Positions 1 through 64,000 of a DNA stretch of 64,000 nt are shown here, one piece after another. The notes under the pieces were generated by a model. It was not told where the DNA came from, searched no databases, and saw only the letters and a program-made list of their open reading frames with translations. Both the position numbers and the translations under genes were made by a program. Source of the stretch: an uncultured Actinomycetota bacterium (GTDB lineage Bacteria; Actinomycetota; UBA4738; HRBIN12); contig CAWBIH010000002.1 in NCBI GenBank assembly GCA_963788925.1, positions 503,752 through 567,751 on the forward strand. The letters are read 5' to 3'. Numbering within the stretch: position 1 is the stretch's first letter; the number at the start of each line of letters is the position of its first letter.

Positions 1-1
1 C

Positions 2-814
2 ATGGTGCCGCTCGCCGCGATCGGCGTGCCGGTCCGGATCGAGGCGGGACGAGGACCCACGCTGGACGAGCCGATCCGGGACGCCGCCGGCGTGGCGCGG
101 CTCCGGGAACTGGATCCGGAAGCCGACGAGCCGCACGTGTCGGAGGCGATCAGGCTCCTCGTGAAAGAGCTCGAGGTGCCCCTGATCGGATTCTCCGGAG
201 CGCCCTTCACGCTGGCGAGCTACCTCATCGAGGGAGGACCGAGCCGGAGCTTCGACCGGACGAAAGCGCTGATGTACGGGGAGACGGCCGTGTTCGAGCG
301 CCTCCTCGAGGCGCTCGCCGACATCGTGGTGGCACATCTCCTTGCCCAGATCGATGCCGGCGTGCAGGCGGTACAGCTCTTCGACTCGTGGGTGGGGGTG
401 CTGGATCGAGACGACTACCAGCGCTTCGTGTTCCCTCACACGGCGAGGGTGTTCGAGGGGATCGCCGGCACGGATGCGCCGGCGATCCACTTCGGGGTCG
501 GTACCGGCCACCTGCTGGACCTGATGCGGGACGCGGGGGGCGACGCCTTCGGCGTCGACCACCGCGTCCCGCTCGATGACGCCTGGGCGACGATCGGCCA
601 CGATCGCGCGATCCAGGGGAACCTCGACCCGGCCGTCCTGCTGGGCCCCTGGGATCCCGTCGAGCGGAAGGCCCGCGACGTCCTCGCGCGCGCGGGCGAC
701 CGGGCGGGACACGTGTTCAACCTCGGCCACGGCGTGCTTCCCGACACGCCGGTCGAGCATCTCCAGCGGTTGGTGGACATGGTGCACTCGGAGACCGAGA
801 GGCGCGGCCCGTGA
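2..814 (+). CDS. hemE: uroporphyrinogen decarboxylase, 5' truncated by window edge
   Basis: C-terminal 270 aa with typical HemE motifs (FDSWVG, NLGHGVLPDTP). TGA stop at 812-814 overlaps the GTG start of the next gene. Confidence 0.9.
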   Translation: MVPLAAIGVPVRIEAGRGPTLDEPIRDAAGVARLRELDPEADEPHVSEAIRLLVKELEVPLIGFSGAPFTLASYLIEGGPSRSFDRTKALMYGETAVFERLLEALADIVVAHLLAQIDAGVQAVQLFDSWVGVLDRDDYQRFVFPHTARVFEGIAGTDAPAIHFGVGTGHLLDLMRDAGGDAFGVDHRVPLDDAWATIGHDRAIQGNLDPAVLLGPWDPVERKARDVLARAGDRAGHVFNLGHGVLPDTPVEHLQRLVDMVHSETERRGP

Positions 815-1782
815 CCCCGCCGGTGGGCGTGCTCGTGATGGCGTACGGGACCGCGACCGGTCCGGATGACATCGAGCGCTACTACACGGACATCCGCGGT
901 GGCCGCGCGCCAACGCCGGAGCACCTCGACGAGTTGCGGGATCGCTACGCGGCGATCGGAAACGTGTTCCCGCTCCTGGACACGACACGCGCCCAGGCGG
1001 CGGGACTCGTCGACCGGCTGAACGGCGACGGCGAGACGTATCGCGCGTACCTCGGGATGAAGCACTCGGCGCCGTCGATCTCGGAGGCGGTCGCTCGGAT
1101 GCGCGACGACGGTATCGAGCGGGCGCTCGGCATCGTGATGGCGCCGCACTGGTCGGGCATGTCCGTCGAAACGTACGTCGACCGGGTGCGCGGAGCGATG
1201 GACGAGCAGAGCGGTGGACCCTCGTTCTCGTTCGTCCGTAGCTACCACGCCCACGCGTCGTTCGTGAAGTTCCTCGCCGGACGGGTGTCGGATGCGCTCG
1301 ATGGGCTCGCTCCTGCCGACCGTTCCGGGGCGATGGTCCTGTTCACGGCGCACTCGCTTCCGACCCGCGTGATGGAGGACGGGTCGCTCCGCTGCAAGAC
1401 GTGCGACTGCGCCCCGTCGTGCCGCTATCGCGACGGCCTCCAGGAGACGGCCGACCTCGTCGCCCGGACGATCGGGCTCGGGAGCTACGGGATCGCGTGG
1501 CAGAGCGCCGGCCGCACGGCCGATCCCTGGTGGGGACCGCCGGTCCAGGAGTCGATCCTGGAGGCCGCCGCGCTGGGTCATCGTGCCGTGGTCGTCTGCT
1601 CGGCCGGGTTCGTCGCGGATCACCTCGAGATCCTCTACGACCTCGACATCGAGGCGAAGACCGTCGCGGAGGGTGCCGGGATCCGGTTCGCGCGGACGAC
1701 GATGCCGAACGCCGACCCCGAGTACCTGGACGTCCTGGCAGAGGTGGTGCGGGACCATCTCGCCGAGGCGCGGGGGGCGTGA
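811..1782 (+). CDS. cpfC: coproporphyrin ferrochelatase
   Basis: 323 aa ferrochelatase-family protein (VLVMAYGT..., conserved His/Glu region). Sits in the hemE-hemY-hemQ context typical of the coproporphyrin-dependent pathway. Confidence 0.9.
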   Translation: MTPPVGVLVMAYGTATGPDDIERYYTDIRGGRAPTPEHLDELRDRYAAIGNVFPLLDTTRAQAAGLVDRLNGDGETYRAYLGMKHSAPSISEAVARMRDDGIERALGIVMAPHWSGMSVETYVDRVRGAMDEQSGGPSFSFVRSYHAHASFVKFLAGRVSDALDGLAPADRSGAMVLFTAHSLPTRVMEDGSLRCKTCDCAPSCRYRDGLQETADLVARTIGLGSYGIAWQSAGRTADPWWGPPVQESILEAAALGHRAVVVCSAGFVADHLEILYDLDIEAKTVAEGAGIRFARTTMPNADPEYLDVLAEVVRDHLAEARGA

Positions 1783-3132
1783 CGGAACGGGTCGCCGTCG
1801 TGGGAGGAGGTGTTGCCGGGCTCGCCACCGCGTTCCACCTCCAGCAGGCGGGTGCGGATCCCCTGGTGTTCGAACGGGACGACACCTACGGGGGAGTCGT
1901 GGCGCCTCCCGTCGAGGTCGGGGACCTGTCACTCGAACCGGGTCCGGACTCCCTGGCGGCGCGGAAGCCGTGGGGCGCCGACCTCTGTCGCCGCCTCGGG
2001 CTGAGGACGATCGCGGCGGGCGCGTCGGGTGCGTTCCTCTGGACGGACGCAGGGTTGGTGCCGACCCTCGCGGGCGCCGCGTTTGGGATCCCGGGCGACG
2101 TCGGCGACGTGCTCCGGTGGCCGGGTGTGTCGCCCCGTGGACGGATCCGGTGCACTCGCGGATCTCGTGAAACGGAGGCGCCGGGACGGCGTCGAGGAAT
2201 CCCTCGGCGGGCTGCTCCGTCGCCGGCTCGGCGACGAGGCGACCGACCGAGCGATCGCGCCGCTGCTCGCGGGGCTGCACGCCGCCGACATCGACAGGAT
2301 GTCGGCGGCGGCGACGTTCGCGGAGCTCGTGACGTGGGAGCGAACCCAGGGGAGCCTGATCCGTGGCGCGCAGGCCGCGCAGCGGTCTGCGCGCAACGCC
2401 GAGCCCGGTCCACTCTTCCTTCGGCCGCCGGGTGGGATGCGGCAGCTGGTCGACGCCCTCGCGGGAGCCCTCGGTGAGCGTGTCCGCCCCCGCGCCGAGG
2501 TCACGCACGTGGATGATCGTGACGTCCGGCTCGCCGACGGCTCGGAGCCGGTCGAGGCCGTCGTCCTCGCCTGCGGAGCCGACGCTGCATCCGCGCTTCT
2601 CGGCCAGGCGGCGCCCGGGGGTCTCTCGGCGATCCACTCCACCTCGACCGGTGTCGTGTTCCTCGTCTACGCGCCCGGGACCGCCGACGCGCTTCCCGAC
2701 GGCACGGGGTTCGTCGTCCCGCGCGGCGAGGCGCCGATGACCGCCGCGACCTTCGTCTCACGGAAGTGGCCGGAGGAGCGGTTCGCCGACCGGGCGGTCG
2801 TGCGTTGCTACGTCGGCGGCGCCGGCGACGAGGACGTGCTGGACGCTCCGGACGAGGAGATCGTCGAAGCGTGCGCCCGGCACCTGAGCGCCGCCCTCGA
2901 CCTCCCCGGGCCTTCGGCGTCGCGAGTCCACCGATGGTGGCGCGCGATGCCTCAGTACGAGATCGGGCACCTCGATCTCGTCCGCGGGATCCGCGAGGCG
3001 CTACCGCCCGGTATCTTCGTCGTGGGGAGCGCGTTCGACGGGGTTGGCGTGTCCGACCTCGCGCGCGCCGCCGAAGACACGGCCGCACAGGTGCTCTCGT
3101 ACTTGGGAGCACCCCGGAAGGAGCCGGCATGA
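1779..3132 (+). CDS. cgoX: coproporphyrinogen III oxidase / protoporphyrinogen oxidase (HemY family), interrupted by a single-base frame change near 2150
   Basis: N-terminus has an FAD Rossmann motif (VAVVGGGVAGLATA). After LRWPGVSPRGRIR the HemY-like continuation (ALADLVKRRRRDG...SAFDGVGVSDLARAAEDTA) is in the +1 frame. GTG start overlaps the cpfC stop; TGA stop overlaps the chdC ATG. Confidence 0.8.
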
Positions 3133-3806
3133 CCGACACGATCTACGCCCTGTACCCGGTGTTCGCCGCGAGTCCCGAGCTGCGCGCCGAGCTCTTCGAG
3201 GACGACGCTCTCCGCAACGCCGCGGAGGAGATCGAGACCCTCTTCAAGGACTGGGCAGGCCGGGTGGACGTTCGCGGTTCGTACTCGACCGTCGGGTTCC
3301 GCGCCGACGCCGACCTCGTGCTCTGGCTGACCGCCGGCTCGGCGGAGGACCTCCAGCGGTTCCTCGTCGAGTTCCGGAGGACGCGGGCGGGTGACTTCCT
3401 GGATCCGGTCGTCTCGTTGATGGGGCTCGTGAAGCCCGCCGAGTTCACCCCCGATCACCAGCCGGCGTTCGTGCGAGGCGAGGCCCCTCGGACGTACCTC
3501 TGCGTCTACCCCTTCGTGCGTTCGCCGGAGTGGTATCTGCTTCCGTCGCAGGAGCGTGGAGAGCTGCTGGCCGAGCACGGCGTGCTCGGCCGTGAGTTCC
3601 CACAGGTCCTCGCCAACACGACGAGCGCCTTCGGCCTGGGGGACTGGGAATGGATCCTCGCCTTCGAGACCGACGAGCTGGATGCCCTCGTGGGCTGCAT
3701 CCGAAGGCTCCGCGACTCGAAGACCCGTCTCTACACGAAGGTGGAGACCCCGTTCTTCACGGGGATCCGCAAGCCGATCGTGGATGCCCTCGACGATCTC
3801 CGTTGA
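3129..3806 (+). CDS. chdC: coproheme decarboxylase (HemQ, chlorite-dismutase-like)
   Basis: 225 aa with the HemQ signature (YLCVYPFVRSPEWYLLP...GLGDWEWILAFETDEL). ATGA overlap with the cgoX stop. Confidence 0.9.
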   Translation: MTDTIYALYPVFAASPELRAELFEDDALRNAAEEIETLFKDWAGRVDVRGSYSTVGFRADADLVLWLTAGSAEDLQRFLVEFRRTRAGDFLDPVVSLMGLVKPAEFTPDHQPAFVRGEAPRTYLCVYPFVRSPEWYLLPSQERGELLAEHGVLGREFPQVLANTTSAFGLGDWEWILAFETDELDALVGCIRRLRDSKTRLYTKVETPFFTGIRKPIVDALDDLR

Positions 3807-3809
3807 CGA

Positions 3810-4796
3810 TTGACCGATAGCCGTCGCCCCGGCTACCGTCGGCGCACGATGCGTCGCACCGCTCTCGTCTGCGCGCTGACCGTGTTGGCGCTCGCACTCA
3901 CGCTGGCGAGATCGATCGAGCCGCGCGCGCGAGCCGTCACCGCGTTCCCTCGCATCGCGGCGGTCGGCGACATCGCGTGCAAGAACCCGCCGGCGATGAA
4001 CCGGAGCGTCTGCCAGTACGACGATGTGGCGGCCGCGATCGGGGCCGGCACCTACGACAAGGTGCTGCTCCTCGGAGACATCCAGTACGAGGCGGGCGTC
4101 TATCAGGATTTCGTCGAGAACTTCGACGTGTACTTCGGCGACCTCCTCCCGACCACGGCGCCCGCGCCCGGCAATCACGAGTACGGCGATCCCGGCGCGG
4201 CGGGGTACTTCCGCTACTTCGGTCCGCTCGCCCCTGCGAGCTTCTATTCCTTCGATCTCGGGGCGTGGCACATCGTGTCCCTCGATTCGACGATCTGCGG
4301 CACGGGGGGTCTCGCGTGCCTGGCCGGATCGGCTCAGCATTCGTGGCTGGCCGACGACCTCGAGAAGAGCGACGCCTTGTGCACGCTCGCGTTCTGGCAT
4401 CACCCTCGATGGGATTGGCTCAAGTACCAGAACGCCGACTGGACCAACGACTTCGAGCTCTTGAGGTCGAAACCGCTCTGGGACCTCCTGTACGCGCACG
4501 ATGCCGATCTCGTGCTCACCGGTCACAACCACAACTACTCGCGATGGAAGCCTGCGGATCCGCAAGGTCGTTTCGACCCCGACCGCGGTCTGACCCAGTT
4601 CGTCGTCGGTACCGGTGGCCGCAATCTCAACGACTTCGGGAACTTCCACACCCGACCGGAGATCTTCGCTCGCGGTCAGTCGAAGGCGTTCGGCTTCCTC
4701 GACCTCCGGTTGCGACCCGCGGGATGGAACTACCGGTGGATCTCAGCGGACGGCCAGCCGGCGTTCACCGACCAGGGGAGCGGTTCGTGCCATTGA
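3810..4796 (+). CDS. secreted calcineurin-like metallophosphoesterase
   Basis: Signal-peptide-like N-terminus. Metallophosphoesterase motifs GDIAC, GDIQY, GNHEY, GHNHNY. True start may be the internal ATG near 3846. Confidence 0.75.
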   Translation: MTDSRRPGYRRRTMRRTALVCALTVLALALTLARSIEPRARAVTAFPRIAAVGDIACKNPPAMNRSVCQYDDVAAAIGAGTYDKVLLLGDIQYEAGVYQDFVENFDVYFGDLLPTTAPAPGNHEYGDPGAAGYFRYFGPLAPASFYSFDLGAWHIVSLDSTICGTGGLACLAGSAQHSWLADDLEKSDALCTLAFWHHPRWDWLKYQNADWTNDFELLRSKPLWDLLYAHDADLVLTGHNHNYSRWKPADPQGRFDPDRGLTQFVVGTGGRNLNDFGNFHTRPEIFARGQSKAFGFLDLRLRPAGWNYRWISADGQPAFTDQGSGSCH

Positions 4797-4832
4797 CTGC
4801 AGGTACGGTGCCTTCGTGCCGATGATGCCCTC

Positions 4833-5693
4833 ATGAAGAAGCTCCTCGCCTCCCTCGCCGTCTCGAGTCTGCTCCTCGGTGCCTGCGCCAAGGAGCCCGC
4901 TCCCGATCCGGTCAACCCGCGGGACGCGGTGCTGAACTCGATGACGGCCGTCTACGAGGCCGGGACGCTTCACGAAGACTTCAAGATGTCCGTGTCGGGT
5001 GCGGGAGAGAGTCTCTCCTTCTCGGGCGAGGCGGACGTCGACAACGAACACAAGCGGGTCGACATGACGATGGACCTCGGGATGCTCGGCGGCGAGATGG
5101 AGATCCTGATGGACGACGGCGTGATGTACATGCGGTCGCCGGTCTTCCAGGATGCGGGCACGGACTGGGTCAGCATGGACCCCTCGAAGATGGATCCGGC
5201 CGCCGCCGGGCAGTTCGGCGGATTCGGGACCGGAACCACCGATCCGTCGGCCCTCGTCGGCTTGTTCGCGGGCGTGTTCGACGTGAAGGCTTCGGGGGAG
5301 CAAGAGATCAAGGGCGTGCCCACGACGCACTACGTGGGCACGATCGACTTGGAGAAGGTGCTCAAGGGGTTCGCGGACGTGGTAGGCAAGGAGGCGGACG
5401 CGGCGACCAAAGAGCAGCTCAAGGCGGCCGTGACGCAGTTCGAGTCCCTGGGTATCGACGAGAAGATCCCGTTCGAGATCTGGATCGACGCGGACGGGCT
5501 GCCGCGCCGACAGCGGATCACGATGGACTTCGGGAAGCTCGTCCCCGGCGCGGAGGACGCGAGCATGGAGATGACCGTCGACTTCTCCGACTTCGGGAAG
5601 CCCGTCCACATCACGATCCCGGACCCATCCGAGGTCACCGACATGACCGGAGCCCTCGGGGACGCCGGCTCCGGCTCAGGCGCCTACGGGTAG
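4833..5693 (+). CDS. putative lipoprotein (LppX/LprG-like fold suspected)
   Basis: N-terminal lipobox MKKLLASLAVSSLLLGAC. 286 aa with no catalytic motifs. Family assignment is by general resemblance only. Confidence 0.55.
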   Translation: MKKLLASLAVSSLLLGACAKEPAPDPVNPRDAVLNSMTAVYEAGTLHEDFKMSVSGAGESLSFSGEADVDNEHKRVDMTMDLGMLGGEMEILMDDGVMYMRSPVFQDAGTDWVSMDPSKMDPAAAGQFGGFGTGTTDPSALVGLFAGVFDVKASGEQEIKGVPTTHYVGTIDLEKVLKGFADVVGKEADAATKEQLKAAVTQFESLGIDEKIPFEIWIDADGLPRRQRITMDFGKLVPGAEDASMEMTVDFSDFGKPVHITIPDPSEVTDMTGALGDAGSGSGAYG

Positions 5694-6326
5694 GAGCGCC
5701 CGCAGGTCCCGGATCACCCGATGCCCGTTGAGATCGGGCGTGCCGTCCCCTGACCGGTCGATCAGGAAGGTCTCGATCCCGAGAACGGCCGCGCCGTCGC
5801 AGTACGGCGGTTGATCGTCGACGAAGACGGATCGCTCGGGCGCGACGTCACCGAGCCGGCGTAGGGCTTCCCGATAGATCCCGGGGTCCGGTTTGTGGAT
5901 CCCCACTTCGAACGACAGAAGGACCTCGTCGAACTCTTCGTCGAGTCCCAGCCGGTCGACGATCGGCCGCGTCGAATGCGAGCAGTTGCTGATCAGCGCG
6001 GTCCTGGTGCCCCGCGCCCGAAGCTCTCGAACGACCGGAAGAGAATCCTCGTAGAGCTCGACACCCGTCTCGGTGAACGCGCGCTCCATGTCCAGGAGCC
6101 TCGCGACCAGCGCGGGATCCGGGTCGACCCCGGCTGCCTCGACGATCGCGGTCATGTCTCCCCGGGCGCTCTCGTACGTGCCGACGCCCCTCGCCGCTCT
6201 GGTCAGCTCGTACGCGCGGAAGAGATCCGCCTTGTTGACGCCGAGCTCGGCGGTGATGCGGTCGGAGAGCTGCCCCCAGTGGGTGCGGGCGATCGTGTCG
6301 TAGAGATCCAGCAGAACGGCATCCAC
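5676..6326 (-). CDS. HAD-superfamily hydrolase
   Basis: 216 aa. N-terminal LLDLYDTI (DxD-type motif I variant), motif II TALISN, distal VDD. Full-length ORF ending opposite the lipoprotein gene. Confidence 0.7.
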   Translation of the reverse strand: MDAVLLDLYDTIARTHWGQLSDRITAELGVNKADLFRAYELTRAARGVGTYESARGDMTAIVEAAGVDPDPALVARLLDMERAFTETGVELYEDSLPVVRELRARGTRTALISNCSHSTRPIVDRLGLDEEFDEVLLSFEVGIHKPDPGIYREALRRLGDVAPERSVFVDDQPPYCDGAAVLGIETFLIDRSGDGTPDLNGHRVIRDLRALLPVGA

Positions 6327-6348
6327 GCGACAAGGATAGGGCCGGAGC

Positions 6349-8382
6349 TCACTCGGCCCACAGGCCGGCGAGGAATGCGTCGACGTCCGCCGCAGCGGTG
6401 AAGGCTGCTCCGTCGTCCGGGACCGCCACGACCTGCGGCGCGATGACGTCGAAGTGTTCGAGGACCTCGTCCGGGAGGAATCGGGACCGCTGCGAATACG
6501 AATGCGGGTCCTCGAGTCCTCTCGGCCTGCGGTAGTAGCGCTGGGGATAGGTCACGTGGAGCGCGTCGCGCGCACGGGTGAGCGCCACGTAGAGCAGCCG
6601 CCGCTCTTCCTCGATCTCGTCGTCGTTTCCCGTCGACATGTCCGAGGGGATCATCCCGTCGGCCGCGTGGATGACGTGCACGACGTCCCACTCGAGGCCC
6701 TTCGCCGAATGGATCGTCGAGAGGATCAGGTAGTCCTCGTCCAGGTGGGGCGGGCCCGCGAGGTCGCCGGTCGACGAGGGTGGATCGAGCGTGAGATCGG
6801 CGAGGAACTGTCCTCGCGACCCGGCCTCGGAGGCGAGGAGCTCGAGCTGTTCGAGGTCGCGCACCCGCGATGCGGCCGCCTCGTACTTCCTCGCGATGAC
6901 GGGCTCGAGGAACGTCCTGAGCCGGGCGAGCTGGCCGGCGGGCGGGAGCACGTCGGCGTCGAGACAGTCGTCGAGCGCCGCGCGAAGGTCGCGGATGCCT
7001 TGCGCCGCGCCCTTCGGCACGGCGATCGGCTCCTCGAGGAACCTTGCGAGCGGTGACGCCGCGTCCGCGGCGTCACCGCGACGCACTCCGAGCTCGTCCA
7101 TGAGCCGCCGCGACGAGGCCGGGCCCATCCCGTCCAAGAGCTGCAGCACCCGGAACCAGCTGACCTCGTCGAAGGGGTTCTCCAGGATCCGCAGGCACGC
7201 GAGCGCGTCCTTCACGTGAGCGGCCTCCATGAACTTCAGGCCTCCGTACTTGATGAACGGGATGTTCCGGCGAGCGAGCTCGACCTCGAGGTGATCCGAG
7301 TGGTAGGCCGCGCGGAACAGGACCGCCTGCGCTTTCAGCGGGACGCCCTCCTCGCGATGTTCCAAGACCGCCCGGCAGACGGCGTCGCTCTGCTCGGCTT
7401 CATCGAGACACGCCCTCACGATCGGCCGTGAGTCGCCCGGCCGGGTCGGTTGAAGGGTCTTCTCGTGACGTTGCGGGCTGAGCGCGATCACCGCGTTCGA
7501 TGCCGCCAGGATCGGCGGTGTCGACCGGTAGTTCCGTTCGAGCTTGATCAAGGCCGCGCCCGGGAACCGGTCGGGGAACTCGAGGATGTTCTTCACGGTC
7601 GCGGCGCGGAACCCGTAGATCGCCTGCGCGTCGTCGCCGACGACGGTGAGGTTCCTCGGGCCGGCTGCAGGCCGCATCCCTTCGAGGATGTCGGCCTGCA
7701 ACGCGTTCGTGTCCTGGTACTCGTCGACGAGGATGTGCTCGAACATCGCGGCGAGCTGCTGAGAGGTTGCAGGTGAGGTGGCGAGCGCCTTCCAGAACAA
7801 CAACAGGTCGTCGTAGTCGAGGACGTGCTGCTGCCGCTTGCGTTCCGTGTAGGCGCGGAAGATCTCCCGGATCCCCTCGGCCTCCTCGAGGCACCACGGG
7901 TAATGGCGCTTCAGGACGTCGGCGAGCCGTTCACCCGCGTTCACGGTCCGCGAGTAGATCGCCGCGAGCGTGTCCTTGCGAGGGAATCGGCGCTCGCGGG
8001 CTGAGTATCCGAGCTCGTCGCGGAGCAGGTTCATCACGTCGGCGCCGTCGGCCTGGTCGAGGACGGTGAAGTCGGGGGTGAGGCCGAGCGCGCGACCATG
8101 GAGGCGGAGGAGCCGATTCCCGATCGCGTGGAACGTGCCGCCCCAGACGCGGCCGGTGTCGCTCGTGCCCAGGCGCGCCGCTCGTGAGACCATCTCGCGA
8201 GCGGCGCGCCTGCTGAACGTGAGGAGCAGGATGCGCTCCGGGCGCGTCCCTCGTTCGATGAGGGACGCGACACGCGCCGCCAACGTCATGGTCTTCCCGC
8301 TCCCGGCCCCGGCGACGATCAGCAGCGGCCCCTCGCCATGGCGAACGGCCGCCTGCTGCTCCGGATTCAGCTCCTCGAACAC
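6349..8382 (-). CDS. ATP-dependent DNA helicase, UvrD/PcrA/Rep family
   Basis: Walker A (AGAGSGKT) near the N-terminus and helicase motifs throughout. The ORF-track N-terminal 188 aa extension overlaps the CDGSH gene and is rejected; start is placed at the in-frame GTG (codon 8382-8380) just before FEELNPEQQ. Confidence 0.8.
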   Translation of the reverse strand: MFEELNPEQQAAVRHGEGPLLIVAGAGSGKTMTLAARVASLIERGTRPERILLLTFSRRAAREMVSRAARLGTSDTGRVWGGTFHAIGNRLLRLHGRALGLTPDFTVLDQADGADVMNLLRDELGYSARERRFPRKDTLAAIYSRTVNAGERLADVLKRHYPWCLEEAEGIREIFRAYTERKRQQHVLDYDDLLLFWKALATSPATSQQLAAMFEHILVDEYQDTNALQADILEGMRPAAGPRNLTVVGDDAQAIYGFRAATVKNILEFPDRFPGAALIKLERNYRSTPPILAASNAVIALSPQRHEKTLQPTRPGDSRPIVRACLDEAEQSDAVCRAVLEHREEGVPLKAQAVLFRAAYHSDHLEVELARRNIPFIKYGGLKFMEAAHVKDALACLRILENPFDEVSWFRVLQLLDGMGPASSRRLMDELGVRRGDAADAASPLARFLEEPIAVPKGAAQGIRDLRAALDDCLDADVLPPAGQLARLRTFLEPVIARKYEAAASRVRDLEQLELLASEAGSRGQFLADLTLDPPSSTGDLAGPPHLDEDYLILSTIHSAKGLEWDVVHVIHAADGMIPSDMSTGNDDEIEEERRLLYVALTRARDALHVTYPQRYYRRPRGLEDPHSYSQRSRFLPDEVLEHFDVIAPQVVAVPDDGAAFTAAADVDAFLAGLWAE

Positions 8383-8460
8383 GCGTTCGGAGGATAGTGC
8401 GCCGGGGTGACCGAATCGAGGACCCTTGTTCGCTCTCCCCTTCTCCGTCTTCGTGGGAGG

Positions 8461-9141
8461 ATGCCCCTCATGTCGGAGGCGGAGATCCACGTCGAGGAGA
8501 ACGGTCCGTACCAGGTGACCGGCCCGCTCCCGATCGCTCGCACTCGACAGGTGAAGACCGAGTTCGGCGAGCCCGTCGACTACGCGCCCTTCGAGCCGCT
8601 CGAGGCGGGAGAGTCCTACCGGCTCTGCCGGTGCGGCAAGAGCGCGAACAAGCCGTTCTGCGACGACAGTCACCTCGAGGAACCCCGCGTCGACGTCACG
8701 GAACGAGCGGATCACGGTCCTCGCGACGACAGGGCTGATGTCTTCCAATCGACGCATGACGGAGCAGTCATCAGCGACGACCTTTCGATCTGTACGAAGG
8801 CCGGCTACTGCAAGGACCGGTTCACGGGCGTCTGGCAGATGCTCGGGAACGCGGATCCTGCCGTCCGCGAACGCATGGGTCGGATGGTCGAGCTCTGCCC
8901 GTCGGGCCGGCTCGCGTGGGCCGACTCGGTCGACGCGCCGGATCACGAGCCGGAGTACGAGCCCGAGATCGGCGTGTTCAGGAACGGGCCGCTCTTCGTG
9001 CGCGGCGGTGTCCGAGTCGTGGGGGCGGACGGCGAGCCGTACGAGGTCCGGAACCGGCAGACCCTCTGCCGATGCGGCTATTCGCAGAACAAGCCGTTCT
9101 GCGACGGCTCACATTCCCGCGTCGGCTTCCGCGACGGCTGA
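8461..9141 (+). CDS. CDGSH iron-sulfur domain protein (two CDGSH motifs)
   Basis: Two copies of the C-x-C-x2-(S/T)-x3-P-x-C-D-G-S-H signature (CRCGKSANKPFCDDSH and CRCGYSQNKPFCDGSH). Divergent from the helicase across a 78-nt spacer. Confidence 0.85.
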   Translation: MPLMSEAEIHVEENGPYQVTGPLPIARTRQVKTEFGEPVDYAPFEPLEAGESYRLCRCGKSANKPFCDDSHLEEPRVDVTERADHGPRDDRADVFQSTHDGAVISDDLSICTKAGYCKDRFTGVWQMLGNADPAVRERMGRMVELCPSGRLAWADSVDAPDHEPEYEPEIGVFRNGPLFVRGGVRVVGADGEPYEVRNRQTLCRCGYSQNKPFCDGSHSRVGFRDG

Positions 9142-9144
9142 GCC

Positions 9145-9660
9145 TTAGGCCCGAACGAGCCCCAGCTCTTCGAGGAGTCCGGGCGGGATCGCGTGGCAGT
9201 ACGGCTCGTGCCCGTTGTTCAGGTAGTAGCGCTGGTGGTACTCCTCGGCCGGATAGAACGCGACGTGCGGACGGATCTCCGTCGCGATCGGCGTGGAGTA
9301 GCGGGCCTGCGCCCGATCGCGTGAGGCCTCGGCGGCCATCCGCTGCTCATCCGAGTGCGTGAGGACGATGCTCCGGTATTGCGACCCGCGATCCGGACCC
9401 TGGCGGTTCACCTGCGTCGGGTCGTGCATCGCCCAGAAGACCTCGAGCAGTTGGTCGAAGGAAACGACCTCGGGGTCGAACGTCACCTCGACGACCTCGG
9501 CGTGCCCGGTGGTGTCGCTGCAGACCTGTGCATACGTGGGGTTCTCGACGATCCCGCCGCTGTAGCCGGAGACGGCGTCGATCACACCGGGGACCCTGCG
9601 GAAGAGGTGCTCGACGCCCCAGAAGCAGCCGGCGCCGAAGGTTGCGGTCTCGGATGGCAT
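9145..9660 (-). CDS. msrA: peptide methionine sulfoxide reductase MsrA
   Basis: 171 aa with the MsrA active-site motif GCFWG near the N-terminus. Confidence 0.9.
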   Translation of the reverse strand: MPSETATFGAGCFWGVEHLFRRVPGVIDAVSGYSGGIVENPTYAQVCSDTTGHAEVVEVTFDPEVVSFDQLLEVFWAMHDPTQVNRQGPDRGSQYRSIVLTHSDEQRMAAEASRDRAQARYSTPIATEIRPHVAFYPAEEYHQRYYLNNGHEPYCHAIPPGLLEELGLVRA

Positions 9661-9853
9661 GTCGTTCTTCCTTTCCGAAAGAGTCGGTCATCCCATAGTG
9701 CCAGCCTTCGGCCCTTCCGTTGCACCGTCCCATCCCGCAGAAGTCGTAGTTCGCCCGGGGAAGCTCGAAATGGTCCTCTTCGCCGATACTCCCGTACGCG
9801 CGAGTACCCGATATCAGGTAGAGCAAGGGGAGAGGCACCGAGGAGGAGAGCAC

Positions 9854-10294
9854 ATGCGACAGTGGGAGCTCATCGGTATCACCGACACGGTCGACTGGAC
9901 GCCGCCTCGCCGTGAGGCCGCGCCCGCCGAGGACGAGGGGCACCTGCCGGCGGTCATGTGGACCACGGATGGATCGCTCCGTCTGAGAGGGGTCTCCTGG
10001 GCAGCCTCCCAGCACCTGGGGATCCACCCTCGATTCCTTGACGGGCGGGAGCTGCTCGATGCGTTCGGGATGGAAGGGGAGAACCTCCCGATCCTCGAAG
10101 CCCACGCGGCCGCGTTGACGGGGAAGACGGTCACGTTCAGCCTCCGAGGGGTCGAGGGGCGGATGTGGTGCCGCGTCGCGCCAACCCACGACGCGGGCGA
10201 GCACATCGTGGGGACGTTCTGCATCGCAACCGAGCCGGCGTCCGACGGCGACGAGCCGGTGGCCGCGCAGGAGACCACCCTCACGCTGGTGTGA
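9854..10294 (+). CDS. hypothetical protein (small PAS-like)
   Basis: 146 aa ORF with a strong RBS (GAGGAGGAGAG) 5 nt upstream of the ATG. No recognisable motif. Confidence 0.5.
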   Translation: MRQWELIGITDTVDWTPPRREAAPAEDEGHLPAVMWTTDGSLRLRGVSWAASQHLGIHPRFLDGRELLDAFGMEGENLPILEAHAAALTGKTVTFSLRGVEGRMWCRVAPTHDAGEHIVGTFCIATEPASDGDEPVAAQETTLTLV

Positions 10295-10306
10295 GCTTCG
10301 GGGCGG

Positions 10307-11581
10307 TCAGCCCAAGAACCCGCTGGCCGCCCCGAGCACCATCTCGCGTTCTTCGTCCCCGAAGGCCGTGCAGAGCGTCCACAGCTCGTAGCCCGACGGC
10401 GGAAGGTACACGCCCCGTCCGAGCATGTGGTGGAAGAAGCGCGCGAACCGGTCATGGTCGGCCGCCTTCGCGTCGTCGAAGTTCCGGACCGGACCCTCCG
10501 CGAAGAACACGCTCAGGAGCGACCCGGCTCGGTTGATCGTCGCGTCGATCCCGTTCGTCTCGAACGCGAGCGCGAGGCCTGTCTGGAGATCCTCCGCCGT
10601 TGCTTCGAGCGCCGCGTACGGATCCCCGCTGTCGATCAGCTCGAGAGCGGCCAGGCCCGCCGCCACCGCGACCGGGTTCCCGCTGAGTGTGCCGGCCTGG
10701 TACACGGGCCCGACCGGAGCGAGCTGCTCCATCAGATCGCGCCGGCCGCCGAACGCAGCGCATGGGAACCCGCCGCCCATCACCTTGCCGAGAACGGTGA
10801 GGTCGGGCGTGATCCCGTAGCGCTCCTGGGCCCCGCCGCGCGCGATCCGGAATCCGGTGATCACTTCGTCGAAGATCAGGAGCGCGCCGTGGTCGTCGCA
10901 GAGGAGGCGGAGCCCTTCGAGGTACCCGTCTTCAGGTGGGATGACGCCCATGTTCGCGGGGACCGGCTCGACGATGAGCGCGGCGACCGTCCCTGCGTTC
11001 GCGTCGAAGAGAGACGCGATCTCGTCGAGGTCGTTGAACGGCGCGACCAGGGTGTCGCGCGCGGCGCCGGCGGTAACACCGGGCGTGCTCGGGATCCCGA
11101 AGGTCGCGAGCCCGCTGCCGGCGCCGCGCGCGAGCAACGCGTCGGAATGACCGTGGTAGCAACCCTCGAGCTTGATCAGGGTGTCCTTGCCGGTTGCGGC
11201 GCGAGCGAGCCGGATCGCGGACATCGCCGCCTCGGTTCCGGAGGAGACGAGCCGCACCTGTTCGACCGAGGGCACCATCGAGACGATCTTCTCCGCGAGC
11301 TGAACCTCCGCCTCGGTGGGGACGCCGAATGAGGTCCCTCGCGAGGCCGCCTCGATGGCAGCCTCGACGACCTCTTTCCGGGCGTGGCCGAACAGCAGCG
11401 CTCCCCACGACTGGCAGAGATCGACATACCGGGTGCCATCGGCGTCGTGGAGGTAGGCGCCGTCGCCGCGAACGGCGAATCGAGGTGTGCCCCCGACCGC
11501 ACCGAACGCGCGGACCGGAGAGTTCACGCCCCCAGGGATCGTTCGCTTCGCTCGCTCGAACAGCTCCTCGGACCGGGTCAC
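10307..11581 (-). CDS. hemL: glutamate-1-semialdehyde 2,1-aminomutase
   Basis: 424 aa class-III aminotransferase. N-terminus MTRSEELFERAKRTIPGGVNSPVRAF is the HemL signature. Confidence 0.9.
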   Translation of the reverse strand: MTRSEELFERAKRTIPGGVNSPVRAFGAVGGTPRFAVRGDGAYLHDADGTRYVDLCQSWGALLFGHARKEVVEAAIEAASRGTSFGVPTEAEVQLAEKIVSMVPSVEQVRLVSSGTEAAMSAIRLARAATGKDTLIKLEGCYHGHSDALLARGAGSGLATFGIPSTPGVTAGAARDTLVAPFNDLDEIASLFDANAGTVAALIVEPVPANMGVIPPEDGYLEGLRLLCDDHGALLIFDEVITGFRIARGGAQERYGITPDLTVLGKVMGGGFPCAAFGGRRDLMEQLAPVGPVYQAGTLSGNPVAVAAGLAALELIDSGDPYAALEATAEDLQTGLALAFETNGIDATINRAGSLLSVFFAEGPVRNFDDAKAADHDRFARFFHHMLGRGVYLPPSGYELWTLCTAFGDEEREMVLGAASGFLG

Positions 11582-11617
11582 GGCCGGTCAGTCTATGGAT
11601 GCCGGAGCTGTGGTTGG

Positions 11618-12559
11618 ATGCGGGCCGTGACCGTCGGCCCCGAAGACATCAGCGCCGCCGCTGAGCGGATCGCCGGCCGGGTACGACGGACACCCGTCCT
11701 CGAGCTCGGAGAGATGAACGGCGCCTCGATCGTCGCGAAGCTCGAGCTGCTCCAGCACACCGGCTCGTTCAAGCCCCGCGGTGCGTTCAACAAGCTCCTG
11801 TCGAGCGACGTGCCGCCGGCCGGCGTGATCGCCGCTTCCGGCGGCAACTTCGGTCTCGCGGTCGCCTACGCTGCCCGGGAGACCGGCGTGCCCGCGGAGA
11901 TCTTCATCCCGTCGAGCTCCCCGCAGACGAAGATCGATCGAGTGCGCTCGCATGGTGCCGCCGTCACGATCGTCGAGGGGTACTTCGCGGAGGCGAACGA
12001 CGCGTTGGGAACGCGAGCGGCGGAGACCGGCGCGCTGCTGATGCACCCGTTCGACCAGCCCGAGGTGATCGCCGGTCAGGGGACGATCGGGATCGAGATC
12101 GAAGAACAGGTGCCCGACGTCGACACAGTGCTGATGGGAGTCGGCGGCGGAGGGCCCCTCGCGGGGATCGCGGCTTGGTGCGGGGACCGCGTCCGTGTGG
12201 TCGGCGTGGAACCGGAGGGCTGCGCGTCGATGACCGCGGCGCTCGCGGCCGGTCAACCCGTGACGGTCCCGGTGGGTGGGCTCGCCTCGGACTCGCTCGG
12301 CGCCGCACGGGTCGGCGCCAACACGTTTCCGATCGTCCGAGATCGCGTGGAGCGCATGGTCCTCGTCACGGAGGACCAGATCCGGGACGCACAACGGGCT
12401 CTGTGGGAAGACGTGCGCTTGATCGTCGAGCCGGGGGGTGCCGCGGCCTTCGCCGCGCTCCGGTCCGGCGTCTGTCCGGTGTCGCTCGGGGAGCGTGTGT
12501 GTGTCGTGCTGTCGGGTGGGAACTGCGATCCCGCGACGGTCACCCCATACCGTTCCTGA
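11618..12559 (+). CDS. threonine/serine dehydratase (PLP-dependent, fold type II)
   Basis: Contains the SFKPRG lysine motif and a glycine-rich PLP loop (SGGNFG). About 313 aa short-form IlvA/SdaA-like. The ORF-track N-terminal extension is rejected; the ATG at 11618 is chosen. Confidence 0.75.
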   Translation: MRAVTVGPEDISAAAERIAGRVRRTPVLELGEMNGASIVAKLELLQHTGSFKPRGAFNKLLSSDVPPAGVIAASGGNFGLAVAYAARETGVPAEIFIPSSSPQTKIDRVRSHGAAVTIVEGYFAEANDALGTRAAETGALLMHPFDQPEVIAGQGTIGIEIEEQVPDVDTVLMGVGGGGPLAGIAAWCGDRVRVVGVEPEGCASMTAALAAGQPVTVPVGGLASDSLGAARVGANTFPIVRDRVERMVLVTEDQIRDAQRALWEDVRLIVEPGGAAAFAALRSGVCPVSLGERVCVVLSGGNCDPATVTPYRS

Positions 12560-12675
12560 GGTGGCGCGAGTCAGAGGCCGTGGCGTCCGCTCAGCCGATA
12601 CCACCGTTGGTATGGATCAGGGGTGAGGACATCCGCGTGCCCGGTACATACCGGAAAGGAGATGACCCGCGCGAG

Positions 12676-13230
12676 TCAAGGATCCTTCGCGTTCACCAGC
12701 TCCGCGAGCTTCGTCGTCGTGTTCCAGTTCCGGATCGTCATCTGCTGATAGATCGGCAGCCCCACGACCCGGTTCAAGCGGCTCGACGTCGCCCGGCTCG
12801 TCAGTCGCGAGAAGTACAGGACGCCATTGGCCGCCCAACCACGATCGACGCCCTCCTTCATCGACAGGCTCTTCAGGGCGGTCTTCGCCGTGAGCGGCGG
12901 CTTGAGGAAGATCACGTCGTAGCGGTACCGGTCAGGCTGCGTGCCGAACCCCTTCGGAGCGCGATCGACGACCGACCGCATCTGACTCCTGCTGCGGAGC
13001 ACGAGGCTCGCTTCGTAGTGGGCGAACGCGGTTGAGATCATCCGCTCGATCTCACGGGTCAGCGCGGCCTGGCTCGATGTCGGCGTCGAGAACACGACGT
13101 TGCCGCTCTGGATGTAGGTCCGTACCTCGTCGAAACCGTGTTTCTCGAAGGCCGCTTTCAGCGCCGGCATCGGGATCGCGTTCTTGCCCCCGACGTTGAT
13201 CCCGCGAAGGAGTGCGACGTAGCGCGCCAT
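12676..13230 (-). CDS. DUF1697-family protein
   Basis: N-terminal MARYVALLRGINVGGKN is the DUF1697 hallmark. Confidence 0.7.
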   Translation of the reverse strand: MARYVALLRGINVGGKNAIPMPALKAAFEKHGFDEVRTYIQSGNVVFSTPTSSQAALTREIERMISTAFAHYEASLVLRSRSQMRSVVDRAPKGFGTQPDRYRYDVIFLKPPLTAKTALKSLSMKEGVDRGWAANGVLYFSRLTSRATSSRLNRVVGLPIYQQMTIRNWNTTTKLAELVNAKDP

Positions 13231-13240
13231 GTGGAGCGGC

Positions 13241-14221
13241 TCAGCCGCGGAGCCAGTCCGCGGCGTCCTTCGCGTGATAGGTAAGGATCAGGTCGGCGCC
13301 GGCGCGCCGGATCGACGTGAGCAGTTCCAACACCACGCGACGCTCGTCGAGCCAGCCGTTCGCGACCGCGGCTTTCACCATCGCGTACTCGCCGCTCACG
13401 TGATACGCAGCCATCGGGAAGCGGGTCTCGTCCTTCGCGCGCCGGATCACGTCGAGGTAGGGGAGCGCCGGCTTCACCATCACGATGTCGGCGCCTTCCT
13501 CGATGTCGGTCCGGATCTCGCGAAGCGCCTCGTCCAGGTTCGCGGGATCCTGCTGATAGCCGGTTCGATCGCCGAATCGCGGCGCGCCCTCCGCGGCCTC
13601 GCGGAACGGCCCGTAGAGCGCAGACGCGAACTTCGCCGCATACGCGATGATCCCGACGCCCTGATTGTCGCTCTCGTCGAGCGCCGTCCGGATCGCGCCC
13701 ACCTGTCCGTCCATCATCCCGCTCGGCCCGACCAGATGGACGCCAGCGTTCGCCTGCGCGATGGCGATCCGCTGATAGAGCTCGACGGTGGCGTCGTTCT
13801 CGACCTCGCCGAGATCGTTCAGCACGCCGCAGTGGCCGTGGTCGGTGTACTCGTCGAGGCAGAGGTCGCCGATCACGACCGCCTCGTCACCGAACTCCGT
13901 TCGAAGCGCTGCGATCGCCTGCTGCCCGATCCCGTCGGCGTTCCATGCCTCGGAGCCTTCCGGATCCTTCCGCGCCGGGACGGCGAAGAGGATGAACGCC
14001 CGCACGCCCCGCTCCGCGATCTCGACGGCTTCCTTCCGAAGCGACTCCAGGGTGTGTTGCGACTGGCCCGGCATCGACCCGATCGGCGCCGGCTCGCTCA
14101 ACTCTTCCTTGACGAACAAGGGCGCGATCAGGTCGTCCGGTCGAACGTCCGTCTCACGGATCAGCGAACGGAGCGCGGGCGTGCGGCGCATGCGCCTCGG
14201 CCTCGAATCAGGGAAGCTCAC
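13241..14221 (-). CDS. hemB: porphobilinogen synthase (delta-aminolevulinic acid dehydratase)
   Basis: 326 aa. RPRRMRR N-terminal arm, active-site lysine regions (IAYAAKFAS, MVKPA). Confidence 0.9.
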   Translation of the reverse strand: MSFPDSRPRRMRRTPALRSLIRETDVRPDDLIAPLFVKEELSEPAPIGSMPGQSQHTLESLRKEAVEIAERGVRAFILFAVPARKDPEGSEAWNADGIGQQAIAALRTEFGDEAVVIGDLCLDEYTDHGHCGVLNDLGEVENDATVELYQRIAIAQANAGVHLVGPSGMMDGQVGAIRTALDESDNQGVGIIAYAAKFASALYGPFREAAEGAPRFGDRTGYQQDPANLDEALREIRTDIEEGADIVMVKPALPYLDVIRRAKDETRFPMAAYHVSGEYAMVKAAVANGWLDERRVVLELLTSIRRAGADLILTYHAKDAADWLRG

Positions 14222-14267
14222 GGGCCAGAGCGTACCTCGACCGAAGAGACAGAAAGGGAGTCCGCGG

Positions 14268-15458
14268 ATGGAGCCGAAGAAGCGATGGGACGGCTACGTG
14301 TCCTTCTCATACCTGGAGCCCGGAGTCGACTACAAGGAGTTCGAGCTCTCACCGCAGCTCGGTCGCGTGGAACCGTTCGTCTACCCGCTCTCCGACACGG
14401 ACGGTGAGCGCGCCGAGCGGTTGCTCCGCGAGTGCGTCTGCATCTCGCTGCACGACCACTGCGGGATCACCCCGGTGGACATGTCGCAGAACGACGACTA
14501 CGTGCGCGAGGGGCGCGAGTGGTACGGCTACGAGGGCCTCGCCGCGTCGGGTCTCGACGCGGTCTTCGAGAACTTCCTCGACGGCACGGCGACGATCACG
14601 TCGAAGGCGGGCTGGAAATGGACGGATGCGATCCACGACCTCGGGATGCATCTCGCCGACGTGGCGCACCAGTCGACGGTGGTGGTGGGGGGCACGGTGG
14701 GCGACATCGAGGAGGCACACCGGAGCGGCCGGATCGCGATGGTGCCCTGCATGGAGGGCGCGGCGATGATCGAGAACGAACTCGACCGGCTCGACGTCCT
14801 CTTCGGCCTCGGCGTCCGGATGTGCGGGATCGCGTATAGCGAGTCGAACCAGCTCGGCGGCGGCGTGAAGGATCCGGGTGACGGCGGCCTCACCCGCTTC
14901 GGCCTCGACGCCGTTCGCCGCATGAACCGGTTGGGGATGGCGATCGACCTCTCGCACACCGGCGACGAGACCGCCCGGCAGACGTGCGAGGTGAGCGAGC
15001 GGCCGGTGTTCCTCTCGCATTCGGGCGCGCGGGCGCTGTTCGCCGAGCGGAAGCTGAAGGCCGACGACCTGCTGAAGGCCGTGGCGGCGACCGGTGGCGT
15101 GATCGGGATCGAGGCCTCGCCGCACACGACGATCTCGCCGGAGCATCCGCAACACTCGCTCGAGTCCGTGATGGATCACTTCGAGTACTGCGTGGACGTG
15201 ATGGGGATCGAGCATGTCGGGTTCGGCCCGGACACCTTCTTCGGCGATCACGTCGGACTGCACGTCCAGTACGCGGGCAACCTCGACACCGGCGAGGTCG
15301 GCGAGTTCGAACCGGTCGCGTACGTCGAGGGACTCGAGAACCCGTCCGAGTTCCCGAACGTGATCCGCTGGCTCGTCGCGCGCGGCTACTCGGACGAGCA
15401 GATCGCCAAGGTCGTCGGTGGGAACGCGCTCCGGGCGTTGCGCGAGGTCTGGGTCTAG
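14268..15458 (+). CDS. membrane dipeptidase (peptidase family M19)
   Basis: M19 motifs (LHDHCG, GIAYSESN, IDLSH, HVGFGPD). RBS AAAGGGAG upstream of the ATG at 14268. The ORF-track upstream extension is rejected. Confidence 0.85.
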   Translation: MEPKKRWDGYVSFSYLEPGVDYKEFELSPQLGRVEPFVYPLSDTDGERAERLLRECVCISLHDHCGITPVDMSQNDDYVREGREWYGYEGLAASGLDAVFENFLDGTATITSKAGWKWTDAIHDLGMHLADVAHQSTVVVGGTVGDIEEAHRSGRIAMVPCMEGAAMIENELDRLDVLFGLGVRMCGIAYSESNQLGGGVKDPGDGGLTRFGLDAVRRMNRLGMAIDLSHTGDETARQTCEVSERPVFLSHSGARALFAERKLKADDLLKAVAATGGVIGIEASPHTTISPEHPQHSLESVMDHFEYCVDVMGIEHVGFGPDTFFGDHVGLHVQYAGNLDTGEVGEFEPVAYVEGLENPSEFPNVIRWLVARGYSDEQIAKVVGGNALRALREVWV

Positions 15459-16210
15459 GACCCACCAGAAGGGAGCGCCCGCTCGAGAGCCGCGACGATG
15501 CCCTCCAGCGTGTGCGGCTTCGCAACCGCGGCGGGGCGCAGACCCGCGGTGCGAGCTGCGGCAGCCGTGACGGGGCCGATGCAGACGACCTTGGGTGTCC
15601 CCTTCGCGGCGCCGAGCGCGTTGGTGAAGCCTCGGACCGTGGACGCGCTCGTGAACGTCACCGCATCGACGTCCCCTCGACGGAAGGCATCGCGGGCCTC
15701 GCGCGGGAGCGAGGTCGCGAAGACGGTTCGGTAGGCGTCGACGCGCACGGTCTCCCAGCCTTTCCTCTCGAGCGCGGCCTCGAGTCCCTCGGGCGCGATG
15801 TCGGCGCGGGCGCAGAGGACGCGGCCCGACCCGCGCGGGAACGCCCGAGCGAGGGTCGCGGTCGTGAAGGTCGTCGGCTGCAGGTCCGGATCCCGATGAG
15901 CCCAACGGCGGAAGGCGGCCGCCGTCCCCTCACCGATCACGGCGACCTTCGCTCGCACGTCGCGCGGTGATGCGAGTCGCTCACGCAGCACCTCGACGGT
16001 CGCGGCGCTGGTCAGGGTGATCCAGTCGAACCGCCCGGCGGCGAGCTCCTTCAGCGCCGCCGTGAGCGCCGCGGAGCGCGCGGGCATCAGACGGATCGTC
16101 GGCGCGACCAGGACGCGCGCTCCGCGGCGCTCGAGCTCCCGCACCAGCGGCGCGGCCTGCTCGGCCGGGCGCGTGACGAGGATCGTCCGCCCGGCGAGGG
16201 TTCGCTTCAC
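15455..16210 (-). CDS. hemD: uroporphyrinogen-III synthase
   Basis: HemD-like, about 250 aa (ILVTRP...). The GTG start chosen at 16210 overlaps the hemC stop in a GTGA arrangement. The ORF-track extension, which overlaps hemC, is rejected. Confidence 0.75.
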   Translation of the reverse strand: MKRTLAGRTILVTRPAEQAAPLVRELERRGARVLVAPTIRLMPARSAALTAALKELAAGRFDWITLTSAATVEVLRERLASPRDVRAKVAVIGEGTAAAFRRWAHRDPDLQPTTFTTATLARAFPRGSGRVLCARADIAPEGLEAALERKGWETVRVDAYRTVFATSLPREARDAFRRGDVDAVTFTSASTVRGFTNALGAAKGTPKVVCIGPVTAAAARTAGLRPAAVAKPHTLEGIVAALERALPSGGS

Positions 16211-17103
16211 CCCTGTAGCTCCGCCAGGATCCTGTCCGCGCCCTCGGCGCGCAGCCGTTGCGCGAGCGTCGATGCGGCGACGACCGGGTCCGTGCTCTCG
16301 ACCGCCGTGCGGATGACCTTCGCGCCGTCGGCCGTGGCGACGAGCCCCACCATCCTGATCCGATCGCCCTTCACGGCCGCGAGCGCTCCGAGCGGAAGGT
16401 CGCATCCGCCCCCGAGGAGCTGCACGAGGGTCCGCTCGGCCTCGAGTGCCCGCCGCGAACCGAGATGGTCCATGACCGAGACGACCGCCCGCGTGGTCCG
16501 GTCGTCTTCGCGCACCTGTACGGCCAGACAGCCCTGCCCGGGTGCCGGCACCATCTCGTCGACGCGAAGACGGCGAGCGTGCGGTGGATCGACGCCGAGC
16601 CGCGCGAGCCCTGCCGCCGCGAGCACGAGTCCGTCCACCTCGCCTTCCGCCAGCTTCCGCAGCCTCGTGTCCACGTTCCCGCGGATCTCGGTGACGCCCA
16701 TCCCCGGGAACCCGGCGAGGAGCTGCGCGCGGCGGCGGATGCTCGAGGTCCCCACCACCATCCCCGGCTGAAGCCTCTCGTCGCGCCCGATCAGGATGTC
16801 CAGGGGGTCCGCCCGCTTCGGCACGGCGCCGATCACGATGCCCTCCTCGTCATCGGAGGGCAGGTCCTTCGCGGAGTGCACCGCGATGTCCACCTCTCCC
16901 GTTCGAAGCGCCTCGACGATCCGGTCAACCCAGAGGCCCTTCATGCCCATCGGTGATTCGGCCGACGTCACCCCTTCGTCCCCGGACGTCGACATCGGGA
17001 CGATCTCCGAGCGGAATGCGCTCGCGGAGAGCAGGGTCGCGATCTCCTCGGCCTGCGCGAGCGCGAGGGCCGAGCGTCGCGTCGCGATCCGGAGGGTGGT
17101 CAC
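16207..17103 (-). CDS. hemC: porphobilinogen deaminase (hydroxymethylbilane synthase)
   Basis: 298 aa. MTTLRIATRRSALALAQ N-terminus and the dipyrromethane-cofactor cysteine region (GGGCDLPLGA). Confidence 0.9.
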   Translation of the reverse strand: MTTLRIATRRSALALAQAEEIATLLSASAFRSEIVPMSTSGDEGVTSAESPMGMKGLWVDRIVEALRTGEVDIAVHSAKDLPSDDEEGIVIGAVPKRADPLDILIGRDERLQPGMVVGTSSIRRRAQLLAGFPGMGVTEIRGNVDTRLRKLAEGEVDGLVLAAAGLARLGVDPPHARRLRVDEMVPAPGQGCLAVQVREDDRTTRAVVSVMDHLGSRRALEAERTLVQLLGGGCDLPLGALAAVKGDRIRMVGLVATADGAKVIRTAVESTDPVVAASTLAQRLRAEGADRILAELQG

Positions 17104-18371
17104 TCCCCGTCGAGAAGGGAAGGGTCGAGGCCGAGGAGCTCGGCGAGCAGCTTCGCGTGCGTCCGGCCGGAGCCGGGCTCCGATCGCTCCTTCAGCGCGA
17201 CGATCGGATCGTGGAGAAGCTTCGCGACGATGCCACGTGCGAGCGCCTCCACGGCGGCGCGTTCGTCCGGCGTGAGGTCGTGCAACCGTCCCGCCTGGCG
17301 TTCGAGCTCGCCCTGCAGGACCGCGTCGCCGCGGCGACGGAGCGCGCGGATCAGCGGAGCCAGTTCGTCGCCGCGGCGACGGACGACGAACCGGCGGACC
17401 TCCTCCGACACGATCTCGCGGGCCCGCGCGATCGCGTCCTCCTCGGCAGCCGAACCGCGATCGCGCAGCGCGTCCACGTCGATCAGCGTCACGCCGGGGA
17501 GCGAGCCGGCGTCGGGCTCGATGTCGCGGGGCACGGCCATGTCGAGCAGGACGAGTGGTGCCGCCGAAGCCGGCCGTGCCGCTCGGACCACATCCGCGAA
17601 CACCACTGGCCCCGTCGCGCCGGTCGCCGACACCACGAGGTCGGCGTCGCGAAGCACCGTCGGGAGCGCGTCCAGGTCGTCGTGATCGGCGTCGGTCCGT
17701 TCGGCGAGTGCACGCGCATGTGGCACCGAGCGGTTGAGGATCTGCATGGATCCGACGCCTCGCTGCCGGAGGTGCTTCACGGCGAGCGAGGCCATCGTGC
17801 CCGCGCCGATCACCACGACGGATCGACCGGCGAGACCTCCGAGCACCTCTTCAGCCAACGTCGCGCCGCGCCCGACGAACGCGTCGGGCGCGGCGCCGAG
17901 CGACGTCTCCTGACGGATCCGTCGCCCGGTGCGCGTCGCCGCATGGAACAGGCCTTTCAGCTGGGTGCCCGCGGCCTCTTCGTCGTCCGCGAGGCGAAGC
18001 GCCTCGCGAACCTGCGACTGGATCTGCGTCTCACCGAGGACCATCGAATCGAGCCCGCCGGCGACGGAGAAAAGATGCTCGATGGCGTCCCGCTCCCAAT
18101 GGGCGTAGAGGCCGTCGGCCAGCTGTTCCTCCGCGACGCCGCGCGTCTCGATCAACAAGCGCTTGAGCGCCAGGAACCCGGCGTGATAGCTCGCCACCGA
18201 TCCGTAGACCTCGACGCGATTGCAGGTCGAGAGCACGACGGCCTCATCGATCCCGTCCAGCTCACTGGCGTGCCGATACGCCTTCGCGAGGTCGCCATCG
18301 GTGAACGCGAGGCGCTCGAGCAAGTCGATCGGGGCGCGCCGGAAGGAGATCCCTAGGGCAAGGACGGCCAT
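17100..18371 (-). CDS. hemA: glutamyl-tRNA reductase
   Basis: 423 aa. LSTCNRVEVY active-site motif and NADPH-binding GAGTMASLAVKHL. Stop overlaps the hemC start. Confidence 0.9.
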   Translation of the reverse strand: MAVLALGISFRRAPIDLLERLAFTDGDLAKAYRHASELDGIDEAVVLSTCNRVEVYGSVASYHAGFLALKRLLIETRGVAEEQLADGLYAHWERDAIEHLFSVAGGLDSMVLGETQIQSQVREALRLADDEEAAGTQLKGLFHAATRTGRRIRQETSLGAAPDAFVGRGATLAEEVLGGLAGRSVVVIGAGTMASLAVKHLRQRGVGSMQILNRSVPHARALAERTDADHDDLDALPTVLRDADLVVSATGATGPVVFADVVRAARPASAAPLVLLDMAVPRDIEPDAGSLPGVTLIDVDALRDRGSAAEEDAIARAREIVSEEVRRFVVRRRGDELAPLIRALRRRGDAVLQGELERQAGRLHDLTPDERAAVEALARGIVAKLLHDPIVALKERSEPGSGRTHAKLLAELLGLDPSLLDGE

Positions 18372-18383
18372 GACCGGGGAATC

Positions 18384-19553
18384 CTACTCAGCCGCGGTCG
18401 GGAATCGACCGGGATCGAACGGCTCCGGGTCGAACGGGGCGTCGACCCCCAGCAGCTGCGCCGCCACGAGCTGTCCCGTGCCGGCGCCGAGGATCACTCC
18501 CTCGGACCCGTGGCCGGCGGCGATCGACAGGCCTTCCGCGACCCGCCCGACCAAAGGACGCTCATCGGGCGTCAACGGACGGATCCCCCACCACGCGGAG
18601 CGGACCTCCGCGTCGGCGAGCGCCGGCACCATCCGGATCGCGCCACGGACGATCCTGGCGGGCACCTCCGGCTCCTCGGCCTCGGGCGTGATGACAGGCT
18701 GTCGCGACGAGCCCGCGATCAGCGAGCCGTCGGTCGCCGGATGGAGCAGCGTCGAGGTCGCCGCCGACACCTCCCCCAGTCCCCCTGCTCGGACCGCTCC
18801 GTCCTCCCAGCGCCCGGTCGCCTCCTCCCACCCCACGGACGCCACGAGGTGTCGCAGCAGCCCCGGAGTCGGATCGAGCCGCACCAGCCAACCTCGAGCT
18901 CCGGTGATCGGGAGCCGAGCACCGATCGGGTCGAGGAGGGCGGAAGACCACGGTCCTGCTGCCACGACGACTTCATCCGCTCCGATGCGGCCCTCGTCGG
19001 TCACGACTCCGACGACCCGATCGCGATCTTCGAGCAGGGCGCGCACCGGTAGGTGGTGCCGCACGGTCGCGCCTCGCTCCGCGGCCATCAGGGCGAGCGC
19101 CACGGTCAGCGCCGCCGGCGCGAGACGGTGACCGTGGTAGACCAGCCATCCGCCGAGTACCTGCGAGGAGATCGCCGGCTCCAGCCGCAACACGTCTTCA
19201 GCCGCCAACCGATCCACTCGCACCCCGGCCGCCCGGTACGGCTCGTGCTCTTGTTCGCCGATCTGCATCTCCTCTTCGTCGAGGGCGGCGGCGACGAGTC
19301 CGATGGGCTCTGGGTCGAGCCGGAACGGGACCGGGCTTGCATCGGCGATGTCGAGGTAGCGAGCCAGGCTGTTCTTCGCCATCGGCAGGAGCGCGGGGTC
19401 GACCGGAGTGAGCCACAGGCCGTTGTTGCGGCCCGACGCCCCGGCGGCGAGCTCTTCCCGTTCGAGGAGCGTCACCGACGCACCTCGCTCCACAAGCTCG
19501 AAGGCGCACGCCGCGCCGATGATCCCGCCACCCACCACCACGACGTCCGGCAT
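18384..19553 (-). CDS. FAD-dependent oxidoreductase (DAO family; glycine oxidase / D-amino-acid oxidase-like)
   Basis: N-terminal dinucleotide-binding motif VVVVGGGIIGAACAFEL. DAO-family length (389 aa). Confidence 0.7.
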   Translation of the reverse strand: MPDVVVVGGGIIGAACAFELVERGASVTLLEREELAAGASGRNNGLWLTPVDPALLPMAKNSLARYLDIADASPVPFRLDPEPIGLVAAALDEEEMQIGEQEHEPYRAAGVRVDRLAAEDVLRLEPAISSQVLGGWLVYHGHRLAPAALTVALALMAAERGATVRHHLPVRALLEDRDRVVGVVTDEGRIGADEVVVAAGPWSSALLDPIGARLPITGARGWLVRLDPTPGLLRHLVASVGWEEATGRWEDGAVRAGGLGEVSAATSTLLHPATDGSLIAGSSRQPVITPEAEEPEVPARIVRGAIRMVPALADAEVRSAWWGIRPLTPDERPLVGRVAEGLSIAAGHGSEGVILGAGTGQLVAAQLLGVDAPFDPEPFDPGRFPTAAE

Positions 19554-19593
19554 GTCGGCCGGAGCCTAACGTCGGGCCTCTAGACTCGTTGCC

Positions 19594-19682
19594 GGAGACG
19601 TGGCTGAGTGGCCGAAAGCAGCCGCCTGCTAAGCGGTTAGGGGGGTAAAACTCCCTCGGAGGTTCGAATCCTCCCGTCTCCG
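19594..19682 (+). tRNA. tRNA-Ser (anticodon GCU)
   Basis: 89-nt cloverleaf folded by hand. 7-bp acceptor stem GGAGACG/CGTCTCC, anticodon loop CUGCUAA, long variable arm, T-loop GGTTCGAATCC. TAGACT -10-like hexamer about 10 nt upstream. Confidence 0.85.
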
Positions 19683-19844
19683 CGGGCGCTTCTCCGGAGA
19701 TACTGTTGCGCGCTGTGGCATCAAAACTCGCGCACCTTCCGTGCTGGATAGAGAGGGTTTGGGTGTCAGCGGTGGATTGATAACGCAACCCAGCCCCTCG
19801 ATAATCGAAGTCGCGGGCCGTTCGGGCCCCGCCCGAGGGAGACC

Positions 19845-21401
19845 GTGGAACAGCGCAGATCGACGCCTTCGCCCGCGACGGGCGAGCCGATCTTCCAGGC
19901 GATGCTCGACGCCGCCCCGGACGCCATGATCGGTGTGAATAGCGACGGCATCATCGTCATGGCGAACGCACAGACCGAGATCGTTTTTGGCTATCACCCC
20001 GACCAGCTGCTCGGTGAACCGATCGAGGTGTTGGTGCCGGACGATGTGAAGGACCTGCACCCGACCCATCGGTCGGAGTACTTCCGTGAGCCGAGGACGC
20101 GTCCGATGGGTGCGGGTCTCGCGTTGTCAGGCCGTCGTGCGGACGGCACCGAGTTCCCCGCGGAGATCAGCCTGAGCTCGATCCGAACGGATGACGGACC
20201 CGTCTCGCTCGCCGCGATCAGAGACATCACGGACCGTGTCGCGGCGGAGGACGAGACCCGCGAGGCCAGGGAAGAGGCGGATCGCGCGAACCAGGCGAAG
20301 AGTGATTTCCTCTCGCGCGTCAGTCACGAGCTCCGGACGCCGCTGAACTCGATCCTCGGATTCGCACAGCTGCTCGAGATGGAGAGGCTTCCGCAGGGAC
20401 AACATCGTTCGGTGCTGCAGATCCTGGAGGCCGGGGGACATCTGTTGGATCTCATCAACGAGATCCTCGAGATCGAGAAGATCGCCTCCGGCAGGATGAC
20501 GCTCTCGCTGGAGCCGGTCCATGTCGGGCTGGTCCTCGACGAGGCTCTGAAACTGGTTCGCCCCATCGCGGATCAGGACGGCGTCCACTTGATCGATCCC
20601 CCCCGATGAGTTCGAGATCTCCGTGCAGGCGGACCGCCAACGCCTGAAGCAAGTGCTCCTGAACCTGCTCTCCAACGCTGTCAAGTTCAATCGCGTCGGC
20701 GGGGATGTGCGTGTCTCCGGCCAGGTGACCTCGAAGGGGTCCTTCCGGGTCACCGTGACGGATACGGGCCGTGGGATCGCGCCCGAGATGATGGGGAACC
20801 TCTTCACCCCCTTCTCGCGACTTGGCGCCGAGCGCAGAGGGATCGAGGGGACCGGATTGGGTCTGTCTCTCTCGAAGAGCCTCGTGGAGACGATGTCGGG
20901 TTCGATCGAGGCGGAGAGCGTTCTCGGCGAAGGGAGCTCGTTCCGGATCGAGCTCCCGATCGCCGAGAGCGCGGAGGTCGAATCCGACAGACACCAAGCG
21001 CCGCGCCGCCGGACACGGGCGACGTCGGATCCAAGACCATCCTGTACATCGAGGACAACCTCGCCAACCTTCAGCTCGTCGAGGGGATCCTCGCCTATCG
21101 GCCGGAGGTCGTCGTGCTGTCCGCGATGCAGGGGAGCATCGGGATGGAGCTCGCGCGCCGGCATCAGCCGGATCTGATCCTCCTCGACCTCCACCTCCCG
21201 GACATGTCGGGTGAAGAGGTGTTCGAACGTCTGAAGGCGGACAAGGCGACGAGCGCGATCCCGATCGTGATCGTCAGCGCCGACGCCAGCGCGGAAACAC
21301 TCGGTCGTCTCCAGCAAGCGGGCGCGAGCTCGTTCATCACGAAGCCTCTGAACGTCGGGCACTTCCTGGAGACGATCGACGGGATGCTCGGTCAGGCTTG
21401 A
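19845..21401 (+). CDS. hybrid sensor histidine kinase (PAS - HisKA - HATPase_c - REC), interrupted by two frame changes
   Basis: PAS region, H-box SHELRTPLNSI, N/G boxes (LLNLLSNAVKFN, DTGRGI, GTGLGLSL), then a receiver domain (ILYIEDN...LLDLHLPDMSG...KP). Frame breaks at the C7 run 20598-20604 and in the GC-rich linker near 20960-21010. Confidence 0.65.
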
Positions 21402-21457
21402 TCGACACGTAGGGCGTCTCGCACGGATTCGATGAACCTGGTCGCGAACGGGGACGA

Positions 21458-21808
21458 GTGCTGGTCGAGCCACACGAGTCCGTATTCCACGACGGGGACC
21501 GGGTCCTCGACCCTCCGATGTGCGAGGCCGGGGATCCTCAGGGCTGCTTCAGCCCCCAAGCTCGCTGGTTGGACTTCGTGGTCTCCGAGCTCGAGGGTCG
21601 GGGACACACGCCGCTGGGAAAGTTGATCGGTTTCTGGGAGGTGATGGGCGAGTGGGCAGAGGGAGAGCAGTTCCGCGGCTGCCCGTATCTCAACACCCTG
21701 GTGGAGATCCGCGATCCGGATCACCCCGCCTATTCGGAGGTCAGCTCGTACATCGACGAGGTCGGAGACGTATCTGTCACGCACCGCTCTCGAAGCCGGG
21801 ATCCATGA
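21458..21808 (+). pseudogene. TetR-family regulator C-terminal-domain remnant (no HTH present)
   Basis: 116-aa ORF with TetR C-domain-like residues (FRGCPYLNTLVEIRDPDHP). There is no room for the N-terminal HTH between the receiver domain and this ORF. A LysR-like fragment reads on the opposite strand. Status uncertain. Confidence 0.3.
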
Positions 21809-22009
21809 TGGGCCTGCGGTGGGACGGCAATTGCGCGTCCTGGCCATGGGACGTGGCTCGCGATCGTGTTCGAGGCCTCAACCCGTCCCGTGGTGACAGC
21901 CCGCGCCATGGCCGTGGCGCTTCTCGCCGCCCGGCTGGAGACCACACCGGACGATGTCGAGCGCAGGGCCTTCGGGCGCTAGATCCTCCGCGTGTAGGAT
22001 TGAGGTTCG

Positions 22010-22083
22010 GCGCCCTTAGCTCAGTGGATCAGAGCGGCTGGCTACGGACCAGCAGGTCGGGGGTTCGAGTCCCTCAGGGCGCG
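22010..22083 (+). tRNA. tRNA-Arg (anticodon ACG)
   Basis: 74-nt cloverleaf. Acceptor GCGCCCT/AGGGCGC, D-stem GCTC/GAGC, anticodon stem GCTGG/CCAGC with loop CUACGGA, T-arm GGGGG-TTCGAGT-CCCTC. Confidence 0.8.
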
Positions 22084-22489
22084 CTTCCGAAGACAGGATC
22101 GTGAAGGATCGCTTCTAGTCGCGACTGAGTGCGTGTCGGTACGCAGGCGGCGCGTGGAGCCAGCAGACGGGAGAAGCGTTGTACGTGGAAAGGATCGTCT
22201 CGCATCCGATCTGTTCGCACATCCGTCCTCGAGCGGGACGGTCTGCCGCCTTCTTCCCGCGATCGGGCGGTCCGAACACTCGATCCTTGCGACTGACGCC
22301 CTCCACTCGGCCTCCCTGTTTCGTCGTGGATCATCGGATCCGAGGGGGCAGGGCGGGCGGGTGGTCTGCCGATGCCTCCGGTCGGTTGCCCGACGCGGCG
22401 GAGTTTCGATCGCTCGGGACCTCAACGATAGCACGGCGGCTCGACGGCCCGCTCGGTCGAGGAGCTGTGCACGCCCTGGAGAACCTCTG

Positions 22490-25400
22490 GTGAGCGCCGC
22501 CCCTCCGGTCGCGGCGGCCGCGTTCGCGCCGCTCGGTCTCCTCGAGCACAGGAGCGGTCGAGCGGTCGTCGGACGACCCACCGAGCTCGTCGCGATCGAG
22601 GACGGCATCGCCGGCGCCGAAGGAGGACGCCTGACGGCGGTGTCGGTCGAGGGCGAGCCGGGGATCGGGAAGACGCGTCTTCTCCTGGCGGCTCGGGAGA
22701 TCGCGGTCGCCCGCGGGTTCCTCACCGTGGCGGTGGGGGCCGACGAGGAGCTTCGTGGCCCCTTCCTGCTGGCACGATCGATCGTCGGTGCTCCCGAAGT
22801 GGCCGAGGCGGTCGCCGGCACCGCCTCGGAGCCGGCGATCGTCGCGGCCACCCAGGCGCTGGGTGGCCGCGACGACCCAGCGTTCGCCGGGCTGTCCTCG
22901 GACCAACGGCTCCTCCGTTCGTTCGACCTCGCGACGATGGCGGTCCGGGCGCTCACCAGCGAGCGGCCGCTCGCGCTGCTGATCGACGACATGCAATGGT
23001 CGGACGAGGACAGCCTCCGTCTCCTCCGCTACGTCATCCGGACGGAAGGCGCGAGCCCGATCTTCCTGATGTTCTCGATCCGCCCCGAGGAGGTCGCCAC
23101 GCTCACCGAGGCGGTCACGCTGCTCGCCGACATGGAGCGGATGCGCGTGATCCGGAGGCTGAAGCTCGCGCGCTTCTCGGTGCTCGAGACGTCGGAGTTC
23201 CTCCGCCAGGTGCTCGGCGGGCAGGTCGATGCCTCGACGGCTTCGACGATCCACGGCCAGGCGGAAGGTGTTCCCTTCATCGTGGAGGAGATCGGCCGGG
23301 CCTACCGCGAGGCGGGGATGCTGCAACAGATCGCGGATACCTGGACGTTGACGCGCAACGCCGAACGACTGGCGCCTTCTGCCGTGCGCACGTTGATCCA
23401 GCGCCGGGCGGCCCATCTTCCGATCGAGACCAAGACGGCGCTCGCCGAGGCAGCGCTCCTCGGTCGCCATTTCAGCTTGAAGGACCTTCGGGAGTTGCGG
23501 ATCCGGATCGGGGAGGGTGGGCAGGAGGACGATCTGGTCGCGCTCGGCGACCTGATGGCGCCCGCCGCCGCGGCGGGGCTGCTCGTGGAGCAGCCCGAGG
23601 CCGCGCCGGCGGACTACAGCTTCCCCCACGAGCAGGTCCGCGAGTTCGCGGCAGACACGCTGGCGCCGGCTCGCCGGCGCGAGATCCACGGGGCGATCGT
23701 CCAGCTTCTCCTGACCGGCGAGCCGGTGCCGGAGACGCTGCCGCTCCTCGCACACCACGCGCGCGCGGCCGGTGACGCGGAGGTGTGCGTTCGTTTCTCG
23801 ACCGAGGCGGCGTCCGCCGCACTCGCCGCCCACGCACCCGAGGAGGTCTTACGGGTCGTCGAGGTCGCGTTGCCGCAGGCGGCGACGCCGCAGGAGCGGC
23901 TCGGCCTGCTGACCGCGCGGGACGACGCCCTCGCGATGCTCAGGCGACCCGGCGATCGCTTGGAAGGACTCTCGGAGCTGGCCGCCCTGGCCGAGGCGCT
24001 CGGCGACCCTCACCTGGACCTGGATGTCACGCTCCGCCGCGCGGCCGCGCTTCGGCTCTCCCAGCAGGAGGACCGCGCGGCGGAGCTCGCGACCCGCGTG
24101 CGCGCGCTCGCGGTCGAGCGAGGCGATCGGGCCGCCGAGCTCGCCGCGTGCCTCGAGCTCGGCCAAGCGCTCCTCCACGCCGGGCTCGGCGAGGGGTTCA
24201 CCCCGTCGGCGGCAGAGCACGACCTCGACGCCGCCGAGGAGACCTACCTCCGAGCGGCCGCGCTCGCCGAGGAGCTCGGTGACACCTCGATGCTGGCCGC
24301 CTCGACCCGTGAGCTGGGTGTGATCGATCTGGGTCGGATCCGCGAGTGGTTCGTGGATCGGCTCGCGCTGGGGGAGCACATCCCTGTCATGACGCGGGTT
24401 GCGGCCGGCGAGTCTCTGGAGGCCATCATGGAAGACCTGCCGATCGCGCCCTGGGTGCGATCGTCAGGCGAGCGCCTCCATCGGTCGCTCGAGCTCTACG
24501 AAGAGCTCGGCGACCGGCAGGGGACGATGGCCTCGATCATCGCGATGGCCTATCTGAGCTGGGCGCCCGACATCCACATCGGCTCCGACTCGGCCCGCCA
24601 CATCGAAGAGATCCGGCGGCTCGCCTCGCAGCTCTCCTCGTTCACGAGCGAAAGCCAGCGGGCCTTCGCCGAGGTGCAGATGCTCTATGGCGTGCACGTA
24701 TTCGCCCGGGCGAAGGTCATCCCCGATCTGGCCCTCTCGCGCGGGGCAGAGGCGTATGAGCGGGCTCACTCGCTCGGCGACCGGCAGCTCGAGTTCCTCT
24801 CCGCCGGCGGGACCGCGCTCTCCTACGTGCAGCTCGGCGATCCGGACGAGGCGGCGACGTGGCTCGATCGGGCAGCGGCCGTGGCCGCGGAGAGCCCGAC
24901 TCCGTTCCGAGCGCGGCAGCTGGAGCAATGGCGTGGACTGTTGCACGCCGCTCGAGGAGACGTCGGCGGGATGCGTGAGCACCTCGAGCGTGCGGTGCGG
25001 ATGGCCGCCGAGCAGGCCCTGCCCGCGGTCCGCTGCGAGGTGCTCGCCGCGCTCGCCCTGGCATCGGCGACCCTCGGCAGGGAACAGAAGGACGACGAGT
25101 TGCTCGCGCTGGCCGAACGCTCTGCCAAAGAGGCGAAGGAACTGCTCGGGCTGCTTCCCGGACACGCCCCCTGGGGAGCCAAGGCCGACGCGGCGCTCGC
25201 GACGGTCGCCCTCGCGCGGGAGGAACCCGAACGTGCCGTCGAAGTCCGCCCGCGCGGCGGTGGAGGCGCTCACCGCCGCGCGGCACGAAGACCTGGACCT
25301 CGAGGTGCTCCTGCCCGTCACCGCGGCCATCACATCGGGAGGCACCGACGAGGAGCGGACGAGCATCCTGTCCTATCTGCAGCTCCAGACGGCCGTGATC

Positions 25401-25715
25401 GCGAACCGGATCGTCGACGAAGGCATACGCACTCGATGGTTCCGGGGCCCTGTCGGAAGCGCACTCGCGAGCCTCGCCTCGGATCCAGACGTACTGACGC
25501 GACACGCGCAGGATGGATCCGTCGAAGGGCTCGACGACGAGGACGCGAAGCTCCTCAAGCTCGTCGTCGAGGGGCTCTCGAACGAGGAGATCGCCGACCG
25601 TCTCGACGTCGAAACCGGCGAGGTGGCGCGTCGCCTCGCGTCGACGTACGCGAAGATCGGTGCCTCCTCACGCGCCGACGCCACCGCGTTCGCCTTCCAG
25701 TCGAGGATGCTGTGA
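22490..25715 (+). CDS. LuxR-family transcriptional regulator with N-terminal AAA ATPase (LAL / STAND type), one frame change near 25246
   Basis: Walker A GEPGIGKTRLL about 35 aa after the chosen GTG start, a long helical/TPR-like middle, and a C-terminal LuxR HTH (LLKLVVEGLSNEEIADRLDVETGEVARRLASTYAKIG) in the +1 frame after about 25246. The ORF-track N-terminal extension 22133-22489 is rejected. Confidence 0.75.
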
Positions 25716-25729
25716 CGGAGGGCGCCTAG

Positions 25730-26461
25730 ATGCTTCGAGCGAGGGTCGATCGGCCCCGGTGCATCGGCGCAGGCAACTGCATCACGATCGCCCCGACGGC
25801 GTTCGACTGGCATCGCGGCGACTTCGGGAAGGCGGCCGTCGTCGACGCGGCGAGCGTCGACGAGGAGAAGCTCCGGGAAGCCGCGCTCGCCTGTCCGACG
25901 CAGGCGGTCATCCTCGAGGAGGTCGCGGAGCTGCTCCCGTGGCAGCTCCGCGGCCGCTCGCCCACACAGCGTGTCCAACGAACCTTCATGTTCACCGACA
26001 TCGCCGGGTCCACGAACCTCCTCGAGGCGATGGGAGACGAGGCGTGGAATTCGCTCCTGTCCTGGCACGACAAGACCTTGCGCTCGTTGTTCGGCGCGAA
26101 CCGAGGCGAGGAAGTGGTGGCGACGGGCGACGGATTCTTCGTCGCGTTCGAGTCGCCCGACGACGCCCTCGCGTGTGCGGCTGCGATCCAGCGGGATCTC
26201 GCCGCGCACCGCGCGGCCGCCGGGTTCGCGCCTCAGGTGCGGATCGGGGTGCACGCATCGGACGCGACGATGGTCGGCCGGAACTTCACGGGGAAGGGCG
26301 TGCATGAGGCCGCCCGGATCGGAGCCCTCGCCGAAGGCGGGCAGATCGTCGCGAGCGCCGGAACGGCCGCCGGTGGGCAGTTCCCGACGCGGGATGCGCG
26401 GACGGTGACGGTCAAGGGCATCTCCGATCCGATCGAGGTCGTCACCGTCGACTGGCAGTAG
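25730..26461 (+). CDS. fusion of a single-cluster [3Fe-4S]-type ferredoxin domain and a class III adenylyl/guanylyl cyclase catalytic domain
   Basis: N-terminal 60 aa has the Cys pattern C-x5-C...C-P (CIGAGNCITIAP...ACPTQAV) of small actinobacterial ferredoxins. Residues about 80-240 have class III cyclase motifs (FMFTDIAGST, VATGDGFFVAF, RIGVHASDA, GKGVHEAARI). ATG sits 14 nt after the LAL stop with an RBS GACGGAGGG. Confidence 0.75.
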   Translation: MLRARVDRPRCIGAGNCITIAPTAFDWHRGDFGKAAVVDAASVDEEKLREAALACPTQAVILEEVAELLPWQLRGRSPTQRVQRTFMFTDIAGSTNLLEAMGDEAWNSLLSWHDKTLRSLFGANRGEEVVATGDGFFVAFESPDDALACAAAIQRDLAAHRAAAGFAPQVRIGVHASDATMVGRNFTGKGVHEAARIGALAEGGQIVASAGTAAGGQFPTRDARTVTVKGISDPIEVVTVDWQ

Positions 26462-26515
26462 TCGCCGACCCACCCCCCCGGAGGCGTCCCCGCAGCCTCC
26501 TATGCTGCGGGGATC

Positions 26516-27814
26516 GTGAGCGGATCACCCTCCTCCTTCCGCGAGCGCGTGGCGATCCTCAAGCCGCTCGCGGTCCGCGACTTCGCGTTCCTGTGGACCG
26601 GGATGACGGTTTCGATGATCGGGGACGGGATCTACCTCGTCTCGATCGCCTGGCAGGTCCTCTCGATCGAGAACCGGCCGGGCGCGCTGGCCCTGGTAGG
26701 CATCGCGTGGTCGCTGCCTCAGGTCGTCCTCGTGATCGCGAGCGGGGCATTGTCCGACCGGCTCGAGCGGCGGCACCTGATGATCGCGGGCGACGCGATC
26801 CGTTTCGTCGCGATCGGGACGCTGGGTTTCCTCTCCGTCACGGATCAACTGCACTCGATCCCGATCATCCTCGGGCTGGTCACGGTGTACGGCGCCGGGC
26901 AGGCCGTCTTCCAGCCCGCGTTCTCGTCGATCACACCTGCGATCGTGCCCGCGGATCTGCTCGTGCAGGCCAACTCCCTCGCGCAGCTCGTCAGACCGTT
27001 CGCGATGACGCTCGTCGGTCCACTCGTGGGTGGCGTGTTGATCGCCTGGGTGAGCGTCGGGTTCGCGTTCCTCGTCGACGCTTCCACGTTCGCGTTCTCA
27101 GCGGTGATGATCCTTTCGATGCGGACGCGGCGGACGCCGAGGGACGCGCAGGAGGAGCAGGCATCGTTCTTCGGGGACGTGGTGGAGGGCTTGCGCTACG
27201 TGCGACAGCAGCGATGGCTCTTGATCGCGATGGTCGGGGCGACCGTGAGCCTGCTGGCGGTCTGGGGACCCTGGGAGACCCTCGTTCCCATCGTGGTCAA
27301 GAACGACCTGGGCGGGGAATCGTCATCGCTCGGCCTCGTCTTCGGGGCCGGCGGCGTCGGCGCGGTGATCGCGGCCGCCGTGTTCGGCCAACGAGGAAGC
27401 CTTCCGCGCAAGCCCGTCACCGCGATGTACCTCGCCTGGGCGCTCGGGATGTTCGGGACGGCCGGCTTCGGGTTCGTCACCGCTGTCTGGCAGGCGATGG
27501 CGGTCGCGTTCGTCACCGAGGGGTCGATCACCTATCTCGTCGTCGTCTGGGTGACCCTGGTGCAACGGCTCGTCCCCGACCGGCTCCTCGGACGGGTCTT
27601 CGCGCTCGATTGGATGATCTCGACGATGGGTGTGCCCCTCTCGTTCGCCATCACCGGGCCCACCGCCGAGGCGATCGGCCACGACGCGACGCTGATCTGG
27701 GCGGGCGCCCTCGGCGGGACCATCACCATCGCGTTCATGTTCGTCCAAGGCGCTCGAGGGCCGGAGCGGGACGGCTCCCTCGCGAGGGCGGAGCCATCAG
27801 CCGAGGCTGCGTAG
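26516..27814 (+). CDS. MFS transporter
   Basis: 432 aa with about 12 predicted hydrophobic helices. MFS signature-like region (GALSDRLERRHLM). Confidence 0.8.
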   Translation: MSGSPSSFRERVAILKPLAVRDFAFLWTGMTVSMIGDGIYLVSIAWQVLSIENRPGALALVGIAWSLPQVVLVIASGALSDRLERRHLMIAGDAIRFVAIGTLGFLSVTDQLHSIPIILGLVTVYGAGQAVFQPAFSSITPAIVPADLLVQANSLAQLVRPFAMTLVGPLVGGVLIAWVSVGFAFLVDASTFAFSAVMILSMRTRRTPRDAQEEQASFFGDVVEGLRYVRQQRWLLIAMVGATVSLLAVWGPWETLVPIVVKNDLGGESSSLGLVFGAGGVGAVIAAAVFGQRGSLPRKPVTAMYLAWALGMFGTAGFGFVTAVWQAMAVAFVTEGSITYLVVVWVTLVQRLVPDRLLGRVFALDWMISTMGVPLSFAITGPTAEAIGHDATLIWAGALGGTITIAFMFVQGARGPERDGSLARAEPSAEAA

Positions 27815-27823
27815 ACTCCCACC

Positions 27824-28795
27824 GTGGAGTACACGCACGTCGGCCGGCTCGGCCTGGTGGTCTCACGGCTCTGTCTCGGCACGATGAACTTCGGCCCCCA
27901 TACGCCCGAGGACGAATCACACCGCATCATGGATGCGGCGATCGCCGAGGGGATCAACTTCTTCGACACGGCCAACGTGTACGGCCGCCATCTCGGCGTG
28001 GGCTCGACCGAGCGGATCATCGGTGACTGGTTCGAGAAGGGCGGCGGACGGCGGGAGAAGGTCGTCCTCGCCACCAAGGTCTACGGGCAGATGGCGGAGT
28101 GGCCGAACGAGTCGCGCCTGTCGAAGCTCGCGATCCGCCGCGCGTGCGAGGGCTCGCTGAAGCGTCTGCAGACGGATTACATCGACGTCTATCAGATGCA
28201 CCACATCGACCGGAACGCGTGGTGGAACGAGATCTGGGAGGCGATGGACCAGCTGAAGAGCGAGGGCAAGATCCTCTACGTGGGATCGTCGAACTTCGCC
28301 GGCTGGCACATCGCGCGGGCGAACGAGATCGCCAGCAAGTGGCACACGGTGGGCCTCGCCACGGAGCAGTCCCTGTACAACCTGACCGAGCGCACGCTCG
28401 AGCTCGAGGTGATCCCTGCGGTCCAGGAGTACGGGATGGGCCTGATCGCCTGGAGCCCGCTCGCCGGCGGCTTGCTGGCGGGAGCGCTCAAGAAGGTCGA
28501 CGAGGGTCGTCGCTCCTCCGAATACCTGCAGGACGAGATCGACAAGGACCGCGACCGGCTGGAGCGCTACGAGAAGGTGTGCGCCGACCTGGGCGCGAGG
28601 CCGGCGGATGTCGCGCTCGCGTGGCTCCTGCACCAGCCGGCGGTGACGGCCCCGATCATCGGGCCCAGGACCGAGGAGCAGCTCGAGGGCTCGTTCCGGG
28701 CGCTCGAGGTCCGCCTGGACGAAGACGTCTTGCGCAAGCTGGACGAGATCTTCCCCGGCCCCGGTGGACCGGCGCCCGAAGCGTACGCCTGGTAG
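27824..28795 (+). CDS. aldo/keto reductase
   Basis: AKR motifs (LGTMNFG, FFDTANVYG, catalytic YIDVYQMH, IGPRTEEQL). GTG start. Confidence 0.85.
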   Translation: MEYTHVGRLGLVVSRLCLGTMNFGPHTPEDESHRIMDAAIAEGINFFDTANVYGRHLGVGSTERIIGDWFEKGGGRREKVVLATKVYGQMAEWPNESRLSKLAIRRACEGSLKRLQTDYIDVYQMHHIDRNAWWNEIWEAMDQLKSEGKILYVGSSNFAGWHIARANEIASKWHTVGLATEQSLYNLTERTLELEVIPAVQEYGMGLIAWSPLAGGLLAGALKKVDEGRRSSEYLQDEIDKDRDRLERYEKVCADLGARPADVALAWLLHQPAVTAPIIGPRTEEQLEGSFRALEVRLDEDVLRKLDEIFPGPGGPAPEAYAW

Positions 28796-29554
28796 CTAGG
28801 CGCCGAGGGCACGCTCGATCTCCTTCGCGGCCTCGACGACGGCGGGCGCGTAGCGCTTCGCCGAGATCCGCCCCACCCGCTGCTCGGGCCCCGACAGGGA
28901 AACGACCGCCAGCAGCGCCCCGTACGGTTCACGGACGGGCGCGCTGATCGATCCCACACCCGGTTCTCGCTCGCCAGCGCTCGACGCCCAACCCAGCCGC
29001 CGAGCCGTCGCGAGTTGACGCTCCAGGCGTTCACCCACCGGTGTCGCGGAGGTGAACCGGTCGGCGGTCGCGAGGAGCTCCGCGGTGAGCGGCGGAGGGC
29101 CGAACGCGAGGAACACCTTGCCCGCCGACCCCGCCGTGAGCGGCAGTTCGGCGCCGATCTCGACGATCGTCCGGAGCTCGCTTCGCGACTCCGCAACCGC
29201 GATACACACTCGCTTGTGGTGGTCGCGAACGAAGAGCTGCGCACTCTCTCCGGTCGCTCGCGCCAGGCGCTCGAGGACGGGCTGTGCGAGGTCTCGAAGC
29301 GGCAGCTCACGCATCGCCGTCGCCGCGAGGCCGAGAAGCCTCGGTCCCAGTCGGTAGCCCTGTCCGCCGATGTACGACACGAGACCGTGCGCTTCCATCG
29401 CCTTGAGCAACCGGTGAGCCGTCGGACGGGCGAGCCCCGTGAGACGAGCCACTTCCGTGTGACTGCGCGCTCCGCCTTCGACCACCGCCAGGATGGCCAT
29501 GGCTCGATCGAGCACGCCCACTGGCGTCCTTGGGAGCTCCGCTGGTAGGGTCAT
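28796..29554 (-). CDS. IclR-family transcriptional regulator (LtbR/LeuR-like by context)
   Basis: HTH (SHTEVARLTGLARPTAHRLLKAM) followed by an IclR effector domain. Divergent from leuCD. The ORF-track upstream 135 aa is rejected; ATG at 29554-29552. Confidence 0.8.
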   Translation of the reverse strand: MTLPAELPRTPVGVLDRAMAILAVVEGGARSHTEVARLTGLARPTAHRLLKAMEAHGLVSYIGGQGYRLGPRLLGLAATAMRELPLRDLAQPVLERLARATGESAQLFVRDHHKRVCIAVAESRSELRTIVEIGAELPLTAGSAGKVFLAFGPPPLTAELLATADRFTSATPVGERLERQLATARRLGWASSAGEREPGVGSISAPVREPYGALLAVVSLSGPEQRVGRISAKRYAPAVVEAAKEIERALGA

Positions 29555-29614
29555 GTCCAGATAATGGTACTGACGTCCACATAGTGGAACAAGCCCGAGG
29601 AGCAGCCGCCGGAC

Positions 29615-31030
29615 ATGTCCTCCGCACAGACGCTCGCCGAGCCGAAGACCTTGGCCGAAAAGGTCTGGGAACGCCACGTGGTGCATCGAGCGGCCGGCGA
29701 GCCGGACCTCCTCTACGTCGATCTCCATCTCGTCCATGAGGTGACCAGCCCGCAGGCGTTCGAAGCCCTCCGGCTCGCCGGCCGCGGCGTGCGTCGCCCC
29801 GACCTCACGGTCGCGACGATGGACCACAACGTCCCCACGACCGAAGGTCCCGTGACCGACGTGACGAGCGCGCGGCAGATGGATGCCCTCGCGAAGAACG
29901 CGAAGGAATTCGGCATCACGATCTACCCATGGGGATCGGCGGGCCAGGGCATCGTCCACGTGATCGGCCCGGAGATGGGTTACACGCAGCCGGGGCTCAC
30001 CATCGTCTGCGGCGATTCACACACCTCCACCCACGGTGCGTTCGGCGCGCTCGCGTTCGGGATCGGCACCAGCGAGGTCGAACACGTCCTCGCGACCCAG
30101 ACGCTCCCGCAGCAGGCGGCCAAGACGATGGCGATCACCGTGGAGGGCGATCTCCCGGCAGGGTGCAGCGCGAAGGACGTGATCCTGGGGATCATCAATC
30201 GCATCGGGACGGGCGGCGGCGTCGGGTACGTCCTCGAGTACCGAGGGTCCGCGATCCGCGCGCTGTCGATGGAAGGACGCATGACGATCTGCAACATGTC
30301 GATCGAGGCCGGCGCCCGGGCGGGGATGGTGGGCCCCGACGACACGACGTTCGCCTACCTCGAAGGGCGGCCGCACGCGCCCGCCGGCCCCGACTGGGAG
30401 CGCGCGCTCGATGACTGGCGCTCCCTGCCCTCCGACAACGGGGCGACCTTCGACGCCGAGATCACGATCGATGCCGCGGCGCTCCGGCCGTACGTCTCCT
30501 GGGGAACGAACCCGGCCCAGTCGGTCACGATCGACGACGTGGTGCCCGAGCCGGACTCGTTCGATGACGATGCCAAGGGCGAGGCCGCGCGCCGTGCGCT
30601 CTCGTACATGGCGCTCGAGCCCGGCACCCGGATCCGGGACATCCGGCCGGACACGATCTTCATCGGCTCGTGCACGAACTCGAGGATCGAGGATCTTCGC
30701 GTCGCCGCCGCGATCGTCGACGGTCGCAAGGTGGCCGAGGGGCTCCGGGCGCTGGTCGTTCCCGGTTCCGTCGCGGTGAAGCTGAAGGCGGAGCAAGAGG
30801 GTCTCGACCGCGTCTTCGTCGAGGCCGGCTTCGACTGGCGTGGCGCGGGCTGCTCGATGTGCCTCGGGATGAATCCCGACATCCTGCAGCCCGGCGAACG
30901 CAGCGCCTCGACCTCGAACCGGAACTTCGAGGGTCGCCAGGGCAAGGGTGGCCGAACGCACCTGGTGTCCCCGGCGGTGGCCGCCGCGACGGCGATCGCC
31001 GGCCGCTTCACGACTCCCGAGGATCTCTAG
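29615..31030 (+). CDS. leuC: 3-isopropylmalate dehydratase large subunit
   Basis: 471 aa aconitase-family protein with the Fe-S ligand cysteines ([15 protein letters not shown]). Confidence 0.9.
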
Positions 31031-31615
31031 ATGGAGCCGTTGACGCGCTTCGCGGGGACGGCCGTTCCGTTGGATCGCTCCGACGTCGACACCGATCAGA
31101 TCGTGCCCGCGCAGTTCCTGAAGCGGATCGAGCGGACCGGATTCGGGCCGTTCCTCTTCCACGAGTGGCGGAAGGATCCGTCGTTCGTCCTGAACGATGA
31201 GCGTTACGCGGGCGCCACGATCCTCCTCGCCGGCGCCAACTTCGGCAGCGGATCCAGCCGGGAACACGCGCCGTGGGCGCTGGAGGACCACGGGTTCCGC
31301 GCCGTGATCGCCCCGAGCTTCGCCGACATCTTCCGGAACAACTGCTGCAAGATCGGCCTGCTCCCCGTCGAGTTGCCACAGGAGTCGGTCCGGGCGCTGA
31401 TGGACGCGGTCCTCGACGACCCCACGACGTTGATCGAGGTCGACCTGGATGGACTGACCGTCACGGCGCCTTCGGTACAGGAGAGCTTCGCGTTCGATGA
31501 TTTCCGGCGATGGTGCCTGCTGGAGGGCTTCGACGACATCGACCTGTCGTTGCGCCACGCCGATGAGATCACGTCCTACGAGGCGAACCGGCCGTCCTGG
31601 CTGCCGACGGCCTGA
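31031..31615 (+). CDS. leuD: 3-isopropylmalate dehydratase small subunit
   Basis: 194 aa LeuD (VDTDQIVPAQFLK, GANFGSGSSREHA). Start immediately follows the leuC stop. Confidence 0.9.
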   Translation: MEPLTRFAGTAVPLDRSDVDTDQIVPAQFLKRIERTGFGPFLFHEWRKDPSFVLNDERYAGATILLAGANFGSGSSREHAPWALEDHGFRAVIAPSFADIFRNNCCKIGLLPVELPQESVRALMDAVLDDPTTLIEVDLDGLTVTAPSVQESFAFDDFRRWCLLEGFDDIDLSLRHADEITSYEANRPSWLPTA

Positions 31616-31621
31616 GCGGTA

Positions 31622-32953
31622 CTAGTCGCTCGACCGGACCCGTCGCCGGATCGCCTCAGCGGTCTCGGCCGTGAGGGAGGCCAACGCCTCCGAGCGATGC
31701 GCGATGACGTGCTCGGGGTGTGTGAGCCGCGCGGCCTTCACGGGGAGTGCCGCGAGGTCTCGCTCGAAACGGGCGCGCATCTCCTCGATCGACGGCGCGG
31801 GTGCGAGGCGGCGCCCGGCCCGCATCACGGGCTCCAGCATCGGCTCGTGGTTCGGGCCGGGCGCCGCCTCGTCCCGGAGCGCGATGACATCCTCGGACGG
31901 ACCGCGCCAGACCTGCTTGCGACCGGGGGCGCTGGCCTTCGCCGGCGAGAGCTTCAGCACGGGTCGTCCGTCGAACTCCGCGAGCTTGTAGACGACGTCG
32001 ACGTACGGCGCATCGGCGGAGACGCCGAGCTGGGTCCCGATCCCGAACGCGTCGACCGGCGCACCCGCTCGAACCAGCTCCGCCACCTCGTGCTCGTCAA
32101 GCCCACCGCTCGCGAAGATCTTCGCCCGCCCGAGCCCCGCGTGGTCGAGGATCCGCCTGGCCTCGCGTGAGAGCCGGTCGAGGTCGCCCGAGTCGAGCCG
32201 GACGCCGACCTCCCCGGGAGGATCCACGTCCTCGATCACCTCGATCGCGTTCCGCACTCCGTTCAGGGTGTCGTAGGTGTCGACCAGGAAGGTCGTTCGG
32301 TGTGGATGGTCTTCCGCGAACGCCCGGAACGCCTCTCGCTCGTCGTCGAAGGCGGTGATGAAGGAGTGCGCCATCGTCCCGGTGACCCGGAGATCGAACT
32401 CGCTCGCGGCCTCGACGTTCGACGTCGCCTGGAAGCCGACGATCGCGCTCCCTCGGGCCGCGGCCCGCGCGGCCTCCACCCCGTGCGCCCGTCGGAACGC
32501 GAAGTCGACCAGGTCGCGTCCTTCCGCCGCGATCACGTAGCGGGCGGCCTTCGACGTGAGCGTCGTGTGGAGCGTCACCTGGTTCAACAGGACCGTTTCC
32601 ACCAATTGGGCCTCGGCGATCGGTGCCGTGACCTCCAAGATCGGCTCCTTCGCGTGGACGATGCGCCCCTCCGGCACCGCCCACACCTCGCCCCGGAAGC
32701 GCACGTCACGGAATCCATCGATCGCCCGCTGATCGAACCCGATCCGGCTGAGGTAGGCGAGGTTCTCTTCATCGAAGGAGAACGACTCGAGGAACCGCAG
32801 GCAATCGTCCAGACCCGTCGCGACGAGGAAGCCCCGTTGCTTCGGCATGTCCCGCACGTAGAGGCTGAAGGTCGCCGGACCGTTCATCCCACGGCGCAGA
32901 TAGCTCGCCGCCATGTTGAGTTCGTAGAGGTCGGTGCTCAGCCCGCCGGGCAT
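31622..32953 (-). CDS. pncB: nicotinate phosphoribosyltransferase
   Basis: NAPRTase family (LYELNMA..., GTMAHSFI, DTYDT). The ATG at 32953 is chosen; the ORF-track extension is rejected. Confidence 0.8.
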   Translation of the reverse strand: MPGGLSTDLYELNMAASYLRRGMNGPATFSLYVRDMPKQRGFLVATGLDDCLRFLESFSFDEENLAYLSRIGFDQRAIDGFRDVRFRGEVWAVPEGRIVHAKEPILEVTAPIAEAQLVETVLLNQVTLHTTLTSKAARYVIAAEGRDLVDFAFRRAHGVEAARAAARGSAIVGFQATSNVEAASEFDLRVTGTMAHSFITAFDDEREAFRAFAEDHPHRTTFLVDTYDTLNGVRNAIEVIEDVDPPGEVGVRLDSGDLDRLSREARRILDHAGLGRAKIFASGGLDEHEVAELVRAGAPVDAFGIGTQLGVSADAPYVDVVYKLAEFDGRPVLKLSPAKASAPGRKQVWRGPSEDVIALRDEAAPGPNHEPMLEPVMRAGRRLAPAPSIEEMRARFERDLAALPVKAARLTHPEHVIAHRSEALASLTAETAEAIRRRVRSSD

Positions 32954-32972
32954 GCGACGTAGGCTACAGGCG

Positions 32973-33323
32973 ATGTCGCGCCGCTCCCGACGCCTGTTCG
33001 AATCGCTCGTGGCCGACGCGCTGGACGAGCTCCCCGGATGGGTGCAGGAGGCGATGGACAACGTCGCGGTGGTGGTCGAGGATCGCCCGCCTGCCGATGA
33101 GCCCGATCTGCTCGGTCTCTACGAGGGGATCGCCCAGACCGAACGCGAGAACTATGCGGGGGTCCTGCCGGATCGGATCACGCTCTTCCGCGCCACGATC
33201 GAAAGCGAGGCGGGCGATGACGATGAGGAGCTTCGGGCGGTCGTCGCCGAGACCGTCGTGCACGAGGTCGCCCACCATTTCGGGATCTCGGATGAACGCC
33301 TCGAAGGACTGGGATGGGATTGA
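32973..33323 (+). CDS. zincin-like metallopeptidase family protein (DUF1025-like)
   Basis: Small protein with an HExxH-type motif (VVHEVAHHFG). Confidence 0.6.
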   Translation: MSRRSRRLFESLVADALDELPGWVQEAMDNVAVVVEDRPPADEPDLLGLYEGIAQTERENYAGVLPDRITLFRATIESEAGDDDEELRAVVAETVVHEVAHHFGISDERLEGLGWD

Positions 33324-33784
33324 CGTCGGAGTACGCCATCGACGACGAGCAGGTGATGCAGCTCGCGTTGGAGGAGGCCCGGCGATGCCTCGATCACGGC
33401 GATGTGCCGATCGGTGCCGTCGTGACTCGCGAAGGTGAGGTCCTCGCGGTCGCCGGGAACGAGCGGGAGATGGCGAACGATCCGACGGCCCACGCGGAGA
33501 TCCTCGCGCTGCGCGCCGCGGCCGCCGCCCTCGGGTCCTGGCACCTCGAGGGCTGCACGCTCATCGTCACCTTGGAGCCATGCGCGATGTGCGCCGGCGC
33601 CATCGTCCTCTCCCGGCTCGACCGGGTCGTGTTCGGGGCATCCGATCCCAAAGCGGGCTTCGCAGGATCGTTGGGGAACCTCGTGCAAGACCCGAGGCTG
33701 AACCACACCGTCATCCTGACCGACGGCGTGCTCGCCGAGGAGTGCGGGGACCTGTTGCGAACGTTCTTCCGGGAGCGGCGCTAG
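33314..33784 (+). CDS. tadA: tRNA-specific adenosine deaminase
   Basis: CDA-fold zinc motifs HAEILAL and TLEPCAMCAGAI. Start may instead be the internal ATG at 33356. Confidence 0.85.
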   Translation: MGLTSEYAIDDEQVMQLALEEARRCLDHGDVPIGAVVTREGEVLAVAGNEREMANDPTAHAEILALRAAAAALGSWHLEGCTLIVTLEPCAMCAGAIVLSRLDRVVFGASDPKAGFAGSLGNLVQDPRLNHTVILTDGVLAEECGDLLRTFFRERR

Positions 33785-34170
33785 CGCGCCAGCCGCTCGC
33801 GGATCGCGTCGTCGATACGGAGGGCGACCTCCGGCATCTCGCGGCGCATCGCCGCGAACGAAGCGGGGCTCATCACGGCCAGGGTGGTCGGTGTCGTGGT
33901 CACGACCGACGCGGTCCGACGCCCGTGCTCGATCAGCGCGATCTCTCCGAAGAAGTCACCGGGGCCCAACGTGGCGAGACGCTTCCCATCGTGGAGAACC
34001 TCGACCTCACCGCCCACGATCACGAAGAACTCGTGGGGCAGTCGGCCCTGATCGAGGAGATGCTTGCCCGTCGGCAAGTCGATCGAGTCCGCCCACCGCG
34101 CGATCTTCTCGCGGTCCTTGTGCGACAGACCTGCGAACAGGGGCACACGTTCCAGACTCTTCGCATCCAC
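33781..34170 (-). CDS. cyclic-nucleotide-binding domain protein (stand-alone cNMP-binding domain)
   Basis: CAP/PKA-type cNMP pocket (GDFFGEIALIEHGRRTASVV). Start placed at the GTG at 34170 with a GAGGAT RBS, because the ORF-track ATG overlaps the tRNA-Ser gene. Confidence 0.65.
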   Translation of the reverse strand: MDAKSLERVPLFAGLSHKDREKIARWADSIDLPTGKHLLDQGRLPHEFFVIVGGEVEVLHDGKRLATLGPGDFFGEIALIEHGRRTASVVTTTPTTLAVMSPASFAAMRREMPEVALRIDDAIRERLAR

Positions 34171-34231
34171 GTTCGTGGATCCTCGCACGATCGATCCGGA
34201 ACGTCGATCCGCCTCCGCTAGACTCGGCGAC

Positions 34232-34321
34232 GGAGGCGTGCCGGAGCGGACGAACGGGACCGCCTCGAAAGCGGTTAGGGGCCTAATCCGCCCCTCGCGT
34301 GTTCGAATCACGCCGCCTCCG
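34232..34321 (+). tRNA. tRNA-Ser (anticodon CGA), CCA encoded
   Basis: Acceptor GGAGGCG/CGCCTCC, anticodon loop CUCGAAA, long variable arm, T-loop TTCGAATC, 3' GCCA. TAGACT hexamer about 8 nt upstream. Confidence 0.85.
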
Positions 34322-34371
34322 CCATCGGGCGGGCCCTTCGATGGGCCCGCCCCAGTCGGTACCCTCCGTAG

Positions 34372-34914
34372 GTGCCGAAGGGATCTCGCCCGCTCGTCGT
34401 GTTCGTTCTCTGCTCCGTCGCGCTGGCGCTCGCAGGCCCCGCCTCCGCAGGCATCCCACCCGGCCGGTACGCGATCGGAGACTCGGTGATGCTCGGGGCG
34501 AAGGACGAGCTGTCGGGTCGAGGGATCCGTGTGAACGCGGTCGTCTCACGTCAGTTCCGCGACGCGGTTCCGCTGGTCGAGCAGCTCAGGGCAGCCGGCA
34601 GGCTCCGGAGGAAGATCGTCATCCATCTGGGCAACAACGGGATCCTCATCCAGGCCGCCGACTGCAACCGGATCTCGGAGGTCGCGGGTGCTCACCGAAC
34701 CGTGTACCTCGTGAACCTCAAGATCCCGCGTTCGTATCGGCGGATCCAGAACGGGCGACTGGCTGCCTGCGCGCAGCGACGTGCGAACATCCTGCTGATC
34801 GACTGGTTCCACTACAGCCGGAGCCACCCCTCATGGTTCGCGGCCGACGGCTATCACCTCACCGCAGCCGGTCAGACGAGGTTCGCGTCGCTCATCGCGA
34901 CGAGAACGGCCTGA
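34372..34914 (+). CDS. secreted SGNH/GDSL-like hydrolase family protein
   Basis: Signal peptide, then an AIGDSVMLGA block (GDS(L)-type). 180 aa. Confidence 0.55.
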   Translation: MPKGSRPLVVFVLCSVALALAGPASAGIPPGRYAIGDSVMLGAKDELSGRGIRVNAVVSRQFRDAVPLVEQLRAAGRLRRKIVIHLGNNGILIQAADCNRISEVAGAHRTVYLVNLKIPRSYRRIQNGRLAACAQRRANILLIDWFHYSRSHPSWFAADGYHLTAAGQTRFASLIATRTA

Positions 34915-34948
34915 TCGGCTCGCCAGGTCGCATCGGTAGACTCGTCTC

Positions 34949-35036
34949 GGTGGCCTGCCCGAGCGGCCGAAGGGACACGCCTGGAAAGCGTGTAGGGGGG
35001 TTGACTCCCTCGAGGGTTCGAATCCCTCGGCCACCG
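34949..35036 (+). tRNA. tRNA-Ser (anticodon GGA)
   Basis: Acceptor GGTGGCC/GGCCACC, anticodon loop CUGGAAA, long variable arm, T-loop TTCGAATCC. TAGACT hexamer upstream. Confidence 0.85.
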
Positions 35037-35046
35037 CTCCCACCGC

Positions 35047-35752
35047 TCACGTCGGTTCCCTCCAGCCCGGGCACGGCTCGCCGCCGACCGGTGACGGCAC
35101 CGTGTCGAGTCCTTCGAGGCCGGCACGAACATCCCCGAAGTCCCCGTATGGGAGATAGGGGATCGCCTCGCGGCGGCAGTGCGCGGCGAGGCCGTCCTTC
35201 GCGAACGTCACGTCTGCGTATCGAGCGCCGAACCGGTCGCTGACCCCATCGCCCACGAACGCCACCGCTCCGTGGACATCACGCGCTCGCTCGACGGCTC
35301 GCTTCTTGCACGTGCCGCAGCCGACGCAGATGGGATGCGCTGCAGGAAAGTCGAGCCCACCACGCTGCCAGTCATTCGTGATGACGGGCAGATGAGCGAG
35401 TCCGGACGCTGCGAGCAGCGGCCGGACGTGGACGCCGAACCCGTCGGAAACGATGGTGAGCGGCACCCCTTCGGCCGCCACCCATGCCGCGAACGGCGCG
35501 AAGGTGGGATCGAGAGGACAGTGGTCGAGTGCGAATGCGATCAGGTCTCGGTCGCTGCCGCGGAGCAACGCGGCCTCCGCGACGAGCACGTCGCGGAGGC
35601 CGATCTCACCGGCGTCGAACGCCCGGTCGATCTCGGCGAGCGGACCGTTGCGCGAGGGGTCGGCGCCGAACCGTCTCCATCAGGTCCACGCCCACGTCGT
35701 GAAGGCACACGGTCCCGTCGAAGTCCACGATCACCGCGCCGACCGTCAGCAT
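35047..35752 (-). CDS. HAD-IB family hydrolase (MtnX / phosphoserine-phosphatase-like), one frame change near 35656
   Basis: N-terminal MLTVGAVIVDFDGTV (DxDGT motif I) is in one frame. The C-terminal 180 aa, with a CVGCGTCKK motif as in MtnX-type phosphatases and the distal GDGVSD, is in the +1 frame. The junction is at a GGGG run. Confidence 0.65.
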
Positions 35753-35781
35753 CCGGGCAGGGTAGCTGGGAGCATGCCCGG

Positions 35782-36546
35782 GTGGACCTCGCCGAACGGA
35801 TCGTGGCCGCGAGCCTCGAAGGTGAACGCGTACGCGCCGACGTCGTCGAGGGCGGCGAGGTCGTCGAGGTCGATGGGCTCCTCGTCGCCTTCTCCAACCT
35901 CCCTGCGCCGGAGCTGAACGGGACGCGAGTGATCCGCGAGCCCGACGACGCGCCGGCCGCCCTGGACGCTGCCCGCGCGGTCTTCCGTTCCCGCGGTCAT
36001 CCCTTCTTCGGTATCGAGATCGAGGTCGGCCGGCATCCCGCGATGGAGTCCGCGATCCGAGCAGCGGGACTCCGACGGGTCGAGCAGTGGCCGGCGATGG
36101 CGGTCTCCATCGCTCTCCTTCCCGACGAACAGGTTGGGGCGGGTGTGGAGATCCGGCACGTCCGCGAGGAACAGGAACTCGATGCGGTGCGCGCGGTCGA
36201 GGTCGCGGCGTTCGGGACGCCGGCGGAGATCGCGGAGCGGTTCGTGGGCCGGAAGATGCTCGAGGACCCACGCGTCCGGATGTTCACCGCATGGATCGAC
36301 GGCGAGCCCGTGGGCGAGGCGTCTGCGTACCTGCTCCACGACACGGTCGGGATCTTCGGCGTGGGTGTCGTGGAGTCGGCCCGGCGCCGCGGGATCGGGG
36401 CGGCGCTCACCCTCCGGGCGGCGCGGGCGTTCGACGATCGGACGGATCTCGCGTGGCTGCAGCCGTCGGACATGGCCCGCCGGATGTACGAAGGCCAGGG
36501 GTTCCGTCGCGTGTCGGATTGGGAAGTCTGGGCCGCACGGCGCTGA
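35782..36546 (+). CDS. GNAT-family N-acetyltransferase (tandem GNAT-like domains)
   Basis: C-terminal acetyl-CoA-binding motif (RRRGIGAALTLRAARAF) and a GQGF tail. GTG start at 35782; the ORF-track extension is rejected. Confidence 0.65.
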   Translation: MDLAERIVAASLEGERVRADVVEGGEVVEVDGLLVAFSNLPAPELNGTRVIREPDDAPAALDAARAVFRSRGHPFFGIEIEVGRHPAMESAIRAAGLRRVEQWPAMAVSIALLPDEQVGAGVEIRHVREEQELDAVRAVEVAAFGTPAEIAERFVGRKMLEDPRVRMFTAWIDGEPVGEASAYLLHDTVGIFGVGVVESARRRGIGAALTLRAARAFDDRTDLAWLQPSDMARRMYEGQGFRRVSDWEVWAARR

Positions 36547-36615
36547 ACTTCAACAGAGGGAATGAACGGGGCGGGCGGCCCTTCGGGCCGCCCGCCCCAA
36601 CGCCGCCGCGGTCGG

Positions 36616-37287
36616 CTACGCGGCGCCGTCGACGACGCGCCGGTCTCCGACCGGCTCGTCGAGCTGCACGACGACCTTCTTGATGAGCGCGATCTCGATG
36701 CAGGCGACGTCGCCGGCGCTCGCATCGTGTCCTTCGAAGAGCGTGACGGTGATCGCGCCGGGACCGTAGTCCACGTCGACGTGATCGAGGACGTAGCATG
36801 GCTCGACGCCGCTCCAGAAGAAGATCGTGAGTGTCTTGCCGTCGTCGCCGACGACGACCTTGTCGAAGGCGTGGGGGTAGAGATCGGACATCCCGGGCGT
36901 CGGCTCCACCCTCTGAGCACCATCGTAGGGGTCGGTCACCACCGGGTCGTCGTCACCGGGGCACGGGGTGTAGCTGACGGTCGCGTCCGGTCCGGTGCCG
37001 CTCACCTTCTCGCCGCACTCGCCGGGATCGACCACGACCGGGTTGTCGATCGTGTCGTTGCACCCGTCTGATCCGGGGGTTCCACTCACGCTGGCGTCGT
37101 CCGCCGCCGTCGGCGCCACGCAGATGCCCGCGACGCCGTTCCCACCACCGCCGGATCCGGGTTCGGACCCGGCGGGGCTCCCCGGCTGGGTGCTGGCACC
37201 GACGTACTGCGCGCCGGCGATGCCGGAGACCAGCAGCGCGGCGATCGAAAGGAACAATGCCATCCGTGCCCGTGTCGTGATCGCCAT
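36616..37287 (-). CDS. secreted hypothetical protein (Cys/Gly/Asp-rich)
   Basis: Signal peptide MAITTRARMALFLSIAALLVSGIAGA, followed by a Gly/Pro-rich linker and a Cys-containing domain. No identifiable family. Confidence 0.5.
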   Translation of the reverse strand: MAITTRARMALFLSIAALLVSGIAGAQYVGASTQPGSPAGSEPGSGGGGNGVAGICVAPTAADDASVSGTPGSDGCNDTIDNPVVVDPGECGEKVSGTGPDATVSYTPCPGDDDPVVTDPYDGAQRVEPTPGMSDLYPHAFDKVVVGDDGKTLTIFFWSGVEPCYVLDHVDVDYGPGAITVTLFEGHDASAGDVACIEIALIKKVVVQLDEPVGDRRVVDGAA

Positions 37288-37426
37288 CGTGTCCTCCGTC
37301 GTGGGAAGGGAGCGGGCGGAAGGGCCACGCTCGTTCTGGCTGAACGGGGGTTGGACGCCCGGCCCCGGGGCGAGGTTCCCTCGCACGATGCATCATGCGC
37401 CAAGCGCTGGAGAAGGGAGGGAAGGA

Positions 37427-37795
37427 TTGAGCACGATCTATCGGGTCACACCCGGGGAACGGGTGGAGGGCCAGCCGACACAGGGGATCCTGCGAGAGCA
37501 GGCCGTGCAGACCGATGGGATGTGGTCGGGCTTCGCGCGGACGGAACCCGGGATGGTCTCCGGCTGGCATCACCACGGCGAGTACGAAAGCTCGATCTAC
37601 GTCCTGACCGGTTCTCTTCATATGGAGTTCGGTCCCGACGGCCAAGAGGCCTTCGACGCAGGTCCTGGAGACTTCGTCTTCGTCGGCAAGGGCGTCGTGC
37701 ACCGCGAGAGCAATCCTTCGACCGAGCAGGGGACGATGGTGGTGGTGCGTGCAGGGCATGGCGAGCCGGTCACGAACGTCGAGGGGCCCGGATAG
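37427..37795 (+). CDS. cupin-domain protein
   Basis: Cupin motifs (SGWHHHGEYESSIYVLTG...GDFVFVGKGVVHRE). TTG start with a GGAGGGAAGGA RBS. Confidence 0.6.
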   Translation: MSTIYRVTPGERVEGQPTQGILREQAVQTDGMWSGFARTEPGMVSGWHHHGEYESSIYVLTGSLHMEFGPDGQEAFDAGPGDFVFVGKGVVHRESNPSTEQGTMVVVRAGHGEPVTNVEGPG

Positions 37796-37840
37796 GCCGG
37801 AGATGGCGCGTCGGAGTGCCCACGTATACTCGCCTGCGTG

Positions 37841-38106
37841 ACCGTGCTAGGCGGGGAGCTAGCGGTGCCCTGTACCCGCGATCCGCTTCAGCGGGGCTGA
37901 ATCCCCGCCCGAGGCCCGCGAGGTCCGAAGCGCCCCGGTACGAAGCGTCGAAGGTCGGGTCCCACGCGACGCCGGAACGCGAACCGGGTCAGGTCCGGAA
38001 GGAAGCAGCCCTAAGCGTGAACCGGCGGGTGCCGTGGGCCAGCCCGGCTGGAGCTCCGCTGCCGGGTAGCGGTCGAGTCTCGCGGCGTCGACGGCGGGTG
38101 CACGGT
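37841..38106 (+). ncRNA. ffs: signal recognition particle RNA, long (Bacillus-type) form with Alu domain
   Basis: Near-identity to the B. subtilis scRNA 5' Alu region (GUGCUA-GCGGGGAG-UAGCGGUGCCCUGUACC-GC-AUCCGCU). Universal domain-IV motif GUCAGGUCCGGAAGGAAGCAGCC at 37990-38012. The 3' end GGUGCACGGU is followed by a T5 run. TATACT -10 box about 10 nt upstream. Confidence 0.85.
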
Positions 38107-38142
38107 CACACTTTTTCGCGAGACGGCCAAGGAGCGAGGTAG

Positions 38143-39960
38143 ATGGCGGACGACAGGCAGCACCAGGCGCTCTACCGGCGATATCGGCCACAGACGCCGA
38201 CCGAGGTCCTCGGTCAAGACCACGTCGTACGCGCGCTCACGGGCGCCATCCGGGACGGCCGCTTGCACCACGCATTCCTGTTCTGCGGGCCGCGGGGGAC
38301 CGGCAAGACGTCCACCGCGAGGATCCTCGCCAAGATGGTCAATTGCGCCACCGGGCCGACGGCCGAGCCGTGCGGCGGGTGCGATCAGTGCGTCGCCATC
38401 CGCGAGGGCACGCATCTGGATGTGGTGGAGATCGACGCCGCGTCGCACGGCGGGGTCGAAGACGCGAGAGAGCTCCGCGAGAAGGCACCCACGGCTCCGG
38501 TGCAAGGCCGAGAGAAGGTCTACATCATCGACGAGGCCCAGCGCCTGTCCCGTGAGGCGTTCGACGCGCTGCTGAAGGTCTTCGAAGAGCCGCCGCCCGG
38601 CGTCCGCTTCGTTCTCGCCACGACCGAGCCGCACAAGATGCCGGCCACGATCGTCGGCCGCTGCCAGCGGTTCGATTTCCGCCGGCACACCATGGAGGGC
38701 CTCTCCGAGCTCCTGCAGAAGGTGGCGGCGTCCGAGGGTGTGACGCTGGACGACTCCGCCGCGCACGCGATCGCGCGACACGCCGAGGGGTCCGCGCGAG
38801 ACGCGCTCTCGCTGCTGGATCAGGCCGGTGTGCTCGGCGGGCTGAAAGTGGACGATGCTGCGATCCAAGCGCTGCTCGGGGCGCCACGCGGCGAGGTGCA
38901 GGTGGAGCTTGCGGACGCGGTTGCCGTCGGCGACGCACGCAGCGCGTTCGAGATCGTCAATCGTCTGGTCCAAGACGGGCAGGACATCCGGAACGTGACC
39001 AACGAGACGCTCGGGCATTTCCGAGATCTGCTCCTCGTGAAGACGGCGCCGGGACAGGAGGACCTCCTGGACATCGCCGCGGACGCCTACGAAGGGCTGC
39101 GCATCCAGGCCGAGAAGTTCACGGCCTCCGAGTTGGCTCGGATCATCGAGCTGTTGTTGGCGGCCCAGAGCGACATGCGCTGGACGACGTCGCCGCGCCT
39201 CTCGTTGGAGCTCGCTCTCGTGCGGGCCACGATCCCCGAGACGGACCAGTCGCCCGCCGGAACGCTGGCACGGCTGGAGCGTCTCGAGAGGCTCGCCAAT
39301 GTCGACCCAGCGAGCGTGGTGCCCGACGCCACAGCCCATGTCGCCGCCGGGGCCGCCCACGTCGGGGACCCAACGCCGGCCGCCGAGCACCCGGCGCCTC
39401 CCGCCGTGGCCGCCTCGGTCGGAGACCCAACGCCGGCAGACGTACCTCGGGAGACACCTTCGGCCCCGACGCCTCCGCCCTCCGGCGTCGAGGTCTCCTC
39501 CGAGGCGGCCCCGGCGGGCGTTCCCTCAGCAGCGATCGAGGCGCCGCATGCGGCGAGCGCGGACAGCGTCGACGTCACGATGCTCCGCCGTTCGTGGCCG
39601 TCGTTGCTCGATCACCTCAGCGAGGTCGGGCAGCCGGTCCTCCGGGCGCTCCTGGAAAGCGCCACGCCGGCGACGTTCGACGGAGAGACTCTCGAGCTCG
39701 CCTTCCCTCCTTCGTTCCGCAACAACCTGCGGCAGGTGGCGAGTCGCGCCGACAAGTTGCAGGCGGCCCTCGGGGACCTCTTCGGGATCCGTCCCAGGAT
39801 CGAGAGCGTGACCCGCGAGGCGCACGCCGGCGCGACGGAGCCGGCCGCGACCGCGTTCGTCGAGGAGGCCGAGGAACCCACTGAAGAGGAAGCCCTGAAG
39901 CGTCTCAAGGACGTCTTGGGCGCCACGCCCGCCGACGAACCAGACGATCCCGAGGACTGA
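38143..39960 (+). CDS. dnaX: DNA polymerase III subunits gamma/tau
   Basis: AAA+ clamp-loader motifs (GPRGTGKTS, zinc module CGGCDQC, DEAQRLS, SRC-like region). Long Pro/Ala-rich tau linker. RBS AAGGAG. Confidence 0.9.
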
Positions 39961-39964
39961 TCCC

Positions 39965-40558
39965 GTGTACGAGGGTCCGATACAGGAGCTGATCGATGAG
40001 CTGGCGCGCCTGCCGGGCGTGGGTCCGAAGTCCGCGCAGCGCCTCGCGTTCTGGCTCGTGAAGGCGACCCCTGAGGACGCGAAGCGCCTGGCTGCCGCGG
40101 TCGTACAGGTGAAGGACCGGATCGCGTTCTGTCGCGAATGCGGGAACGTCGCGGAGGGAGATCTCTGCCGGGTCTGCCGCGACGAGTCTCGTGACCGCAC
40201 GTTGCTCTGTGTCGTGGAGGAACCGAAGGACGCCGCCACGATCGAGAAGGCGGCCTTGCACAAGGGCCGCTATCATATCCTCGGTGGGGCGATCAGCCCG
40301 CTCGACGGCATCGGACCGGACGATCTGCGGGTACAGGAGCTGCTGGATCGCGTCGATCGCGATCACGTCACCGAGGTGATCCTCGCGACCAACCCCAACC
40401 TCGAGGGCAACGCCACCGCGATGTACGTGGCCGCGCTCTTGAAGCCGCTCGGGATCCGCGTGACGAGGCTCGCGAGCGGCCTTCCGGTCGGCGGCGATCT
40501 CGAGTACGCGGACGAGGTCACGCTTTCACAGGCCATCGAGGGCCGGCGCGAGATCTAG
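39965..40558 (+). CDS. recR: recombination protein RecR
   Basis: 197 aa. HhH ([14 protein letters not shown]), C4 zinc finger (CRECGNV...CRVC) and Toprim domain. Confidence 0.9.
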
Positions 40559-40561
40559 CCG

Positions 40562-41673
40562 TCAGGCGATCGCGCGGCGGCGCCGCACGAACCAGACGAC
40601 GAACCACACGAGGGCACCGAGCACGGTGAGCGGGATCAGGTAGCCGAGTCCGACGATCACGGCGCCGACGATCCGAAGGAACCCCTGGACGCCGAGATCG
40701 ACCGAGGAGCCCAGGTCGGGGTTGTCCACGTCGGTCTGTGTCGCCGCTTTCGGCGCGTTCTGCTCCTGGATCGAGACGCGAAGGGTCGACTCGGCGACCT
40801 GGTCGTTGATGAACCTGAGTTGCCCCTGGATCTGCTCGATGCGGAGCTGGACGTCGTCCAGCTGGCTCGCCATCCGCAGGATCTCCTCCGTCGTGGTGGC
40901 CTGTTGGAAAGGTCGGACAGCAGGGCTTTCCGTGCCAGCAGGATGCGCAGACGCGCCTGCTGTCGATGAACTCCGCCGTCACGTCGTCGCCCTGGATCTC
41001 CTGGAACCGCACGCGGGTGGCCAGGTCGCGGATGTCGCCGAGTGCTCGATCGAATCTCTTCGCCGGGATCCGTAGCACGAACGTCCCCGATCGATCGTTG
41101 TTCGTCGACGAGGAGAGGATGAAGCCGCCGTACTTCTCTGCGATGAACGTGAGGTTGCCGACCGCGTCACCGAACTTGTCGTCGGGAACGACGACGCCGA
41201 TGCGCCCGTCGCGGACGATCTTCGAGAGATCCTGCTGCTGACGGCCACTGCGCAGTTCGAGCTCACCGCTATCGGGGGGACTGTCTTGTCGCCGGGGGTA
41301 GCGTCGGCGGCGCGATGGGTGCTCTTCGAACCTGGGGGGCGCCGAGGTGCTCTCCGCACTCCCCGGCGGCTTGGCGCGCACTGCCCGTCATCCGCGACTG
41401 CGTCTGCCAACGCGCCTGGCCTGATGGCCCCCTGAAAGAGCTTGGTCCGCCGCCGTCGGCGCTACTCATGAGCCCGCCCTGGGCGAGGAAACCGATCGCG
41501 CCGGCGACGACGAGGAACGCGGCGGCGACGCCGACGACCTTGGTCCATCCCCGACCGGTGTTCTTGCGGATGGCACCCTGGAGCGTCGCGCGCTCCATGC
41601 GCGCCGTCTCGCGGGCCGCCGCGTCCTTCAGGTCGGTCTCCAGCTGTTTGAGGTACTCGATCTGTGTGTTCAT
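40562..41673 (-). CDS. membrane-anchored DUF4349-domain protein (putative anti-sigma-factor partner), reading frame broken at least three times
   Basis: N-terminal cytoplasmic segment plus TM helix (VVGVAAAFLVVAGAIGF). DUF4349-like core (GGFILSSS...FVLRIPAKRFDRALGDIRDLATRV...DVTAEFID). C-terminal coiled coil (LDDVQLRIEQIQGQLRFINDQVAESTLRVSIQEQ) and a terminal TM helix. The three pieces lie in three different frames, with junctions near 41274-41279 (G6 run), about 40960 and about 40900. ATGA overlap with the sigma-factor gene. Confidence 0.55.
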
Positions 41674-42257
41674 GACTCCTTCTCGGTCGCCGGTTGTAGG
41701 CCCTTCTCCTGCAGGACCAGAGCCAGCCGTCGCAGGCCTCGGCTCACCCGTTGTCGCGCGTTCTCCTCGGTGCACGAGAGCGCTCGAGCGACCTCGGCAT
41801 ACGAGCGCTGCTCGATCACTCGAAGGCGAAGCGCGTCGCGATGGTCCTCGCGAAGCGTCGCCAGGGCCTCCGCGATCGCGCCGCGGATCGGCGCGAAGTC
41901 GACGAGGTCCTCGATCCGCTCGAAATCCTCGGGTGGGAGGTCGCGCTCCGGCATCCCGAGACGACGACGCGCCGCTCGGTCCACCCGCCCGGACCGGAAG
42001 AACCGGCCGAGCTGGTGCCTCGCCACCCCGTAGATCCATGCCACGCCGTTCGCTCCCGTGTCTCGATAGGTCGTCCTCGATGCGAAGGCCTGCGCGAACG
42101 TCTCGGCGGTGAGCTCGGCCGCGGATTCGGGGTCGAGCGTTCGCCGGGCGAAGTAGCGGAGGAGATCCTCGGCGTGCCGCCGATACAGCTCGGTGAATAC
42201 GCCGGGCTCGGCCGCCGACGCCGTGAGGAGCTCGCTATCGCTGCGCTGGTCCTCCAC
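41670..42257 (-). CDS. ECF-family RNA polymerase sigma factor
   Basis: Sigma-70 region 2 (FTELYRRHAEDLLRYFARR...) and region 4 (SYAEVARALSCTEENARQRVSRGLRRL). GTG start chosen at 42257. Confidence 0.8.
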   Translation of the reverse strand: MEDQRSDSELLTASAAEPGVFTELYRRHAEDLLRYFARRTLDPESAAELTAETFAQAFASRTTYRDTGANGVAWIYGVARHQLGRFFRSGRVDRAARRRLGMPERDLPPEDFERIEDLVDFAPIRGAIAEALATLREDHRDALRLRVIEQRSYAEVARALSCTEENARQRVSRGLRRLALVLQEKGLQPATEKES

Positions 42258-42352
42258 TCTGGCTCCGATATCGGTTCCGAGATTCGGTCGGAAGTGGACT
42301 CCACCCGTACCATGCCTCGGATCGAGCACGCTGTGACAGGGGGTAGACGCGG

Positions 42353-44455
42353 TTGACCGAAGACTCGTTCCCACGACAGAAGGCGCGAACGCGAGGGTTC
42401 ACCCTCGGGGCGCCTCGCACGTTTCGCATCGCCGACGACGGATCGCGTGTGGCGTTCATCCGGTCGCGCTCCGGGAACGATCCCGAGGGTTGCCTGTGGA
42501 TCCTCGATCTGGACTCCGGGGAGGAGCGTTCGATCTTCGACCCGGGGTCCGGCGAGGAGCACCTCACGCAGCAAGAACGGGATCGGCGCGAGCGGATGCG
42601 TGAGCAGCTCACCGGCGTCACGACCTACGACGCAGATCCGAAGCTCACGCTCGCGACGTTCGTCGTCGATGGGCGGGTGCACGTGGCGGATCTCGTGAAG
42701 GGTGGCGCCAGGCCGCTGGAAGGGTCTCCTGATGGCGCCTACGATGCGCGGCCCGACCCGACCGGACGCCGTGTGGCGTACATCGTCGATGGCGCACTCT
42801 ACGTTCAGGATCTCTCGCCGGAGGGCGCGACCGGCGGGTCGGTCCGGGTGATCGCGAACGACGACGATCCCGACGTCCACTGGGGTGTGGCTGAGTTCGT
42901 CGCCTCCGAAGAGCTGGAGCGCTATCGCGGGTACTGGTGGTCGCCCCACGGCGAGAGGATCGTCGCCGCCCGCGTCGACGAGCGTCCGGTTCTCATCTGG
43001 TACATCTCGTCCCCGGTCGATCCGGACTCACCTCCACGCGCCGTTCGCTACCCGCAGGCGGGAACGGACAATGCGGAGGTGTCGCTCTCGGTGCTCGGGC
43101 TGGACGGGTCGCGCGTGGACATCGACTGGGATCGCGACGCGTTCCCGTACCTGATCAACGTGACGTGGAACGACCGATGTCCGCTCACGCTGCTGGTGAT
43201 GTCACGGGATCAGAAGCGCTGGCTCGTGCTCGAGGTCGAGCCCGACTCGGGGAAGACCCAGGCGCTCTTCGAGGACTCGGCCGAGCACTGGCAGACGGTC
43301 GTGACCGGGGTGCCCGACCGGCTGCGGGACGGCCGGCTCGTGTTCATCGACGAGTCGGAGGACACGCGCCGGATCACCATCGATGGCGAACCCGTGACCC
43401 CACCGGGACTCCAGGTCGCCACCGTGCTCGACGTCGGGGACGACGTCCTCTTCTCGGCGAACGAGGATCCCACGGAGCTGCACGTGTGGCGCGGCGCGGG
43501 CGGCGAGGTGCTCGAACGCGTCACCTCCGAGCCCGGCGTGCACCTCGCCGCCCGCGCCGGTGACGTCACGGTCATCGTCTCGGAGCTGCTGGATCCGTCG
43601 CTCCGGCGAGTACGCGTCCTCCGAGCCGGCGACCAGGTCGCGGAGATCCGTTCACTCGCCGAGACACCCGTGATCGAAGCTCGGCCCACGTTCGGCATCG
43701 TCGGCGAACGAGACATCCGGCTGGCGATGTTCACCCCCGGAGGCGCCGAGCCAGATGGTCCGCTCCCCGTGATCGTCGATCCGTACGGAGGTCCGCACTA
43801 CTCTCGGGTGACCAAGGCGCATCGAGCGCTCCTCGAGCCGCAGTGGCTGGCGGATCAGGGCTTCGCGGTCCTGGTCGCCGACGGTCGTGGCACTCCCGGA
43901 CGTGGTGTCGGTTGGGAGCACGCGATCTACCGAGATCTCGCCCGCCCCGTGCTGGAGGATCAGGTCGACGCTCTCCATGCGGCGGCCGAGCGCTTCGGAT
44001 TCCTCGACCTGGACAAGGTGGGCATCCGCGGATGGTCGTTCGGTGGCTACCTCGCGGCGATGGCGGTCCTTCGACGGCCGGACGTCTTCCATGTCGCGGT
44101 GGCCGGTGCGCCGGACGCGGAGCAGGTGCTCTACGACACGGCCTACACCGAGCGGTACCTCGGGCTCCCGCAGGAGGAGCCGGAGGTCTATCGCGCGAAC
44201 TCGCTGATCGGCGACGCACCCAACCTCGTGAGACCTCTTCTCCTGATCCACGGCCTCGCCGATGACAACGTCTTCGTTGCGAACACGCTCCGGCTCTCGA
44301 GAGCGCTCACGGAGGCAGGCCGTCTCCACTCCGTGGTGCCGCTGTCGGGTGTCACCCACATGACGACGAAGGAGTCGGTGGCGGAAAACCTGTTGCTGCT
44401 CCAGGTGCGGTTCCTTCGTCAGGCCCTCGGCCTGGGCGACCCGTTCGACGTCTGA
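42353..44455 (+). CDS. S9-family serine peptidase (dipeptidyl aminopeptidase / prolyl oligopeptidase-like)
   Basis: N-terminal beta-propeller region, C-terminal alpha/beta hydrolase with the nucleophile motif GWSFGG, and Asp/His (HGLADDNV, VTHM). Confidence 0.85.
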   Translation: MTEDSFPRQKARTRGFTLGAPRTFRIADDGSRVAFIRSRSGNDPEGCLWILDLDSGEERSIFDPGSGEEHLTQQERDRRERMREQLTGVTTYDADPKLTLATFVVDGRVHVADLVKGGARPLEGSPDGAYDARPDPTGRRVAYIVDGALYVQDLSPEGATGGSVRVIANDDDPDVHWGVAEFVASEELERYRGYWWSPHGERIVAARVDERPVLIWYISSPVDPDSPPRAVRYPQAGTDNAEVSLSVLGLDGSRVDIDWDRDAFPYLINVTWNDRCPLTLLVMSRDQKRWLVLEVEPDSGKTQALFEDSAEHWQTVVTGVPDRLRDGRLVFIDESEDTRRITIDGEPVTPPGLQVATVLDVGDDVLFSANEDPTELHVWRGAGGEVLERVTSEPGVHLAARAGDVTVIVSELLDPSLRRVRVLRAGDQVAEIRSLAETPVIEARPTFGIVGERDIRLAMFTPGGAEPDGPLPVIVDPYGGPHYSRVTKAHRALLEPQWLADQGFAVLVADGRGTPGRGVGWEHAIYRDLARPVLEDQVDALHAAAERFGFLDLDKVGIRGWSFGGYLAAMAVLRRPDVFHVAVAGAPDAEQVLYDTAYTERYLGLPQEEPEVYRANSLIGDAPNLVRPLLLIHGLADDNVFVANTLRLSRALTEAGRLHSVVPLSGVTHMTTKESVAENLLLLQVRFLRQALGLGDPFDV

Positions 44456-44493
44456 CCGGTCGGCCCCGAGCGCGCTGCTACGCTCGGCTCGAC

Positions 44494-45732
44494 ATGCCCA
44501 TCATCGTGCAGAAATACGGTGGCACATCCGTCGACGGCGTCGATCGGCTCCGGGTCGTCGCCGACCGGGTCGTCCGCGCACGCGATGCCGGCAACGACGT
44601 GATCGTGGTGGTCTCGGCGATGGGCCAGACCACCGATGACCTTGCTCGGATGGCGAAGGACATCGCGCCGGACCCCGACCCGCGCGAGATGGACATGTTG
44701 CTCACGGCGGGAGAGCGGATCGCGATGGCGCTCCTGGGGATCGCGATCAACGAGCGAGGATGCCGTGCGGCGAGCTACACGGGATCGCAGGCCGGCATCA
44801 TCACCGACACCGCGCACGGACAGGCGAGGATCATCGAGATCCGGCCCAAGCGGATCCTCGAGGCCTTGGACGCCGGCAACGTCGTGATCATCGCGGGCTT
44901 CCAAGGGCTTTCCTCCGCCTACGAGATCACGACGCTCGGGCGCGGCGGATCGGACCTGACCGCGGTCGCGATGGCGGCGGCCGTCGGCGCCGAGGTCTGC
45001 GAGATCTACACGGACGTCGGTGGCGTGATGACCGCGGATCCTCGGCTGGTGCCGGCCGCCAGACTGATCGAACGGATCGGTTACGACGACATGCTGGAGT
45101 TGGCCGCAGCCGGAGCCAAGGTGCTTCAGTCACGTTCCGTGGAGCTCGCCCGGCGGAGCGGCCTCCGGTTGCACGTGCGTTCCTCCTTCGACGACGAGGC
45201 ACCCGGTACGTGGGTGCAGGAGGTTGACGATCAGATGGAAGACGTCCTGATCTCGGGGATCGCGCTCGAAACCGATGAGGCCAAGGTGACCTTCGACGGT
45301 GTGCCCGACAAGCCCGGCGTCGCTGCGATGCTGTTCAAGGCGGTCGCGAGTGCTGGCGTGAGCGTCGACATGATCGTGCAGAACGTCTCGCACGAGGGGG
45401 CCACCGACCTCTCCTTCACCGCGCCGATCGCCGACGTCGCGAGCCTCGAAGCTGCCGTCGGCGGGATCGCACAACAGGTGGGCGCTCGGACCTGGTCGGT
45501 CGACGACGGAGTCGCCAAGATCTCGCTCGTGGGAGCCGGGATGAAGAGTCAGCCCGGCGTCGCCGCGGACATGTTCGATGCCCTGGCTGCCGAAGGGATC
45601 AACATCGAGATGATCTCCACCTCCCCCATCCGGATCTCTTGCGTCATAAGGAAAGCGGACGCGGACCGGGCACTCGGGGTGGTCCACGCGCGTTTCGGGC
45701 TGGACGTTCCGGCCGAGATGGCCGATAAATAG
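44494..45732 (+). CDS. lysC: aspartate kinase
   Basis: KYGGTS N-terminal motif, kinase core, two C-terminal ACT domains. Confidence 0.9.
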   Translation: MPIIVQKYGGTSVDGVDRLRVVADRVVRARDAGNDVIVVVSAMGQTTDDLARMAKDIAPDPDPREMDMLLTAGERIAMALLGIAINERGCRAASYTGSQAGIITDTAHGQARIIEIRPKRILEALDAGNVVIIAGFQGLSSAYEITTLGRGGSDLTAVAMAAAVGAEVCEIYTDVGGVMTADPRLVPAARLIERIGYDDMLELAAAGAKVLQSRSVELARRSGLRLHVRSSFDDEAPGTWVQEVDDQMEDVLISGIALETDEAKVTFDGVPDKPGVAAMLFKAVASAGVSVDMIVQNVSHEGATDLSFTAPIADVASLEAAVGGIAQQVGARTWSVDDGVAKISLVGAGMKSQPGVAADMFDALAAEGINIEMISTSPIRISCVIRKADADRALGVVHARFGLDVPAEMADK

Positions 45733-45737
45733 AAGGT

Positions 45738-46355
45738 ATGGATCCCTACCCCGCGTTGCCGCCGCCACCTCCAGGTGGCGAACCGGAGATCGAGGAAGCC
45801 GCGCCCGAAGCCCCGACGCGATCCGCGGGGAAGGCGGTCGCCGTCGTCGCCGGACTCCTGATCGCTCTTGCGGGGGTGGTGGCGGCGGGGATCTGGTGGC
45901 TCGGCGGGCCGGGAGTATGTGACCAGAGCACCGTGGAGTCGTCTCGCTTCGGCTACTGCGTCGCTGCGCCGGGTTGGGAGCTCACGAACGAAGCGACGCA
46001 GTCCACCCTTCCCTATGACGAACTCATCAAGCCGGCGGACGCGTCCACGATGCGGATCATGGCGATCCAGCTCCAGACCGGCCAGGGTTTGAACGAGGTG
46101 GTGCAGGCAGCGCGTGACGTCGCCTCGCAAGATGGCGTGGAAGTCGGCGACATCGTCCAGCGGCGGATCGCGGGCGTGCCGGCCGCCCAGTGGGACTTCG
46201 TCCTCGACGGGGGGCAGGTCGAGCAGCACGTCCGCGAGATCGTTTTCGTGCGTGGCGACGCCGCGTGGCGTGTGCAGCTCCAGGCCGATTCAGACGGTTT
46301 CGACACCCGGCTCGCAGAGTTCGAAACCATCCTGCGCACCTGGACGTTCCGTTAG
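45738..46355 (+). CDS. hypothetical membrane-anchored protein
   Basis: Pro-rich N-terminus, a single TM helix (AVAVVAGLLIALAGVVAAGIWWL), then about 140 aa extracytoplasmic domain. Inserted between lysC and asd. Confidence 0.5.
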   Translation: MDPYPALPPPPPGGEPEIEEAAPEAPTRSAGKAVAVVAGLLIALAGVVAAGIWWLGGPGVCDQSTVESSRFGYCVAAPGWELTNEATQSTLPYDELIKPADASTMRIMAIQLQTGQGLNEVVQAARDVASQDGVEVGDIVQRRIAGVPAAQWDFVLDGGQVEQHVREIVFVRGDAAWRVQLQADSDGFDTRLAEFETILRTWTFR

Positions 46356-46396
46356 CCCTGAACGGTCCGAGACGTCCCGCCGGGTAGGGTGAGCCC

Positions 46397-47461
46397 ATGG
46401 GTTTGAAGGTCGCCGTCGTGGGCGCGACCGGTGCGGTGGGCACCGAGATGCTACGCATCCTGGAGTCGCGCGCGTTCCCGGTCGACGAGCTGGTAGCCCT
46501 GGCCTCGGCTCGATCCGCAGGACGAGTGATCACGTTCGAAGATCGCGACATCCCGGTGCGGGAATTGTCGCTGGATACCCTTCGCGGAGTCGATCTCTCC
46601 CTCTCGGCTGCCGGCGCGTCGGTGGCACGGAGTTTCGTGCGCGACGCGGCGGCGGCCGGGTCCGTCTGCATCGACAAGTCTTCCGCCTTCCGGATGGAAC
46701 CGGACGTGCCACTCGTCGTTCCCGAGGTGAATCCGGAAGCTCTGGAGGGATCTCCGCGGATCATCGCCGTGCCGAACTGCACCACCATCGTCGCGATGAT
46801 GGCGCTCGCTCCACTGCATCGCGCGGCCGGTCTCCGCTCGCTGGTGCTGTCGTCGTATCAGGCCGTGTCGGGCGCCGGACGGGACGGGACGCGCGAGCTC
46901 GCAGAGCAGATCGAGAAGCTGCACGATCAGATCGAGGAGCTCGGGCATCCCGACATCGACTCACTTCCCGCCGGGGACGTCTTCGGCAAGACGATGGCGT
47001 TCAACGTGTTGCCGAAGATCGACGCGTTCGCCGATGAGGGCTCCACCGGGGAGGAGATCAAGACGGTTCAGGAGTCGAGGAAGATCCTCGGCATCGAGGA
47101 CCTCGACGTGGCGGCCACGTGCGTGCGCGTCCCCGTGCCGGTCGGTCACTCGGTCTCCCTGCTCGCGCGTTTCTCGCGCGCGATCGCGCCCGACGAGGCG
47201 CGCGCACTGCTTCAGGAGGCGCCGGGTGTGGAGGTCCGTGACGATCCCGCGAACGGCGTCTACCCGTCGCCGCTCGAGGCCGCGGGGCGCGATGAGGTGC
47301 TGGTCGGGCGCATCCGGCGAGCGCCGGGTCACGATGATTCGCTGCTGCTGTTCGCGTGCGGCGACAACCTCCGGAAGGGCGCCGCCCTCAACGGGATCCA
47401 GATCGCGGAACGGCTGTTCTCCACGAGCACCGCTCCGCTTCGACTCCCACGCCCGCAGTAG
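46397..47461 (+). CDS. asd: aspartate-semialdehyde dehydrogenase
   Basis: VAVVGATGAVG NADP motif. Active-site Cys in PNCTT. Confidence 0.9.
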   Translation: MGLKVAVVGATGAVGTEMLRILESRAFPVDELVALASARSAGRVITFEDRDIPVRELSLDTLRGVDLSLSAAGASVARSFVRDAAAAGSVCIDKSSAFRMEPDVPLVVPEVNPEALEGSPRIIAVPNCTTIVAMMALAPLHRAAGLRSLVLSSYQAVSGAGRDGTRELAEQIEKLHDQIEELGHPDIDSLPAGDVFGKTMAFNVLPKIDAFADEGSTGEEIKTVQESRKILGIEDLDVAATCVRVPVPVGHSVSLLARFSRAIAPDEARALLQEAPGVEVRDDPANGVYPSPLEAAGRDEVLVGRIRRAPGHDDSLLLFACGDNLRKGAALNGIQIAERLFSTSTAPLRLPRPQ

Positions 47462-47479
47462 CCGATCCTGCCAGCGGTC

Positions 47480-48737
47480 TCAGATGGACGGAACGGGCTG
47501 CGGATCGCGCTTCCGGCGCTTGTCCTCGTACATCCCTTCGTCGGCCGCATCGATCAACTCCTCGAGCGTCACGGAGCGCCCCGGGGGGATCGCGGAGAGG
47601 CCGATCGAGAGTGACATTTGGAAGTCTCGCCCGGGTCGCTCGATTGTGGGCCGCGGTCGTCTCGCGGAGCCGCTCGAGCGCGCGGTGGGGATGAAGCTCG
47701 GGGTCGCCCACGAGGAGTACACAGAACTCGTCGCCGCCGAGGCGCCCCGCCAGATCCGACGTGCGGATCGTCTCGCGGATCACGTCGGCCGCCTCTTTGA
47801 GCAACTGGTCGCCCATCGAATGGCCGAGCTCGTCGTTCACTTTCTTCAAGCCGTCTACGTCGACGAACAGCAGGGCGACGGCGGCCCGGGTCCGGGCCGA
47901 GACCAGGAGTTGATGCTCTCCGAGCGAGAAGAAGCCGCGCCGGTTGGCGAGACCGGTGAGCTCGTCCACCGTGGCGAGCTGACGGAGCTCCTCCTGGAGC
48001 TGGGAGAGGTGGGATCCGGTCCGGACCAGCGCCCGGGAGAGCAAGCCGAGCTCGTCGCGAGAGGAGTCCGGGTCGTCGAGCGGCATGCCTTCGTCGAGCC
48101 GCTTCGCGTTCCTCCGCATCTTGTCGACCCGTCTCACCATGCCCGCCGTGAAGCCGATCATGAGGATCATGGCGACGGCGACGGCCGCAGGCATCGCGAG
48201 CACCTGCACCAGGAAGGAACGCCTGAGGGCCACGTCGCGTGCCGCGACCCGCTCGGCAGCGAGCTCATCGACAGTCACCCGCATCTGCTCGGTCAGTCCA
48301 CGCAGCGCGTCGGTGATGGTCTGCCCGTGAAGCAGAGATGTCGCGAGCCGAGCCTGGTTGTCCAAGGATCCTCCGGTTCCGGCGCGAAGGCTCACTTCGA
48401 ACGTCGCCACGCGCTCGTCGACGAGCTCCTGGAGCCGCTCGAGCCGCTCGCCCTGGAGCCCTCCGCCCACAAGGAGATCGAGCTTCCCCAGGTCACGCTG
48501 AAAGTCGATCACCGCGCTCTCGTAGGCTGCCCGCATCCCCTCCCGCTCGGTCAGCAGGAATCCTCGGACGCCCGACTCGGCGACCCCCAGGTCATCTTGG
48601 ATCTCGGCGAGCAGCTGCCTCACCGTGTTCGTGTGGTCGACCTCGGTGTTGGTTCTTGTCGTCGCCCTCTGCGCGGACACCGCGTATCCGACGGCGAAAA
48701 CCAAGACGACCACTGGGATCGTCGACATCGCAAGCAT
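47480..48737 (-). CDS. diguanylate cyclase with N-terminal CHASE3-like sensor and HAMP (GGDEF), one frame change near 47650-47700
   Basis: TM helix plus CHASE3-like region (ESGVRGFLLTEREG). GGDEF core (VDELTGLANRRGF...FVDVDGLKKVND...RLGGDEFCVLL). The end of the GGDEF domain (SLSIGLSAI...ELIDAADEGMYEDKRRKRD) is in another frame. Confidence 0.65.
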
Positions 48738-48858
48738 CTTCGAGCGGAGCACCGTTGATTCTCCTGTAGGAAACCGACGTTCATGCTTTCGACGCCGGGA
48801 GAGGACCTCTTGAGCACGGGGGTTGTCTACCGACCGGTAGAGGCCGATAATCTGCCGG

Positions 48859-51168
48859 ATGGTAGAGAAGGGGACGGGGCGCCGGTCGAAGGCCGGTCGT
48901 TCGATCGTCGATCGGCTGGCCGGCAAGCGCATCTTCCTCACGGGCGTGACCGGCTTCCTCGGCCAGGTCGTCCTCGAGCGCCTCCTGGCCGATTTCCCCG
49001 AAACGAGGATCGTGTTGCTCGTCCGGTCCCAGACGGGCGCCTCCTCCGTGGAGCGGGTCCACTACCTGACGCGGAAGCCGTCCTTCGACGCGCTGCGTAC
49101 GACCCTCGGATCCGACGATGCGCTCCTGCGACTCCTGGACGAACGCGTCGAGGTCGTCGACGGCGACTTCTCTCGCGGGCAGCCGGAGCTCCCTGGCGAC
49201 ATCGACGTCACGATCCATTCGGCAGCCACCGTCGCCTTCGATCCGCCGATCGACGAAGGCTTCCAGACGAACCTGCTGGGCGCGATGAACCTGTACCGTG
49301 GCGTCCTCGGCGGCGGATCGCGACCCGCGCTCGTCCACGTCTCCACCGCGTACGTGGCCGGCGTGCAGAAGGGCGTGATCCCCGAGCGCACCCTGGATCA
49401 CCGCGTCGATTGGCGACTCGAGGCCGACCTCGCCCTCCAGTCGCGACGCGACGTCGAGGCGTCGTCCCGGAAGCCGGAGTTGCTCCAACGTTTCCTTTCG
49501 GACGCCGCCAAGGAGCACTCCCGTGCCGGTCCCACGACGGTCGCCGACGATGCCGAGCAGCGCCGCAAGGAGTGGATGACCAAGCGGCTCGTCGAGTACG
49601 GGAGACAACGCGCCCGCTCGCTCGGCTGGCCGGACGTCTACACGTTCACCAAAGCGATGGGTGAGCGCGCGGTGGAGGAACTCGCCGCCGAGGAGAGCCT
49701 GTCCTTGTCGATCGTCCGACCGTCCATCATCGAGTCCGCGTTGCTCCACCCCTCGCCGGGATGGATCGACGGATTCAAGATGGCCGACCCGATCATCCGG
49801 TCCTACGGCCTGGGGCAGATCCCCGAGTTCCCCGGCATCCCGGAAGGGATCGTGGACATCATCCCGGTGGACTTCGTCGTGAATGCGATCCTCGCCGTGG
49901 CGGCGACCCCGCCACCCCCCGGCCGGCCGGCTCACTACCACGTCTCTTCCGGCGACCGGAACCCCCTGCAGTTCCACCAGCTGTACACGCTCGTCCGGGA
50001 GTATTTCGAGGCCCACCCGCTCCCGGAGCGAGGTCGAGGCGAGCACAAGGTTCCCGAATGGACCTTCCCCGGAAACGTCACCGTCGAGAAGATGCTTCGC
50101 CGAGCCGAGCAGCTCACCGACATCGCGGAGACCGTCGTCACGCACCTGCCCAAGTCCAAGGCCATGCGCGACGCCGTGGGCAGGGTGGACCGCGACAAGG
50201 CGCGGGTCGACTTCGTGAAGCGCTACTCCGATCTCTACGGTGCCTACACGGAGGCCGAGGTGATCTACACCGACGACGTGGCGATGGCCCTCTACGGGAG
50301 CCTGAGCGCGGAGGACCGTGCCCGGTTCCCCTTCGACGCCGCCGCGATCGACTGGAAGTACTACCTCCAGGACGTCCACTCCCCGGCGGTGACGCAGTCG
50401 CTCCGCGAGCTCGCTCGGAAGGATCGAGCCCGTCCCACGGTCAAGATCCGGGAGCGCGAGGAGCCGGTGCTGGCCGTGTTCGACATGGAGGGCACGATCA
50501 TCTCCTCGAACGTCGTCGAGTCCTACGTCTGGGCGAGGATGGCCGACCTCGAGCCCGACGAGTGGCCTGGTGAGCTGGTCGGCGTCTTCGGCCGGATCCC
50601 GCGGTACCTGGCGATCGACCGACGGGATCGAGGCGACTTCCTGCGAACGTTCTTCCGCCGGTACGAGGGCGCCTCCGTGGAGGGCCTCGACCGACTGATC
50701 GATCGGCACGTGGGGGAGTTCATGCTCGAGAAGGCGAGTCCAGGGGCGATCCGCCGGATCCGGGAGCACCGAGCGGCCGGACACCGGACGCTGTTGCTCA
50801 CCGCCGCCGCGAACGCGTTCCTCCGGCCCCTCGATCCGCTGTTCGACGTGGTGATCGGCGCCGACCTCCAGGTGGACGACGAAGGCCGGTATACGGGCTT
50901 CATGTCCAGCCCGCCGCTCGTCGGCGAGGCGCGAGCGGCGTGGCTTCGCCGCTACGCATCGACGGAAGGTGTCGACCTGAAGCTGTCCTATGCCTACGCG
51001 GATTCCTACTCCGACCTGCCGTTGCTCCGTGCGGTCGGGAATCCCGTGGCGGTGTCGCCGGATTCCCACCTGTACCGCTTCGCGCGCCGGCGGCGCTGGC
51101 CGATCGAGGAGTGGGGGATGTCGAAGGGCATGCCGCGCGTCCGATTCCCGAAGCCGGCGAGGAGGTAG
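48859..51168 (+). CDS. bifunctional fatty acyl-CoA reductase (NAD_binding_4 / male-sterility domain) fused to a C-terminal HAD-IB phosphatase domain
   Basis: N-terminal Rossmann motif IFLTGVTGFLGQVVLERLL and FAR-type catalytic region (STAYVAG...YTFTKAMGE). Residues about 490-760 form a HAD-IB domain (VFDMEGTII motif I, LLTAAANAF, distal YADSYSDLPLL). 769 aa. Confidence 0.8.
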   Translation: MVEKGTGRRSKAGRSIVDRLAGKRIFLTGVTGFLGQVVLERLLADFPETRIVLLVRSQTGASSVERVHYLTRKPSFDALRTTLGSDDALLRLLDERVEVVDGDFSRGQPELPGDIDVTIHSAATVAFDPPIDEGFQTNLLGAMNLYRGVLGGGSRPALVHVSTAYVAGVQKGVIPERTLDHRVDWRLEADLALQSRRDVEASSRKPELLQRFLSDAAKEHSRAGPTTVADDAEQRRKEWMTKRLVEYGRQRARSLGWPDVYTFTKAMGERAVEELAAEESLSLSIVRPSIIESALLHPSPGWIDGFKMADPIIRSYGLGQIPEFPGIPEGIVDIIPVDFVVNAILAVAATPPPPGRPAHYHVSSGDRNPLQFHQLYTLVREYFEAHPLPERGRGEHKVPEWTFPGNVTVEKMLRRAEQLTDIAETVVTHLPKSKAMRDAVGRVDRDKARVDFVKRYSDLYGAYTEAEVIYTDDVAMALYGSLSAEDRARFPFDAAAIDWKYYLQDVHSPAVTQSLRELARKDRARPTVKIREREEPVLAVFDMEGTIISSNVVESYVWARMADLEPDEWPGELVGVFGRIPRYLAIDRRDRGDFLRTFFRRYEGASVEGLDRLIDRHVGEFMLEKASPGAIRRIREHRAAGHRTLLLTAAANAFLRPLDPLFDVVIGADLQVDDEGRYTGFMSSPPLVGEARAAWLRRYASTEGVDLKLSYAYADSYSDLPLLRAVGNPVAVSPDSHLYRFARRRRWPIEEWGMSKGMPRVRFPKPARR

Positions 51169-51175
51169 GGAGCCG

Positions 51176-52384
51176 ATGGCGCTGGCGCTCGAGTTCTATC
51201 GTTCCGCGCCGAAGTACCTCGGGGCGCGGACGCTCGGCTCGAAGGCACCCGGGCTACTGACCGGTGGGCTCGCTCCGCTCAGGCTCGTGACCCAGAAGGA
51301 CCCGGAACCGAAGCGCGAGGGGTGGGCGCGCGTCAAGCCCCGGCTCTCCGGGATCTGTGGGAGCGACCTCTCCACGATCTCGGGGAGGTCGTCGTTCTAC
51401 TTCTCGCCGCTCGTCTCACTGCCGTTCGTGCCCGGCCACGAGGTCGTCGGCGAGCTCCTCGATGACGTCGGCGACCTCGTGGCCGGGCAACGGGTCGTGA
51501 TCTCGAGCGTCCTCGGTTGCGCGGCACGGGGCGAGGAGCCTCCGTGTGAGCATTGCGCTTCGGGTCAGGTCGGCCGTTGCGACCGGGTGACGGTGGGACA
51601 TCTGAAGCCCGGGCTCCAGACCGGCTATTGCACCGAGACCGGGGGCGGATGGAGCCGACTGATGCTCGCCCATCGGTCACAGCTGTGGCCGGTCCCCGAC
51701 GGGATGAGCGATCAGACCGCGGTCCTCATCGAGCCGTTCGCCTGCGCGATCCACGCGGCCTTCCGCGCCGAGATCCCTGCGGGGGGAACCGTGCACATCG
51801 TCGGCGCCGGCACGGTCGGCATCCTCACGTTGATCGCGATCAAGGCTCTCACGAAAGCCGATCACGTCGTCGTGGCAGCGAAGCACCAGCGTCAGCGCGC
51901 CGCCGCGACGATGGCCGGCGCCGACGACGTCGTGCGTCCGGAGCATGCCGTGAAGGCGGTTCGCCGGACCGATCACGCGGTGAAGCTCACCCCGGAGCGC
52001 GGGATGGACTTCCTCCTCGGGGGAGTCGACGTGGCGATCGAGTGCACGGGGTCGAGCAGCGCGCTCGACCTTGCGCTGAGGACGACGAAGGCAGGGGGCC
52101 GTGTCGTCGTCTCGGGCATCCCGGGCGGTGGCGCCGATCTCACCCCGTTGTGGTTCCGCGAGCTCGAGCTCGCGGGTGCCTACACGTCGGGCGTCGAGGA
52201 CCTCGGGAAGGGCGTCACGCGCCCGACGTTCGAGATCGCGATGGATCTCGCTTCGAACCTGCCCATGCTCGAGCAACTCGTGGGCGCGACCTACCCCCTC
52301 GACCGCTGGCGCGAGGCACTCGATCACGCGATGGCAGCCGGCACGCTCGGTACCTTCAAAGTGGCGTTCGCGCCGCAGGCCTAG
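51176..52384 (+). CDS. zinc-dependent alcohol dehydrogenase (MDR superfamily)
   Basis: Catalytic zinc ligands in GICGSDL...GHEVVGEL, a structural-zinc Cys cluster (CAARGEEPPCEHC...C), and NAD motif VHIVGAGTVGIL. ATG sits 7 nt after the preceding stop. Confidence 0.85.
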   Translation: MALALEFYRSAPKYLGARTLGSKAPGLLTGGLAPLRLVTQKDPEPKREGWARVKPRLSGICGSDLSTISGRSSFYFSPLVSLPFVPGHEVVGELLDDVGDLVAGQRVVISSVLGCAARGEEPPCEHCASGQVGRCDRVTVGHLKPGLQTGYCTETGGGWSRLMLAHRSQLWPVPDGMSDQTAVLIEPFACAIHAAFRAEIPAGGTVHIVGAGTVGILTLIAIKALTKADHVVVAAKHQRQRAAATMAGADDVVRPEHAVKAVRRTDHAVKLTPERGMDFLLGGVDVAIECTGSSSALDLALRTTKAGGRVVVSGIPGGGADLTPLWFRELELAGAYTSGVEDLGKGVTRPTFEIAMDLASNLPMLEQLVGATYPLDRWREALDHAMAAGTLGTFKVAFAPQA

Positions 52385-52416
52385 GAAACACGAACGAGGA
52401 CAGGAGAGACGAACAC

Positions 52417-54006
52417 ATGCCCAGACCCGGATTCGTGTTGGAGGTGGATGAACGGACGCCCCCGCTCCTGATCCATGAGGGCGAGGGCTTCCGCATGCAG
52501 AAGTTCCCGCTCGGCACCCGGGTCGTGTACCCACCGGATGCCCTCCCTGGGATCCGAGACGTCAACGCGGCGATCCGCCACGCCCTGCTCAACCCCACGG
52601 GAGACTCGCAGCCGCTTCCGGACCTGCTCAAGGCCGGGATGAAGCTGACGATCGCGGTGGACGACATCTCGATCCCCTTGCCGCCGATGACGCGCCCCGA
52701 TATCCGTCAGCGGATCCTCGAGCAGGTGATCGAGCTGGCGGCGCGCAGCGGGGTCGAGGACGTGCAGATCGTGGTCGCGACCGCCCTTCACCGGCGGATG
52801 ACCGCCGACGAGATCCGCCGGATGGTCGGGGAGCGGGTCTTCCGTTCGTTCTGGCCCAAGGACCTCTACAACTTCGACGGCGAGGACAAGGACGCGCTGA
52901 CGCTCATCGGGACCACCGACGAGCACGAGGACGTCGAGATCTCCAAGCGCGCCGCGGAGTCGGACCTTCTCGTCTACATCAACGTCAACCTGGTCGCGAT
53001 GGACGGGGGGCACAAGTCGGTCGCGATCGGCCTCGCCGGATACCGCTCGCTCCGACATCACCACAACGTCGAGACGATGATGCACTCGCGGTCCTACATG
53101 GACCCGAGGCCCGGGCATAGTGCGATCGCCGACTCCGCCACCCGGATGGGCCGGTTGATCGCCGCCAACGGACTCAAGATCTTCCAGATCGAGACCACCT
53201 TGAACGCGGAGACGTTCCCGAAGAACCTCGGCTTCCTGAACAAGCGAGAGTGGGAGTGGTCCGCGTACGACCAGGGGCTCATGATGGCGGCCCGGAAGGC
53301 GAATCAGATGGCGCCACCGCGGATGCGCCGAGAGTTCTACAAGCGGGTCGAGGCTCCCTACAAGCTCACGGGGGTCAGCGCGGGCGAGGTGGAGGCCGTC
53401 CACGACCGGACCCTCGAGAACCTGCACCGGCAACAGCTGGTCGAGGTCCGGGGACAGTCCGACGTGCTCGTGCTCGGACTTCCCTACATCAGCCCCTACA
53501 ACGTCAACTCGATCATGAACCCGATCCTGGTCCACTGCCTCGGGCTCGGCTACCTCTTCAACATGTACCGGAACATGCCGCTGGTGAAGCCGGGCGGCGT
53601 CGTGATCATGTACCACCCGGTTCCGTGGGAGTTCCATCAGATCCATCACCCCTCGTACATCGACTTCTTCGAAGAGGTGCTGGCGGAGACCACCGACCCG
53701 TCCACGATCGAATCGAAGTACGAAGAGCGATATGCGACCGACCCCTGGTACACGCACCTGTACCGGACGTCGCACGCGTACCACGGCGTGCATCCCTTCT
53801 ACATGTGGTACTGGGGAGCGCACGGGCGCGACCACGCCGGCGACGTGATCTTCGTCGGCGGAGAGCCGAAGTCCGTCGCGCGCCTCGGGTATCGCGCCGC
53901 CGGATCGTTCCGCGACGCATTGGAGATGGCGAAGGACACCGTCGGGTCCTCCCCGACGATCACGTACTTCCACGCCCCGCCGATCATGATCGCCGACGTG
54001 GTGTGA
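52417..54006 (+). CDS. LarA-like (DUF2088) nickel-pincer-type hydroxy-acid racemase/epimerase family protein
   Basis: 529 aa. DUF2088 N-domain (KLTIAVDDISIP...) and a GGHKS block matching the LarA Gly-Gly-x-Lys-Ser cofactor-lysine loop. His-rich region RSLRHHHN. RBS GAGGACAGGAGAG. Confidence 0.7.
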   Translation: MPRPGFVLEVDERTPPLLIHEGEGFRMQKFPLGTRVVYPPDALPGIRDVNAAIRHALLNPTGDSQPLPDLLKAGMKLTIAVDDISIPLPPMTRPDIRQRILEQVIELAARSGVEDVQIVVATALHRRMTADEIRRMVGERVFRSFWPKDLYNFDGEDKDALTLIGTTDEHEDVEISKRAAESDLLVYINVNLVAMDGGHKSVAIGLAGYRSLRHHHNVETMMHSRSYMDPRPGHSAIADSATRMGRLIAANGLKIFQIETTLNAETFPKNLGFLNKREWEWSAYDQGLMMAARKANQMAPPRMRREFYKRVEAPYKLTGVSAGEVEAVHDRTLENLHRQQLVEVRGQSDVLVLGLPYISPYNVNSIMNPILVHCLGLGYLFNMYRNMPLVKPGGVVIMYHPVPWEFHQIHHPSYIDFFEEVLAETTDPSTIESKYEERYATDPWYTHLYRTSHAYHGVHPFYMWYWGAHGRDHAGDVIFVGGEPKSVARLGYRAAGSFRDALEMAKDTVGSSPTITYFHAPPIMIADVV

Positions 54007-54016
54007 GGAGAGCGGG

Positions 54017-54925
54017 ATGAGCATGAAGAGCGAACTGAAGGCGATGGCGGAAGGGTTCCGATGGGGCCGGCGTCCGCTGGTCCCTCGCTCGGCGGAAGAA
54101 CACACCGAGCCGAAGGTCGACCGCGTCTTCCCCTCCGATTGGGCCCGCACCGACGCGGGAGTCGCAGCCCGGCAGGTCCTGTTGAAAGGGGCGATGCACC
54201 CCATCGTTCGGAACGAGCTCACCCTCCGCGTGTTCGGGCGAGACAACCTCGAAGGCGTCGACCCACCGCTGATCTTCTATTCGAACCACTCGAGCCATCT
54301 CGACGCGACCCTGATCATGTGCACCCTGCCCGATGCGTGGCAGGCCAAGACGGGAGTGGGGGCGGCGCGCGACTACTTCTTCGACGTCTGGTGGCGCCAG
54401 GCGTTCACCGCGCTCGTCTACGGTGCGTTCCCTATCGACCGAACCCGCGGCGCGAAGGGGGCCGTCGACAAGGCTCGCGAGCTCCTCTCCGAGGGGTGGA
54501 GCATCGTCGTCTTCCCCGAGGGGACGCGCTCGGCCGACGGCCATCTGCAGCGGTTCCGGCACGGCGCCGCCCGGCTCGCGCTGGAGACGGGGGCCGGCCT
54601 CGCGCCCATCGCGATCGTCGGTGCGTTCCAGGCGATGCCGAAGGGCCGGTTCTGGCCACGTTCCGGGCGACCTCCCGTCACGGTCCGCTACGGAGAGCCC
54701 TTCTGGCCGCACGAGGGAGAGACCCATCAGGACCTGTCTCGGCGCATGACGCAGGCGGTGACCCAGCTCTTCCACGAGGAACGAACGACCTGGTGGGAAG
54801 CGCTCCATCGAGCCAACCAAGGCGAAACCCCGTCGCTCGTCGGCCCACAGGGGCCCGACTGGCTCCGGCGGTGGGAGGGTTCGCGGCCCCTCGGTCGCAA
54901 GGGTCCCGCGAAGGTCTGGGAGTAA
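54017..54925 (+). CDS. lysophospholipid acyltransferase (PlsC / LPLAT family)
   Basis: Acyltransferase motif I NHSSHLD (HX4D), motif III FPEGTRS, and motif IV region. Confidence 0.85.
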   Translation: MSMKSELKAMAEGFRWGRRPLVPRSAEEHTEPKVDRVFPSDWARTDAGVAARQVLLKGAMHPIVRNELTLRVFGRDNLEGVDPPLIFYSNHSSHLDATLIMCTLPDAWQAKTGVGAARDYFFDVWWRQAFTALVYGAFPIDRTRGAKGAVDKARELLSEGWSIVVFPEGTRSADGHLQRFRHGAARLALETGAGLAPIAIVGAFQAMPKGRFWPRSGRPPVTVRYGEPFWPHEGETHQDLSRRMTQAVTQLFHEERTTWWEALHRANQGETPSLVGPQGPDWLRRWEGSRPLGRKGPAKVWE

Positions 54926-54930
54926 GCCGG

Positions 54931-55545
54931 GTGCCGAGGACCGGCGGCGAGGAACGGCGTTCGACCCTCATCGAGGAGGCCATCCGGCAGTTCGGTCGCG
55001 AGGGCTTCGGGGGCGCGAGTCTCGACGATATCGCCGGTGCCGTCGGCGTCCGGAAGCAGACGCTCCTGTACTACTTCCAGAACAAGGACGCGTTGCTCGA
55101 GGCGTGTCTCCAGGCGGCGGGGATCAGGCTGGCGGAAGTGATCGGGCAGGCGCTCGAAGGCAAGGAGGGGTACTGGGAACGTGCCGAAGCCGTCATCCAC
55201 TCGGTGTTCGACCTCGCCGCGGAGTGGCCGGAATTCCCCATGTTCATCAGGGAAGCGGGTCGACTGGGTCCGCTCGCGTTCGAGCGGTTCGCCGACGTGC
55301 TCGACCCGCTCAGACGTCGCGCGGTCGACTTCCTGCGGTCCGGGATGGACGACGGTCAGGTCCGGAAGCAAGACCCCACGATGCTCCTGTTCACGCTGTA
55401 CACGGCGGTCGTCGGATCCCTCACTGAGGCGAGCGTCCTCAACGCCGTCGTGGGCGCCGACAAGAGCCGGGCGTCACTCCGGCGACGCGAGAAGGAGGTG
55501 GTCGCGTTCGTTCGCGCGGCTCTGGAGCCGGTGGGGGATCGCTAG
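54931..55545 (+). CDS. TetR-family transcriptional regulator
   Basis: N-terminal HTH (IEEAIRQFGREGFGGASLDDIAGAVGVRKQTLLYYFQNKDALL). GTG sits 5 nt after the plsC-like stop. Confidence 0.85.
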   Translation: MPRTGGEERRSTLIEEAIRQFGREGFGGASLDDIAGAVGVRKQTLLYYFQNKDALLEACLQAAGIRLAEVIGQALEGKEGYWERAEAVIHSVFDLAAEWPEFPMFIREAGRLGPLAFERFADVLDPLRRRAVDFLRSGMDDGQVRKQDPTMLLFTLYTAVVGSLTEASVLNAVVGADKSRASLRRREKEVVAFVRAALEPVGDR

Positions 55546-55580
55546 TTCGGGACGATCAACGCCGGGTAGGGAAACGTCGC

Positions 55581-56270
55581 TCACGCCAGTGCCCAGAAAG
55601 GTCCCGTGAGCCCGATCCCGTCGAAGATCGCCTGTGCCTCCTCCGGCGTCTTCCGTCGCCAGTCCGGTGAGAGACGATCCCCGAACCATCGCGTCGCGAG
55701 CTGCCATCCCTGCTGGGGCGTGAGGGTCGAGCCGATCTCGGTCCGCCGTTCCTCGGTCCACCTCGTCACGTGCTCTTCCGACCGGAAGAGGAGCATGCTC
55801 GCTCAGGTGGAACCGATGTCGTCCCACCAGCGCGCGGCCGGCACGGCGAAATGGATGACGCCGCCTGCGGACGGTTCGAGCGCCCCGTCTCGGATGTCGA
55901 GCGAGAGCGGCTCGGAGCAGTCGGGGCAGTAGGTTCGGATGCGCGCGTCGGCGTGCAAGCACGCGGGGATCCCGAGTGCGTCCCAGACGCAATTGCCGAA
56001 GTAGCGACGGTCGGCGACCTCGACCTCGAAGGGTGTCGGGATCGCCGAGAACGGGTTCGCCATCCAGATGTAGGGCGTCCCCGGGGCGAGGACGAGGACG
56101 TGGCCCTCCGAGAGCCGTCGAAGGGAGGCCTCGACATCCCGGGCGGCGATCCCGAGCTCGACCGCCATCTCGGGCGCCGTGGGAGGTCGTCCGTCCTCCA
56201 CGATCCTCCGGTACACGGTAAGGCGGACGTCCCGGTCGAGGGTCGAGGCGTCGCCGGAAGAGGCGACCAT
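55581..56270 (-). CDS. organomercurial (alkylmercury) lyase MerB-family protein with an in-frame TGA at the position of catalytic Cys159 (candidate selenocysteine codon, or a nonsense lesion)
   Basis: Aligns along its length with MerB (FEVEVADRRYFGNCVWDALGIPA matches [21 protein letters not shown] with Cys96/Asp99). C-terminus ...DDIGST-TGA-ASMLLFRSEEH matches ...RQSFC(159)CHVHFFAS. Codon 55805-55803 is TGA. A hairpin CTCTTCC-GGTC-GGAAGAG begins 11 nt downstream. Confidence 0.6.
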
Positions 56271-56276
56271 GCGGTC

Positions 56277-56879
56277 CTAGGAGTAGAACTCGACGACGAG
56301 GCGCTCTTCCAGGGTCACCGGGAGCGGGATCTCGTCGCGTTCCGGGATCCGCGTGAACGAGCCCTTGATCTCGTCCTTGTTGCGGTAGAGGTAGGCCGGC
56401 GGATCGGGCGTGATCTGGATCGCTTCACGCACCAAGATGAAGTTCCGCGCCTTCTCGGTGAGGCCGATCTCCTGGCCCGGCTTCACCTGCGCGCTCGGAA
56501 CGTCGATCCGCTTGCCGTCGATGAGCACGTGGCCGTGGGACACGAGCTGCCGGGCCTGGTGGATCGTGAGAGCGAACCCCAGACGTAGGATCACCGCATC
56601 GATCCGGGTCTCCAGCTGCTTGAGCAGCTCCTCGCCGGTCACGCCCATCGAACGGTGCGCGCGCTCGTAGTACTTGCGCATCTGCCGCTCGCCCACCGCG
56701 TAGATCGCCCGCATCTTCTGCTTCTCCACCAGCCGGGTCTGATACTCCGAGATCCGCTTGCGGCCTCGGCCGTGCATGCCGGGTGGGTAGGGCCGCTTGT
56801 TGGCAGGACAATTGGGGCGCCCACATAAGGGGGCGCCCACACGTCTGCACATGCGGTGCTTGGGTCCGATCTTGTCCAT
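56277..56879 (-). CDS. rpsD: 30S ribosomal protein S4
   Basis: 200 aa. MDKIGPKHRMCRRVGAPLCG zinc-ribbon-like N-terminus and S4 RNA-binding domain. Start coordinate is uncertain by 1 nt. Confidence 0.85.
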   Translation of the reverse strand: MDKIGPKHRMCRRVGAPLCGRPNCPANKRPYPPGMHGRGRKRISEYQTRLVEKQKMRAIYAVGERQMRKYYERAHRSMGVTGEELLKQLETRIDAVILRLGFALTIHQARQLVSHGHVLIDGKRIDVPSAQVKPGQEIGLTEKARNFILVREAIQITPDPPAYLYRNKDEIKGSFTRIPERDEIPLPVTLEERLVVEFYS

Positions 56880-56921
56880 CGAGGCCAGCCAGGCTACCAG
56901 AGGCCCTCGGCGGGAATCGTG

Positions 56922-57848
56922 TCGATAGGCTTCGAACCCGTGGATGACCTGCGGGAACGGGTGGTGGGGTGCGTTCTCGGGCTGGCGCTCGGGGACGCGC
57001 TCGGGGCGCCGTTCGAGTTCCGTCGGCGCAGCGAGATCCCCGATCCGCTGCCGGCGTTCGAGAAGAGCTGGATGGGGCTCGCGCCCGGTCAGTGGACCGA
57101 CGACACCGCGATGGCGCGCAACCTCTGCCGCTCGCTCACGGAGCGCGGTCGGCTGGACACGGACGACGTGCTGCAGCGGCACCTGGACTGGTTGGCCACC
57201 GATCCGCCGGATGTCGGGACCCTCACGCGACGCGTGCTCGGGGGCATCCGGGACGGAGTCCCGGATGCGGCGGAGCGATACGTGTCGGAACGAGGGCCGG
57301 AGGTCTCGGCCGGGAACGGCTCCGTGATGTACTGCGCGCCGCTCGGAGCTTTCCGAGCGGCGCGCGCGGAGCTGCTCGTCGAGGATGCGCCTGCGCTCTC
57401 CGCGATCACGCACTGGGACGAGCGTTGCCGCACCGCGTGCCTGGCCGTGACGCTCGCGGTCGCGGCGCTGGTGCGGGGAGAGGCGCATCGGGAGGCGGTC
57501 GAGAGAGCGGTGGGGACCGTGATCGACCGGGAGGGAGGAGAGGAGCTCGAGTACCTCGTGGCGGAGGCGGGGCGAGCGAGACCCCTCGATGGTCCCGACA
57601 TGGGCTTCACGCTGTTCACCGCCGGGATCGGGCTCCAGGCGGCGGCCGAGGGCATGCCCCTCGATGAAGGCTTGCGGTACGTCGTGGCGCTCGGTGGCGA
57701 CACCGACACGAACGCGGCCGTGACGGGTGGGTTGCTCGGCGCCCTTCACGGCCGGGCAGCGCTCCCGGGCGCCTGGCTGGAGAAGTTGGTGGATCGCCGG
57801 GCGATCGAAGCGGAAGCCGAGGCGCTGGCTGGCGCGGCGACCGCCTAG
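56922..57848 (+). CDS. ADP-ribosylglycohydrolase family protein
   Basis: ARH motifs (GCVLGLALGDALGAPFEF...GQWTDDTAMA...GGDTDTNAAVTGGLLGA). A start downstream of the ORF-track ATG is chosen to avoid a 24-nt overlap with rpsD. Confidence 0.75.
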   Translation, partial: SIGFEPVDDLRERVVGCVLGLALGDALGAPFEFRRRSEIPDPLPAFEKSWMGLAPGQWTDDTAMARNLCRSLTERGRLDTDDVLQRHLDWLATDPPDVGTLTRRVLGGIRDGVPDAAERYVSERGPEVSAGNGSVMYCAPLGAFRAARAELLVEDAPALSAITHWDERCRTACLAVTLAVAALVRGEAHREAVERAVGTVIDREGGEELEYLVAEAGRARPLDGPDMGFTLFTAGIGLQAAAEGMPLDEGLRYVVALGGDTDTNAAVTGGLLGALHGRAALPGAWLEKLVDRRAIEAEAEALAGAATA

Positions 57849-58057
57849 GAGGCGGTCGCCGCGCCCACCCCCGGCACGTACTCGTCGCCGATCCTGCGCA
57901 CGACGTCGATGGCTTCGAGATCGGACATCACCCTGATGGCATCGCCGATCGACAAGCCGAACCGGCCGGCGACCTCGTCGAGGGTCCACACCGCGGAGGG
58001 ATCCGAGAAGACCTTCGCGATCGCATCTCCGCTGCCGTCGTTCGGGCGCATCGGCAT
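57845..58057 (-). CDS. hypothetical small protein (70 aa)
   Basis: Near-consensus RBS GAGGAGG 7 nt upstream of the ATG. Stop overlaps the end of the ADP-ribosylglycohydrolase gene. No known motif. Confidence 0.45.
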   Translation of the reverse strand: MPMRPNDGSGDAIAKVFSDPSAVWTLDEVAGRFGLSIGDAIRVMSDLEAIDVVRRIGDEYVPGVGAATAS

Positions 58058-58234
58058 CCTCCTCGGTCGTAGTGTCTTTCGGACTCCCGACGGTCACCAG
58101 GGGTTCCCGGCAACCTTCCCGAGTTCTTCATCCGTCGTTCATCGATGCCTTGGAGCAGTTGGCGTGTGACTGGCGTAACGCGAGGGAGGGAACGCGATAC
58201 GGTCGGGGAACCGAGCGAGCCGGGAGGTCGCAGC

Positions 58235-59461
58235 ATGGCGGAGACTCTGGTCTACGGCGCGAGCTGGTGCCCCGATTGCCGACGCGCGAAGAAGTTCCTG
58301 GCGGATCAGCGCGTGGGCTACGAGTGGCACGACATCGAGAGCGAGCCGGAGGGCGCGAAGGTGGTTCGGGATCGGAACGACGGGAAGAACATCATCCCCA
58401 CGGTCATCTTCCCCGATGGCACGCATCTCTCCGAGCCCTCGAACGAGGAGCTGGCGGAGAAGCTCGGCCTCCAACGACAGGCGATGCAGCACGTCTACGA
58501 CCTGATCATCGTGGGTGGCGGGCCGACCGGTCTGACGACCGCGATCTATGCGGCGCGCGAGAACCTCGAGACGCTGATCATCGATTCGAAGGGCCTTGGC
58601 GGTCAGGCGGGGGTGACGGAGCGACTCGACAACTACCCCGGGTTCCCCGAGGGGATCGCCGGAGCCGAGCTCGCCGACCGCTTCGTCAAGCAGGCCGAGC
58701 GGTACGGGGTCGAGATGCTGCAGGCCGTATCCGTCACGAGCATCTCGGCGGACTCGGGCATGACCGCCGACGGCGACGAGCTCGATATCGCGACCGCGAC
58801 CGGTGACCATTACCACGCACGAGCGGCGCTGGTCGCGACCGGATCTTCTTACCGGCGAACGAACGCCGAGGGTGAGGACGACCTGATCGGCGCGGGGGTC
58901 CATTTCTGCGCGACCTGCGACGGCCCCTTCTACAAGGGCTCGGACGAGCTGATGGTGATCGGCGGCGGCAACTCCGGCCTCGAGGAGGGCGTCTTCCTGA
59001 CCCAGTTCACGGACAAGGTCACGATCGTTGAGCGAGGCGACCGGCTGCGCGGGTCGAGGATCCTCCAGGACAAGGTCCTCGACCACCCGAGGATGGAGGT
59101 GGAACTGCGACACGGCGTGAAGGAGTTCCGCAAGAAAGAGGACGGTTCCGGCAAGCTCGGGGCCGTCGTGATCGAGGATCTCGAGTCGGGGGAGATCGAG
59201 GAGCACCACCCCGCCGGCGTGTTCGTCTTCATCGGCCTCGATCCGAACACCGACTTCCTGAAGGGGATCGTCGAGCTGGATGAGCGGGGGTTCGTTGCCG
59301 CCGACCCCACCTTCATGAGCTCGATGCCGGGGGTCTTCGCCGCCGGCGACGTGCGGGGTGGGTCGACGAAACAGCTCGCGTCGGCGGTGGGCGAGGGCGC
59401 GGCGGCGGCGATCCAGATCCGCGGCTATCTCGACCGGCTCGAGCAGCGCCGGACGGCGTAG
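58235..59461 (+). CDS. glutaredoxin-like (CPDC thioredoxin-fold) domain fused to thioredoxin-disulfide reductase
   Basis: N-terminal about 80 aa LVYGASWCPDCRRAKKFL (Grx/NrdH-like CxxC). The remainder is TrxR (IIVGGGPTGLTTA FAD motif, redox CATCDG, NADPH motif VIGGGNSGLEEG). RBS GGGAGG. Start at 58235, not the ORF-track 58145. Confidence 0.85.
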   Translation: MAETLVYGASWCPDCRRAKKFLADQRVGYEWHDIESEPEGAKVVRDRNDGKNIIPTVIFPDGTHLSEPSNEELAEKLGLQRQAMQHVYDLIIVGGGPTGLTTAIYAARENLETLIIDSKGLGGQAGVTERLDNYPGFPEGIAGAELADRFVKQAERYGVEMLQAVSVTSISADSGMTADGDELDIATATGDHYHARAALVATGSSYRRTNAEGEDDLIGAGVHFCATCDGPFYKGSDELMVIGGGNSGLEEGVFLTQFTDKVTIVERGDRLRGSRILQDKVLDHPRMEVELRHGVKEFRKKEDGSGKLGAVVIEDLESGEIEEHHPAGVFVFIGLDPNTDFLKGIVELDERGFVAADPTFMSSMPGVFAAGDVRGGSTKQLASAVGEGAAAAIQIRGYLDRLEQRRTA

Positions 59462-59464
59462 GAG

Positions 59465-59704
59465 ATGATGCGAGGGATGGACGAGGGCGAACACGCGCCG
59501 ATGGATCCACCGATGGAGGCGAAGGAGATCTTCGAGCTGATCGTGAAAGCCGACGAGAAGCTCAAGTACGCGACCGCTGAGAAGAGCGACGCCCGTCGCC
59601 GCCAGGCGACCGATCTCCTGACGCAGGCGCTCGACGCGGCCCGGGCGATCGGGAACGACGCACTGGTGCAGCAGGCCGAGCTCCGCCTGTCAGACCTGGC
59701 CTAG
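59465..59704 (+). CDS. hypothetical small protein
   Basis: 79 aa acidic/helical ORF 4 nt after the trxR-fusion stop. No motif. Confidence 0.35.
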   Translation: MMRGMDEGEHAPMDPPMEAKEIFELIVKADEKLKYATAEKSDARRRQATDLLTQALDAARAIGNDALVQQAELRLSDLA

Positions 59705-59946
59705 ATCGTTCTCCAGTCGCGGAACGCCGCCAGCAGGATGACCTTCTGCTCATCCGGGACTTGCTCCTCCGTGAGCGTCCCGGTCGCTCGGATCGTCGCC
59801 TCCATCTGAGCCATGTAGCGGGTGCAGCCGTCGCAGGCGGCGAGGTGCGACTCGAACCGGCGGCGCTGGCGGCCACGAAGCGTCCCCTCGAGGTAGCCGG
59901 TGATCAACTCCACCAACTCCTTGCAGGTCAGATCGCGTCCCATCAT
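59701..59946 (-). CDS. zinc-dependent anti-sigma factor (ZAS family), RsrA-like
   Basis: 81 aa with an N-terminal Cys (LTCKEL) and the H-x3-C-x2-C motif HLAACDGC. Overlaps the sigma-factor stop (ATGA). Confidence 0.8.
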   Translation of the reverse strand: MMGRDLTCKELVELITGYLEGTLRGRQRRRFESHLAACDGCTRYMAQMEATIRATGTLTEEQVPDEQKVILLAAFRDWRTI

Positions 59947-60590
59947 GTCGCCTCGCTCGAGAGGTATCGCTCCAGGGCGCCGCGAACCTTCGCCCGCGCA
60001 CGATGCAATAGCACCCGTTGGTTGGTCTCGGTGAGGTCGAGTGCGTTACGGACCTCCTCGGATGTCCATCCGAGCGCGTCTCGGAGTCGGATCACCTCTG
60101 CTTGCATCGGGGGGAGCGTCGCGATCGTGCGGTTGATGACATCGAGAGTCTCGTGACCGAGCAGCCGGTCCTCCGGGATGCCGGACCAGTCGTCCGGCAG
60201 CGTCGACCACCCGCCCCGCGACGAACCCTCCGGCGAGTCGAATCGGCTCGGATCGACGGCGGGGGCGTCGAGGTCGTCGCCGGCGAGCGAGGCGAAGGGC
60301 AGACTCCGGCCCTCGCGTTGCCCGCGCGTCTTCGCGATGTTCGTGAGGATCCGGAAGATCCAGGTTCGCAGGGACGAGCGGCCTTCGAAGCTGTGGAGCC
60401 CACGGAGAACACCCAGCCACGTCTCCTGCACCACCTCTTCGGCCACGGCCGTCGTCGAGACGTACATCCGAGCGACACGAAGCATGGCCGGCTGGAGCTG
60501 GTCCACCAGAGTCATGAACGCGCTCTCCTCGCCGGCTCGGAGTCGTTCGACGAGGGCAAGATCCGCGGAAGAGGGAGTCGGTTCGGTCAC
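59943..60590 (-). CDS. ECF-family RNA polymerase sigma factor (SigR/SigH-like)
   Basis: Region 2 (AFMTLVDQLQPAMLRVARMYV...QETWLGVLRGL) and region 4 (MQAEVIRLRDALGWTSEEVRNALDLTETNQRVLLHRARAKVR). Confidence 0.8.
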   Translation of the reverse strand: MTEPTPSSADLALVERLRAGEESAFMTLVDQLQPAMLRVARMYVSTTAVAEEVVQETWLGVLRGLHSFEGRSSLRTWIFRILTNIAKTRGQREGRSLPFASLAGDDLDAPAVDPSRFDSPEGSSRGGWSTLPDDWSGIPEDRLLGHETLDVINRTIATLPPMQAEVIRLRDALGWTSEEVRNALDLTETNQRVLLHRARAKVRGALERYLSSEAT

Positions 60591-60626
60591 GACTTCGGAG
60601 CCTACCGGCGGCGGGAAACCGAAGGG

Positions 60627-61703
60627 CTACCCGGGGCGGGCAGCGCCGACCGGGTTGTCATAGCCGTACATCGATTGGACCTGCACCTGACCGCCGGGCC
60701 CCGGGTGGCGCGCATGCACGATCTGCCCGCCGCCGATGTAGAGCGCCACGTGGCTGATGGGGCTGTAGTAGAAGATCAGGTCACCGGCCTCGACGCTTGC
60801 GAGCGGCACGTGCGGCAACGACGAGTACTGCGCTGCCGACGAGTGGGGGATAGAGACGCCGGCCTGCGCCCAGGCCCACGAGGTGAGGCCCGAGCAGTCG
60901 AAGCCGACGCTCGGGTCGGCGGAGCCCCAGACGTATTGCGTTCCCTGCACGGAGAGTGCGGCGCCGACCGCGATCTGCGCTGCCGAGGCGTTCACCGGTG
61001 GGATGTAGCCGCCCGTGTCGCCCGGGGTGTCGGATGGGGGCGCCTCTTGGGAGGCGTCCTCCCGAGCCTGCGCGAGCGCCGCTCGCTGCGCCTCCACGTA
61101 GGCCAGGTACTCCTGGCGATCCTTGTTCAGCTGCGTATAGAGGGACGCCTGTTCGTCGATCATCGAGTCGAGCCGATCCAGCTGGCCCTTGATGGACGTG
61201 ACCTGCCGCTGCCGCTCGGCGAGCGTGTCGGCGAACCTCGAGGCCGCCCACTCCGCCTCCTGCCGGGCGTTCGTCGCCTGTCGGGCGATCTCGGCGTCGC
61301 CCTCGGCGACGGCACCCATGAACACGAGCTTGTCCGAGAACTCGGCGATGCTTTCCGCGCCCAGGAGTCCATCGACCTGCGATCCGGTCCCGACGTAGGC
61401 CTGCACCGCCCGTTCCGCGAGGCGATCCTCGGCGGCGCGAGCTTTCCGTTCGGCCCCTTGTCGTTGACTCCGCGCCTCGGCGAGCTTCCGCTCGATGAGG
61501 GAGAGTTGGTACTTCGCGTCGTTGTACTGCTCGGCCATCGATTCGAACTCGTGCTCCAGATGGGCGAGCTTCTGCTGAGCCGCCTCGACCTCCTTCGCGG
61601 ATGGTGCCGCCAGGGAGGACAGGCTGAGGGCGGACAGGACGACGGGGAGCGCGAAGACCACAGCTACGACGAGCCGTGTCGTCCTCGTTCGCGTCCTGGT
61701 CAT
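60627..61703 (-). CDS. secreted NlpC/P60 peptidoglycan endopeptidase with N-terminal coiled-coil (RipA-like)
   Basis: Signal peptide, long coiled-coil, C-terminal NlpC/P60 catalytic domain (FDCSGLTSWAW...H...H). Start at the ATG at 61703. Confidence 0.8.
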   Translation of the reverse strand: MTRTRTRTTRLVVAVVFALPVVLSALSLSSLAAPSAKEVEAAQQKLAHLEHEFESMAEQYNDAKYQLSLIERKLAEARSQRQGAERKARAAEDRLAERAVQAYVGTGSQVDGLLGAESIAEFSDKLVFMGAVAEGDAEIARQATNARQEAEWAASRFADTLAERQRQVTSIKGQLDRLDSMIDEQASLYTQLNKDRQEYLAYVEAQRAALAQAREDASQEAPPSDTPGDTGGYIPPVNASAAQIAVGAALSVQGTQYVWGSADPSVGFDCSGLTSWAWAQAGVSIPHSSAAQYSSLPHVPLASVEAGDLIFYYSPISHVALYIGGGQIVHARHPGPGGQVQVQSMYGYDNPVGAARPG

Positions 61704-61809
61704 GTGCTCCTTTGTCCGAGCAATACGAAGGCTCCGTCTCCGGAGCCGTTGCCCGAGGCTATCGATGCTCTGGGGGGTCGTCAAACCCATGCCGTTGTCT
61801 CTCGAGGAA

Positions 61810-61846
61810 ATGTGAGAGGCGGGCCGTGCTCGGCCCGCCTCTCACA
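61810..61846. terminator. perfect 16-bp inverted repeat with 4-nt loop, downstream of tRNA-Pro
   Basis: TGTGAGAGGCGGGCCG-TGCT-CGGCCCGCCTCTCACA. No strong U tract on either side, so it is a hairpin of uncertain termination efficiency. Confidence 0.5.
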
Positions 61847-61854
61847 TATCGGTG

Positions 61855-61928
61855 TCGGGACGGCGGGACTTGAACCCGCGACCTCAGCGTCCCGAACGCT
61901 GCGCGCTACCAAACTGCGCCACGTCCCG
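61855..61928 (-). tRNA. tRNA-Pro (anticodon CGG)
   Basis: Reverse complement folds as acceptor CGGGACG/CGTCCCG, D-stem GCGC/GCGC, anticodon stem CAGCG/CGCTG with loop UUCGGGA, T-arm GCGGG-TTCAAGT-CCCGC. Coordinates plus or minus 1. Confidence 0.8.
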
Positions 61929-61939
61929 CGCTGAGCAGT

Positions 61940-62809
61940 CTAGCGCGTGGTCCGCGGGCGCAGCTCCAAGAAGGTCGCCTCCGGTCTGCACCAGAATCGG
62001 AAGGGGGCGTACTTGCTGGTGCCCAACCCTCGAGATGTATGGAGCACGGCGGCGCCCATGCGGATGAGCCCAGAGGCGAGCTTCGGCGGCATCGAGCAAT
62101 TGGTCACCAGTGCGCCGACGAACGGCAGGCGAACCTGCCCCCCGTGGGTGTGGCCGGCGACGATCAATCCGTAGCCGAGGGCGGCCGCCTCGGGTGCGGA
62201 ATCCGGGGAGTGCATGACCGCCAACCCGAACCGTTCCTCGGCCGTGCGCGGTGCGACGCGGAGATCGTGCCGGCGGATGTGGGCGTCATCCAGGCCCAGC
62301 AGCTCGATATCGAGGCCATCGAGCGACACGTCTCGGCGGACGTTCGTCAGCTCCTCCCAACCGTCGGCGGCCAGGGCGCGGACGAGCACGGGGGCACGCC
62401 CTCGACGGGCTCGTCGCCTCTTCCGACCCTTCCAGAAGTACGCGAGGTAGTTCAGCGGCTTCGGGATGAAGTAGTCGTTGGAGCCGAGGACGAACCACGA
62501 CGCGAGGCTCCCGCGGACCGACCGAACCCCCTCGACGGCCGCCTCGATCGCCTCCGGCTCCGCCAGGAAGTCCCCGGTCACGATCGTGACATCCGGGGTC
62601 GGCAACGCCGCGAGGAACCGAGACTTCCGGGGATCGTGACGCACGAAATGCAGGTCGGAGAGGTGCAGGACGACGAGGGGCCGCGCGGCGGCCGCCGGTA
62701 GGATGTCGAGACGATGCCGGAGCACCCGGTATCGGAACCGTTCGATGAAGATCCCGTAGAGGACGCAGCCGACGCCGAGCACGGCGATCGTCACGATCAC
62801 GGGAAGCAC
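61940..62809 (-). CDS. membrane-anchored metallophosphoesterase (YkuE-like)
   Basis: N-terminal TM helix and calcineurin-like motifs (LSDLHF, GDF, GSNDY, GHTHGG). Confidence 0.8.
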   Translation of the reverse strand: MLPVIVTIAVLGVGCVLYGIFIERFRYRVLRHRLDILPAAAARPLVVLHLSDLHFVRHDPRKSRFLAALPTPDVTIVTGDFLAEPEAIEAAVEGVRSVRGSLASWFVLGSNDYFIPKPLNYLAYFWKGRKRRRARRGRAPVLVRALAADGWEELTNVRRDVSLDGLDIELLGLDDAHIRRHDLRVAPRTAEERFGLAVMHSPDSAPEAAALGYGLIVAGHTHGGQVRLPFVGALVTNCSMPPKLASGLIRMGAAVLHTSRGLGTSKYAPFRFWCRPEATFLELRPRTTR

Positions 62810-62821
62810 GGGGGGAGTGTA

Positions 62822-63286
62822 GTGAGCGATCCGACGCTGAAGGAGCGGCTCGCCGATGAGATGAAGGACGCGCTACGAGCGGGCGAGAAGGTCCGCCTCG
62901 GCGCGCTGCGGATGCTCTCCGCCGCCGTGACGAACAGAGAGAAGGAGCTGCGTCACGAGCTGTCCGACGACGAGATCCGCGAAGTCGCGGCGAAGGAGAC
63001 GAAGAAGCGGACCGAGTCGATCGAAGCGTTCGAAGGCGCCGGCCGCCTCGAGCTGGCCGAGAAGGAACGAGCGGAGCAGGGCGCCATCTCGAGCTACGCG
63101 CCGGCGCAGCTGAGCGAGGAAGCGATCGACGCGCTCCTCGAAGAGGCCTTCGCCGCCACCGGAGCGACCTCGGAGAAGGAGTTCGGGGCGGTCATGGGGT
63201 TCGTCATGGGAAAGGCGAAAGGTCGCGTCGACGGCAGGACGGTGCAGGAGAAGGTTCGCGCCCGGCTGCGAGGGTCGGCCGGCTAG
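62822..63286 (+). CDS. GatB/YqeY-domain protein
   Basis: Matches YqeY-family pattern (LKERLADEMKDALRAGEKVRLGALRMLSAAV). GTG start at 62822; the ORF-track extension is rejected. Confidence 0.75.
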   Translation: MSDPTLKERLADEMKDALRAGEKVRLGALRMLSAAVTNREKELRHELSDDEIREVAAKETKKRTESIEAFEGAGRLELAEKERAEQGAISSYAPAQLSEEAIDALLEEAFAATGATSEKEFGAVMGFVMGKAKGRVDGRTVQEKVRARLRGSAG

Positions 63287-64000
63287 CCGCCGCCTCCGCC
63301 ACCTCCGCCGCCGCCGCTCCCCCCGCCGTTCCCCCCGCCGTCAGCCCCTCCGCCCTTCGCCGTGCCGATGAAGATCGTGACGGTGTCACCCTGCACCACG
63401 AGGCTCTGACTGCGCGGGTCTTGGGTCGATGACGAAACCGATCTTCTTCGGATCGCCCGCTTCGACCCGCACGGTGTTCACGACCAATCCCAATGCCTCG
63501 AGGGCGTTCTTCGCGTCGAAGCCACGCATCCCGACGACCCGTGGCATCGGCACCTGCGCCGGTTCCCCCGTCGAGATCTGGACCGTCACGAGCGTGCCGA
63601 GGGCGGTCACGGATCCTCCGCCGGGTGACTGGCTGAACGCACGTCCCTTCCTGCTCAGGGAGTCCGCCATCTGGATGGATGCACGGAACCCGGCCTCCGA
63701 CAGCGTCGTGATCGCTTCCTTCTTGGTCATCCCGATCACGCTGGGCACCGGACCCTCCGGTGGCTTCGGTGGCTCGGGGAATCCGACCGACGGGAGGCCC
63801 TGCATGACCCTCGACATGTAGGCCACCCAGATCGGCGCGGCGACGGTGCCGCCGAAGACGTGTCCCATCGAGTAGGGATTCCCGGGGGAGCCCACCCACA
63901 CGACGGTCGTGAACTGCTTCGTGTAGCCACCGAACCACACGTTCGTGTTCTCCTGGGCCGTCCCCGTCTTGCCGGCGACCGGCCAGTCCGCCCACGCGCC
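63283..64000 (-). CDS. penicillin-binding protein, C-terminal portion (5' end beyond window), with Gly-rich tail; one frame change near 63423
   Basis: Transpeptidase-distal region and PASTA-like domains (GMRGFDAKNALEALGLVVNTV...), then ...SLVVQGDTVTIFIGTAKGGGADGGGNGGGSGGGGGGGGGGG in the +1 frame. Stop at 63283-63285 overlaps the convergent GatB/YqeY stop within GCTAGC. Confidence 0.65.

Follow-up and report, generated by a model that had tools for sequence, protein, structure and literature searches.

Class III nucleotidyl cyclases are known with light, heme, bicarbonate, pH and lipid sensors. Direct input from an Fe-S cluster to such an enzyme has been proposed from sequence only, for a small group of proteobacterial membrane proteins (PMC4821796); these, reported by Beltz et al. 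(2016), are class IIIb cyclases of alpha- and beta-proteobacteria, ~30 sequences described by bioinformatics only, in which a cytochrome-b-like, heme-binding six-transmembrane (6TM) anchor is combined with a ferredoxin module. A second described system is formed by the Rv0386-type proteins of M. tuberculosis, which unite a class III cyclase, a STAND-type ATPase and a LuxR-type HTH (PMC3938503). Full-text literature searches returned no characterised example or description of a soluble ferredoxin-cyclase, and we found no studies of single-chain AAA_16-TPR-LuxR-cyclase proteins.

The window, that is, the whole 64-kb stretch of DNA analysed here, encodes a ferredoxin-cyclase protein (Fd-cyclase) directly downstream of a LAL-type regulator (LAL). 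The features of this locus are:

22490..25715, + strand: gene of the LAL-type STAND regulator (GTG start; 1074 aa after removal of T 25245)
22565..23069, + strand: AAA_16 NTPase of LAL (Walker A GEPGIGKT, Walker B LLIDD)
25245, + strand: extra T, a 1-nt insertion that shifts the LAL frame and splits the NTPase/sensor part from the HTH
25551..25694, + strand: LuxR/GerE HTH of LAL, read in the same frame as ORF 24687-25715 (Pfam GerE, E 2.5e-7)
25717..25721, + strand: GGAGG, Shine-Dalgarno-like, 8 nt before the Fd-cyclase ATG and inside the 14-nt gap
25730..26461, + strand: Fd-cyclase gene, 243 aa
25745..25909, + strand: single-cluster ferredoxin domain (Pfam Fer4_13/Fer4_15; motif CxxAxxC(x)37CP)
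25760-25762, 25769-25771, 25778-25780 and 25892-25897, + strand: ferredoxin residues C11, A14, C17 and C55-P56
25919..25981, + strand: interdomain linker, aa 64-84, with a nearly invariant LLPWQLR (aa 68-74)
25982..26458, + strand: class III nucleotidyl cyclase catalytic domain (Pfam, PDB alignments, AlphaFold2 model), with metal residues D90 and D134, R196, H192 (Asn position), N185 (Asp position) and V130 (Lys position)
33781..34170, - strand: stand-alone cNMP-binding-domain protein, 130 aa (Pfam cNMP_binding, E 6.5e-17)

The initial annotation had read Fd-cyclase as a fusion of a ferredoxin and a class III cyclase, and the Pfam assignments agree: Fer4_13 matches aa 6-60 (E 3.5e-9), Fer4_15 also matches (E 6e-7), and Guanylate_cyc matches aa 85-230 (E 6e-9, above cutoff). 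The motifs C11-x5-C17 ... C55-P56, FTDIAGST and ATGDGFF, from which that reading was made, are all seen in the translation. The ORF has a GC3 of 0.89, and an antisense ORF (25373-26473, - strand) was ruled out as a real gene by codon-position GC and homologues. Like the 6TM-ferredoxin cyclases, Fd-cyclase carries its ferredoxin immediately N-terminal to the cyclase domain, implying a redox input; it differs from them as a small, predicted soluble protein from Actinomycetota-type MAGs that is paired with a LAL, and in the Pfam assignment the ferredoxin, the 21-aa linker and the cyclase fill the 243 aa with no membrane anchor. The window pair comprises the same three functions as the Rv0386-type proteins; however, in Rv0386 the cyclase is N-terminal in one chain, whereas in the window AAA_16 starts the LAL (aa 26) and the cyclase, which in addition carries a ferredoxin domain, is encoded by a separate gene after the HTH.

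The Walker A motif and the C-terminal LuxR HTH previously assigned to LAL were both found, in an AAA_16 domain (aa 26-193, Pfam E 2e-16) and in the GerE match listed above, and a PDB search with the whole LAL matched only the HTH, to the C-terminal domain of DosR/DevR. Between NTPase and HTH lies a long, putatively helical, TPR-like region; Pfam gave no TPR match for aa 200-918, and the counterpart regions of homologous fused proteins match TPR_12 and TPR_MalT. The earlier description of LAL as one ORF of ~1075 aa failed for the window, where 22490-25715 has a length (3226 nt) that is not divisible by three and where the frame of AAA_16 (ORF 22133-25729) differs from that of the HTH. Shifted by T 25245, the frame runs on to a TAG at 25727-25729. 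This T is missing in loci L001, L002, L003, L005, L015 and L016 (local DNA alignment) and in L085; short-read contigs encoding an identical Fd-cyclase have an intact LAL of 1076 aa, the LAL orthologues of L084, L085 and L087-L089 are intact with 1075-1076 aa, and the HTH is in frame with the NTPase in unbroken assemblies, e.g. L002, L015, L016, L085 and L087-L089. T 25245 could reflect either a sequencing error or a genuine lesion; if the frameshift is real, the LAL/Fd-cyclase unit is defective in the window. Upstream of the LAL start, an inverted repeat (22431-22470) lacks conservation among relatives, and a promoter and terminator scan of 21400-27000, uninformative at 70% GC, found nothing.

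The LAL stop (TGA, 25713-25715) and the Fd-cyclase ATG (25730) are 14 nt apart, as initially annotated, and the co-transcription proposed from this spacing is strongly supported by comparison of 41 genomic loci with a full-length Fd-cyclase homologue (66-96% identity): in 41/41, LAL immediately precedes the homologue on the same strand, at a distance of -1 to 25 nt, with an overlapping TAGTG among the cases. The pairing persists where all other synteny is gone, and downstream genes are kept only in the close clade. Except for recurrent small cNMP-binding genes, no third conserved gene was found beside the pair in distant loci; in the window, the neighbours of the pair are core genes. The cNMP-binding gene that had been pointed out 7 kb downstream stands as to location and start, the shorter start being right because a tRNA-Ser (34232-34324) overlaps the longer ORF, but its linkage extends only to the close clade, within which it is syntenic. 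Unrelated small cNMP-binding genes adjoin the pair in L023 (4 nt past the stop), L036, L038, L047 and L081. It is possible that the protein encoded at 33781-34170 is a loosely linked reader of the cyclase product.

Relatives in which a LAL and a cyclase domain are one chain also bear on the pair. Among 70 close cyclase-domain relatives, TPR_12 is present in 33, TPR_MalT in 20, AAA_16 in 12 and GerE in four. Four of these proteins (P0142, P0256, P0234 and P0201) have the order AAA_16-TPR-GerE-cyclase, with the cyclase at the C-terminus of the LAL, straight after the HTH and a linker of 13-36 aa, so that their domain order matches the gene order of the window pair; they differ from it in being single chains that lack the ferredoxin. 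Their cyclase domains belong to the same clade as that of Fd-cyclase (50-57% identity; 50-63% to the STAND-fused clade) and share with it the motifs RTFMFTDI, WHD and GDGFFVAF, and three of the four also have GVHEAARI or GVHVAARI. In its NTPase region, the window LAL likewise matches the fused relatives (E down to 4e-26). Because cyclases of this clade also occur as part of LAL proteins, we suggest that the pair represents a split LAL-cyclase to which an Fe-S module was added, and these fusions are the strongest argument for regarding the two genes as one unit. Four single-chain LuxR-Fd-cyclase fusions (P0124, P0125, P0133 and P0160) were treated as frameshift artefacts because they all come from one ENA assembly set with fragmented, error-like gene calls. 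We conclude that LAL and Fd-cyclase probably form one putative redox- or iron-sensing signalling unit. Specifically, our working hypothesis, to which we assign a probability of about 0.55, is that of a two-gene operon encoding a LAL and a soluble cyclase regulated by a [3Fe-4S] ferredoxin, with the state of the cluster tuning the output.

Doubt that the N-terminal Cys residues bind a cluster would arise if they varied among orthologues; in an alignment of 170 Fd-cyclase homologues, C11, C17, C55 and P56 are each present in 170/170 and A14 in 169/170. The motif reads C11-I-G-A14-G-N-C17 ... C55-P56 and agrees with CXXA/GXXC(X)nCP, the stated ligand motif of [3Fe-4S] ferredoxins (PMC6237146). 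The position aligned with A14 is occupied by the second ligand Cys in the ferredoxins of T. maritima and D. africanus, and by the Asp in that of P. furiosus. Because Ala occupies the position of the fourth ligand, the domain most likely binds a [3Fe-4S] cluster. Classical O2/NO-labile sensor clusters are [4Fe-4S], and [3Fe-4S] is a less typical sensor. A cluster of the predicted type would suit sensing of redox state or iron better than sensing of O2/NO; thus, of the redox or O2/NO response first proposed, redox (or iron) is retained, and O2/NO is disfavoured by the Ala that predicts [3Fe-4S]. Fd-cyclase shares Fer4_13/15 and a CXX?XXC(X)nCP pattern with M. tuberculosis Fdx and FdxE and M. marinum Fdx1-11, and its ferredoxin domain has weak PDB matches to 8amq, 8amp and 4id8. 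These actinobacterial [3Fe-4S] ferredoxins, which partner P450s, are free-standing or P450-fused electron carriers, while Fd-cyclase has its ferredoxin attached to a signalling enzyme.

This raises the alternative, which we regard as unlikely, that the ferredoxin tethers the cyclase to LAL, as a module for docking or dimerisation or as an electron carrier, with LAL oligomerisation alone controlling the cyclase, which is presumably how the single-chain LAL-cyclases are controlled. The LAL-cyclase fusions function without a ferredoxin, so this cyclase clade needs none, a split protein must somehow find its partner, and [3Fe-4S] ferredoxins of the Fer4_13/15 type are normally electron carriers (PMC6237146); yet the invariance of precisely C11, C17, C55-P56 and A14 indicates that the cluster itself is under selection, the same invariance is seen in the linker that leads to the cyclase (LLPWQLR, 98-100% conservation in the 170 sequences), and neither a P450 nor a reductase is conserved in the vicinity of the pair. 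A P450-partner ferredoxin was rejected in particular, as no P450 heme motif is present anywhere in the window. In the AlphaFold2 model, the linker has a pLDDT of <50 and the ferredoxin domain is poor; because the pLDDT of the latter is only 40-66, we read no ferredoxin-cyclase contact from the model.

The catalytic domain, in contrast to the ferredoxin domain, is modelled with a pLDDT of ~90. The closest solved sequences and folds are the cyclase domains of M. tuberculosis Rv1900c (LipJ) and M. avium Ma1120 (TM 0.85-0.92), both of them class III adenylyl cyclases, with identities to Fd-cyclase of only ~32-37%; Ma1120 is found with E 1.8e-22 and Rv1900c with E 4e-18 in a PDB sequence search, and Foldseek gives a TM of 0.92 to Ma1120 (4wpa). 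Neither relative has a ferredoxin: the partner module of Rv1900c is an alpha/beta-hydrolase (LipJ), and Ma1120 has a short N-terminal extension. D90 and D134 align with the metal Asp of both proteins. The 170 homologues retain both metal Asp as well as the Arg (D90 99%, D134 98%, R196 99%), so these three catalytic residues are not missing, as they might have been on careful alignment, and H192 and N185 are each conserved at 97%. By alignment, however, the active site is non-canonical, with 3/6 canonical catalytic or substrate residues replaced: the substrate Lys position is V130, and V/T/A across the family, the Asp position is N185, and the transition-state Asn is H192, the partner Arg (R196) being retained. 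Rv1900c, like Fd-cyclase, has a His at the position of H192 and a residue other than Lys at the first substrate position. Ma1120 retains the canonical Lys/Asp, unlike Fd-cyclase, and has an Ala at the transition-state Asn position but is still an active cyclase (PMC4215837).

A Lys-Asp pair is typical of adenylyl cyclases and a Glu-containing pair of guanylyl cyclases (PMC4215837). Fd-cyclase fits neither rule, having no Lys/Asp pair for ATP and no Glu/x for GTP, and base specificity is not readable from its Val/Asn pair. The substrate pair of the Rv0386-type proteins, Gln/Asn, was reportedly also found to be non-canonical, by Castro and colleagues in 2005. Of the cAMP signalling originally suggested, the class III cyclase is confirmed; cAMP itself was an assumption, since Lys/Asp is replaced by Val/Asn and Asn by His. 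Because of these replacements we regard cAMP as the likely, not the established, product, and because the Lys position varies between V, T and A, both the product and the level of activity are uncertain.

These replacements, together with the additional loss of the Arg in the fused relative P0256, could also mean that the cyclase is a pseudo-enzyme with little or no activity, serving LAL as its regulatory partner, e.g. by nucleotide binding. Enzymes of the Rv1900c type are said to have low activity (Sinha and colleagues, 2005), in line with such a role. We nevertheless consider it improbable, because the metal Asp and the Arg are conserved at 98-99%, cNMP-binding genes are repeatedly found adjacent to the pair, the non-canonical Ma1120 is active (PMC4215837), and Rv1900c is listed with those M. 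tuberculosis cyclases that have been functionally characterised (PMC3938503). More improbable still is an active cyclase with a product other than cAMP, either cGMP or a pyrimidine cyclic nucleotide (Pycsar-type), for which the lack of both a Lys-Asp and a Glu-containing pair (rules: PMC4215837) and a weak PycC match (E 0.004) can be cited, but this match is marginal, adenylyl cyclases are the nearest relatives with a solved structure, and neither a Pycsar effector nor a defence context is present. A Pycsar anti-phage system was rejected on the same PycC score, with no adjacent effector, no PADLOC hit for LAL, and core genes as neighbours.

We return to the two-gene operon with a ferredoxin-regulated cyclase. 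In this arrangement, LAL, with its AAA_16 NTPase, helical sensor region and LuxR HTH, would be the transcription factor of the conserved operon, and the second gene, in close translational coupling, would provide a soluble class III cyclase with the ferredoxin as its sole extra module. Fd-cyclase would form the usual head-to-tail homodimer, and the state of its cluster (oxidised or reduced, present or absent) would be relayed through the LLPWQLR linker to alter cyclase output. The product would probably be cAMP, with base specificity possibly relaxed as in non-canonical mycobacterial enzymes. Small cNMP-binding proteins would read this signal, and the system would act alongside, and putatively in contact with, LAL, which would control transcription.

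All carriers of the pair are uncultured MAGs, some of them error-rich assemblies. The Fd-cyclase family is abundant in soil metagenomes, and the 90%-identity cluster that holds P0001 (99% identical to Fd-cyclase) has 435 member sequences. A bolder proposal, which we advance only tentatively, is that Fd-cyclase would be the first Fe-S-gated nucleotidyl cyclase and a detachable output/sensor subunit of LAL, widespread in uncultured soil Actinomycetota. If this is true, the redox or iron status of the cluster and the ligand of LAL would be integrated into a cyclic-nucleotide signal and transcription. The pair extends two known types, the sensor-coupled class III cyclases and the Rv0386-type cyclase/ATPase/HTH proteins. 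Because the family is small, soluble and abundant, it should be easy to express, and Fd-cyclase would offer a simple test case for Fe-S gating of a cyclase. In combination with the fused relatives, the protein would also provide a route to the cyclase as an output of STAND/LAL regulators, a question that bears on the poorly understood group of Rv0386, Rv1358 and Rv2488c in M. tuberculosis.

The open reading frame (ORF) at 25730–26461 on the + strand encodes a 243-aa protein and has a third-codon-position GC (GC3) of 0.89, the codon-position GC of a genuine gene, in a window with ~68–70% GC throughout. Its product matches ferredoxin and cyclase families above the curated Pfam cutoffs, bearing out the ferredoxin–cyclase fusion (Fd-cyclase) claimed in the initial annotation. 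The features of this gene and of the large ATP-binding LuxR-family regulator gene upstream (LAL, 22490–25715, + strand) are:

Frame of ORF 22133–25729, + strand: AAA_16 NTPase domain of LAL (Pfam E 2e-16; Walker A GEPGIGKT, Walker B LLIDD)
Frame of ORF 24687–25715, + strand: GerE/LuxR helix-turn-helix (HTH) domain at the LAL C-terminus (Pfam E 2.5e-7)
25713–25715, + strand: TGA stop codon of LAL, read from the sequence
25717–25721, + strand: GGAGG, read from the sequence
25730, + strand: ATG of Fd-cyclase, read from the sequence and well supported as its start
Fd-cyclase aa 6–60: Fer4_13 (Pfam E 3.5e-9)
Fd-cyclase: Fer4_15 (Pfam E 6e-7)
Fd-cyclase aa 85–230: Guanylate_cyc (Pfam E 6e-9)

Because the top NCBIfam match, the cyclase part of LipJ/Rv1900c (E 2e-29), lies far under that model's full-length cutoff, Fd-cyclase is covered by no curated family. 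The best solved relatives of aa 65–233 are the class III cyclases Ma1120 of M. avium (E 1.8e-22) and Rv1900c of M. tuberculosis (E 4e-18), and those of aa 3–64 are single-cluster ferredoxins of T. maritima, D. africanus, and P. furiosus. In a cofactor-free AlphaFold2 model from a shallow alignment, the cyclase domain has a pLDDT of ~90 and a TM-score of 0.92 to Ma1120 (Foldseek), and the ferredoxin part is poor (pLDDT 40–66). A protein search returned 2580 proteins at E ≤ 0.001; the best 120 of these are nearly all 243–245 aa long, and, according to their precomputed Pfam annotation, all but two of them combine a Fer4 family with Guanylate_cyc. The architecture is already in public databases as unnamed predictions, with source labels reading 'class 3 adenylate cyclase' or just 'ferredoxin'. 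The family is compact, because few representatives cover the full length at 50% clustering: P0121, P0123, and some that are fragments or artefacts. In the representative search, the 383-aa protein P0122 consists of an Fd-cyclase cut at approximately residue 224 followed by the N-terminus of a Pyr_redox_2/FAD oxidoreductase, and could be a true reductase fusion or an assembly artefact.

A scan restricted to one genome for each species yielded 246 relatives, and the best 80 were retained. Every one of these is an uncultured MAG; most are labelled Actinomycetota, and a few are assigned to bins of Dehalococcoidia, Chloroflexia, Acidobacteriota, or Eisenbacteria. Among these 80, a full-length Fd-cyclase homologue (66–96% identity) is present in 41 loci, and in 41/41 the gene immediately before it on the same strand is a LAL gene (53–95% identity), whose stop is –1 to 25 nt from the Fd-cyclase start, including overlapping TAGTG cases. 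The genes that follow downstream (MFS, aldo-keto reductase, IclR, and leuCD) are conserved in the close clade (L001–L020) only, and in the distant loci we found no further gene consistently conserved beside the pair. In one MAG (locus L059), a second, cyclase-only paralogue (6005–6556; 53% identity, aa 62–243) lies immediately upstream of LAL, which thus has a cyclase gene on both sides. Apparent single ORFs joining LuxR, ferredoxin, and cyclase (L081, L082, and L083; ENA ERZ25039588, ERZ25039574, and ERZ25039562) are on contigs with other fragmented genes, and we set them aside as probable indel errors rather than true fusions.

Of the upstream regulator as initially annotated, the Walker A motif, the AAA domain, and the C-terminal LuxR HTH stand; the single ORF does not, its frame being broken by an extra T at 25245 that places AAA_16 and HTH in different frames. 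Past ~25245 the AAA_16 frame becomes Arg-rich nonsense, extending exactly to a TAG that abuts the Fd-cyclase ATG. This single T (GAAG-T-CCGC) is lacking in six relatives aligned at the DNA level and also in the 95%-identical contig L085, and so in all seven relatives compared; deleting it in silico gives a LAL of 1074 aa. The identical Fd-cyclase protein occurs on short-read metagenome contigs (L085, L087–L089) where the 1076-aa LAL is unbroken and stops 14 nt short of the ATG, and the protein was also found on a contig of more than 1 Mb. Comparable frame breaks turn up in various genes of several MAG loci that carry 'MFD' isolate names, and on these grounds we consider it likely, as a judgement and not a result, that the extra T reflects a consensus error rather than a real lesion. 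Two short AT-containing motifs, (G/C)ATA(G/A)CA and ATAATCG, precede the LAL start by approximately 25–75 nt in L001–L018 (window ~22420–22465); they are kept in many relatives amid GC-rich DNA and are possible –10 elements, and ATAATCG has diverged in the window.

The nearest relatives of the cyclase domain (50–63% identity) bear it at the C-terminus of larger proteins, and its identity to solved cyclase structures, just 32–37%, is far below that. Among 70 cyclase-domain relatives scanned, we found TPR_12 in 33, TPR_MalT in 20, AAA_16 in 12, BTAD in 6, GerE in 4, and NB-ARC in 4, with FHA or protoglobin as single cases. The cluster representatives P0142, P0256, P0234, and P0201 (1098–1187 aa) are AAA_16-(TPR)-GerE-cyclase proteins in one chain, and they share homology with the window LAL in the NTPase region (26–29% identity, E down to 4e-26). 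Because their HTH-to-cyclase spacing is 13–36 residues, these linkers are too short to hold a ferredoxin. Their domain order is the gene order LAL then Fd-cyclase, except that here the chain breaks behind the HTH and the cyclase piece has an extra ferredoxin. This mirroring is classical fusion evidence, from which the two products are predicted to act together and may contact each other. The kinship with Rv0386 of M. tuberculosis is conceptual; in that protein, the cyclase precedes the ATPase and HTH (PMC3938503).

The pair lies among core chromosomal genes (hemA, an FAD oxidoreductase, leuC/leuD, nicotinate phosphoribosyltransferase, a tadA-like deaminase, dnaX, and recR), tRNA genes, and an SRP RNA. 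The surroundings show no sign of a mobile element, biosynthetic cluster, or defence island, PADLOC gave nothing beyond a marginal PycC match, and no P450 heme motif is present within the window. A tRNA-Arg (ACG) at 22010–22084, ~400 nt upstream of the LAL start, is overlapped by a 194-aa ORF without Pfam match (21520–22104) that is probably spurious, at least in part. A 448-aa ORF (20127–21473, – strand), also without Pfam match, has 45–62% identity to counterparts in L001, L003, and L015, and a bacterial large SRP RNA (37842–38105; 168 bits) lies just upstream of dnaX (38143–39960) and recR (39899–40558). Downstream of the pair are:

33781–34170, – strand: cNMP-binding gene, a genuine gene for which the GTG at 34170 fits as start
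34232–34324: tRNA-Ser (CGA), overlapping the long version of the cNMP-binding ORF (33781–34311, – strand)
34949–35037: tRNA-Ser (GGA)

Because of this overlap, the cNMP-binding gene starts at or below 34231. The stand-alone gene that the initial annotation noted is real, but its position is kept only in loci that share the entire neighbourhood. Small, different cNMP-binding genes adjoin the pair in 4/22 distant loci (L023, L036, L038, and L047) and also in L081. By a rough estimate, 4/22 seems above chance if a genome carries a few genes of this kind, and this recurrence supports a cyclic-nucleotide product. In L023, a stand-alone cNMP-binding gene (9218–9679; Pfam E 4e-15) starts 4 nt past the Fd-cyclase stop, possibly forming a three-gene operon of LAL, Fd-cyclase, and cNMP reader.

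The best-supported reading, to which we give a probability of roughly 55%, is a split LAL–cyclase signalling unit in which a [3Fe-4S]-type domain of the cyclase piece would gate catalysis through an invariant linker. The analysis shows the architecture, the conservation, the linkage, and the fused relatives, whereas cluster binding, gating, product, and protein contact are inferences. In an alignment of 170 sequences (the window, 129 proteins, and 40 genomic loci; minimum identity to the window ~49%), C11, C17, C55, and P56 are conserved at 100% and A14 at 99%; the published [3Fe-4S] motif is CXXA/GXXC(X)nCP (PMC6237146). A14 occupies the position that 4Fe ferredoxins fill with their second ligand Cys and the P. 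furiosus protein with Asp; because Ala stands at the fourth ligand position, a putative cluster reporting redox state or iron supply appears more likely than an O2/NO-labile switch. The linker L68-L-P-W-Q-L-R74 is conserved at 98–100%. That the ferredoxin is instead a docking or electron-transfer module is a less likely alternative. That the cyclase is a pseudo-enzyme is unlikely: D90 (99%) and D134 (98%) align with the metal-binding Asp residues of Ma1120 and Rv1900c and R196 (99%) with the transition-state Arg. R171 is conserved at 98%. Because ligand and catalytic residues are conserved in all this breadth, neither ground on which the fusion might have been doubted, unconserved Cys residues in orthologues or missing catalytic residues, holds. 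The transition-state Asn is replaced by H192 (97%), Rv1900c also having His there, and V130 (V 58%, T 27%, A 8%) and N185 (97%) stand where Ma1120 has its adenine-specifying Lys and Asp. At these positions, Rv1900c carries Asn/Asp/His, and its adenylyl cyclase activity is low; in Rv0386 the pair is Gln/Asn, and the enzyme shows a guanylyl cyclase side activity of ~20%. In Ma1120, the specifying residues are K101 and D157, and this active enzyme has Ala at the Asn position, with Ala to Asn drastically lowering activity (PMC4215837). Because Ma1120 is active, the non-canonical residues would not predict an inactive Fd-cyclase; the sequence does not show whether ATP or GTP is the substrate, and a cyclic nucleotide other than cAMP is an improbable product.

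The sole published ferredoxin–cyclase combination that we found is a membrane-bound proteobacterial group known from sequence alone (PMC4821796), and full-text literature searches yielded no description of a soluble one. Because Fd-cyclase is small and predicted to be soluble, it is easy to test.

Follow-up and report, generated by a model that had tools for sequence, protein, structure and literature searches.

The window analysed here is a 64,000-nucleotide stretch of actinobacterial DNA in which five genes are packed together on the plus strand. The first (G1, 48859-51168, 769 aa) is recognized by Pfam and NCBIfam models as a fusion of a fatty acyl-CoA reductase (FAR) to a HAD-IB domain, with NAD_binding_4 (nt 48937-49890, aa 27-344, E = 2.7e-50), Sterile/FAR_C (nt 50206-50376, aa 450-506) and HAD PF12710 (nt 50473-51030, aa 539-724, E = 1.4e-29) matches. 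It is followed by an MDR zinc dehydrogenase (G2, 51176-52384, 402 aa; ADH_N and ADH_zinc_N), a LarA-family protein (G3, 52417-54006, 529 aa; Lar_N, E = 3e-39), a PlsC/AGPAT-type acyltransferase (G4, 54017-54925, 302 aa; PF01553) and a TetR-family regulator with a GTG start (G5, 54931-55545, 204 aa; TetR_N). The spacers between them are 7, 32, 10 and 5 nt in order, third-position GC is high across all five genes, and Shine-Dalgarno-like GGAG motifs occur 5' of G2, G3, G4 and G5. The flanking neighbors in the window (aspartokinase, asd, a GGDEF protein, a MerB-like protein and rpsD) are unrelated. The compact same-strand operon of the original prediction is therefore present with every gene in its place.

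Characteristic motifs are found in the three enzymes other than G3. G1 contains GVTGFLG, YTFTK, FDMEGT and DSYSD, and its residues 13-513 match the fatty acyl-CoA reductase of PDB 7eoz (E = 1.4e-50). G2 contains GICGSD and GHE, and it resembles in sequence the MDR enzymes of the polyol or secondary-alcohol dehydrogenase type; among solved structures it is closest to L-idonate 5-dehydrogenase, to butanediol, sorbitol and xylitol dehydrogenases, and to a ketose reductase. G4 contains FPEGT and, as predicted, an intact HX4D motif (HSSHLD), and it matches Thermotoga maritima PlsC (PDB 5kym, E = 4e-14).

The only promoter-like match between 48500 and 55900 is a predicted sigma-70-like promoter (48823..48851, plus strand) with a TTGTCT box, a 17 nt spacer and GATAAT. 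With 7 nt between the end of its -10 box and the G1 ATG, the mRNA may be leaderless. Overlapping this promoter is a 16-bp palindrome, TCTACCGACCGGTAGA (48826..48841, 7-2-7 arms), which is a candidate operator for G5. The palindrome has three matches in the window at two or fewer mismatches compared with 0.17 expected, and each of 12 related loci has one and only one copy of its core, CTACCGNNCGGTAG, always immediately 5' of the FAR-HAD gene. A degenerate second copy with two mismatches, TCTGCCGGATGGTAGA (48851..48866), covers the G1 start codon. If G5 binds the promoter-overlapping palindrome, then it would repress the operon. A related perfect palindrome 3' of G5, TCTTCCGACCGGAAGA (55774..55789), may act as an operator-like site or form a hairpin.

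The five-gene set is a real, widely conserved actinobacterial operon. Flanking sequence is available in both directions for 57 of 80 loci from related genomes, and in all 57 the FAR-HAD, ADH, LarA-like and PlsC genes are kept together in identical order on one strand, with the ADH match split in a single locus. This grouping, which the original prediction had proposed from one genome, is far beyond chance. A TetR gene lies 3' of PlsC in 30 related loci. The LarA-like gene is found in at least 592 species genomes and has the highest median identity in the cassette (66%, versus 44-55% for the other biosynthetic genes).

G3 scores 880.7 bits against NCBIfam NF052592 (LarAH14/15/16; cut-off 740), and it belongs to LarAH group 14, which has a single catalytic His. 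Members of this group are Franean1_4168 ('LarAH14'), Kfla_3040, Afer_1430, YM304_22240 and Rxyl_2107 (Desguin et al. 2020). Group 14 lacks equivalents of the second catalytic His174 and of Arg75 and Lys298, residues that racemize and hold the alpha-hydroxy-carboxylate in LarA (Table S3, PMC7583248). G3 shares this pattern, in that the Asp, His108, Lys184 and His200 are kept and the other three are lost; it thus retains the cofactor Lys, a Ni-binding His and one catalytic His, with the other catalytic His and both carboxylate-binding residues (Arg and Lys) missing. The Gly-Gly-x-Lys-Ser loop and cofactor lysine that had been noted in G3 are confirmed as GGHKS (aa 197-201), and K200 is invariant in an alignment of 81 sequences together with D82, H125, N189, H215 and H216, while D83 is replaced by Asn in 1 of the 81. 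G3 is most likely a nickel-pincer-nucleotide enzyme. Use of this cofactor is only putative, because the window genes scanned include no larB, larC or larE and because Leu, Ile or Val stands where Arg75 would bind the phosphate of the cofactor.

An AlphaFold2 model of G3 (pLDDT 91.3) has its best fold match in 9q3k (TM 0.78/0.85) and is nearest to the holo-NPN single-His LarA enzymes. The matching proteins, LarA_Sp and LarA_Bw (PDB 9q2u, 9q3k, 9q3j; group 17), have one catalytic His and an Asn in place of His174, and LarA_Sp carries the nickel-pincer cofactor covalently bound. They differ from G3 in having only ~18-21% sequence identity to it, a gene context of glycolysis and sugar metabolism, and Lys rather than Ile at the Arg75 position. 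Judged only from aligned sequences, the invariant N189 (or N191) in G3 is one residue out of register with the LarA_Sp Asn: the cofactor Lys follows 11 (or 9) residues later in G3 and 10 residues later in LarA_Sp. In a HMMER alignment read by eye, Tyr307 and His401 near the LarA_Sp ligand site correspond to Y361 and H459 in the C-terminal part of G3, and both of these residues are invariant.

Along its entire length (523 aa, E = 1e-177), G3 shares 48% identity with MXAN_1529 of Myxococcus xanthus, which sits between a HAD-IB gene and a 1470-aa FAR/ACS/ACP/acyltransferase gene. Since locus tags MXAN_1531 to MXAN_1527 correspond to elbABCDE, the ether-lipid biosynthesis operon of MIBiG BGC0000871, MXAN_1529 is elbC. 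G3, ElbC and the Rubrobacter homolog discussed below all exceed one shared NCBIfam equivalog cut-off. The FAR part of G1 is similar to the N terminus of ElbD (28.5% identity, E = 2e-46), its HAD part to ElbB (32%, E = 2e-26), and G4 to the C-terminal acyltransferase domain of ElbD (37%); no homolog of G2 was found in comparison with the Elb proteins. Judged by these homologies, the cassette is a rearranged, domain-shuffled actinobacterial relative of the elb operon, which bears out the lipid theme originally proposed for it. Both place on one strand a LarA-family protein, a HAD-IB protein, a FAR domain, an AGPAT-type acyltransferase domain and a dedicated NAD(P) dehydrogenase. In the cassette, however, FAR is fused to HAD rather than to ACS-ACP-acyltransferase as in ElbD, the acyltransferase is a separate protein, the SDR ElbE (and ElbA) is replaced by the non-homologous Zn-dependent G2, and a TetR regulator is attached.

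The claim that no characterized pathway combines these activities does not hold, because a homologous set, elbABCDE, has already been studied by genetics and because the gene association was listed in a 2020 supplement. The neighbors tabulated there for group 14 match the cassette (COG0204, COG0560 and COG1063, 88% each, and COG3320, 50%; PMC7583248), linking it with PlsC, HAD, ADH and reductase genes. Desguin et al. (2020) left group 14 without an assigned function and drew no link to ElbC or ether lipids, and no ElbC–LarA connection was found in the literature within reach of our search.

Comparison with other ether-lipid systems suggests where G3 might act. The AGPS route of eukaryotes and myxobacteria (FAR, GNPAT, AGPS and acyl/alkyl-DHAP reductase) shares with the cassette a fatty-chain reductase, a glycerolipid acyltransferase and a keto-reductase, but the FAD-dependent AGPS is absent from the cassette and a HAD and LarA-like pair is there instead. 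Because the second M. xanthus ether-lipid operon consists of AGPS, a FAR-acyltransferase fusion and an SDR, this pair appears to take the place of AGPS in both elb and the cassette. Rubrobacter radiotolerans (CP007514) has the FAR-HAD, Zn-ADH and LarA-like genes in the same order, although PlsY on the upstream side replaces the downstream PlsC and the row lacks a TetR gene. The 2023 Rubrobacterales study reportedly noted a putative 1-O-alkyl-glycerol phosphate operon similar to the one in other aerobic producers of ether lipids. Mixed ether/ester lipids predominate in Rubrobacterales membranes (Sinninghe Damste 2023).

These links with elb and Rubrobacter make an ether/alkyl-type product, one of several named in the original prediction, the best-supported reading, and we judge it reasonably probable that the cassette is a TetR-controlled elbB-E-type operon for 1-O-alkyl-glycerol (ether) lipids. 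Counting against it are the missing ACS and ACP domains of ElbD, the exchange of ElbE for a non-homologous dehydrogenase, and a HAD motif I that reads DMEGT, not DxDGT. Most of the carriers in culture, among them Frankia, Micromonospora, Actinomadura and Kribbella, are to our knowledge not reported to have ether lipids. The elb precedent has its own complications: the elbB phenotype is ascribed to polar effects, purified ElbD showed neither FAR nor acyltransferase activity, and Pontiella has an elbD homolog without detected ether lipids, so that such a homolog is no guarantee of them.

The original prediction had G3 act as a racemase/epimerase that sets 2-hydroxy fatty acyl stereochemistry, with reduction to an alkane-1,2-diol or fatty alcohol and acylation then giving diol or wax-type lipids. 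The LarA fold, cofactor Lys and His of G3 would suit such a route, as would the FAR and acyltransferase, but group 14 lacks the residues needed for two-base racemization and carboxylate binding, which makes G3 unlikely to be a 2-hydroxy-acid epimerase. Purified Frankia LarAH14 showed no activity in any of seven racemase/epimerase assays on 2-hydroxy acids (Desguin et al. 2020), the cassette contains no 2-hydroxylase, and the homologous elb system yields glycerol ethers, not diols. The diol idea has no specific support, and we consider this scheme very improbable. A fatty-alcohol or acylated polyol/sugar-phosphate lipid could instead be made with no ether formation if G3 and G2 remodel a phosphorylated head group, HAD dephosphorylates it, and FAR and PlsC add tails. 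The closest solved relatives of G3 adjoin glycolysis and sugar genes, one of them has a phosphorylated aldose-like ligand modeled, G2 resembles sugar and polyol dehydrogenases, and HAD-IB enzymes are typically small phospho-ester phosphatases. This pathway is nevertheless unlikely given the much closer identity of G3 to ElbC than to those sugar-context enzymes, a Rubrobacter link that favors alkyl glycerol lipids, and related loci in which no conserved glycosyltransferase or sugar-handling gene was found beside the cassette.

A less remote alternative, which we still find doubtful, is that G3 belongs to an ether-lipid cassette whose ether bond is made by another component. G3 might then be an accessory glycerol phosphate/DHAP-type isomerase or a non-catalytic or non-nickel scaffold, in keeping with the local gene scan, which found no larBCE, and with LarAH group 16 (Frankia alni, Microlunatus), which has lost the cofactor Lys and still adjoins PlsC and HAD genes. 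Against this, conservation within the cassette is strongest in G3, neither its cofactor residues nor its putative catalytic ones vary among the 81 sequences, and no other cassette gene is plausible as an ether-forming enzyme.

Under the favored ether-lipid reading, G3, as the homolog of ElbC, is a candidate for the enzyme that forms the ether bond. By homology, the FAR domain of G1 would produce a fatty aldehyde or alcohol by reducing a long-chain acyl thioester. G3, which keeps one acid/base His, might transiently oxidize a glycerol-phosphate-type substrate at its C2 hydroxyl, and use this C2 activation or the borrowed hydride to link the fatty chain to glycerol C1, thereby standing in for alkyl-DHAP synthase (AGPS). 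G2, whose closest solved relatives work on the secondary alcohols of polyols, could then reduce the alkyl-DHAP-like 2-keto intermediate to 1-O-alkyl-glycerol-3-phosphate, a step ascribed in the elb pathway to ElbE, an SDR unrelated to G2. G4 is predicted from homology to acylate sn-2, after which the HAD-IB domain of G1, recognized by its fold, may strip the phosphate.

The window (G+C about 68%) contains five consecutive plus-strand genes that are picked out by third-position GC. They have the tight same-strand packing of the original prediction, with spacers of 7, 32, 10 and 5 nt and GGAG-type ribosome-binding sites 5' of G2 to G5, and profile searches recover exactly the domains that had been named for them. 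G1 (48859-51168, 769 aa) joins NAD_binding_4 and Sterile (PF03015) domains, its fatty acyl reductase (FAR) part, to a HAD domain (PF12710). G2 (51176-52384, 402 aa) consists of ADH_N and ADH_zinc_N domains, G3 (52417-54006, 529 aa) is a LarA-like protein with a Lar_N domain (PF09861, E = 3e-39), and G4 (54017-54925, 302 aa) is a PF01553 acyltransferase. The last gene, G5 (54931-55545, 204 aa), begins with a GTG codon and encodes a TetR_N domain (E = 7e-13). The unit keeps the boundaries first assigned to it, since its neighbours are unrelated: upstream there are aspartokinase, asd and a divergent GGDEF protein, downstream a MerB-like gene and rpsD.

Homologues of G3 number in the thousands. 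The best 120 are 72-96% identical to it, and those with a named source are all from uncultured Actinomycetota; the closest, at 92-96% identity, belong to MAGs of uncultured soil Actinomycetota. A scan of one genome per GTDB species, queried with the G3 alignment, finds a relative encoded in at least 592 genomes. The 80 loci that were fetched for comparison include Frankia, Actinomadura, Micromonospora, Actinoplanes, Phytohabitans, some Streptomyces, Jiangellaceae and Acidimicrobiales. In tblastn searches with the five window proteins, the FAR-HAD, ADH, LarA-like and PlsC genes keep one order and one strand in all 57 loci that have room on both sides, a count that rejects chance adjacency. The expected conservation of the whole five-gene set holds for these four biosynthetic genes and not for the regulator, which follows PlsC only in closer relatives (30 loci); in 6 further loci, from Acidimicrobiales or unnamed MAGs, a TetR gene is found upstream and runs the opposite way. 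When the flanking ORFs of all 80 loci were clustered, no gene beyond the four and TetR proved to be conserved across lineages; the remaining clusters consist of antisense shadow ORFs or reflect local synteny. Across the same loci, median identity to the window proteins is highest for the LarA-like protein (66%), with 55% for HAD, 54% for ADH, 52% for FAR and about 43% for PlsC. This establishes the operon as a real unit with strong conservation.

Homology assigns the FAR part of G1 as a fatty acyl thioester reductase, its C-terminus as a HAD-IB hydrolase, G2 as a zinc dehydrogenase of the polyol/secondary-alcohol type and G4 as a PlsC-type acyltransferase. The sequence motifs named for these proteins are in place. 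The FAR part has both its Rossmann GxxGxxG (GVTGFLG) and YxxxK (YTFTK) motifs along with the Sterile C-terminal domain, and it matches PDB 7eoz (E = 1.4e-50). The zinc ligands of G2 are present, as are the HX4D motif HSSHLD (aa 91-96) and FPEGT (aa 166-170) of G4, which has 5kym as a structural relative among PDB entries. In the HAD domain, which scores 97.0 bits on TIGR01490 (cut-off 98.3), motif IV (DSxSD) is conserved. Its motif I (50479-50496) reads DMEGT in G1 and close relatives, so that Glu replaces the general acid/base Asp; the same motif is DLENT in Acidimicrobiales and the canonical DxDGT in Frankia, Actinomadura, Rubrobacter and ElbB, the HAD-IB protein of the Myxococcus xanthus elb operon.

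The LarA-like protein scores 880.7 bits on the LarAH14/15/16 family NF052592 of NCBIfam, well over a cut-off of 740 that is also passed by the M. xanthus protein ElbC (848.8 bits) and a Rubrobacter homologue (857.6 bits). An AlphaFold2 model of G3 (pLDDT 91.3, pTM 0.91) matches LarA structures with a probability of 1.0, and its top PDB match is 9q3k/9q3j (TM 0.78/0.85 to 9q3k). These entries are recently solved LarA homologues that have a single catalytic histidine and an Asn in place of His174; the nickel-pincer cofactor is covalently bound in one enzyme of this type, LarA_Sp. An alignment of 81 sequences has D82, H125, N189, G197, G198, K200, S201, H215 and H216 of G3 invariant, with D83 changed to Asn in one sequence. 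Further invariant positions follow toward the C-terminus (E259, E278, H329, Q339, N368, N382, H400, H411, Y445, Y449, R450, H456, H459 and W466). The lysine expected to carry the cofactor in the GGHKS loop is therefore retained as K200, the equivalent of Lys184. Asp72 (D82), the first catalytic His108 (H125) and His200 (H216, sixteen residues past K200) are likewise kept, in agreement with the published Table S3 for LarAH group 14. HMMER alignment to LarA_Sp sets its catalytic histidine H115 against H125 of G3, its cofactor lysine K195 against K200 and its nickel ligand H211 against H216. It also pairs two residues near the ligand site of LarA_Sp, Y307 and H401, with Y361 and H459. Because the fold matches and the catalytic and cofactor residues align, G3 is probably a nickel-pincer enzyme of the LarA fold with a single catalytic histidine.

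The residues that G3 has lost bear directly on what it might do. It was originally predicted to act as a 2-hydroxy-acid epimerase, and the conserved fold, cofactor lysine and first catalytic histidine would suit such a role. The equivalent of the second catalytic His174 is absent, with a gap at this position in Table S3 of Desguin et al. 2020 (PMC7583248), and the invariant N189 and frequent N191 fall at about LarA_Sp Asn185 (by sequence alignment alone, one residue off). Both residues that bind the carboxylate/phosphate are also missing, as Arg75 is replaced by the hydrophobic Ile86 (Leu, Ile or Val in relatives) and Lys298 by Asn. The same pattern characterizes LarAH group 14, which comprises proteins from Frankia, Kribbella, Acidimicrobium, Ilumatobacter and Rubrobacter: Asp72, His108, Lys184 and His200 equivalents are kept, Arg75 becomes Leu/Ile, His174 a gap and Lys298 Asn (Table S3 of PMC7583248). 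Purified Frankia LarAH14 was negative in all seven racemase/epimerase assays in which it was tried (PMC7583248). Judged by its residues, G3 is not equipped to racemise an alpha-hydroxy-carboxylate, and the epimerase role is not supported. The "LarAH15" of a 2024 JBC paper, a Phytophthora gluconate epimerase, was dropped as a guide to function since it is seemingly unrelated to group 15 of the 2020 classification. No larB, larC or larE gene for cofactor synthesis occurs among the roughly 45 window genes scanned, a negative that carries little weight, as the view is limited to 64 kb.

The key context for G3 is the ether-lipid operon elbABCDE of M. xanthus. LarAH group 15 contains myxobacterial proteins including MXAN_1529, with COG0451, COG0560 and COG1022 tabulated as neighbours (PMC7583248), and MXAN_1529 aligns with G3 over 523 residues at 48% identity (E = 1e-177). 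The M. xanthus locus encodes, in order, an epimerase-family SDR, a HAD-IB protein (221 aa), a Lar_N protein (536 aa), a 1470-aa multidomain protein (NAD_binding_4/Sterile, AMP-binding, PP-binding and Acyltransferase) and a second epimerase-family SDR, and this is the elb operon as described in PMC9131029. Its locus tags run from MXAN_1531 (elbA) to MXAN_1527 (elbE) (PMC13012113), which makes MXAN_1529 elbC. Reviews still label ElbC a protein of unknown function (PMC9131029). The explicit equation of ElbC with a single-histidine LarA homologue is the new and useful result here; no paper covering both lactate racemase and ether lipids was found in the searchable literature, and nothing was found there on the group-14 locus tags or on DUF2088 with acyltransferase and lipid.

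The remaining enzymes extend this similarity in part. The FAR part of G1 is 28.5% identical to the N-terminus of ElbD (E = 2e-46), its HAD domain is 32% identical to ElbB (E = 2e-26), and G4 is 37% identical to the acyltransferase domain of ElbD (E = 3e-25). In both systems an ElbC-type LarA homologue adjoins a HAD-IB gene or domain of the ElbB type. FAR-like and AGPAT-like domains are also common to both, although they are split over G1 and G4 in the window and lie at the two termini of ElbD in M. xanthus. The multidomain architecture of ElbD with its acyl-CoA synthetase and ACP is missing from the window cassette, and Pfam profiles detect no AMP-binding or PP-binding domain in G1 to G5. The dehydrogenase slot differs as well, being filled by the SDR ElbE in elb and by the MDR zinc dehydrogenase G2 here, which has no BLAST match to ElbE or ElbA. 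Both architectures recur, each in a second locus (L084 for the elb type and L083 for the actinobacterial type).

Rubrobacter links this gene arrangement indirectly to a lipid phenotype. Rxyl_2107 of R. xylanophilus belongs to LarAH group 14 (PMC7583248), and the complete genome of R. radiotolerans (CP007514; L082:5841-11581) has a row of PlsY, FAR-HAD (752 aa), Zn-ADH (401 aa) and LarA-like (526 aa) genes. Because the acyltransferase of this core is an upstream PlsY, whereas that of the window cassette is a downstream PlsC, it is the part that can be exchanged. The title of Sinninghe Damste et al. (2023, Syst Appl Microbiol 46:126404) describes Rubrobacterales membranes as dominated by mixed ether/ester lipids. 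Group-14 neighbours were tabulated in 2020 as COG0204 (PlsC), COG0560 (HAD) and COG1063 (Zn-ADH), at 88% each, and COG3320 (reductase), at 50% (Table S1 of PMC7583248). The operon is best classed with the elb-type ether-lipid gene clusters, as an actinobacterial variant. It is not a new kind of system, as the association is present in that 2020 supplement and was probably noted for Rubrobacter in 2023. The abstract of the 2023 work reportedly also points to a putative 1-O-alkyl glycerol phosphate operon similar to that in other aerobic ether-lipid producers. To our knowledge, ether lipids have not been reported from most cultured carriers of the cassette.

Two routes to ether lipids exist in M. 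xanthus. One uses the alkyl-DHAP synthase AGPS, a FAR-acyltransferase fusion and an SDR, and the other uses FAR, acyltransferase, SDR, HAD and LarA-like components (PMC9131029). By subtraction, the HAD and LarA-like pair would stand in for AGPS. In the elb route ElbD is necessary (PMC9131029). It has been suggested for LarA homologues that a single-histidine enzyme could take the hydride off one face of a secondary alcohol and give it back to that face or to an adjacent carbon. A nickel-pincer enzyme of this kind suits a transient oxidation, so we propose that G3 could act in this way on C2 of a glycerol-phosphate backbone (G3P or 1-acyl-G3P) and thereby permit an ether bond to form at C1 with the fatty aldehyde or alcohol that the FAR domain of G1 would make. 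The hydride might then return to C2, which would amount to an AGPS-like exchange with retention, or it might pass to the aldehyde-derived carbon to give alkyl-DHAP, which G2 would reduce in the manner of ElbE or PexRAP. Acylation at sn-2 would fall to G4, and removal of the phosphate to the HAD domain. Intermolecular hydride shuttling has recently been shown for a nickel-pincer enzyme of another fold, and the proposed chemistry is consequently not far-fetched.

These layers differ in strength. That the cassette makes ether lipids is the reading toward which gene content and kinship with elb incline us, with a modest balance of probability in its favor. Isolated ElbD was without FAR or acyltransferase activity (PMC9131029), and an elbD homologue in a genome does not guarantee ether lipids. 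The mechanistic layer, in which G3 itself forms the ether bond, is a tentative suggestion that we would sooner expect to fail than to hold. A different or non-catalytic role is raised by LarAH group 16 (FRAAL3757, Francci3_2278 and MLP_28440), in which the cofactor Lys is replaced by Gly or Ala and His108 is sometimes lost, while the N-terminus closely resembles G3 and the PlsC and HAD neighbours are kept (supplement of PMC7583248). Such proteins leave room for this alternative because they have lost the lysine but not the neighbours; they could be paralogues, degenerate or non-nickel, in clusters of this same kind. The lysine is kept without exception in the 81 aligned sequences. In its general form the bond-forming proposal, again less likely than not, is that the ElbC/G3-type LarA might be the missing AGPS-independent and oxygen-independent ether-forming enzyme of aerobic bacteria, a nickel-pincer protein that borrows the C2 hydride of a glycerol-phosphate backbone and so joins a fatty aldehyde or alcohol to C1.

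The equation of ElbC with LarA makes the ether-forming step of the aerobic bacterial pathway a testable hypothesis. The nickel-pincer field has single-histidine LarA homologues without a known substrate, and the cassette joins this orphan-enzyme question to that of the elb ether bond in a compact four-gene test system. If the proposal is true, nickel-pincer chemistry goes past racemisation to C-O bond formation, and hundreds of soil Actinomycetota species would be producers of non-isoprenoid alkyl glycerol ether lipids. The suggested capacity in so many soil Actinomycetota matters for where bacterial ether-lipid biomarkers come from and for the 'lipid divide' that separates bacterial from archaeal membranes.

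The operon region has a sole sigma-70-like site (48823-48851). Its -10 box, GATAAT, ends 7 nt 5' of the G1 ATG, and the transcript may therefore be leaderless. A 16-bp 7-2-7 palindrome, TCTACCGACCGGTAGA, overlaps this promoter at 48826-48841, and a degenerate copy extends over the G1 start codon (up to 48866). The palindrome with its 7-bp arms was spotted by eye and then confirmed by pattern search. Its core occurs exactly once per locus in 12 related loci, each time just 5' of the FAR-HAD gene. With an N-terminal HTH domain in G5 and a conserved palindrome at the target promoter, TCTACCGACCGGTAGA makes a good candidate operator for G5. A related perfect palindrome, TCTTCCGACCGGAAGA, is found at 55774-55789, between the 3' ends of the convergent TetR and MerB-like genes.

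Several other features of the window were recorded. Haem-biosynthesis genes are spread across its first third (2-3132, 13241-14293 and 17100-18383) and encode uroporphyrinogen decarboxylase, ferrochelatase, an amine-oxidase-type (HemY-like) protein, ALA dehydratase and glutamyl-tRNA reductase. An aldo/keto reductase gene is present at 27815-28795; a 2026 paper finds that AKR homologues with a His/Lys motif use the nickel-pincer cofactor. The nicotinate phosphoribosyltransferase gene at 31622-33118 (minus strand) feeds the nicotinic-acid nucleotide pool behind this cofactor and is probably plain housekeeping. Two fusions occur, an unusual small one of a 4Fe-4S ferredoxin with an adenylate/guanylate cyclase catalytic domain (25730-26461) and one of a glutaredoxin domain with a thioredoxin-reductase type pyridine-nucleotide-disulphide oxidoreductase (58145-59461). 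Five tRNA genes (three Ser, one Arg and one Pro) are located at 19594-19683, 22010-22084, 34232-34324, 34949-35037 and 61854-61928, and a large bacterial SRP RNA is encoded at 37842-38105, just 5' of dnaX and recR.

Follow-up and report, generated by a model that had tools for sequence, protein, structure and literature searches.

Two minus-strand open reading frames lie directly behind rpsD in the window (the whole 64-kb stretch of DNA analysed here). Read directly from the sequence, the first of them (56270-55803, 155 aa) terminates at the TGA at 55805-55803, and 73 sense codons continue in the same frame past this codon, up to a further TGA at 55583-55581. When the first TGA is read through, the product has 229 aa, including selenocysteine (Sec) at position 156. 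The rpsD gene ends 6 nt before the start codon of the merB-like gene, an adjacency that recurs in the closest relatives, and the two genes are probably co-transcribed. We consider it very probable that the two frames together form a single intact gene whose product is a MerB (PF03243) selenoprotein of 229 residues, and the in-frame "stop" at the catalytic site almost certainly encodes selenocysteine. The features of the locus are collected in Table 1.

Table 1. Features at the merB-like locus, in window coordinates.
Feature	Position	Strand	Evidence
MerB-family selenoprotein (very probable), complete coding sequence	55581..56270	-	Translation; full-length PF03243 match; orthologues with the same start and architecture
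In-frame UGA, almost certainly the Sec156 codon; MerB Cys159 equivalent	55803..55805	-	MerB/MerB2 alignment; orthologue codons
SECIS-type hairpin	55773..55790	-	Loop conservation; covariation; synonymous-site constraint
Cys94-Val-Trp96-Asp97 codons; Cys94/Asp97 are the MerB Cys96/Asp99 equivalents	55980..55991	-	HMMER alignment to MerB and MerB2
Cys115-Pro-Asp-Cys118 motif	55917..55928	-	Cys115 aligns with MerB Cys117; Cys118 is additional
True stop codon TGA	55581..55583	-	C-terminus position (...FW.L..) kept in orthologues
rpsD (ribosomal protein S4), context only	56277..56903	-	Pfam Ribosomal_S4 and S4 domains

MerB domain and catalytic residues

The read-through protein matches the Pfam MerB profile (PF03243, cut-off 27 bits) from end to end (profile positions 1-126 of 126, residues 74-197, 110.1 bits, E = 9e-32). 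The domain thus spans the TGA, and the two frames are one MerB homologue, as an earlier, sequence-only reading of this DNA had proposed. In HMMER alignments to solved structures, G-N-C94-V-W-D97 falls on A-W-C96-A-L-D99 of MerB, and S-T-[TGA] falls on S-F-C159 of MerB and on the single Cys of MerB2 (G-G-T-C, PDB 5C17). The placement of the TGA at the catalytic Cys159 position, made in that same reading, agrees with both alignments, and the MerB Cys96 and Asp99 that it took to be conserved have their equivalents in Cys94 and Asp97 in the protein's own numbering. C94, W96 and D97 are invariant in 80 aligned Sec-form sequences (the window plus 79 loci), and Cys115 and Cys118 are each 95% conserved in the same alignment. 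The MerB catalytic trio is present, with Sec156 substituting for Cys159.

MerB of plasmid R831b (PDB 3F0P, 3F2G, 1S6L) shares with the window protein the N-terminal helical and catalytic domains, as well as the Cys96/Asp99 equivalents. MerB2 of Bacillus megaterium is matched in sequence with E = 4.6e-13 and likewise has a single residue at the Cys159/Cys160 site. The window protein differs from MerB and MerB2 in its Sec in place of Cys159, in an extra CxxC (Cys115/Cys118) and in having no merA/merR/merT/merP context. The cut-offs of the NCBIfam MerB equivalogs are missed (50.7 vs 193 bits for NF009710, 37.6 vs 200 bits for NF033555), and the protein is thus a member of the family, not an equivalog of characterised MerB. 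An AlphaFold model of a Cys form (P0072), made from a shallow alignment, was poor, with a mean pLDDT of 62.8 and values under 50 around the active site, and was set aside, so the active-site geometry is based on the sequence alignment only.

No mer operon genes (merR, merT, merP, merA) were found near the gene by neighbour clustering and from the Pfam labels of the flanks. In the clade of the window the neighbours are rpsD, a TetR gene, an acyltransferase, an ADP-ribosylglycohydrolase and a Grx-TrxR fusion, and other clades have different housekeeping neighbours.

Conservation of the TGA codon and of a SECIS-type hairpin

Apart from the window, 157 orthologous loci spanning at least seven phyla have TGA at the Sec156 codon, and none has TAA or TAG there. 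All in-frame genome orthologues carry it (79/79, 43-82% identity); they come from Actinomycetota, Acidobacteriota, Chloroflexota, Armatimonadota, Gemmatimonadota, Dormibacterota and Kofleriaceae. It is also present in 79 of the 80 metagenome loci, although a Cys-form query was used to fetch these. The true terminal stops, on the other hand, vary (TGA 45, TAG 28, TAA 6). About 72 codons 3' of the TGA are conserved in frame, with dN/dS of 0.42 vs 0.27 upstream, a substitution pattern that indicates purifying selection on this part of the frame. When 1.3 Mb of loci were screened for further in-frame TGA codons flanked by coding signal on either side, the only read-through candidates were neighbouring genes that share a frame.

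Cys occupies the Sec column in three full-length homologues (P0066, P0072, P0121) and in at least 25 further full-length representatives. In a search with the Cys form P0072 as query, from which the best 150 representatives of 50%-identity clusters were taken, about 70 end one residue short of the Sec column and 61 are at least 200 aa long. Where the active-site motif could be located among these best 150, the residue at the Sec column is Cys in 25/30. Sec forms have Thr directly before Sec in 92% of cases and Asn, Ser or Ala in the others, but never Cys. One close Cys form (L161) has TGC in an otherwise identical context. Comparison of orthologues for Cys or TGA at this codon, which had been suggested from the sequence alone, thus gives TGA in the 157 loci and Cys in more distant full-length homologues.

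The hairpin CUCUUCC-GGUC-GGAAGAG described earlier can be read directly after the TGA (5' arm 55790-55784, loop 55783-55780, 3' arm 55779-55773). Its 7-bp stem begins 12 nt after the A of the UGA, not 11 nt after it as first given, and with 19 nt counted between the UGA and the loop, the earlier figure of 19-20 nt is right. The loop and spacing had also been likened to those of the E. coli fdhF element. The loop GGUC is indeed identical, but the spacing is only nearly so, with the loop at nt 23-26 here and at nt 22-25 in E. coli fdhF when numbering begins at the U of UGA (the fdhF sequence used is 100% identical in 5419 E. coli genomes). Both hairpins lie directly 3' of the UGA within the coding sequence. 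The bulged U of the fdhF SECIS, however, has no counterpart in the stem of the window gene, whose 7 bp (CUCUUCC/GGAAGAG) pair perfectly, and no longer lower stem is evident.

The loop is GGUC in 155/158 sequences. The loop-closing pair is C-G in 131, U-A in 21 and A-U in 2, and the changes are compensatory: CGG/TCG becomes TGG/TCA in 21/21 cases, with AGG/TCT in 2. Stem cells are paired in 92.3%, compared with 48-61% in slid controls, and the covariation score was reached by 0/500 shuffles. Synonymous codons are fixed within the hairpin (Leu CTC 63/63, Arg CGG 75/79, Ser TCG 74/77), and 5/6 Cys-form genes are without it. Orthologues that all have TGC and no hairpin, the pattern named beforehand as contrary to a selenoprotein, are not what is seen, as the hairpin is conserved among the TGA orthologues. 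In single-sequence folding the hairpin does not stand out from shuffled controls (MFE -14.6 kcal/mol, z = -1.0), and its significance derives from the comparative data. Rfam has no match to SECIS or any other family at the site, at the gathering and E<=10 thresholds alike. For phyla in which predictors fail, this short 7-bp GGUC hairpin and its compensatory changes offer a clean SECIS example.

Selenocysteine machinery and alternatives to selenocysteine insertion

The selA and selB genes were seen in relatives only. Both are found on contig L168, which is syntenic with and 91% identical to window positions 64000-58195, and they lie about 4.2 kb past the point corresponding to the window end. 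In the window's own genome, selB-selA are predicted some 4-7 kb past position 64000. In L003, the contig of the orthologue also encodes the winged-helix domain at the C-terminus of SelB (PF09107, E = 1.5e-19), and a SelB C-terminus likewise accompanies the orthologue on JGI contig Ga0395782_0004045. Within the 64-kb window, tblastn with E. coli SelA, SelB and SelD queries returned no sel genes; the SelA and SelB queries were validated on L168, where they match genes that Pfam labels SelA, GTP_EFTU and SelB-WH. SelD has no tblastn match in the window or in 1.5 Mb of loci, and in the same sequences ARAGORN and Rfam found no tRNA-Sec (selC). From the standard bacterial pathway we infer that SelB, loaded with Sec-tRNA(Sec), would engage the GGUC loop of the hairpin 12 nt 3' of UGA156, and that UGA156 would then be read as selenocysteine and not as a stop. 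By analogy, the hairpin is presumably recognised by the cognate SelB.

The TGA could also be a nonsense mutation, or a TGC-to-TGA miscall, in an ordinary Cys-type MerB homologue, making the gene a pseudogene or an artefact. The window resembles a long-read assembly, its close relatives L168 and L009 carry many frameshifts, and the close Cys form L161 has TGC in that otherwise identical context. However, the same TGA is found in 157 other independent loci, in short- and long-read assemblies from several phyla, and the purifying selection downstream, together with the synonymous-site constraint and covariation of the hairpin, argues strongly against both. Either is vanishingly unlikely, and the preference for a selenoprotein expressed in the sequence-only reading is borne out by the conservation of TGA, downstream frame and hairpin. 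Translation might alternatively stop at the UGA and restart at an AUG three codons on, giving polypeptides of 155 and 71 aa that assemble without a residue at the Cys159 position. The window and most orthologues (73/80 and 75/78) do have an ATG 6 nt past the TGA, and gene callers annotate two ORFs. In 10 orthologues, though, that codon is ATC, ATT or ATA and the frame is still kept, so restart is impossible there, and Cys forms retain the Met as well, which makes it a protein-level residue. A split gene would not demand TGA each time, nor would it put the TGA in register with the Cys of homologues; it also leaves the covarying GGUC hairpin unexplained and gives up a catalytic residue in a protein whose Cys94 and Asp97 never vary. 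We regard it as very improbable, and selenocysteine at UGA156 as the preferred reading.

Relation to SaoL, possible function and distribution

SaoL is a MerB-like "selenocysteine-assisted organometallic lyase" in which Sec aligns with MerB Cys159. It marks the nine-gene SAO locus of strict anaerobes, found in 0.3% of species, which includes the ABC transporter SaoABP, SaoE, SaoC, SaoT and SaoD, and its hosts are exclusively anaerobic Firmicutes, spirochaetes and Deltaproteobacteria (Haft & Gwadz 2022, bioRxiv 10.1101/2022.07.06.499078). The earlier statement that a Sec-containing MerB would be new does not stand, as SaoL had already been described in 2022 in that work. The principle of a Sec-MerB was thus known, and what is new here is a distinct and much more widespread clade. 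SaoL and the window protein have in common PF03243, a UGA-encoded Sec at the MerB Cys159 position and the Cys96/Asp99 equivalents; both are typically truncated at the UGA in databases, and both are chromosomal and outside a mer operon. They differ in the residue before Sec, SaoL having a C-U dipeptide and the clade of the window T-U (N, S or A in a minority), and in context, with SaoL in the SAO locus and the window's clade stand-alone in changing housekeeping contexts. An SAO-like set (transporter, efflux, DsrE-like, thioredoxin-like) is not conserved in neighbour clustering of 79 loci and the window (+/-6.5 kb), and the Pfam labels of the flanking genes point the same way.

That the gene is simply a member of SaoL, and so already known, is suggested by the shared Pfam family, the Sec position and a weak match to the NCBIfam SaoL model. 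This match (NF040728, E = 2.9e-12, residues 12-141) reaches only 46.8 bits against a cut-off of 140, however, and it ends before the Sec; with the T-U motif, the lack of SAO neighbours in the loci clustered and soil hosts in place of exclusive anaerobes, membership in SaoL is very improbable. The protein could also be a true selenoprotein with another role, acting on another organometal(loid) or on a carbon-sulfur or carbon-selenium bond, or binding or sensing metal via its N-terminal winged-helix-like domain. The absence of merA, merR, merT and merP nearby, the housekeeping chromosomal context (rpsD, TetR, acyltransferase), the very broad spread across soil bacteria, the additional conserved CxxC and the scores below the MerB equivalog cut-offs all point in this direction, and a similar argument was made for SaoL by Haft & Gwadz (bioRxiv 10.1101/2022.07.06.499078). 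Against it, the MerB catalytic set (Cys94, Asp97 and Sec for Cys159) is invariant and the whole catalytic domain is matched. As a matter of general chemistry, a selenolate also has very high affinity for soft metals. We give such a different role a substantial chance, though one short of even.

With Sec156 at the Cys159 site beside the invariant Cys94 and Asp97, a carbon-metal lyase is proposed. From its aligned residues, the Sec156 enzyme would most likely cleave a carbon-metal bond by MerB-type protonolysis, in which the metal would be bound by the selenolate together with Cys94, with Asp97 as the proton donor. The substrate would not need to be mercury. The gene is stand-alone and chromosomal, without a mer operon or SAO locus, and a classical mercury-resistance role is doubtful because merA and merR are absent. 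Only tentatively, as a reading that we hold to be rather unlikely, do we suggest that these stand-alone Sec-using MerB-type carbon-metal lyases form a very abundant, unrecognised family of soil selenoenzymes, with the window gene as its founding example, for mer-independent methylmercury demethylation or other organometal cleavage. If so, the availability of selenium in soil would be tied to mercury cycling. Sec at a MerB-type metal site without a mer operon is a concrete candidate for mer-independent organomercurial turnover.

The hosts of the clade are soil Actinomycetota (among them Gaiellales and other Thermoleophilia), Acidobacteriota, Chloroflexota, Gemmatimonadota and others, with thousands of sequence clusters. 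No cultured carrier is found among the matches listed, which are all MAGs or metagenome sequences. Plasmid homologues found with tblastn are only distant Cys-type sequences (about 32%, for example on a Ralstonia megaplasmid) that fall outside this clade. Reviews hold that aerobic bacteria rarely keep selenoproteins (PMC13188914); a widespread family in soil Actinomycetota, Gemmatimonadota and Acidobacteriota, which like Chloroflexota are mostly regarded as aerobic, qualifies this view, and the Sec-MerB family would be useful as a marker for Sec use among uncultured soil bacteria.

NCBI annotates members of the clade as truncated, and NCBIfam is without a model for it; the records therefore lack the catalytic residue and a third of the protein. 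Thousands of entries of about 147-155 aa, named "organomercurial lyase" or "hypothetical protein", would accordingly be truncated selenoproteins. The Sec and Cys forms are a natural pair with which the contribution of selenium to carbon-metal bond cleavage could be tested.

Conservation of the in-frame TGA in a MerB-like gene

The merB-like gene on the minus strand is very probably a genuine selenoprotein gene in which an internal TGA is decoded as Sec156; its assignment as a lyase, which is read from sequence, is made with lower confidence. The frame opens with ATG at 56270, passes through TGA at 55805-55803 and is then uninterrupted to a second TGA (55583-55581), giving a read-through product of 229 residues. 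The Pfam MerB family (PF03243) matches residues 74-197 over the full length of the model (1-126 of 126, 110 bits, E=9e-32), and thus the catalytic domain straddles the internal TGA. Among solved structures, MerB2 of Bacillus megaterium (5C17) matches best, at E=4.6e-13, and the plasmid R831b MerB entries come next. In alignment to these structures, G-N-C94-V-W-D97 falls on MerB C96/D99, and S-T-TGA falls on S-F-C159 of MerB and on the single Cys of MerB2. The sequence-only reading had joined two ORFs into one MerB homologue with TGA at Cys159; this holds, as does the conservation of Cys96 and Asp99, although the equivalents are Cys94 and Asp97 in the protein's own numbering.

When the read-through product was used as a protein query, more than 100 clusters were recovered (68-93% identity), nearly all 150-157 residues long, that is, ending at the TGA site. 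Two full-length relatives among them (224-225 aa) carry Cys at the Sec column (P0066, ..GYN-C-SKMLLF; P0072, ..GFN-C-ANMLLF). P0072 was searched exhaustively against 1.84 billion cluster representatives; of the best 150 matches, about 70 are short (roughly 145-160 aa, with '...WWDDIxFT' at the C-terminus) and 61 are at least 200 aa long. The active-site motif was recognisable in 30 of the long ones, and 25 of these have Cys in the Sec column. At the sequence level, this combination of short TGA-ended and long Cys-bearing relatives is the classical Sec/Cys signature. Two further full-length homologues (P0124, P0152) have Trp at this column (..T-W-G/D-T-I..), possibly from TGA-to-TGG changes.

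DNA was fetched from 80 species-level genomes in which the N-terminal part is 43-82% identical (Actinomycetota, Gaiellales and other Thermoleophilia, Acidimicrobiia, Acidobacteriota, Chloroflexota, Armatimonadota, Gemmatimonadota, Dormibacterota and Kofleriaceae). An in-frame stop lies at exactly the Sec codon in 79 of the 80, and it is TGA in all 79; the terminal stops of the same orthologues are TGA (45), TAG (28) and TAA (6). The exception is a long-read MAG (L009:10098-10620), in which an assembly indel, rather than a different gene structure, shifts the frame shortly upstream of the UGA. Another 80 loci, from metagenomes, were collected using a Cys form as the query, so that this set is not biased towards TGA; it has TGA in 79 cases and TGC in one. 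About 72 codons after the TGA are conserved in frame (...MLLFRSEEH..W....G......W.LA..W...R....W......E......GL...FW), with dN/dS of 0.42 downstream versus 0.27 upstream of the TGA in the window and its nine closest relatives. The proposal from the sequence-only reading that this is a selenoprotein gene is supported by the conserved TGA, the Sec/Cys pairs and a covarying hairpin.

The hairpin downstream of the TGA

The hairpin CUCUUCC-GGUC-GGAAGAG was found as previously described, except that the distance from the TGA to its stem is 12 nt and not 11 nt. The E. coli fdhF SECIS, whose sequence was matched exactly in fdhF of 5419 E. coli genomes, has the same GGUC loop at nt 22-25 counting from the U of UGA, versus 23-26 here; the suggested likeness to fdhF stands for the loop sequence and, to within 1 nt, for its position. 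Taken alone, the window hairpin has unremarkable folding energy (z = -1.0) and no family in Rfam matches it, so the case for it rests on comparative data.

In an 80-sequence codon alignment, the stem codons are frozen synonymously (Leu CTC 63/63, Arg CGG 75/79, Ser TCG 74/77), with codon entropy of 0-0.33 bits; in the rest of the gene, codons for these three amino acids show 1.5-2.1 bits and CGC is preferred. GGUC is present in 155 of 158 Sec-form sequences, in which the loop-closing pair is C-G (131), U-A (21) or A-U (2), with four mismatches. The U-A variant reflects an Arg-to-Trp change (CGG to TGG), accompanied in 21/21 cases by a synonymous Ser change (TCG to TCA) on the other arm, and the A-U variant combines AGG with TCT. 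Among 50 distinct hairpin variants, 92.3% of cells are paired, versus 48-61% with the 3' arm slid by 1-3 nt, and the observed covariation score was reached by 0 of 500 shuffles.

The hairpin is missing from the DNA of five of six Cys-form genes (e.g. CTG CTG TTC CGC TCG GAC GAG). The gene encoding P0072 (L161:240-917) has TGC with the SECIS hairpin nearly intact (CTCTTCCGGTCGGAAGAC), pointing to either a base error or a very recent replacement of Sec by Cys. Three Chloroflexota/Dormibacterota Sec forms (L041, L043, L064) have a 6-bp stem (CUCUUC/GAAGAG) with 6-nt loops (CGGGGC, CGGGAC, CGUGCC) replacing GGUC, which may reflect different SelB specificity.

A nonsense mutation or miscall could not recur in 157 other independent assemblies that were built with a variety of technologies. 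Nor does a split gene hold, in which translation would begin again at an ATG three codons past the TGA: 10 orthologues have ATC, ATT or ATA there and still keep the frame, and the restart Met is equally conserved in Cys forms. Such a model also gives no reason for TGA specifically, nor for the covarying hairpin.

Coordinates of features in the window and in a syntenic relative (L168)
Feature	Position	Strand	Remark
Hairpin 5' arm, CUCUUCC	55790-55784	-	
Hairpin loop, GGUC	55783-55780	-	
Hairpin 3' arm, GGAAGAG	55779-55773	-	
Cys115-Pro-Asp-Cys118 motif	55917-55928	-	Cys pair 95% conserved in 80 aligned Sec forms
Large bacterial SRP RNA	37842-38105	+	Rfam RF01854, 168 bits
tRNA genes	19594-19683, 22010-22084, 34232-34324, 34949-35037	+	
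tRNA gene	61854-61928	-	
Over-extended ORF	51553-54006	+	real gene from about 52573: LarA-like protein, Lar_N domain
Over-extended ORF	56277-58097	-	real gene: rpsD, 56903-56277
ADP-ribosylglycohydrolase gene	56856-57848	+	opposite strand, inside extended rpsD ORF
selA	L168:7060-8288		broken by long-read frameshifts
selB	L168:8434-10282		broken by long-read frameshifts

Relationship to SaoL and putative function

A Sec-containing MerB had been expected to be new; however, the MerB-like selenoprotein SaoL was already described in 2022, and its Sec162 superposes structurally on MerB Cys159 (bioRxiv 10.1101/2022.07.06.499078). SaoL is listed as the sole MerB-like selenoprotein in two reviews (PMC9312934, PMC13188914), and full-text literature open without subscription yielded no other MerB, alkylmercury lyase or organomercurial lyase selenoprotein. 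The window protein is not SaoL: NF040728 scores 46.8 bits where the cut-off is 140, and the match ends before Sec. It has T-U where SaoL has C-U, it lacks the SAO locus, and the hosts of its clade differ from those of SaoL. Its scores with the two MerB equivalog models likewise fall short of their cut-offs. It is a new, widespread member type among already known MerB-family selenoproteins.

The family is large, with 203 species-level genomes confirmed in one scan, more than 442 metagenome stretches, and 6315 clusters (90% identity) matching the Gaiellales/Solirubrobacterales-type fragment alone. NCBI labels members 'organomercurial lyase' at truncated lengths (147-154 aa), so they go unrecognised by the annotation pipeline. 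The Ralstonia pseudosolanacearum GMI1000 megaplasmid NC_003296.1 carries a full-length MerB-like gene of the Cys type (L167:2995-3660; about 32% identical), whose protein has C-A-W-C where MerB has C-x-x-D. It occurs in 97 Ralstonia records and has no entry in the PLSDB gene table, which is described as incomplete.

Cys94, Trp96, Asp97, His140, Trp148, Trp149, Sec156, Phe162 and Glu165 are invariant in 80 aligned Sec forms. As these include Cys94, Asp97 and Sec156, the MerB catalytic constellation is complete, with Sec in the role of Cys159. MerB has a counterpart (Cys117) for only the first Cys of the Cys115/Cys118 motif. By inference, the enzyme would cleave a carbon-metal bond through MerB-type protonolysis, with the metal held by Cys94 and the selenolate and the proton supplied by Asp97. 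No mer genes were found near the gene, and its neighbours change: in the window's clade it lies 6 nt after rpsD, facing a TetR gene, and in Gaiellales-type genomes it lies among pnp, M16 peptidase, dapA and RNase J genes. Thus, the substrate may be other than an organomercurial, a reservation also voiced for SaoL (Haft and Gwadz, bioRxiv 10.1101/2022.07.06.499078). A fusion of glutaredoxin and thioredoxin-reductase-like flavoprotein domains (58235-59461, plus strand; Pfam Glutaredoxin and Pyr_redox_2) stays about 2-3 kb from the gene across the clade (L168, L169, L170), and could be a candidate reductant partner.

Selenocysteine machinery

None of selA, selB, selD or tRNA-Sec was found within the 64-kb window, whose five tRNA genes are for Ser (three), Arg (one) and Pro (one). 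selC and selD were not found in any of the fetched loci. The check for sel genes proposed earlier is thus answered in part, by selA and selB in the syntenic relative L168. Sec use has been recorded in deep-branching Actinobacteria (Rubrobacter), Acidobacteria and Chloroflexi (PMC1794560).

At the edge of L003, a locus syntenic with the window, tblastn found the last 96 residues of SelB (L003:2-289; SelB-wing_3 PF09107, 69.7 bits versus cut-off 23.2, E=1.5e-19; also TIGR00475 positions 538-577), 9.7 kb upstream of the orthologue. All 89 database relatives of this piece (P0271-P0359) are fragments of 58-166 aa; the mis-calling of SelB in these MAGs and metagenomes appears systematic, owing to contig ends and frameshifts. 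One such relative led to L168, which shares 91% identity with window 64000-58195. After its selA and selB, L168 has the window's gene order (RidA, WhiB, NfeD, PBP, ..., NlpC/P60, sigma factor, zf-HC2 anti-sigma, glutaredoxin fusion). By this synteny, the end of selB is expected about 4.2 kb past the high-coordinate end of the window, and selA and selB are predicted at about 66-70 kb. SelB C-terminus and a TGA-plus-hairpin orthologue occur together on the 13.8-kb JGI contig Ga0395782_0004045. L169:8-436 is likewise among the selA/selB sites of syntenic relatives that lie just outside the window equivalent.
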